DNA of 64,000 nt. Source: Thermoplasmatota archaeon (GTDB lineage Archaea; Thermoplasmatota; Thermoplasmata; RBG-16-68-12; JAGMCJ01). Positions 1 to 64,000 of this stretch are shown one piece after another. Under the pieces are notes generated by a model. It was not told the origin of the DNA, did not search any database, and saw only the letters and a program-made list of their open reading frames with translations. Position numbers and translations under genes: made by a program. Every line of letters starts with the position of its first letter. Position 1 is the stretch's first letter. The stretch is taken from the NCBI GenBank assembly GCA_022848865.1, contig JAJISE010000003.1, forward strand, positions 7,189-71,188. The letters run 5' to 3'.

Positions 1-2
1 AC

Positions 3-245
3 ACAGAGAAGACCCAGGAAGAGATATCGGTGAAGATACCAGCGAAGTACCTAGGATACATCGATGCAATGATCAGGGACGGCTATTTCCTTTCTCGGGA
101 ATATGCGGTTCTCAGATGCATCGAGGAATTCCTCTCCCCAGAGAACGTGATGAGGCTCGGCAAACACAATGAGACGATGGGAGTGGCCTCTGGGAAGGAG
201 GTCTCTGTTGACTTCGGCGAAAAAAGAGAACTTCTCGAACGATAG
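3..245 (+). CDS. Ribbon-helix-helix (CopG/CdrS-like) transcriptional regulator, probably 5'-partial
   Basis: Frame is open to the window edge. EEISVKIPAKYLGYIDAMIRDGYFLSREYAVLRCIEEF resembles the RHH pattern of haloarchaeal CdrS, and the gene lies directly upstream of an ftsZ-like gene. Confidence 0.65.
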   Translation, partial: TEKTQEEISVKIPAKYLGYIDAMIRDGYFLSREYAVLRCIEEFLSPENVMRLGKHNETMGVASGKEVSVDFGEKRELLER

Positions 246-396
246 ACAAAGGACGTGCAAAGCGCGGAAGTCTGTGCGACTCTAACGCTAGCCAAAAGAT
301 GGGAACGGCGAGGGCCGTAAAGCACTGCTCACTGAAGGGATGGGATGCAAACCTTCGGGACACAGATTTCCGTGCGAACACCTTTGGAGGCAACCA

Positions 397-1200
397 ATGA
401 GCGCAGAAGCGGAACAGGAAATCGTGGACCACGTCATGGGAATACTCTCAACAGACCTACCAGAGCCCCGAATCGTCATCGTGGGGTGCGGCGGTGCGGG
501 ATGCAACATCGCCGGCCAGGTTCGGGAACGGTCCGGGCAAGGATTGGAGACAGTCGCCATAAACTCCGATGAGGAGAGTCTCGGCAGCGTCGTATCCGAC
601 GTCAAGATCCGCTTAGGGAAGGGTCCGGAGCATTCCAGAGGCGCGAAGGGCGTTCCCGAAGTGGGAAAGGGCCTCGCTCGTGCCGCCAAGGATAGCATCT
701 CTTCTGCGATCAGAGCGGACATTGCATTCGTCATTGTCGGGTTGGGCGGAGGCATAGGAACCGGCTGCGCTCCCGAAGTCTCCGGAATCATTCGCGAGTC
801 CGGCGCGGTGGTCATCTCGATCCCTGTGATGCCTTTCTCCGTGGAGGGCCGAAACTCCGCCGCCGAGAAGGGTTTGCGGGAGCTGCGGGCTGCCTCGGAC
901 TCCACGATTGTGCTGGAGAATGACTCGCTTCTCAAGTTCGGAGCTGACGTACCGCTAACCGGGGCGTTCTCCGTTCTGAACGGTGTGATTGCCGGCTTGA
1001 TAGATTGCGTTGTAGAGAGGATATCGAGGACCTTCCTGACAGTGCTCGAAGACGAGGTCGTGGCGATGGCAAGGAACATTCAGGTGGCCGTTGACGTTCA
1101 GGAATCGGGAGAGGGAAGATTATCCCCTCTCCCTCCGCTCGAGGCCCAGGGGGAAATCCAGTCATATCCGGAAGAGTTCAACACCTTCGACACCGACTAG
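397..1200 (+). CDS. FtsZ/tubulin-family GTPase-domain protein, divergent and C-terminally truncated (267 aa)
   Basis: IVIVGCGGAGCN, AINSD, GAKGVPEVG, GLGGGIGTG, PFSVEG and LENDSL match the FtsZ N-domain. No NxDxAD T7 loop. GGAGG RBS at 386-390 before ATG 397. Confidence 0.85.
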   Translation: MSAEAEQEIVDHVMGILSTDLPEPRIVIVGCGGAGCNIAGQVRERSGQGLETVAINSDEESLGSVVSDVKIRLGKGPEHSRGAKGVPEVGKGLARAAKDSISSAIRADIAFVIVGLGGGIGTGCAPEVSGIIRESGAVVISIPVMPFSVEGRNSAAEKGLRELRAASDSTIVLENDSLLKFGADVPLTGAFSVLNGVIAGLIDCVVERISRTFLTVLEDEVVAMARNIQVAVDVQESGEGRLSPLPPLEAQGEIQSYPEEFNTFDTD

Positions 1201-1248
1201 CGAGCGACACAGTTTTATCTCTCCAGCCCATGCCAGCTTGGTGATGAT

Positions 1249-1668
1249 CTGACAGTAGTTACAGGGTCAGTTGAGCTCAGTACGCAGGGCGAGGTAGACA
1301 TTATTGATGTGACGGACGACGTCAGGCGAGTCGTTTCCGATTGCGGGATGAACAGCGGGATAGCCTGCGTCTTCACGAGGAGTTCCACGAGCACCGTCAC
1401 AACGATCGAGTATGAGCCCGGCCTTCTGAGAGATATACCCGATGCCCTGGAGAGGCTCTTCCCGAAGAACATGGAATACGGACACGAGCAGATGTGGCAT
1501 GATGGCAACGGGCACAGCCACGTTCGGGCTGCGTTCTTGAAACCCAGCCTGACAGTGCCCTTCGTGGATGGGGACTTGCTCCTGGGGACCTGGCAGCAGA
1601 TAGTGTTCGTGGAGCTCGACAACAAGCGGAGGAACCGGAAGCTCATCATACAGATGGTCGGGGAGTAG
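1249..1668 (+). CDS. YjbQ/UPF0047 family protein (secondary thiamine-phosphate synthase family)
   Basis: IEYEPGL, HEQMWHDGNGHSH and LGTWQQIVFVELD motifs. The homology extends upstream of the track start (1309) to an in-frame CTG at 1249 preceded by a GGTGA RBS. Confidence 0.85.
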   Translation: MTVVTGSVELSTQGEVDIIDVTDDVRRVVSDCGMNSGIACVFTRSSTSTVTTIEYEPGLLRDIPDALERLFPKNMEYGHEQMWHDGNGHSHVRAAFLKPSLTVPFVDGDLLLGTWQQIVFVELDNKRRNRKLIIQMVGE

Positions 1669-1706
1669 CCTGAGAAGCGCCCACCAAATCGGGCTTTTAT
1701 ACACGA

Positions 1707-3080
1707 TTGGACATGCTCCTCGCAGTGCCCACATCTACTTCTGTTGGGAGAAGGCAGAGGAAAGTCAACCTCTATGTTCTGTCAACGCTCGCCTTCCTCA
1801 TCAGCCTCGGGTTCGGGCTGATCGCACCGTTTCTGCCCTTCTATGCCGAGTTCCTCGGCGCCGATGCCATCGCCATCGGAATCCTCCTGTCCTCTTTCAT
1901 GGTAACTCGCGCTCTCCTGGCCACTCCGTTCGGCAATCTCTCGGACAGGATTGGCAGGAAGCGGATAATCGGCGTGGGGGCCGTGATGTATGCCTTTCTC
2001 GCCTTCTTCTTCACTCTTCCAGGGGACTGGGTCGGTCTGATTTTCGTCCGTGCCTTTCAGGGTGTTGCGTCCGCAATGGTCTGGCCGGTAGGCGAAGCTC
2101 TGCTAGTGGACTCCGTGCCGGGGAGGCAACGGGGACGGGCGATGGGTGTGTACATATTCGCGTCCAATGCGGGCTGGGTTCTTGGCCCCCTCATCGGCGG
2201 ACTGCTCCTTTTCATGGGGCAGAATGTCCTCGGCCTGGATACGCTCTCCAGCTATCGGTTTCCCTTCTACGTCCTCGCGATTCTGTCTCTCATCGCGGCG
2301 GGCCTCTTCTTCGCCACAGTTGAGGATGTAATCAAGCCAGAGAAGCGCAAGAAGGAGGACAGGAGTTCAAGGAAAAAGCGTAGGGCCGTCCTGGACTCGA
2401 GGACATCTTCCGAGCTCAGGATTCTCTACCTCAATGCGCTGGTCAATGGTTTCAGCATGGGCATACTGAGTTTCATCACGATTCTCTTCATGAAGGACGT
2501 CATCAATATCGAAGAGTATCTGATTGGCATAATAATCGGGCTCACTGGTGCGATTGGGATGATTGCGAACATCCCTGCCGGAAGGCAGGCGGACAGGGTT
2601 GGACGAAAACCCGTTCTTCTTCTGGGCGGATATCTGGCCAGACTCTCAATGTTGATGCTTCCATTCGTGGGGCTTCTGCCATTGCGGGCGTTAGGAAGGG
2701 CAAGCTCACTCGCGGATCCCTATCTCTACGGCCTTGTGGCCATCAGTGGAGTGCTGGCGTTCCGTTTCTTCGCATTCCAGATCAGCCAGCCTGCACTGAG
2801 AGCCTTGCAGGCGGACATAATCCCTGCCGCCGTCCGAGGGAGATTGATAGGTATGATGCAGACGATGTTCAACGTGGGGGCGATAATCGGCGCCCCGATA
2901 GGCGGGGCCGTCTATATGGCCTTTGAAGGACGTTTCTTCGGAATCCCTCCTTTCGTCCTGCCAGGGGAGGGAGTCCCATTCATCATCCCAGCAATCCTCG
3001 GGTTCATCACTCTGACGTTGATCCTGCTCTACGTCAGGGAACCAATAAAGGCCAGAAAGGAGAGAATCAGTGAGAAATAA
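1707..3080 (+). CDS. MFS transporter
   Basis: About 12 hydrophobic segments. Motif A occurs twice (GNLSDRIGRK, GRQADRVGRK). Confidence 0.92.
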   Translation: MDMLLAVPTSTSVGRRQRKVNLYVLSTLAFLISLGFGLIAPFLPFYAEFLGADAIAIGILLSSFMVTRALLATPFGNLSDRIGRKRIIGVGAVMYAFLAFFFTLPGDWVGLIFVRAFQGVASAMVWPVGEALLVDSVPGRQRGRAMGVYIFASNAGWVLGPLIGGLLLFMGQNVLGLDTLSSYRFPFYVLAILSLIAAGLFFATVEDVIKPEKRKKEDRSSRKKRRAVLDSRTSSELRILYLNALVNGFSMGILSFITILFMKDVINIEEYLIGIIIGLTGAIGMIANIPAGRQADRVGRKPVLLLGGYLARLSMLMLPFVGLLPLRALGRASSLADPYLYGLVAISGVLAFRFFAFQISQPALRALQADIIPAAVRGRLIGMMQTMFNVGAIIGAPIGGAVYMAFEGRFFGIPPFVLPGEGVPFIIPAILGFITLTLILLYVREPIKARKERISEK

Positions 3081-3114
3081 TTTAAGGGAGGCAGTCATAG
3101 TTGCGGGGGAGACA

Positions 3115-3981
3115 ATGGCCTCCAGAGATATTCAGAGCGAACGGTCCGATAATAAGTTCATCCTCACTCGTGTCGGCGTTACGGACGTCAAGAAGCCCGT
3201 GAGAGTGAGGAGACCAGATAGAGCGACAACACTCACCGTCGACCTTGATGTTTTTGTTGACCTGCCCTCCTCAATGAAGGGCAGCCATATGTCCAGGAAC
3301 CTGGAGGCGATCGGCGAGATCGTTGACAGCTCCGTCAGGCAGCCGGTCGCCGGCCTGGAGGACCTCTCACTGATGATATGCAGGAAACTCCTTGAGCGGC
3401 ATGAGTACGCTTCCTACTCTGAGGCACGGGCCAGCGCGTACTACTTCTTGGAGAAGGAGACCCCGCTGGGGACGAAGAGCCTCGAGAGGTACAAGCTCGT
3501 TGCCAGGGCCGAGGCCCGCAGCGGTGAGGAGCCAGGAACCAATAAATCAATCGGAGTCGAGGTCGTTGGCATGACCACGTGCCCCTGTGCCATGGAGACC
3601 ATCAGCGGCAGCACCAGCGGGTTAAGGGTGGAGCAAGCCATCACTCACAATCAGAGAAACAAGACATTCGTGATGATGGACGTTCCAGAGGGTATGACCG
3701 TTGAGGCAGATGATCTCGTGCAGATAGTGGAGAGATCGATGAGCAGCCCGACGTATGAGATACTGAAAAGAGAGGACGAGGCGGAGCTCGTCAGGCGGGC
3801 GCACTCGAACCCGAGATTCGTCGAGGACGTCGTGAGGGGGGTCCTGGCGCACATTCTGGAGGCGTTCAAGGACTTGCCCGACTGGGTTCAGGTTCAGGTC
3901 AAAAGCGAGAGCGAGGAATCGATCCATAAGCACAACGCATTCGCCGAGAGAGTGACAACTCTCGGAGAACTTCGGGGATAG
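3115..3981 (+). CDS. mptA: GTP cyclohydrolase IV (MptA/FolE2 family)
   Basis: KGSHMSR, GMTTCPCA, HNQR, NPRFVEDVVR and ESIHKHNA motifs. ATG 3115 follows GGGGGAG. Confidence 0.9.
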   Translation: MASRDIQSERSDNKFILTRVGVTDVKKPVRVRRPDRATTLTVDLDVFVDLPSSMKGSHMSRNLEAIGEIVDSSVRQPVAGLEDLSLMICRKLLERHEYASYSEARASAYYFLEKETPLGTKSLERYKLVARAEARSGEEPGTNKSIGVEVVGMTTCPCAMETISGSTSGLRVEQAITHNQRNKTFVMMDVPEGMTVEADDLVQIVERSMSSPTYEILKREDEAELVRRAHSNPRFVEDVVRGVLAHILEAFKDLPDWVQVQVKSESEESIHKHNAFAERVTTLGELRG

Positions 3982-4022
3982 CTCCCCGCAAAGCTTTATT
4001 TCGTCAATCCCATTCACCCACG

Positions 4023-4202
4023 TTGAGTCTGATATCCATATGTCATATCTGCGGTGCTCCCGCGACACAAACGTGCTCACACTGCGGAAAGCCCGTGTGC
4101 AGAGATGACTTCGATTTCCGCATGACCGTGTGCAAGGCATGCGTCTCCAAGAGGCAGAAGCCCGAAGAACAGGAGAGAACGAGGACACGTCTATTTCAGT
4201 AG
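4023..4202 (+). CDS. Small Cys-rich zinc-finger protein (59 aa, absent from the ORF track)
   Basis: Manual translation from TTG 4023: MSLISICHICGAPATQTCSHCGKPVCRDDFDFRMTVCKACVSKRQKPEEQERTRTRLFQ. Three CxxC pairs plus CxxD. TATA-like CTTTATTT about 25 nt upstream. Confidence 0.75.
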   Translation: MSLISICHICGAPATQTCSHCGKPVCRDDFDFRMTVCKACVSKRQKPEEQERTRTRLFQ

Positions 4203-4682
4203 TCGGAGCGCATCGTCACGCTCTATGCCCAATGCCCTTAACAGATACTCCAGCGACTTCGAGGCTATCATGTCCTTCGTCTGCTCATCGAGAAACCTCT
4301 CCATTATTATGGGTGCCTTTGAATAGTATTGAATGGCGAATTCAGAAAGGTAATATGGAGCGCTGTCAGGGTCGAGTTCGCTGGCCTTGACGTAGAACTG
4401 CTCTGCCTCGTTGAATCTCCCGGCGTCCATGCAGTAAGAAGCGTAGGCCTCGATGTACTGAGGGTTCTCAGGTTCCAGATCTATCGCCTTCTTGTAGAGA
4501 TCGGCAATCTTCTCGGGTTTGACCTTCGGATTCCCGATGCTCGCCTCCGCCTTGCCGAAGAATGCCCTCGCGTTCTCTGGACTCATCTTCGTTGCCTTGT
4601 TGAAATGCTTGAGCGCCTTGTCGTATTCGCACATCCCCAACAGCCTCTCGCCGTCAGCGATTTCTTCCTCAACTTCCTTCAT
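4191..4682 (-). CDS. Tetratricopeptide repeat protein
   Basis: TPR-like helices (ALKHFNKATKMSPENARAFFGKA, YKKAIDLEPEN). GAGAGGA RBS before ATG 4682. Confidence 0.85.
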   Translation of the reverse strand: MKEVEEEIADGERLLGMCEYDKALKHFNKATKMSPENARAFFGKAEASIGNPKVKPEKIADLYKKAIDLEPENPQYIEAYASYCMDAGRFNEAEQFYVKASELDPDSAPYYLSEFAIQYYSKAPIIMERFLDEQTKDMIASKSLEYLLRALGIERDDALRLLK

Positions 4683-4795
4683 GAACAGTCCTCTCAAGTG
4701 TCGTATTGACAACACCGAGATAAAAGTTTGGTCAGGAGTCGTATACCAGATTATCATGGATGATAATTTCGACGAAAGTAGCTTAACAACTCAGA

Positions 4796-5083
4796 ATGCT
4801 CTTCATAATGACTGCGATCATGATGTCTGGCGCCTATCTTGAGTTGAGGGTTGAGGGAGCGAAACCGCCTCGGTCAGTCGTTTCCGCAACACGTCCCTAC
4901 GGCTGGAGAGTTCGAGGAGACAAGCTCGTCTATCCACTATCTGAAGAGGAATTCAACGTCGATGACTCAGGCCGCGTCATGAAAACGCTCGAAGCCTTGA
5001 ATCGAGCTAGCTATGTCTTGAAGATCCTGAGGATGCCCTACAAGATCAGTTTTCAAGCGAGATCCAAGACGTCCCAAGTGTAG
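4796..5083 (+). CDS. Hypothetical protein (true start may be a downstream ATG at 4808-4823)
   Basis: Fills the gap between the TPR gene and pheS and has protein-like composition. No family recognised. Confidence 0.55.
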   Translation: MLFIMTAIMMSGAYLELRVEGAKPPRSVVSATRPYGWRVRGDKLVYPLSEEEFNVDDSGRVMKTLEALNRASYVLKILRMPYKISFQARSKTSQV

Positions 5084-6610
5084 TCAGAATATGGGTTTTG
5101 CTTTCTTTAGCCACTCGATGTCGCTCACGTAGATCGTGCGCATGTCGGTTGTGTCTGTCAGGGCCATGACAAGCCTTTCGAGTCCGAGTCCCCATGCGAG
5201 GACGGGATGCTTCACACCGAACGGATGGGTGACTTCTGGCCTGAATATCCCGGCACCGCCGAGCTCGACCCACTCCCCGTCCAAGTACATCTCCACTTCC
5301 AGGCTAGGCTCCGTGTATGGGAAGTAGCCCGGTCTGATGTTGATCTTGTCGTATCCCATCTTCCTGTAGAACTCCTTCAGCACGCCGATGAGCATCGCGA
5401 GATTGGCCCCCTCCTCCATGACGATCCCCTCGACCTGGATGAACTCGGGAAGGTGCTTCGAGTCCATCGCCTCTCGCCTGAAGACCCTGCCCACAGAGAA
5501 GACCTTGATCGGCGGGTCCGGGTGCTCTGAGAGGTATCTGAGCGTGTTCACTGTTGTATGCGTCCTCAATATCGCCTTCCTGGCCTCGTCGACATCCCAT
5601 TCGTACTTCCAGCCTTCCGAGGCAGTGTCCCCGCCCGATTCATGCATATCCTTGATCCTCTGGACCAGCTCCTCAGGTGGAAGGGGCAGCGTCCTCGGCT
5701 CCGATAGGTAGAACGTGTCTTGCATGTCCCGGGCCGGGTGGTCCTGGGGCTGGAAGAGCGCATCGAAGGTCCAGAAGGAGAGATCAACGAAATCGCCCTC
5801 GATCTCCTCGAAACCCATCTCCGCGAAGATTCGCTTGACCTTTCTGATATGCTCCACAAGGGGATGACTCCTCCCGCCAGAGACCTGCGGAGCAAAGGCG
5901 TCTATGTCGTACTTCCTGAAGCTGACCTCCCTCCACTTCCCCGTCTGCAACAGTTCAGGCGTCAGCTGCGCGACCTCCTCTCCTATCTTGATGCCCTTCT
6001 GTATGCACTTCTTTCCCAGGTCAGTGAGCGTAATCTCGCGGAGGACCCTCTCCCTCTCCTTGATCACATCCTGCCTTCTCAGCAGCATTCCAATCGTTGC
6101 GGCGTCCACATCGCTCTCAGGCAGCTCTCCCTCTGAGAGGCGCTGAACGAGCTCCTCGTCCTTGCCCTTCTCGGTGACGGCCTTCTTTCCATGCTCGGTG
6201 ATGATCAGAACGGTTCTACCGTCTTCCTTCTCTATCGTGGCCCACGCCTTTCTCTTCATCCATCCGATGGCGATCTGAACCTCCTTCGGTGAGAGACGCG
6301 CCCTCTTCTGGAGCGTTCCGAGGTCGGTCCTTCCCCTGGCTTTCCTCAGCGCCTTCAGCGCTCTCCTCTCGGGAAGGCTCTTCGTCGCCCACTGCTTCTT
6401 GGCCAGAGAGTAGTAGCTGATGACCTTCTCCTTTATCGTGACGAGCCCCTTGGACTGGAGCCAGGAGGAGGCGTTCATGACCTCGACGAGCTCCGCGAAA
6501 CCTCCGCGCTTCAGAAGCTCATCCGGAGCGGCCGAGCTGGCATCTCCGAACGCGAGAAGGACCCTCTTCTCGAGGAGGCTCAGTTCGTCCATCAGGTCAT
6601 CGACATCCAT
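5084..6610 (-). CDS. pheS: Phenylalanine--tRNA ligase alpha subunit (archaeal long form)
   Basis: FDALFQPQDHPARDMQDTFY, LRTHTT, FRREAMD, FPYTEPS and AWGLGLERL motifs, with N-terminal winged-helix region. Confidence 0.97.
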   Translation of the reverse strand: MDVDDLMDELSLLEKRVLLAFGDASSAAPDELLKRGGFAELVEVMNASSWLQSKGLVTIKEKVISYYSLAKKQWATKSLPERRALKALRKARGRTDLGTLQKRARLSPKEVQIAIGWMKRKAWATIEKEDGRTVLIITEHGKKAVTEKGKDEELVQRLSEGELPESDVDAATIGMLLRRQDVIKERERVLREITLTDLGKKCIQKGIKIGEEVAQLTPELLQTGKWREVSFRKYDIDAFAPQVSGGRSHPLVEHIRKVKRIFAEMGFEEIEGDFVDLSFWTFDALFQPQDHPARDMQDTFYLSEPRTLPLPPEELVQRIKDMHESGGDTASEGWKYEWDVDEARKAILRTHTTVNTLRYLSEHPDPPIKVFSVGRVFRREAMDSKHLPEFIQVEGIVMEEGANLAMLIGVLKEFYRKMGYDKINIRPGYFPYTEPSLEVEMYLDGEWVELGGAGIFRPEVTHPFGVKHPVLAWGLGLERLVMALTDTTDMRTIYVSDIEWLKKAKPIF

Positions 6611-6645
6611 CACAATCACGAATGGTCACGTGCGATTTATTCTTT

Positions 6646-7764
6646 TCAGTCCCGCAGTATGAAGTCCTCGATTCTGTCCTTGGCTTCTTCACGCTTCTGC
6701 TGGTGCTCCTTCAGGAACCCGTTGATCTTCTCGACGAGGATTTGCTTGCATTCCCCGCAGAGGATCTCGCCGCCCTTGCACTTGAGATAGATGTCTCGCA
6801 GCTCATCGTCCTCGGGCATGAAGAAATACATGTAATAGTGATAGACCGTGCAGATTTCTGGATTGGCTCCAAGTTTCTTCTGCTCCTCCACGGAGACCCG
6901 CCCGCCCGTGAAGGCGTTGACTATCTTCTTCCTCACGTCATCGGGTTGGTCCGTCGTGAACACGCTCGTGTGGGGGAGCGAGGCGGACATCTTGTCTCCT
7001 CCCGCCAGGCTCGGGAGCAGCTTGTTGTGCAGGAGTGCTGGCTTGTAGTACCCGAGCAAGGGAGCGACGTCTCTGGCGATTCTGAAATGAGGGTCCTGGT
7101 CGATCCCGCAGGGAATCAGACAAGCGATGTTCCTGCCCTCGAGCACCGACTCGAGAAAACAGGGAACCGCCTGCATGCTCGTGTAGAAGATGCTTCCGAT
7201 GTTGTGGCTGCTGTCGAAGCCGAAGACCGCGCGGACCTTGGAGAAGTTGATCCTCCTGGCGACGTCAATCGCTATCGGGTAGAGCGTGTGAATTAGCTCA
7301 GTGTCCATGAATATCCTCGTCAGCTTGGGATCGAATCCCAAGGCAATGACATCCAGCATGTTCTCGTAAGCGTACTTCTTGGTGTCCTCTCTCGTGAGGC
7401 CATCATCGAACATGAACTTCTCATCGTCCGTCAGCTGGAAGTAGAACTTGACCTTGAAGTTGTCCTGAAGCCATTTCGTGAGAATCCAAGGCAGTATGTG
7501 GCCCAGGTGGATGTGACCCGAGGGGCCGCGACCAGTGTACAGGAAGAAGCCATTGCCCTTCTCGTACTCGTCCAGGATTCGATTGAAGTCGCGATGCGAA
7601 TAGAAGATCCCCCTCCTCAAGAGGTGGTGCAGAGGTGAAGCGTGCTTCTCCAGTCTATCCAGAATCTCTTGGGACATCAATTGAGTTCCGAACCTTTCCA
7701 CTAGCTTGTCGTAGTCGATCTCGCCCTTGACCTCCCATGGCGTGACAATGAAATCTTCTGGCAT
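6646..7764 (-). CDS. trpS: Tryptophan--tRNA ligase
   Basis: VTPWEV, YTGRGPSGHIHLGH, IPCGIDQDPHFR and KMSAS motifs. Confidence 0.97.
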   Translation of the reverse strand: MPEDFIVTPWEVKGEIDYDKLVERFGTQLMSQEILDRLEKHASPLHHLLRRGIFYSHRDFNRILDEYEKGNGFFLYTGRGPSGHIHLGHILPWILTKWLQDNFKVKFYFQLTDDEKFMFDDGLTREDTKKYAYENMLDVIALGFDPKLTRIFMDTELIHTLYPIAIDVARRINFSKVRAVFGFDSSHNIGSIFYTSMQAVPCFLESVLEGRNIACLIPCGIDQDPHFRIARDVAPLLGYYKPALLHNKLLPSLAGGDKMSASLPHTSVFTTDQPDDVRKKIVNAFTGGRVSVEEQKKLGANPEICTVYHYYMYFFMPEDDELRDIYLKCKGGEILCGECKQILVEKINGFLKEHQQKREEAKDRIEDFILRD

Positions 7765-7904
7765 CTGAGTCGTCTCTGAATGAGGCGATATCCTAATAAC
7801 GTTTCTCTCTCGCTTCCTCCCACGGTTCTCCTGCGCGTTGTGTTGGCCGGGAACCACCATCGCCACGTGAAAAGGACTAATATCTCCGAATCCTTCCTGG
7901 CAGT

Positions 7905-8696
7905 ATGGGGGAGTCCATTGATGCTGATTTTCTCGAGCGGGACAGACACGAGAGAATGAGAAGGATTCCGTGGATAGACCTGGACGCGGTCAGAACCGCT
8001 CGAGTTCTCGTCGTCGGAGCAGGCGCTCTCGGCAACGAAGTCGTGAAGGACATGGTTCTGGCGGGCTTCGCGGGAATCAGTCTCGTCGATATGGACCACG
8101 TCGCCAGGTCCAATCTGACCCGATGCGTGTTCTTCCGTGAGCAGGATTCCGAACGGAGGCGGCTCAAAGCCGAAGTTGTTGCAGGAAGAGCCATGGAACT
8201 CGACCCAGCGGTCAAGATCACACCCTACACCGACAGAATCCAGGATATGCCTGAGGACTTCATCTCCTCCCATTCAATGATCCTCGGCTGCCTGGACAAC
8301 GTGGCCACAAGACTCCATCTGAACGCTCACTGCTACAATGAGGGCATACCATACATCGATGGGGCAATGGACGGGCTGATCGGGAAGGTGCAAGTCGTCC
8401 TTCCACCGGAAACGGCCTGTCTCCAGTGCGGAATGAACAAGACACACTCGAAGATCATGGAACTCAGGTTCAGCTGCACCGGCGAAGATGTCACGTTCTA
8501 CGAGCCCAAGGTCGCCGCAGAGATCACGACAACGAGCATAGTCTCGGCGGTCCAGGTGAGAGAGGCCCTCAAGATTGTGTCCGGAAGAACGGAGGCTGTC
8601 CTGTCCAATGTATTCTACTACGACGGCCTGAGAAACGTCTCAGAGAACCTCGAGGTCTCGAAGAACCCTGATTGCCCACATCATGGGGGGCAGTAG
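7905..8696 (+). CDS. Ubiquitin-activating E1-like enzyme (ThiF/UBA family)
   Basis: VLVVGAGALG nucleotide-binding loop, DMDHVARSNLTR, GCLDN, Zn site CLQC...CPHH and putative catalytic Cys in FSCTG. First gene of the E1-Ubl-E2-JAB cluster. Confidence 0.92.
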   Translation: MGESIDADFLERDRHERMRRIPWIDLDAVRTARVLVVGAGALGNEVVKDMVLAGFAGISLVDMDHVARSNLTRCVFFREQDSERRRLKAEVVAGRAMELDPAVKITPYTDRIQDMPEDFISSHSMILGCLDNVATRLHLNAHCYNEGIPYIDGAMDGLIGKVQVVLPPETACLQCGMNKTHSKIMELRFSCTGEDVTFYEPKVAAEITTTSIVSAVQVREALKIVSGRTEAVLSNVFYYDGLRNVSENLEVSKNPDCPHHGGQ

Positions 8697-8708
8697 TTTT
8701 GTCCCTCC

Positions 8709-8721
8709 GAAAACCTTTAAG
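8709..8721 (+). promoter_or_regulatory. Putative BRE-TATA promoter upstream of the Ubl gene
   Basis: GAAAACCTTTAAG between the E1 stop (8696) and the Ubl start. RBS GGGGAGTGA at about 8745-8753. Confidence 0.5.
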
Positions 8722-8750
8722 AACGCCTCAGGCAATAACTGTACGGGGGA

Positions 8751-8996
8751 GTGATTGTGACAACGAGAATCAGCGTAAAGAACGCGGAAACAGGGTCCTC
8801 GGTCGAGATGGAGTTGGAGGCCGAGAATACAGTCGAAGAGATAATCGAGAGCGCGGCTAGCTACTGGGAGGTCTCTCCTGGGGCCTATGTCCTCCGTCGC
8901 GGCAAGGCGGTTCTGCGCGGACAGTCGACGATTGTGGAAGCGAAGATCCATGAGGGCGACGTGGTCGAGCTGATACCTGACCCTGAGGGCGGCTAG
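8751..8996 (+). CDS. Ubiquitin-like protein with exposed C-terminal diglycine (start may be GTG 8757)
   Basis: RISVKNAETGSSVEMELEAENTVEEI aligns by eye with ubiquitin [25 protein letters not shown]. Ends PEGG-stop. Confidence 0.9.
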   Translation: MIVTTRISVKNAETGSSVEMELEAENTVEEIIESAASYWEVSPGAYVLRRGKAVLRGQSTIVEAKIHEGDVVELIPDPEGG

Positions 8997-9005
8997 GTGC
9001 GGTTC

Positions 9006-9515
9006 ATGGGGCTGCCGAAGGACATTCTGAGGTCCCGCGTGAGAAACGAGGTCCTGATGTGTCAAAGGAATCTCAGGCACGCCATCTCGGTCTCCGATAG
9101 GACTCTTCAGTCCTTCCCGATGGAGGTCAACCTGACACTCGTGAAGACCCCCGGACCCATCTGGAAGGATGACACGATAAAGCATCGATTCACACACAAG
9201 CTGTCGATTCTGATAACTGAGGAGTATCCGTACGAGAAGCCCATCGTCAAGTGGAGGTCAGACGTGTTCCATCCCAACATCATGCTTCCTGGTGATGGTG
9301 GATACGTATGCACCAGGCTCTTGGACGACTGGAGTTTCAACTCGACCCTGCTCACGTTCGTCAAGGGAATCGAAACGCTGCTGACCAGTCCCAACCCCGC
9401 GAACCCCTTCGGTAGCGACTCGTGCACGCGGGCAGCTCAGTACTTCAACACTCACGAGTACAGCCCGCCAAATGTGATTGAGGATTCCAGGAATAAGCCG
9501 AAGATTCTGGGATGA
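9006..9515 (+). CDS. Ubiquitin-conjugating E2 (UBC-fold) enzyme
   Basis: EEYPYEKPIVKW, FHPNI, catalytic Cys in GYVCTRLL, DDWS and LLTSPNPANP mirror the UBC consensus. AGGTG RBS before ATG 9006. Confidence 0.92.
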   Translation: MGLPKDILRSRVRNEVLMCQRNLRHAISVSDRTLQSFPMEVNLTLVKTPGPIWKDDTIKHRFTHKLSILITEEYPYEKPIVKWRSDVFHPNIMLPGDGGYVCTRLLDDWSFNSTLLTFVKGIETLLTSPNPANPFGSDSCTRAAQYFNTHEYSPPNVIEDSRNKPKILG

Positions 9516-9518
9516 TCC

Positions 9519-10139
9519 ATGAAGCGCCCGCGCGTTGTGAGCGAAAGGAAGAGAGCCATCCTTGAGCGGTCGCCACCACCGTCAAATCGGTCCAGCCCCC
9601 ATCTCTGGCTCAAGGATGAGAAGAGGAGCGAGGTCGAGGAAGCACTCGCGGGAACAGGGCCACTTCCTTTGTACATCTCTAGGACCGCCGAGGCAGAGAT
9701 GAGGAATCACAGCATCTCTTCCGGGAATCAGAACCTCGAGGCGATGGGTCTCCTTCTGGGTGATGTCTTCGCTCACTCAAAGAAATCCTACACAGTGGTC
9801 AAGAACGTCGTTACGACGGCGCTCCAGGCATCAGGCGTCTCTGTCAGTTTCCACAGGAACGGGTTCGAAACGCTCTTCGATCGCCTCGACGAGGCGGATT
9901 TCGATTATGTCATTGTGGGCTGGTACCACTCCCACCCCGGATACACTTGCTTCATGTCGCCCAAGGATATTGAGACGCAGCAGCGGATGTTCAGGGAGGA
10001 CTTCCACTTCGCGGTTGTCCTGGACCCGTTGAAGCTGCAGATTGAGGCCTTCACACTCCACGGGGAGGGTTGCATATCCGTACCCTTCGCGATCTACTGG
10101 GAGGAACACGAAGATCCGTACGGAAGGAAGAAGCTCTAG
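9519..10139 (+). CDS. JAB/MPN+ (JAMM) metalloprotease, Rpn11/Mov34-like
   Basis: LEAMGLLLG (catalytic Glu) and VGWYHSHPGYTCFMSPKD (HxH-x7-S-x2-D). Confidence 0.92.
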   Translation: MKRPRVVSERKRAILERSPPPSNRSSPHLWLKDEKRSEVEEALAGTGPLPLYISRTAEAEMRNHSISSGNQNLEAMGLLLGDVFAHSKKSYTVVKNVVTTALQASGVSVSFHRNGFETLFDRLDEADFDYVIVGWYHSHPGYTCFMSPKDIETQQRMFREDFHFAVVLDPLKLQIEAFTLHGEGCISVPFAIYWEEHEDPYGRKKL

Positions 10140-10140
10140 C

Positions 10141-10692
10141 TCAAACCCAGATAGCGTGTCTGCCTCTCATCTTGGACTCCGTTTCCTTCCTCTTCTCCAT
10201 TATACGCGCGATGATCCCGTCCAAGAAAACGAGCGCAGAATCCTCGAACAGAGTGCCAAGCGGGGCGAGAGCTGCGGTCTCATCATCTGGCTCGGGATCC
10301 AGAACGACCACTAGGTTGGCCGCGTGTGCGAGTTTGGAAGTCTTCCTACTGGTCATCACTATTACCTTTGCCCCGACTCGTCTGATGATGTTCGCTGTCT
10401 GAATTGCCGACATGGTCTCGCCCGTGTTCGAGAGTATCAGCGCAACATCGGTGTCGTCAACGATCGGGGTCGTTGTCTCACCGATGAAGAAGACTTTGAG
10501 GCCGAGCTGAACCAGGCGTATGGCGAAGGCCTTCCCTATCAGACCGGACCTGCCAGCACCATACATAAACACCTTGTCCGAGGACAGCAGCAGTCTGATG
10601 ATTTCCTCGATGGTCTCTTTGTCCCCGTTCGCGAGGATTTCGGTTATCTTCTTTGCGATGTATTGCGATGATGCAGTTGCCCTGTTAGTCAC
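10141..10692 (-). CDS. hxlB: 6-phospho-3-hexuloisomerase (SIS domain)
   Basis: FMYGAGRSG, SNTGET and LAPLGTLFE motifs. Confidence 0.85.
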   Translation of the reverse strand: MTNRATASSQYIAKKITEILANGDKETIEEIIRLLLSSDKVFMYGAGRSGLIGKAFAIRLVQLGLKVFFIGETTTPIVDDTDVALILSNTGETMSAIQTANIIRRVGAKVIVMTSRKTSKLAHAANLVVVLDPEPDDETAALAPLGTLFEDSALVFLDGIIARIMEKRKETESKMRGRHAIWV

Positions 10693-11711
10693 TTCTTCTC
10701 CCCCTTGGCTATCTTCGCGACCCTCCTGGCCAAGACCCTCTCTAGTATGACCTTCATGTACATCGCGTCATGTTCCATGAGTGGCGAACCGGAGATAAGT
10801 GTGATGTCGTAGTTATTGTCCAGTATGCATTCGGCGAGAGGTTCGAACCTCAGATCACCCTTCTTGATCGGAGTGTATCTCAGCTCGTTCCCGTCTGCGT
10901 GCTCCACGCCGGAGAAATGTGTGTGGAAGTGCCCCCTCACGTGCTTCTTGAACTTGTCGAAGAGCTTCTGGAAATCTTCGCTAGTCCTCAGCGAGCCGCC
11001 TTCCCGCGAGTGTATGTGTGAGAAGTTGAGCACGGGAATGACACCTTTGTACTTCTCGCAGAGGGAGATGATCTCCTTCAGACTCCCAAAGACCTCTTGT
11101 CTTCCGCTGGACTCCAAGCCGAGTTTTGCCTTGATCCTCCTTGACCTGAACCACTTGAGAATCGAGTCGAGGTTCTTTCTGACCCTTATGCTCGCTTGCC
11201 TGTTCGTCAGGTCACCGTAGAGACCGAGATGGGTCACCACGACCTTCGCTCCCATCTCATTGGCAAGGAGCCCGCCCCATTTGACGCTGTTCATGCTCCT
11301 CTCGCCCATGTCCTCTATTCCGATGAGATCCATGTAGTAGGGCGTGTGAAGGCTCAGCTCGATGTCGAGGTCCCTGGACAGTCTTCCCAGCTCCACGAGT
11401 TCGTGATAGTCCTTCGCTATGCCCGATGCCAGAATGCGAAGGAGGTCTCCCTTCATGACCTCGGCGTCCAGTTTGGCGATCACTTTCTTCCTGGAGCCTT
11501 CCTCTCTGACGATTTCAACAATCAGCTCGTTCGGTATGTCCCTGGCCGCGATGCCAACCTCTTCCTCTGTGGCATGTCGCTCAAGGAGCCCCACTCTGAC
11601 CAGCTGAACCTCCATTGCGGTGAGACCCAGGTTGTGGACGTCTTCGATTCCATCTCGCAGGGTTCTACCTTTGCATGATAGGGGGATGCCCGCTGGGCCA
11701 AAACGTATCAT
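10689..11711 (-). CDS. Endonuclease IV-like TIM-barrel protein
   Basis: MIRFGPAGIP, LSLHTPYY, LESSGR and HFSG motifs of the archaeal Nfo-like family. Some metal ligands appear substituted. Confidence 0.8.
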   Translation of the reverse strand: MIRFGPAGIPLSCKGRTLRDGIEDVHNLGLTAMEVQLVRVGLLERHATEEEVGIAARDIPNELIVEIVREEGSRKKVIAKLDAEVMKGDLLRILASGIAKDYHELVELGRLSRDLDIELSLHTPYYMDLIGIEDMGERSMNSVKWGGLLANEMGAKVVVTHLGLYGDLTNRQASIRVRKNLDSILKWFRSRRIKAKLGLESSGRQEVFGSLKEIISLCEKYKGVIPVLNFSHIHSREGGSLRTSEDFQKLFDKFKKHVRGHFHTHFSGVEHADGNELRYTPIKKGDLRFEPLAECILDNNYDITLISGSPLMEHDAMYMKVILERVLARRVAKIAKGEKK

Positions 11712-11790
11712 TACTCCACCAGACTACTAACCCGAAGGTCTTACTACTTGGTACGCATTTATATTTATAGTTTTCGATATTGCGCCCCCA

Positions 11791-11913
11791 GAAACCCGTT
11801 TGTGACTTCCGATGCCACCGAGATCCTCGGTGCGCCGGACACTTGTGTCCGGGAGCGGTCTTCAACGGGCAGCCCGAAGTGCAAGACAGCGGTTGTCTGG
11901 CATGTCGGGTTTC
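11791..11913 (+). ncRNA. Candidate structured non-coding RNA element (family unknown)
   Basis: Closing stem GAAACCCG/CGGGTTTC encloses four hairpins. It lies in the intergenic gap downstream of a TATA-like TTTATATTTATA at about 11758-11769. Confidence 0.35.
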
Positions 11914-11929
11914 GCCAATCCAGATGGAC

Positions 11930-11943
11930 AAAAGGTTTATATG
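11930..11943 (+). promoter_or_regulatory. Putative BRE-TATA promoter of the rpl18e operon
   Basis: AAAAGGTTTATATG about 37 nt upstream of the rpl18e ATG. Confidence 0.65.
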
Positions 11944-11979
11944 AAGACCCTTCTTTAGACCCTCCTCAGAGGATATCCG

Positions 11980-12342
11980 ATGCCTGGCAATAGGAAATCC
12001 AATCCCAGATTATTGGAACTCATAGAGCAGCTGAAGCGGCACTCTTACGAGAACAAAGCACCCATTTGGAAGGACACAGCCAGCAGGCTGAGCAAGCCTC
12101 GGAGGAGCTGGGCCGAAGTGAACATCAGCAGGATATCCAGATACGCCAAGAAGGATGAGGTCATCCTCGTTCCCGGCCGGCTTCTTGGTTCTGGCAACAT
12201 AGATAAGTCTGTGACCGTGGCCTCCTTTCATTCTTCCGAGACCGCAAGGAGAAAGATCACGGACTCCGGTGGCGTCATTCTGACGATTGAGGAACTAATG
12301 AACAAGAACCCAAAGGGAAGCGGTGTCAGGATAATGAGGTGA
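11980..12342 (+). CDS. rpl18e: 50S ribosomal protein L18e
   Basis: KSNPRL, APIWKD, AEVNISRI, VPGRLLGSG; conserved gene order with rpl13 and rps9. Confidence 0.96.
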   Translation: MPGNRKSNPRLLELIEQLKRHSYENKAPIWKDTASRLSKPRRSWAEVNISRISRYAKKDEVILVPGRLLGSGNIDKSVTVASFHSSETARRKITDSGGVILTIEELMNKNPKGSGVRIMR

Positions 12343-12345
12343 ACC

Positions 12346-12759
12346 ATGGCTGTGATTGACGCGACTGGCTCCGTGCTTGGCAGGCTTGCCAGCGTTGTGG
12401 CCAAGAGACTACTCGAAGGCGAGGAGATCGTTGTGGTCAATGCCGAGCACGCCGTCATCTCAGGGGGCAGAGTGTCCGTGTTCAACGAATACAAGGTGAT
12501 AAGGGACATAGGTAGCCAGATGTCAGGTCCCTTCTTCCCGAGAATGCCGGACAAGATCGTGACGAGAACAATCAGAGGCATGATTCCCTACCAGAAGCCC
12601 AGAGGAAGGGAAGCGTTCAAGAGGTTGAGAGTCTACATAGGCGTTCCTGACGCGTATGCCGAGTCGAGTTTGGAGAGGATCGAGGAGGCCCTCGGGAAAC
12701 TGAGGTGCCAGTACACGAAGGTCGGCGATCTCTCAAGGAAGCTCGGGGCCAAGTTCTAG
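12346..12759 (+). CDS. rpl13: 50S ribosomal protein L13 (uL13)
   Basis: IDATGSVLGRLAS, GPFFPRMPD, RGMIPYQKPRG. Confidence 0.97.
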   Translation: MAVIDATGSVLGRLASVVAKRLLEGEEIVVVNAEHAVISGGRVSVFNEYKVIRDIGSQMSGPFFPRMPDKIVTRTIRGMIPYQKPRGREAFKRLRVYIGVPDAYAESSLERIEEALGKLRCQYTKVGDLSRKLGAKF

Positions 12760-12767
12760 GTGGTCCA

Positions 12768-13166
12768 ATGAAAATCATTCAGACAAGCGGAAAGAGGAAG
12801 AAGGCGATTGCGCGGGCCACGATCAAGCCAGGGAAGGGCTTGGTCAGGGTGAACAAGAGGCCAGTCGAGATCTTGAGCCCGGAATTGGCCCGCCAGAAGA
12901 TTCTTGAGCCCATCGTCATGGCCGGAGACAAGATCAAGAAACTGGACATCGAGGTCAACGTACAGGGCGGGGGCATCATGGGTCAAGCAGATGCGACACG
13001 GACCGCTATCGCCAGAGGCATTGTGGCGTACCTCGAGAACAAGGAGCTGGAATTGCTCTACAAAGAACGGGACAGAACCCTGCTCGCAAGCGATCCGAGA
13101 AGGAAGATGCCCAAGAAACCGATGGGTAGGGGCGCAAGGAAGAAGAGGCAGAAGTCCTATAGGTGA
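12768..13166 (+). CDS. rps9: 30S ribosomal protein S9 (uS9)
   Basis: SGKRKKAIARA, GGGIMGQADA and C-terminal GARKKRQKSYR. ATG 12768. Confidence 0.97.
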   Translation: MKIIQTSGKRKKAIARATIKPGKGLVRVNKRPVEILSPELARQKILEPIVMAGDKIKKLDIEVNVQGGGIMGQADATRTAIARGIVAYLENKELELLYKERDRTLLASDPRRKMPKKPMGRGARKKRQKSYR

Positions 13167-13170
13167 TTCT

Positions 13171-13362
13171 GTGATAGTACCTGTGAGATGTTTCAGCTGC
13201 GGAAAGGTCGTGGCCTCTGAGTGGGAAGAATATCAGAAGAAAATCGGGATGGGCGAGGATCCCCAGAAGGTTCTCGACTCTCTTGGACTGACCCGCTACT
13301 GTTGCCGCCGGATGCTGCTTTCGAATGCTGACACGATTGACGACGTCTTGCCATTTGGCTAG
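13171..13362 (+). CDS. rpoN: DNA-directed RNA polymerase subunit N (Rpo10)
   Basis: IVPVRCFSCGK and RYCCRRMLL. GTG start after a GGTGA RBS. Confidence 0.96.
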   Translation: MIVPVRCFSCGKVVASEWEEYQKKIGMGEDPQKVLDSLGLTRYCCRRMLLSNADTIDDVLPFG

Positions 13363-13401
13363 ATGCGAAGCCTTTTTGTTCTACGGCCTTATGCATGGTC
13401 A

Positions 13402-13503
13402 GGGCCCGTGGGGTAGTTTGGTATCCTTCCAGCTTGGGGTGCTGGTAACCCGAGTTCAAAAGGCTCTTGCTTTCGCGAGGACCTGAAATTCTCGGCGGGC
13501 CCA
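13402..13503 (+). tRNA. tRNA-Pro(GGG) with a 29-nt intron (13461-13489) at position 59/60
   Basis: Acceptor GGGCCCG/CGGGCCC, anticodon arm CCAGC-TTGGGGT-GCTGG, T-stem CCGAG/CTCGG. Removing the insert restores TTCAAAT. Confidence 0.92.
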
Positions 13504-13526
13504 CTTCTTTCTCGCGTGTGAAGGCA

Positions 13527-13961
13527 CTATTCTCCTGTTCCGTGGGCCATCAACATGTGATGCTCCTTCATCATGCACCTGTCCATGACGACCCGGAGTC
13601 CGGCCGCCTTCGCCCTCTCCGCAGCCTTAGGGTTGACAACGCCCTCCTGCATCCATACGACCCGTGCACCCTTCCTTATTGCCGATTCGATGATAGGCTC
13701 AACGAACTCCGATCTTCGGAAGATGTCGACGACATCCACGTTCCCTGGTACGGATTCGACGTCGGGATAGCTCTTCATCCCCTCGATCTCATGGTAAGCA
13801 GGATTGACGGGGACGATGTCATATCCCGCATTCTTCAGATACATTGCCACTTGATAGCTGGCTCTCTCCCGCTTGTTAGACATCCCCACCACGGCAATCG
13901 TTTGCGACTTCTGAAGTATGTCTCGAATATCTTCGGACGAGGCCGGGATTTCCTTCTTCAT
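13527..13961 (-). CDS. CoA-binding protein (YccU-like)
   Basis: IAVVGMS, VPVNP, VDVVDIFRRSE, VWMQEG and MDRCM motifs. Confidence 0.92.
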   Translation of the reverse strand: MKKEIPASSEDIRDILQKSQTIAVVGMSNKRERASYQVAMYLKNAGYDIVPVNPAYHEIEGMKSYPDVESVPGNVDVVDIFRRSEFVEPIIESAIRKGARVVWMQEGVVNPKAAERAKAAGLRVVMDRCMMKEHHMLMAHGTGE

Positions 13962-14140
13962 GTTTCCATCTCCTCGAGGAATCATGGACAAGAAGATACT
14001 TATGGACTTCGAGGGCAAACCTGAGTTGGGGGCTGGCGGGGAAAATATATATACACGCCATGCCATTAATTCGCATTGTGGGCAGAAACAGAGGTGTGAA
14101 CCTACTGTTTGTTCTGCGGATCTTCCTTGGAGGAGGACTC

Positions 14141-17100
14141 ATGAAGAACGCGGCATCCAGCATTTGGCGTGATTACTGCAGGTTGTTCGCCGTTCTTACT
14201 ATTGTTCTGCTCATGACAAGCCTCGTCGTTGTCGCGAGCGATGACACCCCCGTATCGACTCTAGGGATCTCTTTCAGCCGCCCGAACCAGAATGTGGACG
14301 ATGGATCTGCCAACTCCCGGAATCCAGACATGGCAGTTGATGGTCTTGATGGGATTCACGTTGTGTGGTCCGATGACAGGACCAACTACTATGGAATCTA
14401 TCACTCCAAGTCGACTGACCAGGGATTAAGCTGGCAGGCGTCCATGAGAATCGATTCGGCCCCCATAGCTGCTAACGCCCGAATGCCCTCTATAGCGATT
14501 GACAGAAGTGGAGGGGCCTTCGATGACCGGATGTACGTCGTCTGGCATGAGTCGTCCGTGGCAGGGGGGGTTCACATATTCGCCACCTACTCTGTCAATT
14601 CGGGATCGACATGGGCGTTGCCTCTGCGGATTGACAACGCGGCGCAGGACGTTCTATGCCTTGAGGCGGACGTGGCCGTAGATTCCTCAGGCAATGTCTA
14701 CATTGCTTGGTTTGACAACCGCGATTCCTCCTACAGACACATTTTCGTATCGAAGTCCACAGATGGCGGTATCAGTTTCGGAGCTGAAGTCCAGGTCTCC
14801 TCACAAGATGCGACGAACGCGTTCTCTTCACTGACAACCTTCGGTGACGATGTCTTCGTGTCTTGGAGAGAGCAGGACCTAAGCGGTCTCATAACGCTGT
14901 GGATTGCAGGGTCCAATGACTCCGGTTCCACTTGGACGCCTCATGTGGTTTTCGCCGGGCCGCTAAACTCAATCTCAAGATTCCTTGAGGTGACACCGGA
15001 TTCTAGCGGGATTCTCCACGCAGTCTGGTATTATCAGAATCCTACGGGCGAGAAGGAGATCAGCCATTCGAATTCCGCAGACGATGGCCTGACTTGGTCC
15101 GCGCCAACGAAGGTTGACGACTACGCTTCTTCCACATCGTACACTGCCCCGGACATCGCTTCTGGACCGAGAGGCCTGTACGTGACGTGGAGCGACGATA
15201 GGGTCGGAGATCAGGATGTCTTCTTCTCGCATTCAGAGGACGGAGGCCTTACATGGGGGGACGGGATCCCGAACAACAACGATATCCGTGTTGATGACAC
15301 GGATGCCAACGGGGACCCCTTAGATGACTCCTCATCCCAGACCTACCCGGTGATAGCCGTCGGGACATTCGGCGTCTTCATCGCTTGGGATGACTTCAGA
15401 AGCGGGATGTTCTACGAGATTTACTTCTCTTCGTACGATACTGGACAGATCCTGATAACGGAGCTGAAGGATGCACCGGACAACGCTGAGCTTTTGGAGA
15501 TCTACAACTACGGGCCCCAACCCATTGACATGAGCGGCTACGTGCTCCAAATCGACGCATCACAGGTCTACTCTTTGACCTCATTAGGGATCATACCCGC
15601 GCTGGAGTATCGAACTATCGGTGACGGCCCCGCCGCGGATCTCATTCTTCCAATCGATATAGGCGACCAAGGCGCCAGGCTTCTTCTATTCGATCCCAGC
15701 GTGACGTTAATCGACGAGGTCGACTTCGGCCAGATGGGGACGGTTCCCGACCCGCTTCCAGGGGAGTCTGTGGCGAGGCACATGGTAGGTCTGGGATACA
15801 CCGATGAGTGGGTACGAGAAGAGACGCCGACGTTCGGAGCGGACAACAACGTCCCAGGCATCGATGGTACTCCCGATGTCGTCCTCAACGAGATACTGTT
15901 CTTTCCGAACGCTCCTGATGAGGCCTTCGTGGAGATTTACTACAAAGGGACCAGCCTCGTCAACCTCCTGGGTTACACGATTGTCTGCAACCAGGAGTTC
16001 TTCGTGGGCACAATCACACTCACGGACACCAATCCTCACTACGTGCTGAGGTATCAAATGGATGGCGGTTTCTTTGATTCCATGAGCTCCACTGCCGATA
16101 ATGTCTATCTGTACGATTCGACGGGACAGTTGGTCGACATGGCAGGGTGGAGCTCTCTCCACGCTCAGGGATTCTCAATGACCCGAGATCCTGAGGGGAA
16201 TGGAACCTCAAAGGGCTATGATGATTTCAGCTCCGCCAACGCGGGTTGGAATTTCGACAGGGTTCCGACACTCCCGCTTGTGCTACTTGGCCCTGACCAT
16301 GCCGCAAACGGGGAAGTGGGAGACCGGATACTTCTGAACATGACGGTGACAAACAAGCAGCTAATCCCGGACTATATCGACATAACTCTGGCCAGCGCAC
16401 CAAACAACTGGACGATTGAAATACTACGGGACGATGGCATTTTTCCCCTGCTGGACTCTCTAGGAGATGGTGATGGCATTCCAGATTCTGGACTGCTCAA
16501 TCCTGAGCAATCGCTTCAGTTCAAGATTGGGGTGAACATCCCCTCCAGTCCTCCTGTGGGAAGCTATCAGACGATTGTGGTCACGGCCACCGCCTCGTCA
16601 ATCCTCCTGGCCTCGGACAGCGCAAACATACTCGTAAGGGTATACCCGCATATCGAGCCTATGAAAAGCGTGTCCCCTTCAACGATCTACCATGAAGATG
16701 CGGGTCCTGGCTATCCAACCGTCGCCACCGTTCGGCTTACCGTTACAGGCAACGGCTCTGGCATCGTCAGATCCGTCCCGCAGGATGTGATATTCCTCAT
16801 AGACAAGTCCGGTAGCATGGGAGACTGGCAGAAGTTCGAGTTCGCAAAGCTCGGCGCGAAGAGCTATGTCGACGACATGAAGTTCCCCGATCACGGTGCG
16901 GTGATATTCTTCGACACTTCTGCGATGCGAGTGAACCCGCTCAGCACGGACTACGCGCAGATCAAGAATGACATAGACAGCGTTCTCATTCCTGGCGGGG
17001 GAACCGCGATTGGAACTAGCATATACGCATGCTGGAATGATCTCGTCTCTGATGGCGACCCAGCGCATATCTGGGTTTGCATACTTCTGACCGATGGGAG

Positions 17101-18829
17101 AAGCAATTCGGGCCCAGATCCAATCACTGAGGCTCAGAACGCTGCAGCGAACAACGTCGTGATATACACAATCGGTTTGGGACCGGACGTCGATGATGTC
17201 ACCCTCCAGAACATCGCCGCAATCACCGGGGGTGAGTACTTCTTCGCTGAGACTCCAGAAGATCTGATAGGCATCTACCAACAGATCGGTACAATAGTTG
17301 ATCGGGTGGCGGGAAGGGATCTGGATGTTTCCGACAGTATTCCAATGATTGAGGACGTCGTGCCTTCCTACATACACGTTGTGACGGGTTCTTTCCGGGA
17401 TCCAGCTACGGGTCTTCCGAAGCTCCCAGGTTACTTGGGCAACCGAGGCGTCTTCACGCTCATGCAATGGAATGTGAGTTCTCTGGCGATCAATGAAACC
17501 TGGGAAGTGGAGTACGACATCACGTCCGATCTGATCGGCACCAATCCTGTGGGAGTCTATCCCGACTCCCGCGTTGCCTATGTGAAGTGGGATGGCAACC
17601 AGACCACAGCACCCTTCCCCGAGGTCTTCATAACCGTAACCTACTATGCTGCCCCACCGAAGAACGTCGAGACATACTGGGATGGAGGGAGCAACATAGG
17701 TCTCAAATGGGTCGAAGTGCCCTGGCCCGGGCTGGACCATTACCTGATATTCAGGTCGCAGACCCAGAACGGGTTCCAGGACTTGTCTCCCGCTGCGGCC
17801 TATGGCCTGGCTCCGGCAGGGACGACAGATTGGCTGGATCCTGAAGCGGGAGGAGCGGCCAGCCATGACGGAGAGTACTACTATCTGATAAGGGCAACGA
17901 ATGCCGACGAAAGCGACGTGAGTGAAACCAGCAACACGGCTGGCGCGTGGACGACTACGTTCTCTGCAGGCTTCAACACATTCTCGGTTCCCCTGGACTA
18001 CTTCCCGTGGGCCGAGTATCTCGGACCGACCCGAACGGACACGGCGGGAGAGTACCGGGCAGCCCTTGCTGCGGACTACATTGAGTACATGGAGGCGGAG
18101 CACTGGCTCAGGGTTCCTGGCATCGGCGATTCGGACAGGACCATAGAAGTCGGCGATGGCTGCCTCATGAGCCTCGGATCGGACGTTAGCTTCACATTCT
18201 TGGGTCTGCCCGGGACCATGATCAAGTATGACGAGTTCCCGTTCGGCGGTTTCGACCATACGGGGAATGCCAAGAACATAGAGCTCAGCATCGTGGGGAG
18301 CAACATCAGAATAACCTGGCTGCAACCGATTGGCTCTGACACCTACGACATCTATTACTCGGACAGCAGAGTGGGGTTCTTCGGGAAGCTGGGGACAGAC
18401 TACTGGTTGCTGTACGGTTCCTACGATCCGCCGGTGAATCCCATTGTCAGTGTGGACCACGTGAACGCCCTCCTCCAACCCTACGACGAGTTCTACTACA
18501 TGATCTTCCCTCTGAGCGATTCGCTCGGTCCAGGTTCCGGAAGCTACAGTTCAGGCATATGGATCGGCCGCTTCACACAGGGCTATCAGGCCATTTCACT
18601 CCCACTGAAGCCGTTCGAGAACGGTCTTTATCTCCGCCAGAATGTCTCGTACTACGCCGATTCCATCCTGAATATGCTCGTGATCCTCTGGTACAAGCAT
18701 TCCGAGTCTAGGTGGGTTCCCCATATTCCGGCCATGGAGGCAGGAGTCTACGACAGGGAATTCGCGATGTTCGTCACCCTGAAGATCAACGTTTCATCAG
18801 ATGTGGTCTTTGGGTTTGCTGGAGTCTGA
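14141..18829 (+). CDS. Large secreted multidomain protein: BNR/Asp-box repeats, two lamin-tail-like domains, Ig-like domain, vWA domain, repeated FN3-like C-terminal modules
   Basis: Signal peptide. SxDxGxTW repeats (SKSTDQGLSW, SADDGLTW, SEDGGLTW), ILITELK...ELLEIYN and VVLNEIL...FVEIY, MIDAS motif LIDKSGSM with LLTDG. GGAGGAGG RBS before ATG 14141. Confidence 0.85.
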   Translation: MKNAASSIWRDYCRLFAVLTIVLLMTSLVVVASDDTPVSTLGISFSRPNQNVDDGSANSRNPDMAVDGLDGIHVVWSDDRTNYYGIYHSKSTDQGLSWQASMRIDSAPIAANARMPSIAIDRSGGAFDDRMYVVWHESSVAGGVHIFATYSVNSGSTWALPLRIDNAAQDVLCLEADVAVDSSGNVYIAWFDNRDSSYRHIFVSKSTDGGISFGAEVQVSSQDATNAFSSLTTFGDDVFVSWREQDLSGLITLWIAGSNDSGSTWTPHVVFAGPLNSISRFLEVTPDSSGILHAVWYYQNPTGEKEISHSNSADDGLTWSAPTKVDDYASSTSYTAPDIASGPRGLYVTWSDDRVGDQDVFFSHSEDGGLTWGDGIPNNNDIRVDDTDANGDPLDDSSSQTYPVIAVGTFGVFIAWDDFRSGMFYEIYFSSYDTGQILITELKDAPDNAELLEIYNYGPQPIDMSGYVLQIDASQVYSLTSLGIIPALEYRTIGDGPAADLILPIDIGDQGARLLLFDPSVTLIDEVDFGQMGTVPDPLPGESVARHMVGLGYTDEWVREETPTFGADNNVPGIDGTPDVVLNEILFFPNAPDEAFVEIYYKGTSLVNLLGYTIVCNQEFFVGTITLTDTNPHYVLRYQMDGGFFDSMSSTADNVYLYDSTGQLVDMAGWSSLHAQGFSMTRDPEGNGTSKGYDDFSSANAGWNFDRVPTLPLVLLGPDHAANGEVGDRILLNMTVTNKQLIPDYIDITLASAPNNWTIEILRDDGIFPLLDSLGDGDGIPDSGLLNPEQSLQFKIGVNIPSSPPVGSYQTIVVTATASSILLASDSANILVRVYPHIEPMKSVSPSTIYHEDAGPGYPTVATVRLTVTGNGSGIVRSVPQDVIFLIDKSGSMGDWQKFEFAKLGAKSYVDDMKFPDHGAVIFFDTSAMRVNPLSTDYAQIKNDIDSVLIPGGGTAIGTSIYACWNDLVSDGDPAHIWVCILLTDGRSNSGPDPITEAQNAAANNVVIYTIGLGPDVDDVTLQNIAAITGGEYFFAETPEDLIGIYQQIGTIVDRVAGRDLDVSDSIPMIEDVVPSYIHVVTGSFRDPATGLPKLPGYLGNRGVFTLMQWNVSSLAINETWEVEYDITSDLIGTNPVGVYPDSRVAYVKWDGNQTTAPFPEVFITVTYYAAPPKNVETYWDGGSNIGLKWVEVPWPGLDHYLIFRSQTQNGFQDLSPAAAYGLAPAGTTDWLDPEAGGAASHDGEYYYLIRATNADESDVSETSNTAGAWTTTFSAGFNTFSVPLDYFPWAEYLGPTRTDTAGEYRAALAADYIEYMEAEHWLRVPGIGDSDRTIEVGDGCLMSLGSDVSFTFLGLPGTMIKYDEFPFGGFDHTGNAKNIELSIVGSNIRITWLQPIGSDTYDIYYSDSRVGFFGKLGTDYWLLYGSYDPPVNPIVSVDHVNALLQPYDEFYYMIFPLSDSLGPGSGSYSSGIWIGRFTQGYQAISLPLKPFENGLYLRQNVSYYADSILNMLVILWYKHSESRWVPHIPAMEAGVYDREFAMFVTLKINVSSDVVFGFAGV

Positions 18830-18898
18830 GGTTGTATCGATATGAGCTTCCGTTGTGCTGGAGAGAAGCCAAGCGCCGACCACGCTTCTTGGAAAGCA

Positions 18899-21800
18899 AT
18901 GATGAAGCGGCGGTCGATTGCGGTGTCCTTCCTCGTGCTCCTCACGATCGTGACGCTGGCACAGTCAACGACAGGCCAACCCAAGGAGATGAACTTGGAG
19001 GGGAGGATCTTCCTCTGGGACGACACACCTCTCCAGGGCCTCCCGTGGGAAGACAGCACACCCTTCGCTGTGTGGGTACTTCACAGCGGTTCCTGGAATC
19101 GTTTTCCGAAAGCCGGATGGGTCCTCACCAGCGGTGGCTGGTACGCGTACACGCTTGAGGCGGTTGAGCGGGACGTCAACTGGAGCAACGGTGACACATA
19201 CCGCGTTCAATTGGACGCAACTGCCTTTGGCGGGCTCGATACGAACGCCACAAGCCACGGGACGGGCGACCCCGGTGAGTTCCCCCCCTTCGGGGAGCTT
19301 GAGAATACGATAATGTGGAACGATCCGGACAACACTCAACAGTGGGACGTAGTTGTTCCGATACCAGACCTCCAGCCTTTCGCCATCGCCGTCGACGGAA
19401 TCGAGTATCCCGGTCCCTACGACCCAGCTGTGCCGATAGGACCAATAGTCGTTCTGGCGGGCACTTCCCACGTGGTGGAGGCCAACGTGACGAACGCGGG
19501 GACGCCCTTCATACGAATCCTGAACACAGCCGCGCTTGACGACTCCTGCGGGGCCTTCGAGCACCTCGGGGAGATACAGGAGATAGATGCAGGATCCTCC
19601 GCACCCCCGGGAGCGAGGTTCAGCACGATCTGGACTGCGCCAGCCCTGCCCTTCCTCGGGGACTGCCTCCTCAACTACACTGTGGATTTCTATGACAACG
19701 TGACTGAATACGACGAGGGCAATAACTCTGCAGCGATTCTCCTTCGCGTGGAGGGACCCGACCTCTCGCCAAGCGATATTCTGATTGAAACGCCGTTGGG
19801 AAACTACTCCTACGCCGACCCGTCAATAGCCGTCCCGCCTTTCCATTCTGATGTGATTCCCGTGAACCCAGGCGACGACATAACCATCAGCCTGAACGCG
19901 ACAAACGTCGGCGGATACGAGACCGGCGCGCAGTTCAACGTCGTGATCGTAAGCACGGGGAGCATATCTGGCGGGCCGCCAGTTTCGACACTCTTCAATA
20001 GCGGACAGGTGGGTCCGCTCATGGCGGGCAGTTCGACAGGTCCCTTTGTGTCCAACCTCCAAATCCCCAACCAAACGGGCTATCACTGCCTGAATCTCAC
20101 GGTCGATTACGGTATTGACGGGACTGGAAACATCAGTGAGGTCTCGGAGACGAACAATACGTTCGTCGTTTGCTTTGGCGTGGACGTTCCCGACCTGACG
20201 CCAGTTGACATCGTAGTCGAGCTCCAGGATGGATCAAGCCTCATCTATCCTGACGCATCGGCCACTAACTATGTCTCGGATCCGATCTACGTCTTTCCCG
20301 GGGATCTGATGAACATAACTGCCAGCGTCCGCAACGTTGGGGTCTTCCAGTCCCCAGCGGGCGTCGACACTCAGCTTTCGGTCTACTATGTCGGTGACGG
20401 TCCCTTGAATCCAATCCAGGACCTCATTGCCGAATGGAGCAACGTTCCACCACTGCTTCCAGGTTCTACGGACGGACCCTTTGGGGTTCTCGGGCACAGT
20501 GTCCCCTTTGATATGGGGGACCGGTACATCAACATCACCGTCGACAATAGAAGCCAGATTCAGGAGGAAAGCGAAATCAACAATACGTTCACGATACACC
20601 TTGTCATCGGCGGTCCCGATCTCATCCCGAGCCAGGTCAATCTGACCGTTGACGGCGTGACAACCCAGTACGCGTATCCTCAGACGCCGATTATCGAAGT
20701 GGACATAACCTCTGTCGTTAGCCTGGAAGTCGAGATCGCGAACCAGGGCAACTTCGGGACGAATGGGACGTTCTTCACGGAGTTCTTGGACAACTCAATT
20801 GCCTTTCACTCGAACCTGAGCGATCCCCTGGGTCCCGGTGCAACGAGCCCGATGAACTCCAGCTGGGTCAATCCCGGAGTCCCGAGCCTGCACACTATCA
20901 CTGTAGTCGCAGATTCCGCGAACGAGATTGTTGAGGTGAACGAGTCAAACAACATCTTCACATTGACAATCATCGTCAAAGGTCCCGACATCATCCCGTG
21001 GCAGGTGAATCTGACGGTGGACGGGCTGACAACGCAGTACACTTATCCAGAGACGCCAACCGCAGAGGTGAACATCTCATCCATAGTCCATATCGAAGCA
21101 GCGATAGAGAATCATGGTGGCATCGGAACGAATGGGACATTCCTAACGGAGTACTTCGCTGACTCCGTTGGTTTCTACTCGAACCTCTGTCCGTCGCTGG
21201 GTCCCGGTGAGCGCATCCTGACTAACTCCAGCTGGACGAATCCCGGTGTCCTAGGACTCCACCTAATCACGATAGTGGCTGACTCCGCCAACGACATCGT
21301 CGAGCTGAATGAGACAAACAACGTTTTCACACTGACCATCGTAGTCAAGGGTCCTGACTTGATACCTCTGTATGTCACAATAGACGTGAGCGGGAACAGC
21401 AACCAGTACGGATACTCGGATTCCCCAGTTGGTCCCGTTATTGTAGACATCTCCGACGAGGTTCTCATCGACGTGACCATTCACAATCAGGGAGCTCTCT
21501 CCATCGATATGTTTACCGTAGGATACATCGAAGATGGCCAGCTGTTTGATTTGAGCGGCCCCTTAGGGCCACTGGATGCATCGGCGTCCATTTCTCTGAT
21601 TGACGTCGCTTGGCAGACTCCGCAGTCCTTGGGAGACTACCTTGTTATCATTTCCGTTGATCATTTGGACAATGTATCTGAAATCGATGAGGACAACAAC
21701 GTGTTCGAGATTCTATTCCGCGTTGTCGGTCCGGATCTGATGGCATTTGACTTCCTTGTCGACAATGCGTCCCCCGTCGCCCCAGTTTCCGTCACTGGCG

Positions 21801-22921
21801 GGGAAACTGTGCTCCTCACCGGTATCGCGCTCAACTCCGGAACAAATGTGACTCAGGACAGCTTCTCGGTCTCGGTCTACAACTCAACCGAGAGGGTCAG
21901 CCCGCTTGTACTCGTGAGCGTTCCTCTGCTCCTTCCTGGGGCGTTTCTGTGGTTGAACGCCACCTGGCACGCCCCCATGGACTATCTGAACGTCACCATT
22001 GTCTTCGAGGTCGATTTCTACGATGACGTTCTCGAGGTAGACGAGGCAAACAATGTGCTCGAGGTAGTCCTCATTGTGACCCCACTCCCACCTGACCTCG
22101 TGGCAGTGGGTCCTAAGATCAACGGGCTTCCATATGATGGACCCCATCCAGCCAAGGCAGGTGAAACCCTCACTCTCTCAGCCTCCGTGGTCAACATAGG
22201 GAACTACACTACCGGAGGCCCGTTCGACAACGCGTTCTACAACGATACGATGCCTAGTCTCCCGTTTGCCAGGAAAGTGGAGGGAACGCTAATCGTAGGC
22301 AGGACGACAGCTGAGATCGAAGCCACTTGGAGGGCTCCCGAGAAGGCTGGAACTTACGTTGTCGTCTTCCACGTGGACTACATGGACTCCATATCCGAGG
22401 CGAACGAGACGAACAACAAGCTCTCCTACATAATCGAGGTTGTTGAGGAGGAGGGAGAGTACAACTGGAAACCCCTCCTTGCCCTGATCCTTGCCATCAT
22501 TCTTGTTCTTCTCGGAATCCTCGTCGGATACGTGAGACCTCTCGACAGATTCGTTCCGATACCGGAAGACATGCCGGATGAGGAGATTGATGTGTATAGA
22601 AGGCAGATGAGGAGTCAACCCATAGGAGATAAACTGAGTCCTCTCGACCAGGACGCACTCCTGAGGAAATTCTCTCGAGACAGGATGTTCACGATTGCCA
22701 TCCTTGCCCTTCCTCTATCGCTGCTTGAGATCGCCATCGCAATCCTTTCCAATCTGACAGGCATTCTGAGAGTGCCCGAAGTGGGCAACTGGATTACGGT
22801 GGGATTGGTGGTCAACCTCATAATCCTCGTTGTTGGGATCGCCGTTGACACGATTGCGTCGAAGAAGGGCTATAAGGTGCCATCGGAGATGACTCTTCCA
22901 CCCGAGGCGGACAGCGACTAG
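18899..22921 (+). CDS. Cell-surface protein with about eight CARDB (Ig-like) repeats and a C-terminal membrane anchor
   Basis: Signal peptide, repeated PDL-x-P...N-G...E-x-NE-x-NN motifs, and three C-terminal hydrophobic helices. Confidence 0.85.
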   Translation: MMKRRSIAVSFLVLLTIVTLAQSTTGQPKEMNLEGRIFLWDDTPLQGLPWEDSTPFAVWVLHSGSWNRFPKAGWVLTSGGWYAYTLEAVERDVNWSNGDTYRVQLDATAFGGLDTNATSHGTGDPGEFPPFGELENTIMWNDPDNTQQWDVVVPIPDLQPFAIAVDGIEYPGPYDPAVPIGPIVVLAGTSHVVEANVTNAGTPFIRILNTAALDDSCGAFEHLGEIQEIDAGSSAPPGARFSTIWTAPALPFLGDCLLNYTVDFYDNVTEYDEGNNSAAILLRVEGPDLSPSDILIETPLGNYSYADPSIAVPPFHSDVIPVNPGDDITISLNATNVGGYETGAQFNVVIVSTGSISGGPPVSTLFNSGQVGPLMAGSSTGPFVSNLQIPNQTGYHCLNLTVDYGIDGTGNISEVSETNNTFVVCFGVDVPDLTPVDIVVELQDGSSLIYPDASATNYVSDPIYVFPGDLMNITASVRNVGVFQSPAGVDTQLSVYYVGDGPLNPIQDLIAEWSNVPPLLPGSTDGPFGVLGHSVPFDMGDRYINITVDNRSQIQEESEINNTFTIHLVIGGPDLIPSQVNLTVDGVTTQYAYPQTPIIEVDITSVVSLEVEIANQGNFGTNGTFFTEFLDNSIAFHSNLSDPLGPGATSPMNSSWVNPGVPSLHTITVVADSANEIVEVNESNNIFTLTIIVKGPDIIPWQVNLTVDGLTTQYTYPETPTAEVNISSIVHIEAAIENHGGIGTNGTFLTEYFADSVGFYSNLCPSLGPGERILTNSSWTNPGVLGLHLITIVADSANDIVELNETNNVFTLTIVVKGPDLIPLYVTIDVSGNSNQYGYSDSPVGPVIVDISDEVLIDVTIHNQGALSIDMFTVGYIEDGQLFDLSGPLGPLDASASISLIDVAWQTPQSLGDYLVIISVDHLDNVSEIDEDNNVFEILFRVVGPDLMAFDFLVDNASPVAPVSVTGGETVLLTGIALNSGTNVTQDSFSVSVYNSTERVSPLVLVSVPLLLPGAFLWLNATWHAPMDYLNVTIVFEVDFYDDVLEVDEANNVLEVVLIVTPLPPDLVAVGPKINGLPYDGPHPAKAGETLTLSASVVNIGNYTTGGPFDNAFYNDTMPSLPFARKVEGTLIVGRTTAEIEATWRAPEKAGTYVVVFHVDYMDSISEANETNNKLSYIIEVVEEEGEYNWKPLLALILAIILVLLGILVGYVRPLDRFVPIPEDMPDEEIDVYRRQMRSQPIGDKLSPLDQDALLRKFSRDRMFTIAILALPLSLLEIAIAILSNLTGILRVPEVGNWITVGLVVNLIILVVGIAVDTIASKKGYKVPSEMTLPPEADSD
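20612..21349 (+). repeat. Tandem 369-nt intragenic duplication (two CARDB units)
   Basis: Units start at 20612 and 20981 (GGTCCCGA...CAGGT(C/G)AATCTGAC(C/G)GT(T/G)GACGG...ACAAC(C/G)CAGTAC). The next GPDL unit starts at 21350. Confidence 0.8.
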
Positions 22922-23154
22922 TGGACGCGATGCGTTCGCGACAAACATCATCAGACTCCCTGGAATGCTGGGCAACCTCGTCAGAGACTCTTTGCGAAGG
23001 GTGTAGGAGTGGGTATGACATGATCAACGATTCGGATTGAACCGGGAGCAGGCAGGAATCTCGTATCATATCTAGGGTTCAATGACACTGGAGCAATCAC
23101 AGACGTGGACTATTAATAACTGATTGCCTGTATATTGCCAGGTACGGTGGGAAG

Positions 23155-24267
23155 TTGAGTCTCCTGAGAGTAGCTGCGGTCCTGAGCCTTGCCTGCATGT
23201 TGATGACAGCCATTCCGGCGCAAGAGAGTGTGCCAGCGGACCCGCCAGGAACGCGTGCGGACGGCGATAGGACCGTCACGCTCGAGTTGCTCACGGCAAC
23301 TTGGTGCGCAGGCTGCCCGTACGCCGATGCCGTTGCTGACAGACTGCTGAGAGTCATCGGTCCAGAACGACTGTCCGTCATTCAATATCACGTGACCATG
23401 ACCGACCCGATGAGAATCAATGAATCGGATGCTCGCAGGCACACGTATGGAGATCCAGGACTCCCCTCTTTGTTCCTCGACGGCGAGTTCAAGAGCGATG
23501 AAGCGACATCCTACGAAGAGACCTTCGACAGGTATCTTACCTTTGTCCAGGAGAGCCTCCAGGTCGATACACCCGTGAGCATGGGACTCACATACGACCT
23601 GGGCGGCGGATCCGTAACGCTCAACACATCAATGGACAGTAGCGAATCGCTGGTAGGCCAGAATCTCTTTCTCAGGGTCGTCTTGTTCGAGAACATCCTG
23701 GAGGATGGCGGTAAGATATACAACTACACCGCAAGGGCATACAACGAGACTTCGGTGGATCTGGTGAGCTCTCCAACGATCGAGTCGGTGACCTTCGCAT
23801 TGGACGGGTCGTGGGTCGTCGAGAACATGGGTGCCGCGGCTTTTCTTCAGGTGGATTCAGATGGCGGGATCTATCAGTCAGTCAATGTCATGTTCGGAGA
23901 TCCGCCGGTAGTCACGATTACTAGTCCCTCGGGCGGTTCCGTTTCGGGCGACTTGACCGTTGAGGGGAGCTGCACTGGGGGCAGGACACTATCCGAGGTC
24001 TTCCTGAAGACCGATGACGGGCTCTGGGTCGAGGTAGAAGGAACAACGACATGGCAGCACGATATCGACACGACAACGCTCTCTGACGGTTCCCACACGA
24101 TATACGCAAAGGTCTACGACGTTGCCGGAACCTACTCGCAGACAGACGTCTTGTCCATCACGGTGGAAAACGAGGAGCCCGTCCCTGGCTTCGAGACCGC
24201 ACTTCTTCTCGTCGCGTTTCTGTCGGTTGCGGTCATCCTGGGCGGGATAAGAAGACTGAAGAAGTGA
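23155..24267 (+). CDS. Secreted thioredoxin-like (Omp28-like) plus Ig-like protein with a PGF-CTERM sorting signal
   Basis: Signal peptide, ELLTATWCAGCP (CxxC), GLPSLFLDG, Ig-like domain, and C-terminal PGFE followed by a TM helix and basic RRLKK. Confidence 0.8.
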   Translation: MSLLRVAAVLSLACMLMTAIPAQESVPADPPGTRADGDRTVTLELLTATWCAGCPYADAVADRLLRVIGPERLSVIQYHVTMTDPMRINESDARRHTYGDPGLPSLFLDGEFKSDEATSYEETFDRYLTFVQESLQVDTPVSMGLTYDLGGGSVTLNTSMDSSESLVGQNLFLRVVLFENILEDGGKIYNYTARAYNETSVDLVSSPTIESVTFALDGSWVVENMGAAAFLQVDSDGGIYQSVNVMFGDPPVVTITSPSGGSVSGDLTVEGSCTGGRTLSEVFLKTDDGLWVEVEGTTTWQHDIDTTTLSDGSHTIYAKVYDVAGTYSQTDVLSITVENEEPVPGFETALLLVAFLSVAVILGGIRRLKK

Positions 24268-24273
24268 GGAGAC

Positions 24274-25689
24274 TCACTCCGGCCTCATTTGGTTCATAAT
24301 GATATTCTGCGCCAGTTCGAGGAACTCCTCCTCTCTGTTGTACGGGATGGTCGCACCGGCGGCGACATTATGGCCTCCTCCTGCCCCGCCCGTAGTTTCG
24401 GCAGCCTCCCTCATGACAACCGAAAGGTCAAGACCCCTCGAAACAAGGGTCTTCGTCGCCCTGGCAGAGACCTTCACTCCCTCGTCTGAATGCGCGAAGG
24501 CGAAGAGAGGACGCGACTTGTCGATCTCGGGAGAGGACATTAGGATCCCTGCTGTGATTCCGATGACAGTGTCTTTTATTCTTGTTCCTCCATGAAAATA
24601 CTGGAGGTGGTCCAACTCGATGATTCCCGTGTCGGCGGCCACCTTGAGGGACTCGACAAGATACCCCCTGTGCGTCCGGAGCAGATTGAGCGCCTCATCC
24701 AGCCTCTCCTCTCTGTTCCCGAGACATATCTCCATGCCGATTCCCGCCTTGTCATATCTGCCGCAGGAATTCAACAGTGTGGCGAACTCCTTTGCGTCGC
24801 GGAGGACGGACTTCTCCTTCTCCTGAACGAGCGTGTAGCACTCGCCCACGATTCTCTCGATGTGCTCACGACCCAGGCCCGATTCCAGCAGCAATGTCAC
24901 GAGAGCAGAGACAAGCCTCTGCTTCTCAGAGGAGCTCAGGTCGGACCAGCATCTCCAATCATCCCCTGCCTTGACAGGTATCCCGATCTCTTCTAGGAAC
25001 GTGACGCATGCGCTGTGGTTGCCATTGAGGCCGGGCAACAATGGGTCGGTCGAGTACTTGAGGAGCCTGGGCACGGGGCGAGTCTCTCTCCCGAAGTAAC
25101 GGATGTCCGTATCGATTCTCACAGAGCCGTGTTCCTCAGCGTCACTGAGTATCTTCCTGTTCGAGCCGATGAGCCGTCTGTGGTTCTGGTCCTGCATATC
25201 TCCAACTGCACCCACAATCGCGAGACCGGAAAGGCGTACGTTCTCACTGTTCATCTCCTTTGCGAGGATGTAGGTCACTCCCGCTCCGCTCAAGTCCAGA
25301 GAGCCATCCAGGCCGTACATGTGCGGATTCAGCATGTTGGGCCCCTTTCCCCGGATCGGAGGAAGAAGGCGACCCCTGTCTCCTCCCGCGAACGATTCCG
25401 ATGGAACGTGATGATCGGTGATGATTCCAGGAATCTCGGAGATTAGGTTGTAACTGCCGGCACCGATATCTGTGAACCACACGAACTCGGGACTTCGTTC
25501 GAGGATTCTCCCGGCCGCATCATCGTCAAGGCTCTTCACGAACAGGATGTCATGGTCGATTCCAGCTTGCGTGAGGGAACCGGAGGCAATGGAGCCCGCG
25601 GCGATTCCGTCGGCGTCTATGTGACTGACAATCAGGACTTCATTCCTCTTCAGCATCTCTTCCGACAGCTTCCTCGCGAGATAGTGCAT
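24274..25689 (-). CDS. DHH-family phosphoesterase, RecJ/GAN (Cdc45-like) nuclease
   Basis: SHIDADG, FTDIG, TDHH and GGGH motifs plus a DHHA1 domain. Start reassigned to ATG 25689. Confidence 0.9.
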   Translation of the reverse strand: MHYLARKLSEEMLKRNEVLIVSHIDADGIAAGSIASGSLTQAGIDHDILFVKSLDDDAAGRILERSPEFVWFTDIGAGSYNLISEIPGIITDHHVPSESFAGGDRGRLLPPIRGKGPNMLNPHMYGLDGSLDLSGAGVTYILAKEMNSENVRLSGLAIVGAVGDMQDQNHRRLIGSNRKILSDAEEHGSVRIDTDIRYFGRETRPVPRLLKYSTDPLLPGLNGNHSACVTFLEEIGIPVKAGDDWRCWSDLSSSEKQRLVSALVTLLLESGLGREHIERIVGECYTLVQEKEKSVLRDAKEFATLLNSCGRYDKAGIGMEICLGNREERLDEALNLLRTHRGYLVESLKVAADTGIIELDHLQYFHGGTRIKDTVIGITAGILMSSPEIDKSRPLFAFAHSDEGVKVSARATKTLVSRGLDLSVVMREAAETTGGAGGGHNVAAGATIPYNREEEFLELAQNIIMNQMRPE

Positions 25690-25840
25690 CCTTGAACACG
25701 ATTGGCCAATGGATATTAAAGGTCTTTCCTGGACAAAACGTCCAGTCATCGAACGTTTCTGGAATACGGGTTTGATGTGAGACAATCGGACATGTGTATT
25801 TTCAATCAAGGTTAAGCTGAAATCCCTCGATACTGAGCTA

Positions 25841-27499
25841 GTGGAACCTGTCCTGCTTGTGCTGTGCGTTGTCTTCCTTTCGATAGTGGGCACCGCGCTC
25901 GGTGTGATCACGGGCTTGACGCCTGGTATTCATGTGAATCTCGTCGCGGCCTCCTTCGTGGCTCTGCACGCTCAGCTGACCGCACTCGTCTCCTTTCTCG
26001 TTGGCTGGGCCGGTCCAACCAGTTCAGACATCCTCATCCTCATATGTTGCATCATCATCGCCAACGCAGTCTCGCACACCTTCCTCGACTACATACCATC
26101 TGTGTTCCTTGGCGCGCCTGACGCGGACACCGCGCTCTCCGTGCTGCCGGGCCATAGAATGTTGCTGAAGGGCAGAGGATACGAGGCCGTCCTCCTCTCC
26201 GCATTCGGGAGCCTGGTTGCATTGTTCTTCTTCCTGTGCCTGTTGTTCCCCGCCAGATTCCTGATGGGGAGTCCACTTCACGTCTACGAGAAGCTCTCGT
26301 GGTCGATACCGTTCATACTCGTGACGGTCGTCACCATGCTCATTGTGAGTGAGCGGACGAGAATGGAAAGATGCAGGCCTGTGCTCCGCTGCACTTCCGG
26401 TGGCATCTTGGACAACGAGCGGGAGTTCCAGCGGATGCAGAATCTCGTGGGAGGCGAGACAGAGTCCCCTCTCTCGGATCAGTTGTGGAAGGCGGTAGTT
26501 GCCAAGGGAACGATTCTGAGGCGGAAGTCTCAATCCGTCCTGCTTTCGACTGAGAATGGATCGGTGAGAGTGGAGCTCGAGCTCCCCTGCAGACTCGCGG
26601 AGGGTGACAAGGCATACATTGCGGCGGTAGTCGAACCATCTCCTTCGTATCGACAGGCCCTTGTGACCAAGATCTGGGCACTCGGTGTGTTTCTGGCTTC
26701 CGGGTTGTTGGGATATGTCGTTCTCTCGAGCGGTCTCTTTGGAATCAACTGGTTCCCTTTCCCCTCCCTCGTTATTGACAAGAGCTCGGTCGGCCTCTTC
26801 CCCCTCTTCACAGGGCTGTTCGGTTTTTCCACACTGATTCTGAGCCTTGCGAGGAACACTGGAGTCCCCGAGCAATGCGTGGAAATCAATGAAGGAGAAC
26901 TCTTCCGAGGTCATTTCTCCTCAGGTCTCAAGGGTGCACTAGCGGGATGCTTTGCGGGTTGGTTTCCCGGAATCAGCAACGCAACCGCGACAGTGATCGC
27001 AAAGATGCTGGACGATAGGGAGAAGAAAGGCGACTCGGAGAAGGATTTCATCGTCGCGGTATCGGCGGTGAACACATCCAGTTGCTTCTTCACACTTCTG
27101 GCGCTCTTTGTGCTGCTCAGGGCCAGGAGCGGTGTCATGAATGCAATGATAGGCGCGTTGGGTGACGCTCTCGTGCCGTGGACCGAGATCGAGCTAGTTC
27201 CTCTAGCAATGACAACTCTTCTCCTCTCTGGAGTCATCGCAGCGTGTATCGGCTTCATCCTCACGAAGAAGATTGGGCGGAGGTTCGCTCTTGCCTGCTC
27301 AAACTTAGATTATAGGAAGCTGGTCTACTCGATCATTCTCCTTCTCATCGCAATGGTCTTCCTATTGAGCGGGTTGCTCGGACTGGTAATCGCTCTCCTT
27401 GCAACGTGTCTTGGCATGATTCCGCCTCTGGTCGGGGTCAAAAGGGTCCACTTGATGGGTTGTCTGATCCTCCCCCTCATAATCCTGTTCGTGGGGTGA
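25841..27499 (+). CDS. TctA-family (tripartite tricarboxylate transporter-like) membrane protein
   Basis: GLTPGIHVN, HTFLDYIPSVFLGAPD and SVLPGH motifs. Contains a soluble insertion mid-protein. Confidence 0.85.
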   Translation: MEPVLLVLCVVFLSIVGTALGVITGLTPGIHVNLVAASFVALHAQLTALVSFLVGWAGPTSSDILILICCIIIANAVSHTFLDYIPSVFLGAPDADTALSVLPGHRMLLKGRGYEAVLLSAFGSLVALFFFLCLLFPARFLMGSPLHVYEKLSWSIPFILVTVVTMLIVSERTRMERCRPVLRCTSGGILDNEREFQRMQNLVGGETESPLSDQLWKAVVAKGTILRRKSQSVLLSTENGSVRVELELPCRLAEGDKAYIAAVVEPSPSYRQALVTKIWALGVFLASGLLGYVVLSSGLFGINWFPFPSLVIDKSSVGLFPLFTGLFGFSTLILSLARNTGVPEQCVEINEGELFRGHFSSGLKGALAGCFAGWFPGISNATATVIAKMLDDREKKGDSEKDFIVAVSAVNTSSCFFTLLALFVLLRARSGVMNAMIGALGDALVPWTEIELVPLAMTTLLLSGVIAACIGFILTKKIGRRFALACSNLDYRKLVYSIILLLIAMVFLLSGLLGLVIALLATCLGMIPPLVGVKRVHLMGCLILPLIILFVG

Positions 27500-27503
27500 C
27501 CAC

Positions 27504-27956
27504 GTGCCCGCTCTCCTCATTCATGTTCTGTTGGCGGCCGCGGTTCAAGGTCTGGTCAGCTTCACACTGGTCGGTGAGGGGATTAGCGAGTTCACTTTCT
27601 ACGCCGCTATCGTGTCCATTCTTGTCGACTTGGACCATCGCTCTGATGAAAAGAGGTCTTCGGCGGTTCATTCGTTGTTCACTATGTCACTGCTTTCCGC
27701 CATTTGTGTCGCGACCGCTGTCGTGGCGGGTGATGTGTGGACAGGCTTCCTCCTCATCTCCCTGTTCGTGGGCTTCGCAAGCCACATCTCCCTGGACATG
27801 ACCGATGGTGAGGGAATCTACATCATGCCTCGGAACAGAGGAATGATCCCACCGTTCTGCAGAGCCAGAAGGCCAGGGAAATCGAGAAGGAGGAGACTTC
27901 ACCTGATACTCGCGGGTCTATCCGTCTCCGTGCTTCTAGTCCTCGTCTGTATCTGA
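27504..27956 (+). CDS. Membrane-bound metal-dependent hydrolase (YdjM-like)
   Basis: LVDLDH, HSL and SHISLD metal-ligand motifs within hydrophobic helices. Confidence 0.75.
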   Translation: MPALLIHVLLAAAVQGLVSFTLVGEGISEFTFYAAIVSILVDLDHRSDEKRSSAVHSLFTMSLLSAICVATAVVAGDVWTGFLLISLFVGFASHISLDMTDGEGIYIMPRNRGMIPPFCRARRPGKSRRRRLHLILAGLSVSVLLVLVCI

Positions 27957-28472
27957 GGTCTTGCCGGCTGTTCTTCGGATTCTTTCAAGTCCGCCCATCT
28001 CGACGAGGACGTCTCGGACAGCGGGAGGAACCAGTGCCTCCCAGTCTCCGTCCTCCAGCATGCGCCTTCTGACTTCGGTCCCTGAGAGCGCGTCCCTCTC
28101 CACCAGAGGCATAGCCCTCGCGTCAAAGCCCCTTTCCTGGAGGAGTCTGATTGTCAATGGGTCATTCGAGTAGACAACCTGCAGGTCAGGGACGAGGTCC
28201 GCAACTCGGTCGACCCACAGTTTGTCGTTGTGCAAGTCCTCGATTGCCACGATCTCATAATTCTCGAACCCCTCCTTCTCCATCGTTGACCTTATCATCA
28301 CGGCCCTCTCCTCAAACGAGAAGGGGTTCTTCTTAGTATCCTTGTACTGGGAACTCCCTATTCCGAACCTGATGCCGCTGTGTTCTTCTCGTATCAGTTT
28401 CACCATGGCCAGGTGTCCTCTGTGAAAGGGTTGAAATCTGCCAATGAAGAGTGGCCATGCGTCAGTCCTCAT
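27936..28472 (-). CDS. nadM: Nicotinamide-nucleotide adenylyltransferase
   Basis: FIGRFQPFHRGH, GIGSSQ, NPFSFEER and SGTEVR motifs. Confidence 0.93.
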   Translation of the reverse strand: MRTDAWPLFIGRFQPFHRGHLAMVKLIREEHSGIRFGIGSSQYKDTKKNPFSFEERAVMIRSTMEKEGFENYEIVAIEDLHNDKLWVDRVADLVPDLQVVYSNDPLTIRLLQERGFDARAMPLVERDALSGTEVRRRMLEDGDWEALVPPAVRDVLVEMGGLERIRRTAGKTSDTDED

Positions 28473-28614
28473 CGAAACTCTCCTCAAAGAACTCATCTAT
28501 GTGGGGGCAGTAGACAGTCAGGTACTTCGAGCAATGCTCGCAAGATCCGTCGTCGAGCTCGCTGTCCAATTCCTTATGAAATGCGTATTCGTCGCAGCTT
28601 TCCGTCCGGCTCAA
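28462..28614 (-). CDS. Small acidic Cys/His-containing protein (50 aa, absent from the ORF track)
   Basis: Manual translation from TTG: MSRTESCDEYAFHKELDSELDDGSCEHCSKYLTVYCPHIDEFFEESFDED. GAAGGGG RBS; the stop overlaps the nadM start. Confidence 0.65.
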   Translation of the reverse strand: MSRTESCDEYAFHKELDSELDDGSCEHCSKYLTVYCPHIDEFFEESFDED

Positions 28615-28626
28615 ATGAACCCCTTC

Positions 28627-30612
28627 CTATTGGGGAATGGCTCTATCGGCTGGTGTCGTCGGTTTCGAGACCAACGCGGCCAGTTTCTCCAGAAGACCCT
28701 CCTTCCTCTTTCCGACGAGCGCGTGCACTAGAACATCCTTGAGAGTCTCGACTGGAATCACTTCGATCTCCCCTATGTACTTGTCCTCCAGCAGGACATC
28801 CTTCATATTGGACTTGGGAATTATCACCTTCTTGAGACCCATCTCTGCAGCCGCCTCTATCTTGGCCGTCACGGCACCAACCGGAAGGACCTGCCCTCTG
28901 ACGCTCAGCGACCCCGTCATTCCGACGCTCTGGTCGACCTCTACATCCTCAAGTGCGGATATCACAGCCGTGGCAACCGATATGGAAGCGGAATCCCCTT
29001 CTGTTCCTTCGCTGCTTCCGACGAACTGAACGTGAATATCGTGATTGCTTATGTCCTGGCCCGTGAACTTCTTGATTAGGGCGGACACGTTCTGCACGGA
29101 TTCTCTGGCTATCTCTCCCAGCTTCCCCGTTGCGATTATCTTCCCGCCATCCTTCGTCTGGGCTGGAGTCACCTCAGCCACAATCGGAAGAAGGATGCCG
29201 GAGAATTCCACCATGCCGCTTGCACCGTGCAGGACCGCCAGACCGTTGACAACTCCGACAGCCTCTCCCTCAACCATGGATGTGGCGTACATCTTCCTGT
29301 CTTCTATTATCCTGTCTGCGATCTGCTGCTCGAGCGACCTGGCAATCTTCTTTCCCCTGTAAACGTGATCAGCTGTGACGAGCGGAGCCTTATCCTCTGT
29401 GGCGATGTCCCCAGCGACTCGGATGAGGCCGCCCAGCTCTCTCAAGCGCAAGGTCAGCCTTCCCTTCCTCCCGCTCCGCCTTCTCGCCTCTCGGAGGATC
29501 TCGGTGACCGCGCCCTTATCGAAGTGAGGGATCTTCTTGTCCTTGGCCACTTCCTGGGCTACGAATCTGATGAGCTTCACTCTGTTGCTGTGCGTGTCAC
29601 TCATGATGTTCTTCATGTAGACCTCGTAGCCGTAGCCTCTTATTCTGGACCTCAGGGCGGGATGCATGCCGGAGACCGCATCCAGATTCCCAGCCGCCAC
29701 GAGTATGAAATCGCAGGGAACGGCTTCTGTCTTCACCATGGCTCCGGAGCTTCTCTCGCTCTGACCGACTATGCTGAACTTCTTCTCCTGCAAGGCGGTA
29801 AGCAGGCTCTGCTGGCTTTCCAACCTCAGCATGTTGATCTCATCGAGGAAGAGAACGCCCTTGTGGGCGCGGTGGATTGCACCCGCGTCCACTCTGTCGT
29901 GAGACGGTGTCTCTAGACCGCCCGACTGGAAGGGATCGTGCTTCACATCTCCAAGGAGAGCGCCGGCATGAGATCCTGTGGCATCGATGAAAGGCGGAAG
30001 ATCATCAGGATCGTGGGACACCAGCAGTTTGGGTATCATCATGGCCTCCTGCTTGCGTCCAGTATATCTTGAGAACATGAAAACTATGACTGCTATCAGA
30101 ATGCCGATCATCAGTGGCGTGGGGTCGAAAGAAATCGCTCCGCTGGCGCTGTCGTACCTTATGGAGAGCATTACGGCCAGCCCCACGATTATGAACATGA
30201 TGGTCATCATTAGAGAGGCTTTTTGCTCCCTTCTCTGCATGGCCTCTGCTTTCTGGGCACCCACTATTTCCTTTCCCTTGCCAGCGGGCACTACCCTTAT
30301 CCTAGGCTCATTTGGGTCGTCAGGGTTGTGATAGACGAGAATGTCCTGGAGCTCTTCCTTGGAGAGCAGCTCCACCATGGAGTTGGCGAGCATCGACTTT
30401 CCAGTCCCTGGATCGCCTATGAGCATCACATGCCTTTTCTGCTCTGCGGCCTTCTTGATGACCACAACGGACTCGTCCTGACCTATCACCTGTTCCACGA
30501 GGCTTGAAGGTATCTCTATTTCCGCAGTGGACTCGATGTCCTGACCCACCATCCACTCATCTATCGGAGGCAAGTCCTCATCATCTGAATAGTTCGCGGG
30601 CTCCCCACTCAT
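28627..30612 (-). CDS. lonB: Archaeal membrane-anchored ATP-dependent protease LonB
   Basis: Walker A GDPGTGKS, two-TM insertion, LFLDEI, catalytic EGDSAS (Ser) and VTAKIEAA (Lys). Confidence 0.96.
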
Positions 30613-30752
30613 CGATTCACCAATCTGGATGCACCCATACCTAGGCAGTTCTGATATAAATTCTGCACCCTCTTAAATGTTTGTATATGAACGGCGGACT
30701 CTGGCAAGACGATTCCTCGAACCACAGAACGAAGAAGAGAGACTCTGGAGGA

Positions 30753-31337
30753 CTATCTCTCAATGTTCTTCACAATGAGTCTCGCAATCTCCTCGAAAAC
30801 TTGCTCCACCCCGTCTCCCGTCCTTGCACTGGTCATGAGGTAAGATGAACCTATTTCCTCGCTCAGCTCCCTCACATCATCCTCTCCGAACTGCGCCTCA
30901 TCCTTCAAGTCGATTTTGTTGGCAACGAACCTTACGGGGACTTCGCCGGTGACCTTGGTGACCGAGTCGATCCAGTTCTTCAGTTCCAAGAGCGTGTCCT
31001 TTCGGGTGACATCGCAGACTGCCAGTATACCCTGGGCTCCATGGAAGTAAGCTTCCTTGAGGAGTTCTCGGAACCCCTTCTCTCCCATGATATCCCAGAT
31101 CATCAGGTTGACCTTAATGTCGTTGCCGCCATCGAGCTTCGGGAGCAGCAAGCCTTTCTTCGTTACCTTGGCTCCCAGCGTAGCTATGTAGAGATCCTCG
31201 AACATGTCAAGGACATACCTCCGAATCAGGCTGGTCTTGCCCACTGCCGCCTCTCCGACAAGGCAGATCTTTGTCTTCATTATCTCGACGTCGTTCGATT
31301 CCGGAGACATTATGGGAAACACATCTGAAGACGCCAT
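30753..31337 (-). CDS. Rab-like small GTPase, paralog 1 (start may be ATG 31310)
   Basis: GEAAVGKTS, YIATLG, WDIMGE, NKID, SAR. Confidence 0.92.
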   Translation of the reverse strand: MASSDVFPIMSPESNDVEIMKTKICLVGEAAVGKTSLIRRYVLDMFEDLYIATLGAKVTKKGLLLPKLDGGNDIKVNLMIWDIMGEKGFRELLKEAYFHGAQGILAVCDVTRKDTLLELKNWIDSVTKVTGEVPVRFVANKIDLKDEAQFGEDDVRELSEEIGSSYLMTSARTGDGVEQVFEEIARLIVKNIER

Positions 31338-31378
31338 TAAGAACCCTACCCCGCAATTATCGAGATTGAGAATGAATC

Positions 31379-31930
31379 CTACGCAAGGACATCCTTTCCC
31401 GCGATTTTATCTGCAATTCTCATGAACGCGGTCTCCACGTTCCTTCCTGTTTTCGCACTTGTCAGAAGGTAAGATGAGTCGTAGGATTCCCCCATCATCT
31501 TCATGTCATCTTCCTCTACGGTCTTGGACTCCGCGAGATCTATCTTGTTTCCCAAGAAGACCACAGGAACGGATCCTGCCACTTTTTCTACAGCGCTAAT
31601 CCACGTGGGGAGTTCGTAGTAGCTGTCCTCCCTGGTCATGTCGCAAACAGCCAACATCCCCTGGGCACCGTAGAAGTACGCCTCTTTGAGCAGCTCCCGG
31701 AACCCCTTCTCTCCCATGATGTCCCAGATCGTTAGGTCGACATCAAGATTCGTTCTCCGCTCAGGATACTGGAGCAGAAGGGCCTTCTTTGTGATTTTCG
31801 CACCAATCGTCTGTATGTACCTGTCACTGAAAGTGTTGTAGACGTATCTCTGTATCAGACTCGTCTTACCAACGGCGTACTCTCCAATGAGACAAACCTT
31901 CATCTTGATGTTTCTTACGTCACTCATCAT
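31379..31930 (-). CDS. Rab-like small GTPase, paralog 2
   Basis: GEYAVGKTS, YIQTIG, WDIMGE, NKID, SAK. GGAGG RBS before ATG 31930. Confidence 0.92.
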   Translation of the reverse strand: MMSDVRNIKMKVCLIGEYAVGKTSLIQRYVYNTFSDRYIQTIGAKITKKALLLQYPERRTNLDVDLTIWDIMGEKGFRELLKEAYFYGAQGMLAVCDMTREDSYYELPTWISAVEKVAGSVPVVFLGNKIDLAESKTVEEDDMKMMGESYDSSYLLTSAKTGRNVETAFMRIADKIAGKDVLA

Positions 31931-32020
31931 GATGCCTCCATCGCCCCTATGAATAATCCGCACGATAAATAGCACTTTTCGTACGGCTATCAGCACTGAT
32001 TATCAATCCGTATTCTCAGA

Positions 32021-32569
32021 CTAGGCGACCCTTCTCTTCGTGATTGCGTCGGCGATTGCGAAGAAGGCTTTGTCCACATTCTCGCCCGTCTTAGCGCTCG
32101 TGAAAATGTAGGGAGATTTATGCTTGGCGCTCATTTCTCGCAGTTCACCCTCAGTGAAAGTTAGCTGGTCCTTCAGATCTGCCTTGTTGGCCAGGAACTG
32201 GATGGGTAGCTTCCCGGTGACAGTCTCGATTGCGCTTATCCAACTCTCCAGGTCGGGGAGGGTGTTCTTCCTTGTTACATCGCAGACAGCGAGGACCCCC
32301 TGTGCACCGTGGAAATACGCCTCTTTGAGCAGCTCGCGGAAGCCCTTCTCTCCCATGATGTCCCAAATCGTCATGTCGATTCGGATCTCGCTGCCATTGT
32401 CTGGGGATTCAACCATCAGCTCCTTCTTCGTTATCTTCGCTCCCAGAGTGGATATGTACCTGTCATCAAACTCGTCGAGCACATATTTCCTGATGAGGCT
32501 GGTCTTGCCGACCGCACCCTCACCAACCAAGCATATCTTCACTTTCATGGTGTCGCTGCTTCCGAACAT
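32021..32569 (-). CDS. Rab-like small GTPase, paralog 3
   Basis: GEGAVGKTS, YISTLG, WDIMGE, NKAD, SAK. GGTGA RBS. Confidence 0.92.
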   Translation of the reverse strand: MFGSSDTMKVKICLVGEGAVGKTSLIRKYVLDEFDDRYISTLGAKITKKELMVESPDNGSEIRIDMTIWDIMGEKGFRELLKEAYFHGAQGVLAVCDVTRKNTLPDLESWISAIETVTGKLPIQFLANKADLKDQLTFTEGELREMSAKHKSPYIFTSAKTGENVDKAFFAIADAITKRRVA

Positions 32570-32651
32570 CTGTCACCATCCCCTATGGATGTAGTTGGAA
32601 GAAGACGGAAGTTCTCAGATATAGGTTTCTGCGAGATTATCAGCGTTGATA

Positions 32652-33203
32652 CTAGTCCTCGAGCTCTCCCATTTTCTGGCGAGCGATCTTCTCCGCCAGC
32701 TCCTTGAACGCCAACTCCACGTTCTCTCCAGTCTTGGCGCTCGTGTAGTAGAATCTCGAGTCGTACGCTCGGCTCGCTTGCTCCAGATCATTCTCGGCGA
32801 GCGCTCTGTCATCCTTCAGGTCAATCTTGTTCGCGAGGAACTCTATGGGAACCTTCCCGGTCACGCTGTAGACCCCCTCAATCCAATCGTCCAGCTCGGA
32901 AAGCGTGTCCTTGCGTGTCATATCGCAGACCGCGATTACGCCTTTGGCTCCGTAGAAATAGGCCTCCTTCAGAAGCTCTCGGAATCCCTTCTGACCCATT
33001 ATGTCCCATATGGTCATGTCGATTTGAAGCTCCACATCCTTTTCCTTGACATCCACAGCGATTTCCTTCTTGGATACCTTGGTTCCCAGGGTCTGGAGAT
33101 ACTTGTCGTCGAACTCATCGAGAACGAACCTTCGAATCAGACTGGTCTTTCCCACTGCACCTTCGCCGACCATGCATATCTTCATCTTCATCTTCTTTTT
33201 CAA
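32652..33203 (-). CDS. Rab-like small GTPase, paralog 4
   Basis: GEGAVGKTS, YLQTLG, WDIMGQ, NKID, SAK. Confidence 0.92.
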   Translation of the reverse strand: MKKKMKMKICMVGEGAVGKTSLIRRFVLDEFDDKYLQTLGTKVSKKEIAVDVKEKDVELQIDMTIWDIMGQKGFRELLKEAYFYGAKGVIAVCDMTRKDTLSELDDWIEGVYSVTGKVPIEFLANKIDLKDDRALAENDLEQASRAYDSRFYYTSAKTGENVELAFKELAEKIARQKMGELED

Positions 33204-33339
33204 AGGGATTCCCCCAACGCTTATTCCTCAGGTTCTTTCCGAACACTTGAACTCATATAAGGATTTGTGTTTTGTTATCAATGCTGATATTTCCCATCAC
33301 GTCGAAAGCTTATTGTTAGCCTGCGATATCTAGGACACG

Positions 33340-34254
33340 ATGATGCAGAAGGATTACCTTTCGGTGCTCGATGCGAGAGATGAATTTGCGGAACTGGTCC
33401 AGTCGGCGCTTGACCTGAAGAAGCGAGATGGATCGGGTGAGAATGACGAGCCTCTTAAGGGCAGGACACTGGCAATGATATTCGAGAAAAGCAGCACCAG
33501 GACGCGCGTCTCTTTTGAGGTCGCGATGAACCAGCTTGGCGGGAGGTCGCTGTTCCTCAATCCGCAGGACACCCAGCTCGGAAGGGGCGAGACGATCTCG
33601 GACACGGCGAGAACACTGAGCAGGTACGTTGACTGCATCGCCTACAGGGCCTTCGACCACGAGATGGTGCTTGATCTAGCGAGGAATTCCTCCATCCCGG
33701 TGATCAACGCACTCGATGATCTCGAACACCCTTGTCAGGCCCTAGCGGATGTCGTGACGATTGCCGAGAGGAGGACGCCCAGGGGATTGAAGCTGGCCTA
33801 CGTCGGTGACGGGAACAACGTCTGCAACTCCCTTCTGCTCGCATGTTCAATCACCGGCATCGACATCTCGGCTGCCTGTCCTGAGGGGCACGAGCCGGAT
33901 CAGGGCATCGTCGAAGACGCTCGGAGGCTGGCCTCGCGAGCGGGGTCCAGGTGCGACGTCTTGAGGGACCCGAGAGAAGCCGTCCACGAGGCCAACGTGA
34001 TCTATACGGATGTATGGGTCTCCATGGGAGACACAGATGGCGAGAAGAGGCTCGAAGCCTTCAGTGAATACCAAGTGAACTCGGATCTTGTCGCGCTGGC
34101 CTCCCCCGACTGCCTAATAATGCACTGCCTTCCCGCGCACCGGGGACAGGAAATCACCGGTGAAGTGATTGACGGCCCCCAGTCAATCGTGTTCGACCAG
34201 GCTGAGAACCGCCTCCACGCGCAGAAGGCCTTGCTCCTCGCTTTGCTCAGATGA
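33340..34254 (+). CDS. argF: Ornithine carbamoyltransferase
   Basis: FEKSSTRTR, HPCQ, YTDVWVSMG and HCLPA motifs. Confidence 0.96.
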   Translation: MMQKDYLSVLDARDEFAELVQSALDLKKRDGSGENDEPLKGRTLAMIFEKSSTRTRVSFEVAMNQLGGRSLFLNPQDTQLGRGETISDTARTLSRYVDCIAYRAFDHEMVLDLARNSSIPVINALDDLEHPCQALADVVTIAERRTPRGLKLAYVGDGNNVCNSLLLACSITGIDISAACPEGHEPDQGIVEDARRLASRAGSRCDVLRDPREAVHEANVIYTDVWVSMGDTDGEKRLEAFSEYQVNSDLVALASPDCLIMHCLPAHRGQEITGEVIDGPQSIVFDQAENRLHAQKALLLALLR

Positions 34255-34256
34255 GA

Positions 34257-35828
34257 TCATTCCGAGCCAAAGAACCCTCTCAGAACCGGGTGCATCTCCA
34301 TCATCTGTTCTCTGCCCATCGCCTCGTAGAACTGGATCAATATGCCCACAGCTAGCAGAACCCCCGTTCCGCTGGCATTTCCGACAGTCCCTAACAAGTC
34401 TGCACCCGCGGCCAAGGAGCCGACAGCCGCTCCGCTAATGACCGTCACCACGGGGATATACCTTTCCAGCACTCTCCTGAGAACTCGCGGGTCCCGCCTG
34501 AACCCTGGAATCTGCATCCCGCTACCCTCAATCTGCTTGGCAACCGCTTCCGGTCCCATGTTTGTAGTCTCGATCCAGAACTTGGCAAAGATTATCGAGC
34601 CTACGACCATCACCCCCACGTAGATTAGAAGGTGAGCCACCACCTGCACATACGAGTGGCCTCTCAGGAGGTGTTCATAACTGTCTGGACCTAAAAGCGG
34701 AAGGAGCCAATCACCCACACCCATCACGGTCGAGAGGTAGTAGGCCACTCCCGTCATGGGCGTCGTACGCGAGATACCTAAAGCCTCCGCGTCCGCTGCC
34801 GACGTTGGGTATGAACCAATCATCCAGTTCTGTCCAACAATGGGCCAGTCCGGGTTGTTCCAGAAGAGGAGGGAGAACATGCTCACGTTTGCCAGCACGG
34901 CCGCCATCAGTATGACCGGTATGTTGGATGCATAGATGAGACGTATCGGATACCTCCCCCTGGCACCTCGGGCAGCGCCGTGCGCCAAGGGAAGCTCGAT
35001 TCTCATGGACTCCGCATAGGCCACGATGAGGAAGATAACCATGGTTCCCACCAAGGCAATCACAGGATTCGGATCCTGGAGGAGAATCTGCTCAAGACCT
35101 CCCTGGGAAACACCAGAAACGCTCATGTTGTTGAGGTACCACATCGTCTTCGGTATGGTCCCCGGGGGCACCCCCCCAGCCTCAGCGGGTATCCAGTTGA
35201 ACGTGCCGACGAAGATCTGCTGAGAGACTCCGCCAGCAATGAACAGGCTGACGCCGCTTCCTATGCCCCATTTCGAGACGACCTCGTCCATCAGGAAGAC
35301 CAGATAGCTACCGATGACCAGCTGGCCCACTATCAGAGAGTTCGCCATCATCTCTCCCTGTCCTGGGGCGAACCCCTCCATTCTCGAAACGAAGTCCCCC
35401 GAGGGATGAAGGAAGCCGAAGACCTGTGGTATGGCTTCCACGACTATCATGATGATGACGAGGAGCTTCTGTGTGCCCTGGTACACGGACTTGTCTTCGT
35501 CGTTGGTCAGGTCAAGCTTGATGATCTTCGATCCCGCGAAGAGCTGCATGATGATGGACCCGGTCACGATTGGACCTATGCCCAGATGCATCAGCGAGCC
35601 CTGTGCCCCAGCCAGGATAGCTCGGAGACTCGCGAATACATCTATGGTTTCTGCCGGGTCAAGACCGTATATGAATACGTTGGTCAGAGCGAAGTACAGG
35701 ACGAGGATGAGAACGACCCAGAGCATTTTGGTCCTGAAGTGGACATGCCCAACGGGCTTCGCAACCGCGGGGAGCCTGTCCGTGATGGGTTTCAGGGCGT
35801 ATAACCTGCTCTTTCCCTCTTCGACCAT
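34257..35828 (-). CDS. secY: Preprotein translocase subunit SecY
   Basis: LGIGPIVT, WGIGSGVSLFI, YASNIPVIL and GTGVLL motifs; last gene of the spc-type cluster. Confidence 0.98.
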   Translation of the reverse strand: MVEEGKSRLYALKPITDRLPAVAKPVGHVHFRTKMLWVVLILVLYFALTNVFIYGLDPAETIDVFASLRAILAGAQGSLMHLGIGPIVTGSIIMQLFAGSKIIKLDLTNDEDKSVYQGTQKLLVIIMIVVEAIPQVFGFLHPSGDFVSRMEGFAPGQGEMMANSLIVGQLVIGSYLVFLMDEVVSKWGIGSGVSLFIAGGVSQQIFVGTFNWIPAEAGGVPPGTIPKTMWYLNNMSVSGVSQGGLEQILLQDPNPVIALVGTMVIFLIVAYAESMRIELPLAHGAARGARGRYPIRLIYASNIPVILMAAVLANVSMFSLLFWNNPDWPIVGQNWMIGSYPTSAADAEALGISRTTPMTGVAYYLSTVMGVGDWLLPLLGPDSYEHLLRGHSYVQVVAHLLIYVGVMVVGSIIFAKFWIETTNMGPEAVAKQIEGSGMQIPGFRRDPRVLRRVLERYIPVVTVISGAAVGSLAAGADLLGTVGNASGTGVLLAVGILIQFYEAMGREQMMEMHPVLRGFFGSE

Positions 35829-36277
35829 CAGTCGTTCCTCTCCGATTCCTCCGTTCCTGACGTGACTACTTCTCCTCCTGCCTTCTGGACTTTCTGGGTG
35901 GCGGATTCGGATGCTTCGCTAACGATTATCTTCATCTTTGTCCTGACCTGCCCTCGCCCAAGCAGCTTGTCTATCCCCATCTTCCCCAGGTCCACAGTGA
36001 CGATGTTCTTGGACTTCTCTGCGAACCCCTCTACTGTGATCTCATCGAGCCTCTCCTCAACCTCTGCGAGATTGATTGTGTTCTTCTTCACCACAAGACT
36101 ATGATGTCTCTTGAAGCCGTGGTCACCGAAATAGGGGTCTTTCATCTTGACTGCAGTCATGTACTTGTGCTTGTGAAGACCGGCGTTACCTCTGCCTCCT
36201 CGCTTGCCAGCGCCTCTGCCTGCCTTCTTGCCTCTTCCGTGAGTCCTCTTCGCTCTGAATTTCGATGTCCTTCCCAT
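35828..36277 (-). CDS. rpl15: 50S ribosomal protein L15 (uL15)
   Basis: RTHGRG, GGRGNAG, KLLGRG; operon position. Confidence 0.96.
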   Translation of the reverse strand: MGRTSKFRAKRTHGRGKKAGRGAGKRGGRGNAGLHKHKYMTAVKMKDPYFGDHGFKRHHSLVVKKNTINLAEVEERLDEITVEGFAEKSKNIVTVDLGKMGIDKLLGRGQVRTKMKIIVSEASESATQKVQKAGGEVVTSGTEESERND

Positions 36278-36279
36278 TC

Positions 36280-36756
36280 TCAGCCCTCGTGAACGAACAG
36301 CATTCTGGTCAATAGGTCATTAATTTTTTCCCCTCGGTATCCGAGAGACCCACCGAGCGTATATGGCTTCTTGATGCCCTCGAAGCCCTTCAGTGGCGGG
36401 TGGAGTCGCAAGACCGGACCGAGCCCGCTCAGCGAACCCATGCCCTCATCTCCTTTTGCGACAGCCTTTGCAAACGCGATCACTGATTTGAACTTGGAGT
36501 TCTTCTTGACGTATGAGTCTGTTATCTTCTCGCCAGCGGCCGAACCTCTGGTGACAAGCATTCTGGCCAGGGTTTCCGGCTGGATCTCGCCCCAGGTTAT
36601 GTAGTCCTTCGCCTTCTGGAGCATCCCGTTGTATTGTGGATTTTCCGGGATGACGACACAGTGGTTTGACTTGTTCAGCCTGAGGAATCTCATCGTGTCG
36701 GCGATATCCTTCGAGATATTGATAGTGCCTCTGATCCTGATGACCGCGTATGTCAT
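36280..36756 (-). CDS. rpl30: 50S ribosomal protein L30 (uL30)
   Basis: [29 protein letters not shown]. Confidence 0.96.
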
Positions 36757-37520
36757 TCAGACTTCTCCTTTGCTTTCTCTCCTTCCTCCCCCTGTGCCTC
36801 CGAGGTCTTCTTCTCCTCTTTCGGTTCACCCTCGGTCTCCACGGGTTCTGACGTGTCGCCTTCTGCCCGAATTTCGGTTGGTCCGGAGACTATGCACAGG
36901 ATTTTGGATTGCTCTTCAGACATCTTCATGGCGCCCGTTTGCTTCAGTGCATCGAACGCGGCGAAAGCGTAGTTCACCGTGGTCCTGGAGTGTCCCTTGG
37001 TGAAGCCCCAAGCGTCCTTAATGCCCGCCAACCTGAGTATGCTCCTCGCAACGCCTCCCACGGCGAGGGAAATGCCCCTCGGTGCGGGTTTCAGAACGAC
37101 CTCAACCGATCCGCTCTTGCCCTTGACTTGGAACGGAAGGGAGTGTGCTCTTCCACACCCGCATTCCCAGGATCCGCAACCCCTCTTCACTTCGACAACG
37201 TTTAGCTTCGCAGCATCTATCGTCTTCCTTATTGCCGGGCCAACCTCTTTCCCCTTGGTCCTTCCCAGCCCCACGTAGCCATCCTCATTGCCGACGACGG
37301 CCACGATAACGAAGTTGACCCTCCGTCCGCTGTCCGTCATCCTCTGGACCATGTTAACGTCAAGAACCTCATCGCCAAGATTGGGGAGCAGGATGTCCAC
37401 GATCTGTGGCTCCTTGAGCGGAAGGCCTGTATCCAGCGCTTCCCTCATGCTTGATATCTCCCCGCGGAAGACCATCTTCCCGAGCCTTGTCTTGGGCTGC
37501 CAGTCCGGTTTATACCTCAT
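36753..37520 (-). CDS. rps5: 30S ribosomal protein S5 (uS5)
   Basis: [27 protein letters not shown]. Confidence 0.97.
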
Positions 37521-38023
37521 TTGCCGTCCTCCATCTTGGACATCACTGCCTCAAACGCCTTGACAGCGTCCTCGCCGATATGTTCTCCTCTTGTCCTCTC
37601 TTCGCTCGGGAGTATCTCCTCGCCGCAGGGTATCTGGAGGCCTGCGTCCAACAGCCCCTTCAGTGAAGCGAAGACCCTGGACCCTTTCGTAGGCACGTGC
37701 AAGCCCATGTCGAGCACGGCCTTCTCTACGCCATTCTCAAGCGCCCTTCTGCCAGCCAGATATCCAGTGAGATAGGCCGCCGGGATACTTGACGTCGATC
37801 TCTCCCAACCCAGCTTCCTGAGCTCGGTCGAGACCGCCGAACTGAGCACTCTGTCACCGGTGGGGTCGTAACTCATGACTTGGACCGACGTGCTCCTATT
37901 GGAAGCTCTGACGACAGCCCTCGGCAGACCGGACCTCAGCAACCTCGACCTGAGCCTATAGTCCGTCCTTCCCTCGCGCCTCCTCCGGAATGCCACTCTT
38001 TTTCTCGGACCCCTGACCATCAT
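37517..38023 (-). CDS. rpl18: 50S ribosomal protein L18 (uL18)
   Basis: [23 protein letters not shown]. Confidence 0.97.
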
Positions 38024-38475
38024 TCATCCCCCTTAAGATATCCGCCTGACCTAAGGTGCGTCTCGAGGTGCGATTTGCTCTTAAAGACTCCGCCCTTCGC
38101 CTGGAGATAGAACTTCCTGTAAGTCGATACGTCTATCTTCCCCTCGTCTCGGAGTTCACGCAGTCTTTCCCTTATCGGCCGGATGGTCTGAATCCACCTT
38201 TCCTTCTTCGGCTTCCTGGCCTTGCTGGTGCCCTTCCGGCTTCCCTGGCCTCTGCCTCTCCCCTTCTTCCTCTGGCCTCTGTAGTATCTTGTCCGGCCTC
38301 TGGAGATCCCTTTCTTCTGCTTAGCCTTTATCGTTCCTGCATCAATCTGGATTTGGATGTCTGTTCTTGTTATGGCATCGGCTACATCTTCCATTCGGAG
38401 CGGGTCGATCCACACCCTGTTGACCCCGCACTTAAGAAGACTGGCTGCCATTCTCCTCTGATTCTTCAGGTTCAT
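38020..38475 (-). CDS. rpl19e: 50S ribosomal protein L19e
   Basis: QRRMAA, RVWIDP, GSRKG, LYLQAKGG-like motif (FYLQAKGG). Confidence 0.97.
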   Translation of the reverse strand: MNLKNQRRMAASLLKCGVNRVWIDPLRMEDVADAITRTDIQIQIDAGTIKAKQKKGISRGRTRYYRGQRKKGRGRGQGSRKGTSKARKPKKERWIQTIRPIRERLRELRDEGKIDVSTYRKFYLQAKGGVFKSKSHLETHLRSGGYLKGDE

Positions 38476-39091
38476 GAACCATGCTCCTGTTCAGTATGCG
38501 GATTCCAATCTCGTCTGCTCTTGCCTCAATCTCAACACGCTTCCTGGTCCCCACCGAGTGCCCGATGCGAGCCGCTTGGGTCTTCGGATCGAGCACTTCT
38601 AGTTCTTTCACATTGTGGATGAGGGCATCCCTAAAGCCTGAAGGATGGAGTCCTCTGGCCTTTCGCGGTGATCGATATCCGACCGACACCATCTTGGGTC
38701 TGTACTTCAACCCCTTTCTCATCTTTGAATGAAGGCCGCGTGGTTTCCTCCAGCTCTTGCCCAACTTCTTGTACCTAAACCACTCCTGTCTCCTGAACGC
38801 GGGTCTCTTCCGCTTCTGCTTCTCTCTGACCTTGAGAAGCAGCTTTGTCTCATCATCCAGAACGGGTTTTATCTTTGGTCGTACCGCCTCTTCCTCTATG
38901 ATCTCGATTTCCTCTTCTTCCTCTTTCAGACGACTCCTCAGTCTCTTCCTGAGTTCAGCGACTGTCCCTTCCGTATCGAGCCCTTGGGACTCGCACATCT
39001 CGATGAGCTCAGCCTTTCTGGCCTTGCCTATCTCCGTCAGCGTTGGCGGTTCTGCCTTCCTCTCGACCTTCTTAGCCTTCTTCTCACTCAT
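38432..39091 (-). CDS. rpl32e: 50S ribosomal protein L32e with an N-terminal SAP-like extension
   Basis: FRRQEWFRY, WRKPRGLHSKMR and RGLHPSG motifs, preceded by about 90 extra residues. Confidence 0.95.
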   Translation of the reverse strand: MSEKKAKKVERKAEPPTLTEIGKARKAELIEMCESQGLDTEGTVAELRKRLRSRLKEEEEEIEIIEEEAVRPKIKPVLDDETKLLLKVREKQKRKRPAFRRQEWFRYKKLGKSWRKPRGLHSKMRKGLKYRPKMVSVGYRSPRKARGLHPSGFRDALIHNVKELEVLDPKTQAARIGHSVGTRKRVEIEARADEIGIRILNRSMVHEPEESEENGSQSS

Positions 39092-39653
39092 TCTCCTGCA
39101 CCTTGGGTTTCTCTGTTATGTATACGCCGTCCTGAAAGACTCGAGGATCGAATCCTTTTATCTTTGTGGCCTGCTCGATATTCGCGGCCGACTGACCCAC
39201 GTCCTCTTTGCTGTTACCCTTAAGTTTCACAGTGTCCCCTTTGACCGTAACCTCGGTCTCACCCATTATCCTCGCCGTCCTGGGATGCCTTTCTCCCAAG
39301 AAGTTCTCAATCAGCACGATACTCCGTTCCTCATTCACGGAGACCTTCATCGGGAAGTGAGCGTAGACAATCCTCATTTCGCACTCGAATCCCTTCGCCG
39401 TGCCCAGCATCATGTTCCTTATGTGGGATGCAAACGTTCCCACCAAAGCCGCTTCCTTCTTCTTCGGGAACTCACATGACACCACGATCTCATCCCCGTC
39501 CTTGTCAACGGAGACCAGAGGATGGAAGAAACGTCTCTCTACGGTGGATCCATGGCTCGAGATAGTGACCTTGTCCTCTTCGACGGCTGCGTCGACACCG
39601 TCAGGGATTCCGATTCTTTTCTCAATCCTTCCTGATACTGGCATTGATAGCAC
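39084..39653 (-). CDS. rpl6: 50S ribosomal protein L6 (uL6)
   Basis: YAHFPM, NFLGER, DPRVFQDGVY. Confidence 0.97.
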   Translation of the reverse strand: MLSMPVSGRIEKRIGIPDGVDAAVEEDKVTISSHGSTVERRFFHPLVSVDKDGDEIVVSCEFPKKKEAALVGTFASHIRNMMLGTAKGFECEMRIVYAHFPMKVSVNEERSIVLIENFLGERHPRTARIMGETEVTVKGDTVKLKGNSKEDVGQSAANIEQATKIKGFDPRVFQDGVYITEKPKVQENE

Positions 39654-40043
39654 CTAATACACAAACGCGAGCAGCTTTCCGCCAACACCGAGCTCCTTGG
39701 CCCTCGAGTGAGACAGTACACCTTCCGTCGTCGTCAGAATGAGGACACCGAAGTTCTGGGCGGGCAGGAACCTTGACTCGTACTTCTCGAGATTCACCCT
39801 CTTCACGGAGAAGCGGGGCTTGATGACACCACAGTTGTTTATGTTTCCGTTCAGTTCCACCTCGAAGATTCCAGACTTGCCATCCTCTATGTATTCGAAC
39901 TTCCTGATGAACCTGTTCTCCTGCATCACCTTGAGTACTCTGGCTATGAGTTTCGAGGATGGCCTAATCAAGCACTTCCTCTTCCCAGAGAGTTCCGCAT
40001 TCCTTATGCGAACCATGGCATCGTTCAATGGATCATGCTGCAC
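39654..40043 (-). CDS. rps8: 30S ribosomal protein S8 (uS8)
   Basis: DPLNDA, INNCGVIKPRF, GGKLLAFVY. GTG start after a GGTGA RBS. Confidence 0.96.
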   Translation of the reverse strand: MQHDPLNDAMVRIRNAELSGKRKCLIRPSSKLIARVLKVMQENRFIRKFEYIEDGKSGIFEVELNGNINNCGVIKPRFSVKRVNLEKYESRFLPAQNFGVLILTTTEGVLSHSRAKELGVGGKLLAFVY

Positions 40044-40052
40044 GCCTATCAC

Positions 40053-40199
40053 CTATGAGTACTTCCTGAAGCCGAGCTCGAAGGCAACTTCGCGGAAGCA
40101 TTGGCGGCAGAGATAGATTCTGCTCCTTCTGATGATGCCCCGCTTGCGCCCGCATCGCTTGCAGCCTCTCTTCCTTCCGAACTCCTTCTTCGGTTTCAT
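40053..40199 (-). CDS. rps14: 30S ribosomal protein S14 (uS14, zinc-binding; absent from the ORF track)
   Basis: Manual translation: [48 protein letters not shown]. Confidence 0.96.
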
Positions 40200-40705
40200 C
40201 CGACTACCTCAATCTCAAACCTGTCCTGTATGAACTGAATCCCTTCTTCACGGGTCACTCTGTGCCTAATCGGGATCTTTGACGTTCTTCTCCTTCTCTT
40301 GGTCACCCGGTAGCCAGGGCGCTTTAGACTAACGGAGACGTCCATCCCGAAGATTCCGATCTCGGGATCGTACTTCATCTCCTCGAACTCCGTGTAGTCA
40401 GGGACACCGAACGAGAAGTTCCCCTCAGGGTCGAAGTTATAGTTCGCGAGTCTGTTGTTCTTCACCCAAAGGGCTCGCTTGAGGAAATCCTCAGCCTTCT
40501 CGCCCCTCAACGTCACCTTGCACCCAATCGGCATGCCTTCTCTAATGCCAAGATCCTTGTTCGTCGTCTTTGAAATGGTCTCTACTGGCCTCTGGCCTGT
40601 GAGCATTTCGAGAACCTTCTGAGCCTTGATGAGTCTCTCTCCTGCCTCGCCTACGCCGATATTGACCACGGTTTTCTCGATTCTTAAGCCTCTCATATCA
40701 CTCAC
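40196..40705 (-). CDS. rpl5: 50S ribosomal protein L5 (uL5)
   Basis: [30 protein letters not shown]. Confidence 0.97.
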
Positions 40706-40713
40706 TTATTCGT

Positions 40714-41424
40714 CTAGACGACCTTTGTTTCTGGTATCTTAATCTCAGGGGATTTCTTGCCCACGACGAAGACGTTTCTGAAGGAAGTGCTGAAGCCCTC
40801 CTCGAACGTGACCTCGTTCTCCCTCGGGTTTCTGGATTCCTCGTATTCCTTGAGCTTGACTAGCTCCCCAACATGCTTCCCACCAACAAGGAGGGCGACG
40901 TTTCCTTTCGTCAACTCATAGTGGTCCATTATCTTCTGGTCAGGAACGCTGATCTTCAAGACATCTCCAGTCCTGTATGCATTCTTGTCGAGGAGGATGT
41001 TCCTGCCGTCGAACATGTTGAGCTGAATCCTTCCGCCTCTCACGGTAGTCTTCCCCTCGATTCTCGAGAGCTTCCATTTCGCCTGTTTGGCGTCTATTCC
41101 AACTAGTCGAAGCCTGCCTTTCGTGTCGATCAGCATCCTGAAGTGCTCCTTCTTCTGCTCGAACGAGAGGACATCCATCAGACCGACGCCTCTCTTCAGG
41201 TCCCTCATGGGCTTCCCGTCTACTCGAACCCCTCTAGATGAAAGGAGCATCCTCGCTTCTCTGGCACTATCGCAGTAGTGGAGCGTGTCCCTCAGGATGA
41301 TCTGCAGGGGAATCGACTCTTCCAAGCCGTGGGGTCCTGGTCTCGGTCTTGCGACCCATTTGTGCTTCTTCCTTGGAATCATCCAACTCCTTGGTGACGC
41401 CAGTCGTTTCAGGTGTTTCTTCAT
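40714..41424 (-). CDS. rps4e: 30S ribosomal protein S4e
   Basis: KHLKRLASP, PRPGPH, VGLMDV. Confidence 0.97.
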   Translation of the reverse strand: MKKHLKRLASPRSWMIPRKKHKWVARPRPGPHGLEESIPLQIILRDTLHYCDSAREARMLLSSRGVRVDGKPMRDLKRGVGLMDVLSFEQKKEHFRMLIDTKGRLRLVGIDAKQAKWKLSRIEGKTTVRGGRIQLNMFDGRNILLDKNAYRTGDVLKISVPDQKIMDHYELTKGNVALLVGGKHVGELVKLKEYEESRNPRENEVTFEEGFSTSFRNVFVVGKKSPEIKIPETKVV

Positions 41425-41795
41425 TCTCTATCTCCCAGCGCTTCGAATTTTTCTCTCCTCACAGGGTCGGAGAGATCCAGCTTCGTTATTATCAAGTTTG
41501 ACGGATGGATCTTCTTTCCGATCTGGGTACCATCCGCTTTCTTTCTCGTCAGCCCTTCGATTGTAATCGTCATGCTCTTCGTGTCCGTCGTGGCAATCTT
41601 GCCCTCGTGACCCCTGTCGGTCCCACGGGTGATACGCACGGTGTCCCCCTTGCGGACGGGTACAGCGCGCGGGTAGGCCTTCTTCTCGTCTCCGAGATAC
41701 TTCTCGGATAGATGGGCAGACATCCTCTTCCTCCTCGTATGCCAGGGGGCTGTGTATAGATCCTTTCTCTGCTTTCTAGCCTTCCCGCTTTTCAT
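41421..41795 (-). CDS. rpl24: 50S ribosomal protein L24 (uL24)
   Basis: RKQRK, VRKGDTV, IHPSNL. Confidence 0.96.
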   Translation of the reverse strand: MKSGKARKQRKDLYTAPWHTRRKRMSAHLSEKYLGDEKKAYPRAVPVRKGDTVRITRGTDRGHEGKIATTDTKSMTITIEGLTRKKADGTQIGKKIHPSNLIITKLDLSDPVRREKFEALGDRE

Positions 41796-41805
41796 CGTTA
41801 CACCC

Positions 41806-42204
41806 TCATACTATCATCGATGCCGTCGCAGCGATACGAGGCCATCTTTCGGCAGCTTCCCTCGCCACGGGGCCTTTGATGTCCGTGCCCTTCGTCTCGC
41901 CCGTGGGCGTTGTAATCACCACGGCATTATCCTCAAACTGAACCATCACTCCGTCCGATCTTCGGAACGGCCTTCTCTGTCTGACTATGACGGCATACAC
42001 AAGCTGTTTCCTCATCTCAGGCGTCCCCTTCTTCACGCTCACCACAAGTAGATCGCCGATTCCGGCGCTCGGATACCGTCTCAACCGTCCGTGATACTTG
42101 GGGACCTCCACGATCTGGACGACCCTCGCTCCAGTGTTGTCTATGCAATCCAGATACGCTCCCTTTGGGAGGCCTCTTGTCTGTCTTCCGGCTATCCCCT
42201 TCAT
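41806..42204 (-). CDS. rpl14: 50S ribosomal protein L14 (uL14)
   Basis: [29 protein letters not shown]. Confidence 0.97.
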
Positions 42205-42208
42205 TCGG

Positions 42209-42547
42209 CTAGTCCTCCCTCTTCTCGATCGCCACGTATGTTACGGTCTTGCTGAGCGGGCGGCATTCCATTATCGCCACGCTGTCCCCACGCTCGATCT
42301 CCAGACACGGGGGGCTGTGAGCCACGTATTCCCTTGTTCGCTTCTCGTATCTCTCGTACTTCGGTATCAGCCTGATGTACTCTCTTTCCACGACTATCGT
42401 GTTCTTCATCTTGCTGGATTTCACCTTGCCTTTCAGGGTCTGACCCCTTACTGGAAGATTCCCGTGGAAAGGACAGTGAGCATCATCGCAGCTCTTCTTT
42501 GGAGTGGGAACGTCCATTCCGATATCTCTCGCCTTCTTCTTCGGCAT
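42209..42547 (-). CDS. rps17: 30S ribosomal protein S17 (uS17)
   Basis: [20 protein letters not shown]. Confidence 0.97.
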
Positions 42548-42550
42548 GTT

Positions 42551-42814
42551 TCACCTCGCTCGCTTTGTCCTGTCTTCCGGACGGTGGAGGAGCCTCGCTC
42601 CGTCTATGTCAACACCTCCATCGATATGGAACCTGAATAGCGTTCCTTGCTTCGGTACGGTCTTTTCCACGTCCTTCACGTCAATCACTACCGTGTTCTT
42701 GGTCTCGTCCACAACAGTCCCCCTGAACCCAACAAGGTTACTGCAAGTCGAGCTGATGACCTCTGCTTCCAGCCCTATCAACTCATGTTTGTGGAGCATC
42801 GTAGACCTCTTCAT
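42551..42814 (-). CDS. rnp1: Ribonuclease P protein component 1 (Rpp29)
   Basis: HELIGL, GTVVDETKN, VPK, RPEDR; typical position between rpl29/SUI1 and rps17. Confidence 0.92.
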   Translation of the reverse strand: MKRSTMLHKHELIGLEAEVISSTCSNLVGFRGTVVDETKNTVVIDVKDVEKTVPKQGTLFRFHIDGGVDIDGARLLHRPEDRTKRAR

Positions 42815-42815
42815 A

Positions 42816-43115
42816 TCATCTGACTTCGACTGTGAACCCTATATCCTCCAGGGCAAGCTTGACTTTCTTCTTGTGTTCCCCCTGGAGCTCGATTCGTCCG
42901 TCCTTCACTGTGCCACCTGCAGCGCACTTCGTCTTCAGCCTCTTTGCCAGGTCATCGATGTCGATGTCGGCGGCATCGATTCCCTCGACAATCGTGACCA
43001 TCTTTCCATAGCGCCTCCTGTCGCTGTAGATTTTTATGCGCTGCTGTTCCCTGGCTATCTCTTCGCACATGCACAATTCTTGTGGAAGCCCACAAACTGG
43101 GCAGATCCCAGCCAT
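42816..43115 (-). CDS. Translation initiation factor SUI1/aIF1 homolog
   Basis: [24 protein letters not shown]. Confidence 0.95.
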
Positions 43116-43348
43116 TATTTCTTTTCCTCCTTGACTGCCTCCTCTCCTTTCGTCTCCTCTTCCTGGATTATCGTGAGTAATCGTGATATGTTGGACCTGA
43201 TTGCCCTAATCCTTCCCGGGCTTGCTGGAGCACCGCCCATTGCTGCGACTCCTCTCTCGTGCATGAGGTCATTCCTGAGCTCTTTCAGCTTCTTTTGCCT
43301 CTCCTCGATGTTCATCTCCCTTATCTCGCTTGTCCTCAGCAGCGCCAT
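43115..43348 (-). CDS. rpl29: 50S ribosomal protein L29 (uL29)
   Basis: EIREM...[12 protein letters not shown]-like [18 protein letters not shown]. Confidence 0.93.
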
Positions 43349-44102
43349 TCTCAACCTCCTTGGTTTCCGCTTTCTCCTTCACTTCTTTCGGCTTGGCCTT
43401 CTTATCCGAGACTTCCTCTTTCGGGATGGGTTCTGCCTCAACTGCAGGGGCCTCCTCGACATCCGTCGGTTCGTCTGCCGCAGGTTCTTCCGCCTCATCT
43501 CTTGGTTCACGGTCGATTATGTCGATTTCATCTGGAAGCCTCGCCCTTGGGTCCATGATCATGACCTTCACTCCAATGACTCCGAGTTTGACCTTGGCAA
43601 TGGCGAACCCCTCTCTCATCCAGAGCTGCTTGGGCTCCCCACAGAACTTGATGTGCCCAGCCTTGAACTTCTCCATCCTGTGCCTCTGGCCTGTTATCTT
43701 GCCTGAGATGACCACAAGGCATCCTTTGGCTCCAGCACCCATTATCCTCCTGACTGTCGAGTGCCCCGCTCTCCTGAAGTGCCAGCCCCTCTCGAGGGCA
43801 CTCGCCAGCTTCTCGGCCATTATCTGCGAATTGAGGCTTGCGTCCTGCACTTCCTGGACCTCGATTTGGGGATTCTCAAACCCGAATCTCGCTTCAACCG
43901 CCTGAGTGAGGCGTTTTATCGTGGCTCCCTTTCTTCCTATGACCAATCCAGGTCTCTCAGTGATGAGTGTGACCCTGTATCCCATCGGAGTCCTCTGAAT
44001 GTCTAGACCGCCGAAGCCCGCTCTCTGTGTCTTCGCCATGAGGTACTCCTTCAGGAGTATCCTGCGGATTTTTTCTTCTACGATCTTTCTCTCGTTCGCC
44101 AA
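43269..44102 (-). CDS. rps3: 30S ribosomal protein S3 (uS3) with an acidic tail
   Basis: RAGFGG, RPGLVIGRKG, WHFRRAG, KLGVIGVKV. Confidence 0.97.
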   Translation of the reverse strand: MANERKIVEEKIRRILLKEYLMAKTQRAGFGGLDIQRTPMGYRVTLITERPGLVIGRKGATIKRLTQAVEARFGFENPQIEVQEVQDASLNSQIMAEKLASALERGWHFRRAGHSTVRRIMGAGAKGCLVVISGKITGQRHRMEKFKAGHIKFCGEPKQLWMREGFAIAKVKLGVIGVKVMIMDPRARLPDEIDIIDREPRDEAEEPAADEPTDVEEAPAVEAEPIPKEEVSDKKAKPKEVKEKAETKEVENGAAEDKRDKGDEHRGEAKEAERAQE

Positions 44103-44103
44103 A

Positions 44104-44553
44104 CTATTCCTCCTCGCTCCTGAGTATGACCTCGATGTTGACCGTCTCCTTGTTCCAGGGCGTGCTTCTCCCCCTCGCTCTCGCCTTGAATCCCTCGATC
44201 CGCCGACCGGGATGGGCCGCGATGACCTCGATTCTCATTGTCTCCGGGTCGAGCTCGTTCATCTCTGCGTTCGATTGCGCGTCCTTGAGAACCTTGAGTA
44301 TGGCCTTAGCAACGCGAACTGGGTAACCTCCCGTAACTCCGCCCTTCTTGTGAGAAATCGTCTTCTTGTATCTTCTATAGGGGATAATCCTCCTCTTCTC
44401 GATGACCTCCTCGAGGAGATCCTTTGCCTCCTCGACGTTCATCCCCCTAAGTGCTGTGCACACTTCGACCGACTTCTTCGGCGATATCGGAATCTCCTTC
44501 CCGATTGCCTTTGCGATGTCTTCTTCTTCCGGTGTTGCGGTGTAACCCATCAT
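44104..44553 (-). CDS. rpl22: 50S ribosomal protein L22 (uL22)
   Basis: ISPKKSVEV, GYPV, ARGRSTP. Confidence 0.96.
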   Translation of the reverse strand: MMGYTATPEEEDIAKAIGKEIPISPKKSVEVCTALRGMNVEEAKDLLEEVIEKRRIIPYRRYKKTISHKKGGVTGGYPVRVAKAILKVLKDAQSNAEMNELDPETMRIEVIAAHPGRRIEGFKARARGRSTPWNKETVNIEVILRSEEE

Positions 44554-44560
44554 TCTCCTC

Positions 44561-45025
44561 CTACTTCAGTGGCATGTACTTGGATGATCGCGTAGCTCCC
44601 ACGCCTGGTCCCGAATGTTTCACGGGCTTCCTGGTGAGGGCGAACTCGCCAAGATAGTGGCCAATCATCTCTGGTTTGATGTCGACCCTGACGAACTCTT
44701 TCCCGTTGTATACATCTATCCTCCTTCCGACGAAGTCAGGGAGGATGATTATCTCTCTTCTGTGAGTCCTCAACACTTCCTTCTCGTTCGTTCTGACCTT
44801 ATCTACGAACGTCTTCTGCTCGTCGTTGAGCCCCCTGTTGATGGTCCTCCTCGCTCTTGCTGGCAAAAGCTCGACGAACTTGTCGAAGGGCATCTCCTGC
44901 AGTTCTGGAAGGCTGTATCCTCTGTAGGTGAACTCCTTCCTCCTTCGAATCTCAATCGCACCCTCCTTCTTTCTCGTCCGCCTTCTGGCGGCTTTTGAGG
45001 AACCTGAAGTCTTTGTCTTTGCCAT
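44561..45025 (-). CDS. rps19: 30S ribosomal protein S19 (uS19)
   Basis: FTYRGY, RTHRRE, MIGHYLGEF, GATRSS. ATG 45025. Confidence 0.97.
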   Translation of the reverse strand: MAKTKTSGSSKAARRRTRKKEGAIEIRRRKEFTYRGYSLPELQEMPFDKFVELLPARARRTINRGLNDEQKTFVDKVRTNEKEVLRTHRREIIILPDFVGRRIDVYNGKEFVRVDIKPEMIGHYLGEFALTRKPVKHSGPGVGATRSSKYMPLK

Positions 45026-45026
45026 C

Positions 45027-45728
45027 TCATCTCCTCTGCTTCTTCTTCTTCTTTGAGGACAGCCTTCCGACCTTCCTTCCCGGCGGTGCATTAGCCGAAA
45101 CAGTGCTCGGCTTACCCACATGCTGGTGGCTGCCTCCTCCGTGGGGGTGGCTCACAGCATTCATCGCGACACCGCTTGTCTTGAACGGGGCTTTCGCTCT
45201 GCTCCTGAGGGCCTGCACCTTCTTGCCAGCCTTCGCGAAGGGTTTCTCTCCTCTCCCGCTTCCCGCAACGACGCCAACCATGGCTCTGCATTTCGGATCG
45301 AACGACCTGAACTTCCCCGATGGGAGCCTCACGACTGTCCTTGTACCGTGGCTGAGGATCATGGCGGCGGTTCCGGCCGAGCGAGCGAACTTGCCTCCGT
45401 CTCCCGGCTTGGACTCTACATTGAAGATAAGGGTGCTCTCAGGAATCCTACCAAGGGGGAGGACATGACCGCGCTCCACTGAGACCTTCCCGATGCTGAC
45501 GGTCTCGCCGATCTGGAGGCCATCAGATGCAAGCATGAACACATCATTCCTACCAAACCTCACCTTGGCGAGTGGGGCGGTGTGGCCCGGGGAATGGACG
45601 AGGTCCACGACCACTCCATCAAGGTCATCTATCTTGGGCAGATGAACCGGTCCCCTGTGCCGATGGCTGGGTGAGGAGTATGTGCGGGAGCCCTTGCCCC
45701 TTCTCTGCGTTCTCAGTCTCTTCCCCAT
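45027..45728 (-). CDS. rpl2: 50S ribosomal protein L2 (uL2)
   Basis: MGKRLRTQRRG, GGKFARSAG, AMNAVSHPHGGG. Confidence 0.98.
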   Translation of the reverse strand: MGKRLRTQRRGKGSRTYSSPSHRHRGPVHLPKIDDLDGVVVDLVHSPGHTAPLAKVRFGRNDVFMLASDGLQIGETVSIGKVSVERGHVLPLGRIPESTLIFNVESKPGDGGKFARSAGTAAMILSHGTRTVVRLPSGKFRSFDPKCRAMVGVVAGSGRGEKPFAKAGKKVQALRSRAKAPFKTSGVAMNAVSHPHGGGSHQHVGKPSTVSANAPPGRKVGRLSSKKKKKQRR

Positions 45729-46019
45729 TCAGAACACTCCAATCCTGTCACCGACGTCCTTCGCAGAGTAGCCTTCCTTGAGCTTTATCACGGCGTGCTT
45801 CCCATCCTTTCTTATCTTCGTGTTGACCTTCTCCACCTTGACTTCGAAGAGGCTTTCAAAAGCCTCCCTAATCTCCCTCTTGGTCGCGGATCTCTTAACA
45901 ATGAACTCGAGCCTGTTCCCATCCCTGAGGTCCTGCTTCGCCGTGCCGTCGATGCCAGTCATAGTCTTCTCTGTGACGTAGGGATGCAGGAGGATCTCGA
46001 ACTCGCTACCCTTCACCAT
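45729..46019 (-). CDS. rpl23: 50S ribosomal protein L23 (uL23)
   Basis: PYVTEK, ATKREI, VEKVNT. Confidence 0.95.
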   Translation of the reverse strand: MVKGSEFEILLHPYVTEKTMTGIDGTAKQDLRDGNRLEFIVKRSATKREIREAFESLFEVKVEKVNTKIRKDGKHAVIKLKEGYSAKDVGDRIGVF

Positions 46020-46789
46020 GCTCTCAACTCCTCCAGAGCGCTCTCACTGAAGAGGACGAGCCTTCCCGGTTCTCCTCCTGGAGCTAGAATCTCAGTGTTC
46101 AAGTGCTTCGAGGTGGAGACATCCACGCCCGGTATGTTTGTGAATGCACGGCTCGATTCTGAGCTGGATGAGAGGGCAACGAGTACGCTCCGGGGCCGTC
46201 TGTACCTCCTCGACCTCATCTTTCCGCGGCCCGCCCGGATCTTCTTCTTGCTTGCACGGAGCACATCATCATAGACCTTGATAGATTGTAGAAGCTCTGT
46301 GGCTTCCTGTGTCGTCTTCAGGACCTCGATGTCGTCCTCAACAACTACTGGAAGCGTCAGATCAGCTTCGAAAACATGTCCGCGCTTCACCACGAGCCCG
46401 GCGTCCTTGGTCGCGGCGAGAGCCGATGCCCTTGCCATCGCTCTCTCCTTCCTGTTTATCTTCTTTGACCAGTCATGCTCGGGTCTTGGCGGATGCGCTT
46501 TCCTGCCCCCAACAGTGCCCGGAGACTGCGCCCCCGTGCGCTGCCCTGTCATTCTCTGGACGCGAGAGACTCCTCGACCCTTTCCCCACGTGGAGACCGC
46601 ATGTCTCATGCCCGACCTGGGACTCGGACCGTATGACTGCCGCCTGTTGGCCTGGGCCGAGACCACGGCTCTCCGTATGAGATCCGTCCTGATGCTGGTC
46701 ATGAATACTTCTGGAAGTTCGATGGTTCTGACTACTTCCCCCTCGACCGAGTAGACATTCACTTCGTTGTCCTTCTTCTTAGCCATCAA
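46013..46789 (-). CDS. rpl4: 50S ribosomal protein L4 (uL4)
   Basis: RTDLIRRAV, GKGRGVSRV, AGRGKMR, LAPGG. Confidence 0.97.
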   Translation of the reverse strand: MMAKKKDNEVNVYSVEGEVVRTIELPEVFMTSIRTDLIRRAVVSAQANRRQSYGPSPRSGMRHAVSTWGKGRGVSRVQRMTGQRTGAQSPGTVGGRKAHPPRPEHDWSKKINRKERAMARASALAATKDAGLVVKRGHVFEADLTLPVVVEDDIEVLKTTQEATELLQSIKVYDDVLRASKKKIRAGRGKMRSRRYRRPRSVLVALSSSSESSRAFTNIPGVDVSTSKHLNTEILAPGGEPGRLVLFSESALEELRAW

Positions 46790-47784
46790 GCTCCCTGCTT
46801 CGATGTTGTTGATATGTATTCAAGATCAACCTTGTCAACCGGTGAAAAGGTTGGCCTTATTGCGTTCCTCAGTCTTACCAGTCTCTTCGTCGGACCGGGG
46901 ACCGAACCGTGAAGGAGGATGTAGCCGTTCCTCACAGCGCCGTACGAAAGGAATCCTCCTTCGGGCGTGATTCTCTCTCCGTTCTCCCCTATCTTAAGGA
47001 CCCTTTTATTGTACTCTGTCCTCTGGTGATATCCAACCTGTCCAGCTTGCGGAACGGTAGGCCTCGTATACCCCGGTCTGAACGTCCCGGTCGTTCCGAC
47101 GCCTCTTCGCTTCTTGCTGTCCTTGTGCGAGAGGAGCTTCGTTCCCCATCTCTTGTGATGACCACCGAAGCCCTTGCCCTTCGTTACCGCTGCGACATCA
47201 ATGACATCCCCTTCTCGGGTGAAATCCTGGATATCGAGATCCTTCCCAATGATGGTCTTCGCGTACTCAAGCCTCTCCTCAATCGTCCCTCCACCGATTC
47301 TGTTCTCCATGATCTCAGGCGATTTCTTGGGAACACCTGTGACCAGATATGGCTGAGTGTACACAAGCACTCTGACCTCATCCACCTTGACTGGGTCAAC
47401 CTCCTTCCACGCCTTGTCGGTATCGTACTTCTTCGGTACTGGGAGCCTCTTCCTGAGATGCTTGTCAAGCTTCTGGGACCAGATTTCGGTGACTGTTTTA
47501 AGTCCGTAAGGCGTGTCCTTGTACAATCGTACGGCAGCGACCTTCATCGGAGGGACCTCGATAACCGTGACAGGGACTTGAACCTCCTGACCACTGGTCG
47601 TGCTCGATTTCCTGTAGTCCACGACAAGCGCATGAGTCATTCCAGCCTTGTATCCTGCGAACCCTTGGACTCTGGGGCCATCGCTGATATCGGGCCAAGA
47701 TGAGAATTTCGGGATCTCACTCGCGGCCCGCTTACGGGGAGAATACCCCATGGAGCCATGTCTGGGCCTGTGTCTTTTCGGCAT
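46786..47784 (-). CDS. rpl3: 50S ribosomal protein L3 (uL3)
   Basis: RHGSMGYSPRKR, GYKAGMTH, TKGKGF, GQVGYHQRTEYNK. Confidence 0.98.
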   Translation of the reverse strand: MPKRHRPRHGSMGYSPRKRAASEIPKFSSWPDISDGPRVQGFAGYKAGMTHALVVDYRKSSTTSGQEVQVPVTVIEVPPMKVAAVRLYKDTPYGLKTVTEIWSQKLDKHLRKRLPVPKKYDTDKAWKEVDPVKVDEVRVLVYTQPYLVTGVPKKSPEIMENRIGGGTIEERLEYAKTIIGKDLDIQDFTREGDVIDVAAVTKGKGFGGHHKRWGTKLLSHKDSKKRRGVGTTGTFRPGYTRPTVPQAGQVGYHQRTEYNKRVLKIGENGERITPEGGFLSYGAVRNGYILLHGSVPGPTKRLVRLRNAIRPTFSPVDKVDLEYISTTSKQGA

Positions 47785-47929
47785 TCTGGCTTCTCCGATT
47801 CGGATGCTCCGAGTTGAGCCCTTGACCGTGGCGCCTCAAGTATATCCCCAAAAGCAGTGGGACATATCGTTGGGTTCCTTGTTCACCCAGGGCGTCTGGC
47901 CAAGGCAGAGCGTCAGTCAGATGATAGCA

Positions 47930-47945
47930 GTCCTATATAACACTT
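47930..47945 (-). promoter_or_regulatory. Putative TATA box of the rpl3 operon
   Basis: Minus-strand GTGTTATATAGG about 150 nt upstream of the rpl3 ATG. Confidence 0.55.
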
Positions 47946-48173
47946 ATGCACTGTGGCCAGTCGTCACACGCGAGCCAGTGGAATCGGGTTAACTGCGCTT
48001 GGGGTCGATTCTGTCGATCATCGACGGCCTCAAGAGACGCATTCGTGCGGCCCCGTTCCTCACGTCAACAGCGATTCCGCGTGGAACACCTGGGAGTATC
48101 AAATCTGATAACAAGGCAGTCACCTTTATACACGCCTTTCAACAACTTATTGAGCAAGGGGCTGTGCGATTCG

Positions 48174-51100
48174 ATGGGAGACGAGAAGAGGATAGAATGT
48201 CCCCGCTGCGAGGCGAAGCTGGAAGCGAATAGCAGGTTCTGCAATTACTGCGGTCATTCTCTTGCAGAGACGGGAATGAAGAAGGCTCCTCGAAGGAAAA
48301 TTGGACCCATCTCGGCGAAAAAGCGGGTTCTGATACTCATCTCCAGTGTGGAAAAAGCGTTGAGGGCCGCGAAGAGAAGCGGTGCAGAGATTGCCAGCAT
48401 ACACGTGGCTCTGGACCACGTGAGAAGGATACTGTCAGAAGAGAACTTCGAGGAGGCAGAGGGCAAGGCGAAGATCCTTCTTCGGAAGGCGAGAGAGGCC
48501 AATGTGAGGAGGAAGAAGGAGCTCATGATTCTCAACGCCAAGCTCATCGTCGACAAGGCTCGAGAGCTTGGTGCAGACGTTGCGACAGCCCACGACCTTG
48601 TCAAGAAGGCGGACATCGCTCTCGAAAACGGCATCTATGGCGATGTCGTCGAGTTCGTCAGAAATGCGAAGAAGGAGGCGGCAGAGGCGAAGAGAAAGAG
48701 AAGAGCCCGCCTGATGATCCAGAACTTCAAGCCAAAGCTCGACTATGCCTATGAAATCGGGGCAGACGTCGCTGTGGCCAGAGAATACCTCAAGAGCGCC
48801 GAGGAGTCTCTTGAAAGGGCGGTTTACGGGGAAGTCCAGGAATACCTCAAACTAGCCCGTACCGAGGTCAACGAGGTCAAGCGGTTCAAGAGGGCCTCAG
48901 ATCTTGTCGAGAAAGCGGGAAAATCCGTGCATTCAGCCAGAGCCGCAGGGGCGGATACTAGCGAAGTCGAGGAGACACTCCACCAGGCTAAAGCCGCTCT
49001 CCAGAAGCGGGAATTCGATGAAGTAAAGAGCCTGACAAAGGAGGCTCAGAAGCAGGTAGACCGCACGACACGTCGATATGAAATCGAGGGTTCTCTCGAA
49101 TCGATGTGCCAGGAGATCGAGTACATCAAGTCAATCGAGGTCGACATAACGCGGGCCGATGGCATAGCCGAGAAAGTCCGCGAGGCTCTGGAGAAGGGCG
49201 ACAATAGCCGCGCTCGTAGATACCTGTCTCAGCTTAGAACCTGGCTCGCGAAGGAGAAGAGGAAACTCGGAGCCACGGATGAGGACATCCCCATCCAGAT
49301 GCTCGGTGTGTCCAAGAGGCTGGGAGACATCAGGGAGATCGTTGACGAGATCCGAAAGGTCGGAGTCGACATCTCCTACGTCGAGGATCTCTTCGAGGAA
49401 GTGAAACAGGCCTTCCAGGGGAGGGACATCGCCAAGTCCGAGGAGATACTCTCGGAAATCGAAGAGATGGCGCTCAGTCTGAAAGAGTCGCTCACGATCG
49501 CTGCAAGGGACCTTCTGAAAAGGGCGAAGAAGCAGGCGGATGAGGCCAGAAAGGAGAACCTCAACATTGGGAGCGCCAGAGAAACGGTCAGGAACGGACT
49601 CAGAGCTCTTGAGGAGGGCCACATCGACGAAGCGCTCCAATACGCTGAGATCGCGCGGAATCTCGTTGACAGGGCGAAGAAGGAGAGAGTTGTTGACGTT
49701 GCAAAGGGCAGCCTCCTCAGAATGGAAGTCATGATCACCGACTCGAAGAAGCTTGGTCTAGACGTAGATGAGGCGGAGACCTTCTACCGCAAAGCGTCCA
49801 TCGACTTCGAGAGGGGAGAATTCGAGAAGATCGAAGCCTTTGTTCCCAAAGTTGACCTGTCCGCCAAGAAGGCAAAGAGGTTGTTCATCATCACAAAGGC
49901 TCAGGACGAACTTGAGGGCGCATCGTTCGCCATCGATGACGTTGAGAGAATGGGGGCCGATGTCCCAGAGGCGAAGGACATCCTGAAGAATGCGAGAGAG
50001 GCTCTCTTCGAAGAGAACTACGATGCCGTCATGGAGCTTTCCAGAAGGATTCGGGACATAGTGGGAGAGGCCGAGAAGGAGAAGATCATCGAGCGGTTCG
50101 GGGCCAAGAGCCAGGGCATAGCCACGATGATCGCAGGAGCCAAGGCATTGGGCATCGACATCGAACACGCTCAGTCGCTCCTTGGCATGGCAGACGAGTA
50201 CTTGGGGAAGCAGGAGATCATGCAGGCAAAGGATCTCATTCGGAGAGCGGAGGTATCAGCCGGGAAGAAGATCCAGGATTTCATCAAGGACAAGTATCCG
50301 AAGGTCTTCGTCAATATGCCCACGAAGGGCTTCCAAGCGGACGTGTGGAACCGCTTGATTCTGGAGATAATCAACGAGGGTAACCTCAGGTCCGAGAATG
50401 TCGACATACAGCTCAAAGGTGACTTCGAAGTCAGGGGCCTGGAGACTATCCCGAAGATAGATCCCAATGAGAAGAGGACGATAGAGGTGGGAGTCAAACC
50501 CAAGAGAGAGGGAGACCTCCCGGTCGATACGTCCGTCTCGTACCAGAGGCCTTTCGACAATCAGGTCTACGGTCATGATGAGACGAGGCAGCTCTCCGTC
50601 AAGGTCTATGGAACCTATGTCGTGGAGGATGTCTTCCTTGTCCACAACGATGGGAGGCTCATAGGCCATGAGACTAGAAAGCACCGCACGGATATCGATG
50701 AGGACATCTTTTCCGGTATGCTCACTATTGTTCAGGAATTCGTCAAGGATTCCTTCAAAACGAGAAGTGAAGGGGGGCTCAAGAGGCTCGACTTCGGCGG
50801 CAACATGATAGTCATCGAGAGGGGTCCTCACGTGTACCTCGCCTGCGTCGTAGCGGGAGATGAACCCACCTTCCTGCCCCTTCACATGGTCGAGACAATA
50901 GGCGAGGTCGAGGGTGGGTATGCCGACGTCCTGGAGAACTGGAGCGGTTTGCTCAGTGAGCTTGATGGGGTAGACGAGATAATCAGGAAACTGATGTATG
51001 TCTCCGACGCAGCTGGCGCCGACCTCGTCGGACTGGAAAAGAGCGGTGTTGTCCAGACTATCAGTGCCATAGAGGAGGCGAAGGAAGCGGGAGCGGACAT

Positions 51101-53864
51101 CACTGAGGCCGAGACACTGATCCAGGATGCTATGGAAAACATGGACAAGCAAGACTGGAAGAAGGCCTGGAACCTCGTTCGAGATGCAGAGGATAGCGCC
51201 AATTCGGCGAGAGTCCAATACATAGCAATGGTCGAGGACCAGCTTGCAGCTGCCAAGGAGATAGTCGACAAGGCCCATGAGCTGGGAATAAGAATGGAGG
51301 AAGCAGAGGAGCTTTTTGAGATAGCCACTCAGGCGATCAACAGCGGGGAGTTTGCCACGATCGCATCCGTTACCGAAAGGATCAAGGACATCATGAGCAG
51401 AGGCGGCTTGGAGATCCAGAGACTCGAATCCGAGAAGAACATGCGCGAAGCAAGACTCCTTGTGGATGCAGCCAAGCAGGAAGGTCTCGACATCTTTGAG
51501 GCCGAGCGTCTTCTTAGATCTGCCGAATCGTCCTACCAGTCTTCCGATACTGAGGAGGTCTCAAGGCTACTCGCCTCCGTGGGAGGAGTCGTGGAGAAGT
51601 CGAGGAACAAGCGCTGGAAAGGTGAGATCGAAAGGAGAATAGGTTCGCTAGCCTCCGTTGTGTCCAAAGCTCGTGAGCTTGGCTTCGATGTGACTGAAGC
51701 CGATGACCTCATGGAGGATGCGAAGAGAGTGCTCGATTCTGACGATATCGACAAGATGGAGGCTTACCTCGAGCGGCTCGAGTCCCCTGTTGAAGGAATC
51801 AAGAAGAAGCTTCTCCTCGCCGAGGCCGAAGAACGCCTCAACGAGATCGCCACTCTCGTGAACAGGGCGAAGGAAGCGGGTCTGGGCGTTGACGAAGAAG
51901 TGCAATTGACCTCTGACGCTCGATCCCTGCTGGAGGATGGGAATCTAGATGAACTGGAGCGCATCGTCGAGGCAGCCGAGGGCTCTGCCAGGGAGAAGAT
52001 AGACGAGTTTCTTAAGGAGAGAAGGCCCAGGCTCCACGTCCGCCTTCCGAAGAGAGGATTCCAGGACGATGCGTGGAACCAGTATCGTGTCGAAGTCGAG
52101 AATAGAGGAAATCTGGAAGCAAAGGATGTTGATGTCAGGCTCGACGGTGACTTCGAAGTGAAGGGTCTTGAACCCATTTCCGAGATAGATGTCAACGAGA
52201 AGAAGCACCTCGATGTGGGCATAAGGCCGAAGAAGTCGGGTGAAACACCAATCGATGCAAGCATATCCTACAGGCGTCCCTTCGATGACAAGATCTACGA
52301 GACGTTTGCCCAAGAGAACCTGAATATTGAAAACTCCGGGACGTATCTCATTGAGGATGTCTTCTTGATACACAACCAGGGCAACCTGGTCGTACGCGAG
52401 TCCAGGAAGTACAGGGAAGATCTGAACGAGAGAGCATTCAGCACGATGATCGGGGCAGTTCAGAGCTTCGTGAAAGACTCCTTCTCACAGCAGGGGAGCA
52501 CTGGCCTTTCTAAGCTCGACTTCGGAGACAGCAAGGTCCTCATAGAGAGAGGGAAATCGGTCCATCTTGCCACCGTCGTCGTGGGGGATGAACCCAGGTT
52601 ATTGCCGCTCTACATAATCGAGGTCCTGAAAGAGATTGAGGGGACTTATGGCGGGATTCTACACGATTGGAACGGGAGCATGGAAGGACTGGAGGGAATC
52701 CGAGAGATCGTTAGGAAGCTCCTCTTCATGAGTGAATTCCCAGGTGCAGATCTCGGCGCCCTCGATGATAGTATGATATCCAAGGCCTTCGGTCTTGGGA
52801 GGTCTACCGAGCGCACTCTCGCCCCGGACGAAGCCGAAAAGCTCATCATTGATATAACCAGGGAAATAGAAGAGATGGGCTACGAGGATATCTGGAAGAA
52901 GGTTGCTGAGTCAATGCCAACGGAGGACGAGGGAGAGATGCATCCTGGCATGTCCCGGGACAAAGCCTACTCTACGCTCAGCGTGGAGATTCTCAAATCC
53001 GAGGTTGGAGAGCTGGATGACGAGGAAAGGCTTAGGGATTATCTGGATCTCATAAACAGGGTCACAAGTGCGGTTGCGAAGGCTCGGTCTGAGAATGGAG
53101 TGGAATCCAACGTCCCCGTTCTCGTTGCCGTGCTTCCCGACACTCAAGAGATCAGGGAAACGGTGGAGACCTTCGAGAAAGTGATCAAAGGCGAGGCCAA
53201 CATACGGGAATTGGAGACTGTCCCCGTGGACGACGAATGGGACGGGCTCAAGATTGAGGCAATCCCCCACTTGGACATGATTATGGGGAAATACAGGTTC
53301 TGGGCCAAGAAGATTGAGACGCTGCTCAAATCCCAATCGGCCTGGAAAATCAAGAGAGGGCTCGACAAGGGTGCGTACTTCCTGGGAATCGAGGGGCAGA
53401 GCGTGGAAATCAACCCCGGCATGGTCTCGTTCGAGATTCTATTGCCAGACAACGTCGTGAGACAGAAGTTCAATGGCGGAAGCTTGTACGTCAGTTTCCC
53501 TCAAACCGGAAAGACGAGCGATTCTGGACCTTCTCCCGGGGTGACGGAGAGAGCCGAGTCCGACGAGGCGGACGAATCGTCCATCGCGACCGAGATTGTT
53601 GGGAGAATACTGGAAATGAGGAAGGACATGAATCTCGAAGATGAACAGCAGGTCGAAGTCAAGATATCCGCGAATGAAGGGCTCCTTGTGGAGCTCGAAT
53701 CTCAGAAAGATAGAATCGTTCAGGAGACAAATTCGAAGTGCGTCGAATTCGTTACCAAGGAGAGCATAGAGGGCGAGGATGGATACACAATCGAATGGCA
53801 AGTTGCTGACGAAACATTCATGATTTCCTTGAGGCGATCGCAAGGAATAGGCAGCGCCGCCTGA
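48174..53864 (+). CDS. Giant (1896 aa) protein: zinc ribbon, long helical/coiled-coil repeats, two Ig-like plus longin-like units, and an IleRS-C-terminal-like domain
   Basis: CPRC...CNYC at the N-terminus, A/E/K-rich helical repeats, duplicated units (KYPKVFV...YVVEDVFLVHNDGRL and RPRLHV...YLIEDVFLIHNQGNL), and a C-terminus similar to the neighbouring IleRS. ATG 48174 follows TATA-like CTTTATA at about 48124. Confidence 0.85.
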   Translation: MGDEKRIECPRCEAKLEANSRFCNYCGHSLAETGMKKAPRRKIGPISAKKRVLILISSVEKALRAAKRSGAEIASIHVALDHVRRILSEENFEEAEGKAKILLRKAREANVRRKKELMILNAKLIVDKARELGADVATAHDLVKKADIALENGIYGDVVEFVRNAKKEAAEAKRKRRARLMIQNFKPKLDYAYEIGADVAVAREYLKSAEESLERAVYGEVQEYLKLARTEVNEVKRFKRASDLVEKAGKSVHSARAAGADTSEVEETLHQAKAALQKREFDEVKSLTKEAQKQVDRTTRRYEIEGSLESMCQEIEYIKSIEVDITRADGIAEKVREALEKGDNSRARRYLSQLRTWLAKEKRKLGATDEDIPIQMLGVSKRLGDIREIVDEIRKVGVDISYVEDLFEEVKQAFQGRDIAKSEEILSEIEEMALSLKESLTIAARDLLKRAKKQADEARKENLNIGSARETVRNGLRALEEGHIDEALQYAEIARNLVDRAKKERVVDVAKGSLLRMEVMITDSKKLGLDVDEAETFYRKASIDFERGEFEKIEAFVPKVDLSAKKAKRLFIITKAQDELEGASFAIDDVERMGADVPEAKDILKNAREALFEENYDAVMELSRRIRDIVGEAEKEKIIERFGAKSQGIATMIAGAKALGIDIEHAQSLLGMADEYLGKQEIMQAKDLIRRAEVSAGKKIQDFIKDKYPKVFVNMPTKGFQADVWNRLILEIINEGNLRSENVDIQLKGDFEVRGLETIPKIDPNEKRTIEVGVKPKREGDLPVDTSVSYQRPFDNQVYGHDETRQLSVKVYGTYVVEDVFLVHNDGRLIGHETRKHRTDIDEDIFSGMLTIVQEFVKDSFKTRSEGGLKRLDFGGNMIVIERGPHVYLACVVAGDEPTFLPLHMVETIGEVEGGYADVLENWSGLLSELDGVDEIIRKLMYVSDAAGADLVGLEKSGVVQTISAIEEAKEAGADITEAETLIQDAMENMDKQDWKKAWNLVRDAEDSANSARVQYIAMVEDQLAAAKEIVDKAHELGIRMEEAEELFEIATQAINSGEFATIASVTERIKDIMSRGGLEIQRLESEKNMREARLLVDAAKQEGLDIFEAERLLRSAESSYQSSDTEEVSRLLASVGGVVEKSRNKRWKGEIERRIGSLASVVSKARELGFDVTEADDLMEDAKRVLDSDDIDKMEAYLERLESPVEGIKKKLLLAEAEERLNEIATLVNRAKEAGLGVDEEVQLTSDARSLLEDGNLDELERIVEAAEGSAREKIDEFLKERRPRLHVRLPKRGFQDDAWNQYRVEVENRGNLEAKDVDVRLDGDFEVKGLEPISEIDVNEKKHLDVGIRPKKSGETPIDASISYRRPFDDKIYETFAQENLNIENSGTYLIEDVFLIHNQGNLVVRESRKYREDLNERAFSTMIGAVQSFVKDSFSQQGSTGLSKLDFGDSKVLIERGKSVHLATVVVGDEPRLLPLYIIEVLKEIEGTYGGILHDWNGSMEGLEGIREIVRKLLFMSEFPGADLGALDDSMISKAFGLGRSTERTLAPDEAEKLIIDITREIEEMGYEDIWKKVAESMPTEDEGEMHPGMSRDKAYSTLSVEILKSEVGELDDEERLRDYLDLINRVTSAVAKARSENGVESNVPVLVAVLPDTQEIRETVETFEKVIKGEANIRELETVPVDDEWDGLKIEAIPHLDMIMGKYRFWAKKIETLLKSQSAWKIKRGLDKGAYFLGIEGQSVEINPGMVSFEILLPDNVVRQKFNGGSLYVSFPQTGKTSDSGPSPGVTERAESDEADESSIATEIVGRILEMRKDMNLEDEQQVEVKISANEGLLVELESQKDRIVQETNSKCVEFVTKESIEGEDGYTIEWQVADETFMISLRRSQGIGSAA

Positions 53865-53903
53865 GGAAAGTCTTTATCCGAGATGATATATCAAACACCG
53901 AGT

Positions 53904-54009
53904 GGCCGGGGTGGGGTAGCCTGGTTATCCTCAGGGACTGTGGATCCCTTGTCCCGAGTTCAAACGAATCCCAGTGAGGGCTGGGGTTCTGGAATTCTCG
54001 GTCCCGGCC
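53904..54009 (+). tRNA. tRNA-His(GTG) with encoded G-1 and a 31-nt intron (53965-53995) at position 59/60
   Basis: Acceptor GCCGGGG/TCCCGGC with G-1 and C73, anticodon arm AGGGA-CTGTGGA-TCCCT, T-stem CCGAG/CTCGG. Removing the insert restores TTCAAAT. Confidence 0.92.
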
Positions 54010-54120
54010 CTCGCAACTATCTGGTCAACAGTTAAATACATGGTCTTGGGTATAGACCAGTTGCGGCCGCACCGATGAAAAAAGTGCAGTTGCGTCGGAA
54101 TACCTCACAGGAGGATTGCG

Positions 54121-57100
54121 ATGATAAAGCAAGCCGAGAAAGAATACAGTCCGTATGAGCTTGAGACGAGGATAAGAGACTTCTGGAAGAGATCCAAGGC
54201 GTATCGCAAGACCAAGCAGAGCAGAAAGGAAGGCGAGGACTATTTCTTCTTGGACGGGCCTCCATATACAACCGAGTCTGCGCACCTTGGAACCGCTTGG
54301 AACAAGATAATCAAGGACCTGATTATCCGCTTCAGACGGATGCACGGATACAATGTCAGGGACCAGCCTGGCTATGACATGCACGGCCTGCCAATCGAGG
54401 TCCAGGTCGAGCGTTCCCTCGGCATCATGAACAAGAAGCAAATCGAGGAGCTGGGAATCAAGAAGTTCGTGGATACCTGCAGGGATTTCGCTCTGCAATT
54501 CCAGGAGAAGATGACCCAGCAGTTCGAGGAACTGGGCGTCTGGATGGACTGGGACAAACCCTACAGGACGATCGAGAATTCATACATAGAGGGCGCATGG
54601 TGGACGATGAAGAAGGCCCACGAGAAGGGACTGCTTGACCAGGCCCAGAGGGTTCTTCAATGGTGCCCGAGGTGCGAGACGGCCCTTGCGGAGGCTGAGA
54701 TCGAGTACTTCGACGAGACCGACCCGTCGCTCTTCGTAATGTTCCCCCTCGTCGACCGCGAGGACGAGTACATGCTCGTTTGGACGACAACTCCGTGGAC
54801 GCTTCCCGCCAATCTAGCCGCGGCCGTTCACCCGAACCTGAACTACGCGAAGGTGCTGGTCACACGTGAAGGCAGCCGCCAATACGTATGGCTCTACGAG
54901 GGAAACGTCGAGCAGGTGATGGGCAGCACGCCGGACGTCCTGAACTATGATGTGAAGGAGACTGTATCTGGTAAGGAACTGGTCGGCCTCGAATACAAGC
55001 ATCCATTAGCCAACAATGTGCCCTATCTGGATGAGATACGGGGCAACTGGGTTCACAAGGTCCTGGCATCCGACATAGTCACTGATGAGTTCACTGGAAT
55101 CGTTCACATGGCCCCCGGCCACGGTCCTGAGGATTTCGACATCGGCATACAGCATGACCTGCCAGCATTCTGTCCCGTGGACGAGAGGGGTTACTTCACG
55201 ACAGACGCTGGGGATTACAGGACCATGCATGTCAGGGAAGCCAATCGAAAGATAATCGACGATCTGACGGCCTCAGGGGCCCTTTTCAACGAGGAGGACA
55301 TCACGCACAGATACGGGCATTGCTGGAGATGCCAGACGCCAATCATCTACCGCGTCACGGAACAGTGGTTCTTGAAGGTGAAGGGACTCAAAGACAAGAT
55401 GCTCAAGGAGGTGGACAAGATCCAGTGGACGCCCGAATGGGCGGGAGCATCGAGACAATACGATTGGGTGCAGAATGCGAGGGACTGGTGCATCTCGAGA
55501 CAGAGATACTGGGGCATCCCACTCCCAATCTGGAAATGCGAGTGCGGGGAGATGACCGTCGTCGGATCCTCCAAGGAGCTGAGCGAAGGAGAGAACTATG
55601 TCGAGGGAATGGACCTCCACAGGCCTTCCATAGACTCGATCGTGTTGACTTGCCCGGCCTGCAAGAAGGAAATGCACAGGATTACTGACATTCTAGATGT
55701 CTGGTTCGACTCTGGAGTCTGCTCCTGGGCGCAGCTGGGATATCCCGGGAGAAGGGATGAATTCAAGAGATGGTGGCCGGCGAGATGGATTACAGAGGCG
55801 CCCGACCAGACCAGAGGCTGGTTCTATTCACAGTTGGGGGCTGGAGTGATCGCGTTCGACAGGGCGCCCTACGAGTCTGTCCTAGTGCACGGCTGGTTGA
55901 ACGATTCCGAAGGTCTGCCCATGTCCAAGAGTCGGGGGAATACGATAGAACCTTCTGGCATCGTCCATGAGTTCGGTGCCGATGCTCTAAGATTCTATCT
56001 TCTCAGAACCAGTGCCCCCTGGGAGGACATAAGCTTCCAGGTGGATGAAGTGAAGAATGCCAAGAGAACATTGAACATACTATGGAACGTTCAGAGGTTC
56101 GCATCCACCTACATGGTCATAGACGATTTCGACCCCGAAGAGTGGTCCCTGGATAGTCTCTCCGATCATATGAGGCCCGAGGATCGATGGATACTCTCAA
56201 GACTGCAGAAGGTCAAGATCCTCGCCGAGGAGGAACTCGAGAGCTACAATATCCACAAGGCCTGCCGTGAGGTGGAGGACTTCATATTGAACAACCTGTC
56301 CAGATGGTACGTCAGGTTGATCAGGAGCCGAACGTGGCTTGAGGAGGAGGACAGGAGCAAGCTTTCCGCCTACAAGGTCCTTCACGAATGCCTCACTACT
56401 ATCGCGAAGATATTTGCGCCATTTACCCCACACATCGCGGAGGCCATCTACCAGAACTTGGATGGAACGGCATTGACAGTTCACATGTGTGACTGGCCAG
56501 AGGCCGACGAGTCGCTTATCGATTCCAAGCTCGAGAATCAGATGGAGACGATTCAAGAGATTGTCGAGGTCGTGCTCAAGGTCAGACAGAAACAGGGACT
56601 CAAACTCCGCTGGCCAGTGAGGAAGATTACGGTGAAGCCAGCCGATGCTTCCGCGTACGAAGCTTTCGATGTCCTTCGGGATGTATTCGCGAATCAGACC
56701 AACTGCAAGGAGTTGGATATTCTGCAGCCAGGTCAGGATTTCGACGACTACGTGCTCCAGGTCAAACCAAAGGAAGCCGCGATCGGAAAGGCGTACAAGC
56801 AATGGTCCAGCAAAATCGCGACTCTCCTGGAGAGTCGGCCCGCCGACGTCGTTGCCAAAGAGATAAGGAAAGGCCAGTACGTCCTTGGAATCGAGGGCCA
56901 CGTCATCCGAGTCGATCCTGAGATGGTGGAAATCGGAATGAAGCTCCCCAAGAACGTCGTGAGCGTGGCCCACGACAAGGGAGAGATATTCGTTGATATG
57001 GAAATCACCCCGGAAATCAGGGGCGAAGGGTTCGCCCGCGAGACCATTCGAAGAATCCAGGAGATGCGGAAGGAGATCGACCTCGATGTCGAGGATTTCG

Positions 57101-58617
57101 TGAGCACCAAGGTGAAGGGTAGAGAGGAACTGCTGAGACTGGTAGCTAGATGGAAGGATTTCATAGCAACCGAAACAAGGTCAAGAGATCTGCATCTCTC
57201 CAAGGTCGACATCGACGAAGAGTACGTCGTCGAATGGAACATCGAGGGAGAGGTGGTCACCATCGGAATCACGCCTCTCTACATGAAGGAGGCACTAATC
57301 ACATTCACACAGATTCCAGGCATCAATGAGAAGAAAGCTGTACTCATGTATGATGCAGGATACAATAGCCTCGCTTCTTTGGAGCAGGCAACCAGTGGAG
57401 AACTCGGGAAGATAGAGGGAATGGATGAACTCGATGTCAGGAGGATTGAGAACTTCCTATCGCTTTCTCTGGAGGAAAGGGCCTTCCGCGCCTTCGTCTG
57501 TCCCTTCTGCGATATAGACCTGTCCTCGGGGACGACGGTCTGCCCACGATGCGGGGAGTCCATCGAAGAAGAGAAGCACATTTGCCCCGAGTGCAAGAAC
57601 GAGGTCTCGGCCGAAGCCCTCATATGTGAGCACTGTGGGGCCCAGCTCATGGAGGTTGCGGCAGCCACAGTAATCAAGGACAAGATCGACACCCTCACAC
57701 ACATCGGGGGAGTCTCTGTGGAGAATGCGGAGTGGCTTCTCTCGAAAGGATACGACTACGACAGGCTAGCTGGTGCCGACCTCGAAGAGATACGGCAGGT
57801 CGAGGGCATACGCGAGAGCTTGGCATTCCTCCTGGCAGATCACTTCGGTAAAGTCGAGCATGTCTGTCCACTCTGTGGGACGAAGGTCGAGGCTGATGCG
57901 ACCGTGTGTCGGCGTTGCGGAACATCTCTGGTTCCCGTCGAGGGGGAACCGGAGGAAGCTCCCCCGGTAGAGGCCGAGGTCTCCGAAGAGCTTCCCGCAG
58001 AGGAGGCTGTTCCCGAGGAGGCACCACTTATGGAGGTTGAGGAGCCTATCGAGGACGTGGCCGAGGAGGTTGCTGAAGAACCCGAACCCGTGCCAGAGGG
58101 GCTCGAAGCCGAGGTGGAGGAACCTCCAATCGCGGACGCAGAGATCGAGATCCCCGATTTGAATGAGGCCTTCACGTATCTCGTTAAGGAAGAGAGATCG
58201 GACTACACATTCAGAATGCTCCTGAAGGGCATCGAGAAGGGGAAACCTGGTTTTTGCGTCACTCGAATCTATCCTGACAAGGTGAGGGAGGCACACGGCC
58301 TCGAAGACGTTCCTATCCTCTGGCTCAGCAATGTGGGGAAAGAGGACTCCGTCCGCCCCAAGGACCTGGAGAAGCTGAGCCTCTCCCTCGAGCAGTTTAT
58401 CACCAAGGAATCCGGGATCGTGCTTCTCGACGGCATCGAATATCTGATTACGAACAACAACTTCATAACCGTCCTGCGACTCATCCAATCCCTTCGCGAC
58501 CAGATTGCCATCAACAGGTCCATACTCCTGATATCAGTCAATCCTGCAACTCTCGATGAACACCAGCTTAATCTGCTGGAACGCGAGGTGGATACTGTTC
58601 TGGGTCCCTATCCTTAG
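54121..58617 (+). CDS. ileS: Isoleucine--tRNA ligase with a C-terminal HhH / zinc-ribbon / DUF835 extension
   Basis: FLDGPPY, HLGTAWNK, GYDMHGLPIE, WTTTPWTLPAN, DWCISRQRYWG, DQTRGWF and PMSKS motifs, followed by about 445 extra residues. Confidence 0.96.
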   Translation: MIKQAEKEYSPYELETRIRDFWKRSKAYRKTKQSRKEGEDYFFLDGPPYTTESAHLGTAWNKIIKDLIIRFRRMHGYNVRDQPGYDMHGLPIEVQVERSLGIMNKKQIEELGIKKFVDTCRDFALQFQEKMTQQFEELGVWMDWDKPYRTIENSYIEGAWWTMKKAHEKGLLDQAQRVLQWCPRCETALAEAEIEYFDETDPSLFVMFPLVDREDEYMLVWTTTPWTLPANLAAAVHPNLNYAKVLVTREGSRQYVWLYEGNVEQVMGSTPDVLNYDVKETVSGKELVGLEYKHPLANNVPYLDEIRGNWVHKVLASDIVTDEFTGIVHMAPGHGPEDFDIGIQHDLPAFCPVDERGYFTTDAGDYRTMHVREANRKIIDDLTASGALFNEEDITHRYGHCWRCQTPIIYRVTEQWFLKVKGLKDKMLKEVDKIQWTPEWAGASRQYDWVQNARDWCISRQRYWGIPLPIWKCECGEMTVVGSSKELSEGENYVEGMDLHRPSIDSIVLTCPACKKEMHRITDILDVWFDSGVCSWAQLGYPGRRDEFKRWWPARWITEAPDQTRGWFYSQLGAGVIAFDRAPYESVLVHGWLNDSEGLPMSKSRGNTIEPSGIVHEFGADALRFYLLRTSAPWEDISFQVDEVKNAKRTLNILWNVQRFASTYMVIDDFDPEEWSLDSLSDHMRPEDRWILSRLQKVKILAEEELESYNIHKACREVEDFILNNLSRWYVRLIRSRTWLEEEDRSKLSAYKVLHECLTTIAKIFAPFTPHIAEAIYQNLDGTALTVHMCDWPEADESLIDSKLENQMETIQEIVEVVLKVRQKQGLKLRWPVRKITVKPADASAYEAFDVLRDVFANQTNCKELDILQPGQDFDDYVLQVKPKEAAIGKAYKQWSSKIATLLESRPADVVAKEIRKGQYVLGIEGHVIRVDPEMVEIGMKLPKNVVSVAHDKGEIFVDMEITPEIRGEGFARETIRRIQEMRKEIDLDVEDFVSTKVKGREELLRLVARWKDFIATETRSRDLHLSKVDIDEEYVVEWNIEGEVVTIGITPLYMKEALITFTQIPGINEKKAVLMYDAGYNSLASLEQATSGELGKIEGMDELDVRRIENFLSLSLEERAFRAFVCPFCDIDLSSGTTVCPRCGESIEEEKHICPECKNEVSAEALICEHCGAQLMEVAAATVIKDKIDTLTHIGGVSVENAEWLLSKGYDYDRLAGADLEEIRQVEGIRESLAFLLADHFGKVEHVCPLCGTKVEADATVCRRCGTSLVPVEGEPEEAPPVEAEVSEELPAEEAVPEEAPLMEVEEPIEDVAEEVAEEPEPVPEGLEAEVEEPPIADAEIEIPDLNEAFTYLVKEERSDYTFRMLLKGIEKGKPGFCVTRIYPDKVREAHGLEDVPILWLSNVGKEDSVRPKDLEKLSLSLEQFITKESGIVLLDGIEYLITNNNFITVLRLIQSLRDQIAINRSILLISVNPATLDEHQLNLLEREVDTVLGPYP

Positions 58618-58677
58618 CACCCACCGTTGGGCATGTCGCCGATATCTGCCCCAACCAGATCGTGGAGTTCCCGGTGA

Positions 58678-59457
58678 CTACATGAGGCTATCAAGCACTC
58701 TCTTCAGTCTGGTCACGCGATCATAGCTTGAGATTTCCTCCGGCCGAATCCATCGGTACTCCACGTGCTCCCAGTCAATCGTGATCTTTCTTGTGTCGAC
58801 CTCATATAAGAAGGGATGAACCTCCCAGATGGTGTCATTCCCGCGTGCCAGGATGGGCTTTCCCTCCTTTCTGAGCAATGGATTCCCAATGGCGGTTTCC
58901 TCAAGGATCTCCTGCCTGGACCTATCAACCGGGTCCTCGTCGTCCTCCAAGTAACCAGAGACACCAGCCCACTTCCCCCTCTGCGTGCCGACCTCTTCGC
59001 TTCTCTTCAACAGCAGGACTCTTCCCTTGTTGAAGAGGAAGGACGTGACCGCCCGCCTCAACTGTACGTCAGGCAGCTCAACGGAGGACTCCTCGGCATC
59101 TACAACCATCTTGTCCCCTGTTCTCAGGAGGCCAACGTCGATTCCATCAATCATCGGGATTCCAGATATCACTGCGCCAGTTGCCACCACCGCTTCTGCC
59201 CTCTCGTTGACAATCGCCACAGGAGCTCGTCTGCTCCTCTTTGTGCTGTACATGACGTAGGATCCGACCGTGCTGCCTCTTCCGAACGGGAATGCAAGAA
59301 CCTTCCCCCGGATGGACTCACCAGAGATATCGCTCTTGTGGTCTGTTATCAGACCGCTCTGTGGGTCGACGTCACCCAGAAATGAGATAGGGGAAGTCGA
59401 GACCAACCCGATACCCTCCGCCCCCCCTCCTGATATCCTTCTACCTATGAGTTTCAC
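58678..59457 (-). CDS. Aconitase X small (swiveling, DUF126) subunit fused to a NUDIX hydrolase
   Basis: ISFLGDVDP and GRGSTVGSY (DUF126), then GKWAGVSGYLEDDEDPVDRSRQEILEET (Nudix box). GTG start overlaps the upstream stop. Confidence 0.87.
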   Translation of the reverse strand: MKLIGRRISGGGAEGIGLVSTSPISFLGDVDPQSGLITDHKSDISGESIRGKVLAFPFGRGSTVGSYVMYSTKRSRRAPVAIVNERAEAVVATGAVISGIPMIDGIDVGLLRTGDKMVVDAEESSVELPDVQLRRAVTSFLFNKGRVLLLKRSEEVGTQRGKWAGVSGYLEDDEDPVDRSRQEILEETAIGNPLLRKEGKPILARGNDTIWEVHPFLYEVDTRKITIDWEHVEYRWIRPEEISSYDRVTRLKRVLDSLM

Positions 59458-60620
59458 AGGAATCTCCTCATCAGACTTCCGACATCGTCGAACACGACCT
59501 CCTGTGAGCAGAACTTGGGGAGGTAGAATGCAGCCTTTCCGGAATCCGTTGCCACCACTCTGCTTCTGTCTTCTATCGGGCAGACGACCATGCACGTGTC
59601 GCAGAGCACCTTCCCGATGTCTTCCAGCCGGTCGTGAAGGCCTCTAGCCTGGCTGTATACATGGCGGCTCGTGCATAGCCATATCTCGGTCCCTTTCCTC
59701 TTCTTCATTCGACGACCGGCCAGATCCTTGAGCTCCTCCATTGAAAGGTGAGGGCACCCGATGGCAACTATGTCGGGCTCCTCCTCCTCCTCCGTACCCA
59801 GCTCCTCTGCCTTCTCATCCAGCTCCTCTCGGCCGATATCGATTCTCTCCAATTCGTCGGCAACCGCGTTCCTGTGCTCGGGAGTCACGTCCTCAATGTG
59901 GAAGAGGGGGATTGAGCCCGTCGATGCCAGAGCGGCTCCCAGGGACTTCATTTCACTCTCGCTGGCGGACAGGCCTCGGAAATACGGGACCCCGTCCTCC
60001 GCAAACTCCCCCACTACGCATCCCAGGCTGGCGAAGTCCTTTCCCTTCAGCGGGCTTGAGACTTCCACGATCACCGTTGCCTTCCTGTTGTCGTCGATGT
60101 GAAGGCCGTATCGTGGCGTGAGGCCCGTCAGTGCTGAGGCCAACGCAGATGGCCCGCCCTCCCTGTTCGTGCGGGCCCCAATGACCGAATTGGCGAATGC
60201 CACCGCGGAAGATTCCGCCCAGGCGATGATATCTCCTTGGGATGGTCGGTTGCCCGCAAGATACGGTGTGCACGTCCAAGACTCCTCTACACCCATCTTC
60301 TCATACAGCCCCACGATTTCTAGCTGCTTCTGGGCGAAATCAGCAGATATCCCCATCTCCTTCCATCTCTGCCTGTCCATCGCTGTCGGGTTGGCAGTCG
60401 TTCTGGCCCTCACTCTCGTCCCCTGCGCCATGTCTGTGAGGAACTCGATCCCCGCGTCCCCTATCGTTTTGTACGAGACGCCACTGACGTGCGCTGAGCT
60501 TATCGGAACGAGACGGTCAGCGCCGAAGATGTCGCCGAGAGCGCAGAGTATCTCCATCGCCTTCCTTTCCCCGAAATGGCCGTTCTCCAACAACTCCTCC
60601 TGATCAGCCGTCAAGTGCAA
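59454..60620 (-). CDS. Aconitase X large subunit (DUF521; putative phosphomevalonate dehydratase)
   Basis: AHVSGVSYKTIG, TCTPY, WAESSA, GARTNREGG, GCPH and DTCMVVCP motifs. Confidence 0.9.
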   Translation of the reverse strand: MHLTADQEELLENGHFGERKAMEILCALGDIFGADRLVPISSAHVSGVSYKTIGDAGIEFLTDMAQGTRVRARTTANPTAMDRQRWKEMGISADFAQKQLEIVGLYEKMGVEESWTCTPYLAGNRPSQGDIIAWAESSAVAFANSVIGARTNREGGPSALASALTGLTPRYGLHIDDNRKATVIVEVSSPLKGKDFASLGCVVGEFAEDGVPYFRGLSASESEMKSLGAALASTGSIPLFHIEDVTPEHRNAVADELERIDIGREELDEKAEELGTEEEEEPDIVAIGCPHLSMEELKDLAGRRMKKRKGTEIWLCTSRHVYSQARGLHDRLEDIGKVLCDTCMVVCPIEDRSRVVATDSGKAAFYLPKFCSQEVVFDDVGSLMRRFL

Positions 60621-60624
60621 CGAA

Positions 60625-61050
60625 TCACTCCTCTCGCAGCGTTTCCATCAGCACTCCCATTGCCACGTCCCGATTGGCTGGGTAAGCTCTCACTTTGGCA
60701 ACAACTGATACCGCATCATCTTTCTCGGTCATCTCGATCGTGCCCTTGTATGCAGCCTGCTTTGAGAATCTCATGTGGAGACTCCCTTCCTCGTCCAATC
60801 TTCTGTTCAGCGAGGCGAGGATTCTCGAAAAGAGACCCACATCTCTGAGCTTCTCAAGGAAAGCTTCCAGGTCCTTTCTCTTGTTCAGGAAGACCGTGAT
60901 CTTCACCACTGGGTTGCCGTGATGTCCCTTGAGTGTCTCGGTCTCCACCTTCTGAGCTCCTGAAACGAACCTCATGGCCGACTCCACTCTTGACTGGTCT
61001 TCAGTCGCGTGGGAGTACGTCCTCAACCTGACATTGTGCAGAATGTTCAT
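60625..61050 (-). CDS. Putative RNA-binding protein (DUF54-like)
   Basis: HATEDQSRV, GHHGNP and RFSKQAAY motifs. ATGA overlap with the upstream gene. Confidence 0.75.
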   Translation of the reverse strand: MNILHNVRLRTYSHATEDQSRVESAMRFVSGAQKVETETLKGHHGNPVVKITVFLNKRKDLEAFLEKLRDVGLFSRILASLNRRLDEEGSLHMRFSKQAAYKGTIEMTEKDDAVSVVAKVRAYPANRDVAMGVLMETLREE

Positions 61051-61610
61051 TCGCCCAGCCCGCTGAGGTAGTCCTCTATGGATTTCCTGAAGTTCTCCAA
61101 GGTCCCTTCGTTCTCCACTCTGACATCCGCGGATTCGATTAGCGCACCCAAACCCCAAGCAGTTTCTCTCCTTTCTCTCCTGTCAAACTCGTCTCGTGAC
61201 AGAATGTCGTCCTCTCTTCCTCGGGCGACGAGTCTTCGAAACCTTGTCTCGGGTGACGATCGGATGGCAACCAGTCTCAGGGAACCGCCAAAGCTATCCT
61301 GGAAGACTTTGAGCTCGGCATCGCTCCTCAACCCGTCTATCACACACTTCGATGATCGAACGAACGGAAGCGTCCTCCGAGCCCATACGTTTGGACCGTG
61401 GATCTTCCTCTCCTCGTCGGCCATGCCGCCAACGCTCGCATCGCTGAAAGGCAACCCCCTTCTCTGGGCCTCTTCCCTCACGACATCGCCCATTCTAGTG
61501 ATCTGATATCCATGGTCCGAGCAGACTTTAATGAACTCTTCCTTCCCACAACCGGGCATACCTGTGACGCATATCACCGGCAAGATTCTACCCACCCAGT
61601 TGTCATTCAA
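61047..61610 (-). CDS. P-loop kinase, archaeal dephospho-CoA kinase-like (UPF0200)
   Basis: VTGMPGCGK, MGDVVREE, IDGLRS and RFRRL motifs. Confidence 0.8.
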   Translation of the reverse strand: MNDNWVGRILPVICVTGMPGCGKEEFIKVCSDHGYQITRMGDVVREEAQRRGLPFSDASVGGMADEERKIHGPNVWARRTLPFVRSSKCVIDGLRSDAELKVFQDSFGGSLRLVAIRSSPETRFRRLVARGREDDILSRDEFDRRERRETAWGLGALIESADVRVENEGTLENFRKSIEDYLSGLGE

Positions 61611-61715
61611 TCGAATCCTATAAGAACCTATTGAAGTTTCTTGGCCCGCCCTCAGAGAACCGAAAATTAGAAATAACCACGTGGAGTAGAGAGATGTCCC
61701 AGTGGGTGATGAGAA

Positions 61716-62735
61716 ATGCCTTTAGATCTTGATCTGAGTAAACTGCGGTTCGGCACCGAACTGCTCAAGAGGGGATTTGCGAAAATGCAGAAGGGCGGCG
61801 TCATAATGGATGTCACAAACGCCGAGCAGGCCGTGATCTCCGAAGAAGCAGGTGCCGTTGCCGTGATGGCCCTCGAGAGAGTTCCTGCCGACATTAGAAC
61901 TGCGGGGGGCGTCGCCAGGATGGCCGACCCCAAGAGGATTGAGGAGATAATCGGATCGGTCACGATACCTGTCATGGCCAAGGCCAGGATCGGTCATTTT
62001 GCGGAGGCCCAAGCCCTGGAGACCCTCGGGGTCGATATGGTCGATGAGTCCGAGGTTCTGACCCCCGCGGATCCTTTCTTCCACATAGACAAGAAGCAGT
62101 TCAAGATACCCTTTGTGTGTGGGACCAGAAACCTGGGCGAAGCGGCCAGGCGACTATTCGAAGGTGCCGCGATGATGCGGACAAAGGGTGAGGCGGGAAC
62201 GGGAAACGTTGTAGAAGCGGTCCGCCATATGAGGATAATGAATTCCTCCATCTGCAGACTCGGCGACCTGTCCGAATCCGAGATGCACAGAACCGCCGGG
62301 AAGTTCGCTGAGAAGTACCTTACGCTGGCTGGGTTCGTGAAGTCACACATGGCAGATGAGAAAGCAGACTTCTCGACGATGACGATTTTTGGCGGGAAGA
62401 CGTATTCCACGATGGTCGAGGAGATTCACGATGTGCTGAAGGAGATTGCGGAGATGAAGAGGCTCCCCGTCGTGAATTTCGCGGCGGGCGGCATAGCCAC
62501 TCCAGCCGATGCGGCCATCATGATGCAGCTCGGCTGTGATGGTGTCTTCGTCGGCTCTGGGATATTCAAGTCCGGGGATCCACCCGTAATGGCAAGAGCG
62601 ATTGTTGAGGCCGTGACGAACTTCGATGACCCCTCGGTTATCGCGGAGGTCTCGAAATCCCTCGGGGATCCAATGAGAGGTCTAGATATCAACGAGATTC
62701 CTGAGCACGAGCGACTTCAAGAGCGCGGGATATAG
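61716..62735 (+). CDS. pdxS: Pyridoxal 5'-phosphate synthase lyase subunit
   Basis: [41 protein letters not shown] motifs. Confidence 0.97.
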
Positions 62736-63687
62736 CCGCTTCCGCCGCAACCCGCCTGACCTCCTCAACTCCATCACCAGTGAGTGCCGACATCTGCAAG
62801 CGAGGAGAGTCCCGTCTCATCAGGTCAGATTTGTTCTCGACCGCGACAAGGGGGATGTCCTGGAACTGTTCGGAGATGTCTCTCATGAGGCTCTCCTGCT
62901 TCGCGACCTCATATCCGCAAGTCTCGGTCATGTCGAGGACGAAGACGATCGAATGTGCCAGGAACCTCAGAGCCGCAATGGCCTGTCTCTCAATCTCGTT
63001 CCTTTCGGCCATCTCCCTGTCGAGAAGACCTGGCGTGTCGATGACCTGGAAACGCGTGCGGTCCTTGTCGAAATGCCCCAACGACACCTTTTTCGTCGTG
63101 AATGGGTAATTCTCCACTCTCGGTTTCCCGGACGACATCGCTCTCACGATCAGGGACTTGCCCACATTGGGATACCCAGCGATGACTATCGTGGGCACTG
63201 ATGGATCAATGGAAGGCATTTTTCGCAGTCTCTTCTTTGCCTCGATTAGGAAATCCAGTTTACTGGACGTCTGTTTCAACAACGACGATATCCGGCCGAA
63301 AGCCTCCTTTCTGAGGGCCTCGATCTCCGCATGGTTCCTCGCTATTCTTACTCTCTTGATGTAGGTCCTCCTGATCTCGCTGGATTTCTCCGCACACCAC
63401 TTCAGCGCGCCCAATGACCTCTTCAGATCGTCTTTGCCGACGAGTATGTCAACTATCTCGAAATAGAAAGGGTGAAGACTGTCCACCGAAGAGGATTTCT
63501 TCTGATACCGAGTCAGAGTGGACACGATGACGTCGTTGAGGACGTCGATCTTCTTGATGGACGTCTTCTTGGCAATCTCCTTCTTGTTCCTCCCTCCCAC
63601 GGAGACCTTCGAGACTCTCTTGAACGCCGTGTCCAGAAGCTCATCACATGTCATTATTGCCGGTATCCTGAACATCCAGGTGGTCAT
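62689..63687 (-). CDS. NOG1-family GTP-binding protein
   Basis: [29 protein letters not shown] motifs. GAAGGAG RBS before ATG 63687. Confidence 0.93.
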
Positions 63688-63715
63688 CTCCTTCGAGGAC
63701 AAAATAGTTGCGTAT

Positions 63716-64000
63716 CTAGACTGCCACGAAGCCAAATGCCACAAACACCGCCGCGACTATTGCCGACCGGATCACCCCAGCGACGAAATTGACACCAAGA
63801 AAAACGTTCATGCTCAGGACCTCTCCCTCCGTGTTGAAGAGGGAGTAGATGTATATCGGGACCGTGTCCGGCATCAAGGGAATGCTCAGGAGTATGAGTA
63901 GACCAACATGGCGTGTCCTTCGCACGAACCTGGTCATCAGCCCGACGAACCACTTCGAGAATCTGTATTTCTCGGACCATCTCCTGATGTTGTCTTCGAC
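63716..64000 (-). CDS. DedA/VTT (YqaA-like) membrane protein, 5'-partial
   Basis: Frame is open to the window end (VEDNIRRWSEKYRFSKWF...). LLSIPLMPDT and AGVIRS resemble the VTT domain. Confidence 0.65.
   Translation of the reverse strand, partial: VEDNIRRWSEKYRFSKWFVGLMTRFVRRTRHVGLLILLSIPLMPDTVPIYIYSLFNTEGEVLSMNVFLGVNFVAGVIRSAIVAAVFVAFGFVAV

Follow-up and report, generated by a model that had tools for sequence, protein, structure and literature searches.

Does an archaeon of the class Thermoplasmata encode a eukaryote-type ubiquitin cascade and, if so, how much of it? The question is raised by an operon at 7905-10139 (+ strand) in a 64-kb stretch of DNA from an uncultured Thermoplasmata archaeon (the whole stretch is hereafter called the window), which the original prediction had read as a eukaryote-like, three-step conjugation system in a lineage not usually associated with one. 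A check of the open reading frames found all four predicted genes, co-directional and in the order E1, Ubl, E2, JAMM, as follows.

7869-7883, + strand: putative archaeal promoter of the operon, read from the sequence by eye
7905-8696, + strand: E1, 263 aa, ThiF-type, compact ThiF/MoeB-type Ubl-activating enzyme
8751-8996, + strand: Ubl, 79-81 aa (likely start GTG 8757), ubiquitin/SUMO-fold modifier ending in ...IPDPEGG and stop
8997-9515, + strand: E2, 169-172 aa (likely start ATG 9006), canonical UBC-fold conjugating enzyme
9519-10139, + strand: JAMM, 206 aa, predicted JAMM/MPN+ isopeptidase, Rpn11/CSN5-like

The gaps between the genes are of 54 nt (E1/Ubl), 0 nt (Ubl/E2) and 3 nt (E2/JAMM). 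Judging by the N-termini of homologues, the Ubl probably starts at GTG 8757 (MTTRI...), the E2 at ATG 9006 (MGLPKD...) and the upstream trpS at 7764 instead of 7866. A TATA-like TAATAT (7878-7883), preceded by a purine-rich BRE-like GAAAAGG, lies about 25 nt 5' of the E1 ATG, and a promoter so close to the start codon would imply a leaderless or short-leader transcript. As originally described, trpS and pheS lie upstream of the operon and HxlB downstream (159.6 bits, the cutoff being 160), and its surroundings in the window showed neither defence nor mobile genes; a tRNA and Rfam RNA search of the 64 kb also found none. An independent MAG, with an E2 99% identical and the same gene order, rules out a chimeric origin of the region.

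The four proteins

The E2 matches PF00179 (UQ_con, 1.7e-13) in Pfam and eukaryotic E2s in the PDB (1e-11), and its AlphaFold (AF2) model, with a pLDDT of 89.5, retrieves UBE2E1, Rad6 and UBE2S in Foldseek. The HPN motif and catalytic cysteine attributed to it are present and invariant, since the 36 diverse sequences compared show no substitution in H92-P-N94, C105 or the catalytic loop around them; further features are W112 in loop 7, P132-N-P134, a YPxxxP loop 4 and an N-terminal helix with an invariant R14. E1-only conjugation is the norm in archaea, and the protein also has a weak match to the Pfam UEV family (E = 0.055), so that it might be regarded as a non-catalytic, UEV-like Ubl-binding subunit in a system where the E1 alone conjugates, as in sampylation. 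To our knowledge, however, UEVs by definition lack the catalytic Cys, and the complete conservation of Cys105, the HPN motif and the loop around them makes this reading very improbable.

The JAMM protein (PF01398 JAB, 1.1e-13) has its best PDB matches in yeast Rpn11 (1.3e-14), CSN5 (1.6e-10) and the Caldiarchaeum Rpn11-like protein (2.6e-10), with AMSH (about 1e-4) and BRCC36 (1e-3) weaker and JAMM1 absent from the listed matches. The HxH-x7-S-x2-D motif was correctly called intact: the zinc site E74...H137xH139-x7-S147-x2-D150 is invariant in 76 sequences, although the N-terminal region of about 50 aa is basic and poorly conserved.

By sequence the Ubl is only weakly recognisable, its match to PF00240 (2.8e-4) being under the Pfam cutoff. 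Its AF2 model (pLDDT 89.8) nevertheless aligns with SUMO, Hub1, NEDD8, ubiquitin and the Caldiarchaeum Ub at TM scores of 0.80-0.86, and none of the 50 listed Foldseek matches is a MoaD, ThiS or SAMP. The C-terminal ELIPDPEGG is invariant in 36 homologues, and the description of a ubiquitin-fold protein ending in GG is thus borne out by fold and terminus. Gly-Gly is the very end of the protein in 58 of 75 loci, the other 17 carrying tails of 1-10 aa, and variable tails follow the invariant GG in 12 of the 36 aligned proteins. The window Ubl ends exactly at Gly-Gly, and therefore no processing is needed in this genome. The same terminus makes trypsin unsuitable for the diGly-remnant proteomics that had been proposed: the last Lys/Arg stands 16 residues before the end of the ...PDPEGG tail, so that Glu-C is required to leave a GG remnant.

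The E1 (PF00899 ThiF, 1.2e-51) contains a single adenylation domain, with neither a Cys domain nor a UFD, and its chain stops right after a zinc ligand. Its motifs G38xGxxG43 (the ATP loop), D62xD64, R68-S-N70, D131 and C172xxC175 are invariant in 55 sequences, as is the candidate catalytic Cys191, located in the motif R-F-S-C-T-G of a 27-residue crossover loop. The ATP loop, zinc site and candidate cysteine of the original prediction are hence all present and invariant, but the zinc site consists of C172, C175, C257 and H260, the second half being C257-x-x-H260, and is Cys3His rather than Cys4. In the sole alignment obtained, a weak one, Cys191 does not align with the cysteine of the UBA5 motif GVCAAS, which we take to be the catalytic Cys250, and the C-terminal half of the E1 searched alone against the PDB, in order to place Cys191, gave non-significant matches. 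In the PDB the whole protein is matched best by active adenylation domains, those of UBA7, UBA1, SAE2 and UBA3 (3e-28 to 5e-22), compared with 6e-22 for MoeB and about 1e-11 for UBA5; its scores against the ThiF/MoeB sulfur-transfer models are about equal to those against eukaryotic E1s. Judged by its predicted domains, the E1 is of prokaryote-like architecture, compact and similar to MoeB and UBA5. The operon is accordingly eukaryote-like in three of its products, with an E2 close to eukaryotic UBCs, a JAMM close to Rpn11/CSN5 and a Ubl close to SUMO, NEDD8 and ubiquitin, but not in the architecture of its single-domain E1.

Such an E1 invites the reading that it and the Ubl are mainly a sulfur-carrier pair for tRNA thiolation or cofactor synthesis, like SAMP2/UbaA, Urm1/Uba4 or MoaD/MoeB, with the E2 and JAMM in accessory or regulatory roles. 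The E1 is MoeB-sized, its top NCBIfam models are ThiF (3e-33) and MoeB (1e-31), and archaeal SAMPs also act as sulfur carriers. Nonetheless, the E1 falls under all NCBIfam equivalog cutoffs, with ThiF, MoeB and UbaA scores all far below them (95.7 bits against 450 for UbaA), no rhodanese domain and no sulfur-metabolism genes occur in the conserved neighbourhood, and the modelled fold of the Ubl matches Ub, SUMO and NEDD8, with no MoaD, ThiS or SAMP among the 50 matches listed. Moreover, the active sites of the E2 and JAMM are invariant and both genes keep a closer linkage to the Ubl than the E1 does, and we regard a main function in sulfur transfer as very unlikely.

Distribution and inheritance of the operon

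The E2 is encoded in at least 275 species-representative genomes, and the survey of loci covered the best 80 of these relatives, all of them Thermoplasmatota MAGs, in agreement with the Thermoplasmata-like host proposed at the outset. Ubl, E2 and JAMM are adjacent in 77-78 of these 80 loci and the E1 is linked to them in 55. In 21 of the 80 no E1 was detected near Ubl-E2-JAMM, about 5 of these cases being explained by a contig end close to the Ubl; linkage of the E1 is therefore not obligatory. The gene upstream of the Ubl varies in the loci without an adjacent E1, none of which showed an alternative activating enzyme, and a general UbaA-type E1 could serve them.

Further members of the E2 family occur in Ca. 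Sysuiplasma-type and Methanomethylophilaceae MAGs, and the succession of pheS-trpS, the operon, hxlB-TIM and L18e-L13-S9 is kept in genomes of both groups. Pairwise distances of operon and ribosomal proteins are strongly correlated (Pearson 0.956; Mantel test, 0/2000 permutations) and of similar mean (0.39 vs 0.37), in loci that span 30-70% GC, and the IMG/VR scan found no relatives on viral contigs. The system is therefore well supported as core, chromosomal, vertically inherited and conserved across the class Thermoplasmata, and the housekeeping context originally proposed is well supported because of this wide distribution, the synteny, the co-divergence with ribosomal proteins and the absence of viral relatives from the scan. 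In many loci, genes missing from the window and unrelated to the operon are inserted between trpS and E1 and after JAMM; they encode a secreted protein, a 4HBT thioesterase, MttB-like and M29/NicX-like proteins and a secreted protein of 384-411 aa. An N-terminally extended E2 subgroup (P0400, L084) was set aside as a different system, its gene standing alone beside a small GTPase and mutS/mutL. All Methanomethylophilaceae E2 homologues come from MAGs or metagenomes, and no cultured host was found.

Conservation of this kind bears on the reading of the operon as an antiviral or anti-MGE module like bacterial Bil (BilABCD) or CBASS Cap2/Cap3. Its four-part content equals that of Type II Bil, the order Ubl-E2-JAB is that of bilA-bilB-bilC, and PADLOC gave weak matches to CBASS E1-E2 and JAB models. 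These matches are, however, at the level of generic domains (44.7 bits at most), with none for the Ubl, and the bacterial systems are sporadic and mobile whereas the Thermoplasmata system co-diverges with ribosomal proteins in a fixed neighbourhood. CBASS type II is characterised by an E1-E2 fusion, a CD-NTase and an effector; here E1 and E2 are separate genes and no CD-NTase, effector or defence gene is nearby. In Bil, the E1 combines IAD, AAD and CYS domains, and the E2 has a CEHH (His-after-Cys) motif and lacks HPN with its classical His, against a 263-aa single-domain E1 and a classical HPN E2 in the window. A defence role of the Bil/CBASS type is thus unlikely, to the point of being scarcely probable.

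The proposed relay and the E3 question

We consider it likely that the operon encodes a chromosomal, vertically inherited Ubl conjugation system of Thermoplasmata, made up of a minimal E1-to-E2 relay and a dedicated deconjugase. From its domains and invariant motifs, the compact E1 would bind ATP, probably as a homodimer in the manner of MoeB, UbaA and UBA5, and adenylate the C-terminal Gly81 of the Ubl, which in the window, ending at GG, would be ready for activation. The Ubl would then form a thioester with Cys191 in the crossover loop, a position unmatched to any known catalytic Cys, and pass by trans-thioesterification to Cys105 of the E2, a step suggested by the invariance of its HPN and Cys and by a conserved helix for E1 binding. 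From the charged E2 the Ubl may reach lysines of its targets by aminolysis of the thioester, unaided by an E3 or with the help of a specificity factor whose gene is not close by. The Rpn11-like JAMM would undo the isopeptide bond and, in about one-fifth to one-third of the lineages, those with a short post-GG tail, may also mature the Ubl precursor.

That all four domains appear to be present with invariant catalytic residues argues for this relay, as do the modelled folds, Ub/SUMO-like rather than MoaD/ThiS-like for the Ubl and canonical UBC for the E2; by analogy, the post-GG tails resemble those accounted for by Rpn11-type processing in Caldiarchaeum and Bil. Canonical E1s recruit and charge E2s via UFD and Cys domains, and the apparent lack of both in the present E1 speaks against the relay. 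So may the offset of Cys191 from the presumed catalytic cysteine of UBA5 in one weak alignment, the inconstant linkage of the E1 and its similar scores for sulfur-transfer models and eukaryotic E1s.

Conjugation had been predicted to proceed in three steps, but neither the window nor the 80 related loci yielded an E3; with none linked, the locus encodes an E1-to-E2 relay only, which offers no account of how substrates are selected. A regular expression for RING/cross-brace patterns, run over every ORF from a minimum of 40-45 aa upwards in the window and the 80 loci, returned nothing canonical, and no extra gene family co-varies with the operon across the 80 loci. The only Cys-rich ORF in the window (4023-4202, CxxC-x7-CxxC-x4-C-x10-CxxC) was rejected as a supported candidate for an E3: its B-box/zf-HIT similarity is under all Pfam cutoffs, it has no NCBIfam match, and an unrelated AAA/TPR gene occupies the equivalent position in the more distant syntenic lineage L081. 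A full E1-E2-E3 cascade of the type known from Caldiarchaeum, Asgard archaea and eukaryotes could still operate with an E3 (RING, U-box or other) encoded elsewhere, given that the view was of 64 kb of this genome and flanks of 8-10 kb in the others, that the E2 keeps canonical UBC surfaces (the N-terminal helix, loop 4 and W112 of loop 7) and that the Cys-rich ORF has at least a weak B-box/zf-HIT similarity. Set against this are the outcome of the RING and co-variation searches, the sub-threshold score of that ORF and its lack of co-conservation in L081, and the fact that operons of such kind have been classed as E3-less (Fuchs 2018, PMC6043591); an E3 elsewhere is hence possible but somewhat unlikely.

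Known relatives and meaning of the system

Archaeal operons for Ub, an E1-like, an E2-like, a small RING E3 (srfp) and an Rpn11-like protein were described in Caldiarchaeum subterraneum (Aigarchaeota) and Asgard archaea (Hennell James 2017, PMC5654768; Fuchs 2018, PMC6043591). With these the Thermoplasmata operon shares a GG-ending β-grasp modifier (TM 0.84-0.85 between the Ubl model and CsUb), a UBC-fold E2 with HPN, Cys and, in its N-terminal E1-binding helix, an invariant Arg, the operon layout, some post-GG-tailed precursors and an Rpn11-like JAMM, whose match at 2.6e-10 is to the experimentally characterised CsRpn11. Unlike them, it has no RING E3, its window Ubl is made mature, and its host is of a Thermoplasmatota ('Euryarchaeota') lineage and not of TACK/Asgard. 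The eukaryote-type ubiquitin operon of C. subterraneum was reportedly described by Nunoura and colleagues in 2011. The JAMM also departs from the CsRpn11 class in being nearer to Rpn11/CSN5 (1e-14 and 1e-10) than to AMSH/BRCC36 (1e-4 and 1e-3), which fits an intermediate class named 'JAMM-3', found in E3-less Ub/E1/E2 operons (Fuchs 2018, PMC6043591). The gene content, Ub, E1, E2 and JAMM without an E3, is likewise that of those operons, and it is probable that the Thermoplasmata family is this group, of which the main text and the supplement text name no taxa (PMC6043591).

Bil offers the same four parts in kind (Ubl, E2, JAB DUB and E1), a Ubl in which 0-9 variable residues come after a conserved Gly and are trimmed off by the DUB, and an E1 without UFD that binds its E2 near a Zn-stabilised C-terminal element, with no E3 involved (Chambers et al., PMC10557695). 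An E3-less, UFD-less E1-E2 relay can therefore work. However, the E1 of Bil pairs IAD and AAD in a pseudo-dimer, into which a Cys domain of about 80 aa is inserted, and the distribution of Bil is sporadic and tied to defence where the Thermoplasmata system is core, syntenic and vertically inherited. The SAMP/UbaA/JAMM1 system of Haloferax volcanii resembles ours in its compact single-domain MoeB-like E1, GG-ending Ubl, JAMM deconjugase and archaeal host, but it has no E2 and its SAMPs are MoaD/ThiS-like; besides the low UbaA score, the SAMP1 (14.5 bits vs 60) and desampylase (25.3 vs 130) models are far from their cutoffs. UBA5, which acts with UFC1 and UFM1, combines one adenylation domain with a Zn site, carries its catalytic Cys in a short crossover loop instead of a Cys domain and still charges a dedicated E2; it recruits that E2 by a C-terminal peptide, whereas the Thermoplasmata E1 ends after the Zn ligand.

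The novelty of the system is limited. A 2023 preprint put an E2 clade from Thermoplasmatota at a deep position in its tree of archaeal E2s, and NCBI names some Thermoplasmatota proteins of the family 'ubiquitin-conjugating enzyme E2'. The suspicion that E2 systems outside TACK/Asgard had already been reported was thus justified by that clade and, probably, by the operons of Fuchs 2018, except that they are not sporadic, and given an E2 in at least 275 genomes the lineage can no longer be called one not usually associated with such systems. Our literature search found no paper describing the operon in Thermoplasmata; because its parts were noticed and annotated before, in passing, it is not a new kind of system.

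More speculatively, and as a rather unlikely reading, the operon may represent a stage of the eukaryote-type ubiquitin cascade that worked independently of E3s and goes back to the ancestor of the class, with a canonical HPN E2 and an Rpn11-like protease already joined to an E1 of MoeB size in a lineage other than TACK/Asgard. If so, the origin of E2-dependent tagging would lie deeper in Archaea, or an ancient transfer took place, and the operon would allow the working of E2s before the advent of E3s to be studied in a natural system of minimal size. That the operon persistently lies beside aminoacyl-tRNA synthetase genes and the L18e-L13-S9-RpoN cluster is a hint of a possible action on the translation apparatus. 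Reviews on the origin of ubiquitin centre on Caldiarchaeum and Asgard archaea, with E3s, and on mobile bacterial defence systems with divergent E2s. The Thermoplasmata kit stands apart from both as a core, vertically inherited set of four genes with a textbook HPN E2, an Rpn11-like protease, a MoeB-sized E1 and no E3, distributed over a large euryarchaeal class to which the methanogenic Methanomethylophilaceae also belong. The proteins are small and modelled at high confidence, so their expression should be easy; reconstitution would show whether a single-domain, UFD-less E1 charges a canonical E2 and whether that E2 can choose substrates without an E3, and would help to decide whether E2-based tagging predates Asgard and TACK.

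The operon and its genomic setting

The original prediction of a four-gene operon at window 7905-10139 (+), encoding an activating enzyme (E1), a ubiquitin-like modifier (Ubl), a conjugating enzyme (E2) and a removing protease (JAMM), was confirmed in its open reading frames, Pfam domains and invariant motifs, as was its setting between trpS/pheS and hxlB.

Features of the window
Upstream of the operon, opposite strand: trpS and pheS
7905-8696, plus strand: E1, 263 aa
8751-8996, plus strand: Ubl, 81 aa, C-terminus ...IPDPEGG (stop)
8997-9515, plus strand: E2, 172 aa
9519-10139, plus strand: JAMM, 206 aa
Downstream, convergent: HxlB, 159.6 bits against a cutoff of 160
Downstream, convergent, beside HxlB: xylose-isomerase-like TIM-barrel gene, then L18e-L13-S9-RpoN
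34257-35828, minus strand: SecY, in a ribosomal-protein gene block
46786-47784, minus strand: L3, in a ribosomal-protein gene block

The four co-directional ORFs are separated by 54, 0 and 3 nt and match Pfam ThiF (E1, 1.2e-51), UQ_con (E2, 1.7e-13) and JAB (JAMM, 1.1e-13), while the Ubl matches ubiquitin, YukD and ThiS, all below threshold. A TATA-like TAATAT lies ~25 nt 5' of the E1 ATG; homologue N-termini suggest GTG 8757 and ATG 9006 as the true starts of the Ubl and E2, each with an SD-like GGGGGAG or AGGTG in front of it. Composition is uniform (GC 0.51-0.58), and because an independent MAG contig (JAGMAI010000095, 'Thermoplasmata archaeon RS_14_3') has an E2 of 99% identity in identical gene order, and a second assembly (JAJISH010000119) an E2 match at 98%, the region is neither chimeric nor an artefact and its host is, as first assigned, a Thermoplasmata archaeon.

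Elsewhere in the window, four very large ORFs of 1359-1972 aa (14060-18829, 18842-22921, 47946-53864 and 54121-58617) presumably encode secreted or surface proteins, since that at 14060-18829 combines a hydrophobic N-terminal segment with a vWA-like 'DxSGSM' motif. A sharp sign flip of GC and AT skew between the 46-48 kb and 48-50 kb bins (~47.8-48.0 kb) coincides with the passage from the minus-strand ribosomal-protein block to large plus-strand ORFs, and is probably a gene-strand effect.

Properties of the four proteins

Among solved structures, the E1 best matches the active adenylation domains of UBA7, UBA1, SAE2 and UBA3 (3e-28 to 5e-22), followed by MoeB (6e-22), ThiF (1e-19) and UBA5 (~1e-11). 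It is collinear with the 249-aa MoeB, without a Cys domain, a second (inactive) adenylation domain or a UFD, and ends directly after its Zn ligands. Invariant in 55 family members are G38xGxxG43, D62xD64, R68-S-N70, D131, a Cys3His Zn site (C172xxC175 and C257xxH260) and R188-F-S-C191-T-G on a 27-residue crossover loop. Because the cysteine of UBA5 'GVCAAS', which we take to be the catalytic Cys250, pairs in a single weak alignment with the Val of E1 'PKVAAE' and not with Cys191, the latter is a putative catalytic residue only.

The AlphaFold model of the Ubl is a β-grasp (pLDDT 89.8) whose best PDB matches are SUMO, Hub1, NEDD8, ubiquitin, ISG15 and Caldiarchaeum Ub (TM 0.80-0.86), with no MoaD, ThiS or SAMP among the 50 structure matches listed. 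That Ubl and E1 serve solely as a sulfur carrier is thus very improbable, given this ubiquitin-like fold, equivalog scores that are all under cutoff (every NCBIfam equivalog, UbaA included, is far below its own for the E1) and the tighter linkage of the Ubl to E2 and JAMM than to E1. No residue of 'ELIPDPEGG' varies among aligned homologues, and conservation of Lys52 is 97%. The C-terminus is exactly GG in 58/75 loci and is followed by variable tails of 1-10 aa in the other 17 (for example H, Q, KR, FCF, RRLRREAGRR and xCFxKxCL), as it is in 12 of 36 aligned database homologues. Such tails are explained by Rpn11-type maturation in Caldiarchaeum and by DUB-type removal in bacterial Bil, and by analogy they would be an independent signature of conjugation and JAMM processing. 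Three related loci share an 8-residue tail (L071, ACFQKICL; L076, SCFLKTCL; L077, KCFQKICL), and this Cys-containing propeptide, conserved where tails in other loci vary, may serve a separate function. The C-terminal stretch reads ...K-IHEGDVVELIPDPEGG, so that trypsin would leave a 16-residue remnant, and the diGly-remnant proteomics originally proposed needs Glu-C instead.

The E2 model (pLDDT 89.5) shows the canonical UBC fold, in which a helix at the N-terminus precedes a meander of four strands and the C-terminal helices, and it matches the structures of UBE2E1, Rad6 and UBE2S; by sequence, it matches eukaryotic E2s at ~1e-11. Across 36 diverse homologues, H92-P-N94, C105, W112 and P132-N-P134 are invariant, together with R14 and E18 of the N-terminal helix, and the invariance of Cys and HPN excludes an inactive, UEV-like protein. 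The HPN-to-Cys spacing is 3 residues longer than in UbcH5. Other E2 arrangements were also observed. One locus (L073:7405-8510) encodes tandem paralogues of 170 and 172 aa with no Ubl, JAMM or E1 detectable nearby, so in that lineage E2 is duplicated and uncoupled from the operon. In another (L084:7246-8708), a distinct subgroup with a ~78-aa N-terminal extension is a solitary gene, divergent from an Arf/Ras-like small GTPase and DUF835, with mutS/mutL and a 331-aa ThiF gene nearby. Two proteins (P0244, 682 aa; P0259, 534 aa) fuse an N-terminal E2 domain to regions of unknown nature.

The nearest matches of the JAMM are yeast Rpn11 (1.3e-14), CSN5 (1.6e-10) and the Rpn11 homologue of Caldiarchaeum (2.6e-10), AMSH and BRCC36 being far weaker matches and archaeal JAMM1 absent among those listed; E74 and H137xH139x7S147x2D150 are invariant across homologues. 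Judged from its domains and invariant residues, the system supports an E1-to-E2 thioester relay that would end in isopeptide formation, a bond the JAMM would reverse. A precedent for E2 recruitment by a UFD-less E1 is Bil, in which a C-terminal element of the E1, held rigid by the Zn site, is where the E2 binds.

Distribution and inheritance

At 90% identity the E2 falls into 302 clusters. MAGs of Thermoplasmata, Thermoplasmatota or 'Euryarchaeota RBG' account for nearly all of these, and several already carry the NCBI or JGI name 'ubiquitin-conjugating enzyme E2'. The lineage had been regarded as not usually associated with such systems, a view that does not stand: 275 GTDB representatives (one genome per species) encode an E2 relative, and the best 80 without exception belong to Thermoplasmatota. 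Complete MAG chromosomes too carry the operon (CP070767, CP070736, CP070732 and OY970070). Of the best 80 loci, 77-78 have Ubl, E2 and JAMM side by side and 55 have a linked E1; SIS, TIM, L18e, L13 and S9 lie downstream in 41-49, and trpS upstream in 40. An exhaustive profile search recovered 29 representatives under a threshold of E ≤ 1e-30, rising to 97 under one of ≤ 1e-10, the more divergent full-length members belonging to Ca. Methanomethylophilaceae and Ca. Sysuiplasma. Their loci comprise ThiF, an 85-aa Ubl (ending GG-QWQSL in the Sysuiplasma type), UQ_con and JAB, then (SIS-)TIM and L18e-L13-S9-RpoN, and the Sysuiplasma type also retains pheS-trpS upstream.

In the 41 loci with both gene sets (GC 30-70%), pairwise distances of Ubl+E2+JAMM were compared with those of L18e+L13+S9, and are closely correlated (Pearson 0.956, Spearman 0.89, Mantel 0/2000) with nearly equal mean divergence (0.39 and 0.37); for E1, the Spearman coefficient is 0.85. 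No relatives were found in 2.9 million viral contigs. Together, distribution, synteny, ribosomal-protein correlation and the lack of viral relatives indicate a core chromosomal function with long vertical descent under strong purifying selection, in agreement with the housekeeping role first proposed. Such inheritance is the opposite of that of sporadic, mobile bacterial operons, and a defence module of Bil/CBASS type is unlikely, since the E1 and E2 architectures differ from Bil and the PADLOC matches are generic.

L18e-L13-S9(-RpoN) lies ≤5.5 kb 3' of JAMM in 31/45 loci with enough sequence, in no fewer than three arrangements (by way of hxlB-TIM, immediately adjacent in L016, and inverted behind lysS), and the aminoacyl-tRNA synthetase genes trpS, pheS, hisS and lysS recur beside the operon; this neighbourhood may reflect either phylogenetic inertia or some connection with translation. 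In an E1-less lineage (L082/L083:3387-5609), a eukaryote-signature-like module of a Roadblock/LC7 gene, then Arf/Ras-family GTPase and KaiC-like ATPase genes, lies ~4-6 kb 5' of Ubl-E2-JAMM, in Thermoplasmata.

The E3 step and related systems

The system had been called three-step, a description that finds no support: neither the 64-kb window nor the 80 loci, to which our view of E3 is restricted, contain a RING-pattern ORF, and no further gene family is co-conserved with the operon in those loci. Conjugation would therefore be E3-independent or proceed via an unlinked factor, and an E3 encoded elsewhere in the genome is a tentative possibility. At window 4023-4757, a 59-aa Cys-rich ORF (CxxC-x7-CxxC-x4-C-x10-CxxC; B-box, zf-HIT and double-zinc-ribbon matches sub-threshold) overlaps convergently with a 188-aa TPR protein, a pair kept 5' of pheS in the closest relatives (L001, L004-L009) and absent in L081. 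Window 28627-30612, ~18 kb from the operon, encodes an archaeal LonB protease (AAA+ and Lon_C domains), and the window ORFs that were scanned yielded no proteasome or Cdc48 gene.

Among characterised systems, the Caldiarchaeum/Asgard operon (PMC3082918, PMC5654768, PMC6043591) comes nearest; it has Ubl, E2 and Rpn11-like parts in common with the window but also includes a RING E3. The 'JAMM-3' group, which resembles Rpn11/CSN5 more than other prokaryotic JAMMs do, occurs in operons with Ub, E1 and E2 homologues and without E3 (Fuchs et al. 2018, PMC6043591); our operon fits by description, the taxa being unnamed in that paper. A 'Ca. Thermoplasmatota E2' clade branches deeply in the tree of archaeal E2s and UEVs (preprint 10.1101/2023.07.25.550441), and for Euryarchaeota a Marine Group II single-cell genome alone was reported (Grau-Bové et al. 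2015). The pieces of the operon have been noticed bioinformatically before, and its kind of system is already known. Our literature search found no paper on the Thermoplasmata operon, its synteny or its biochemistry, and no cultured carrier was found. What the operon may offer is a minimal, E3-less, vertically inherited model for early E2-dependent tagging.
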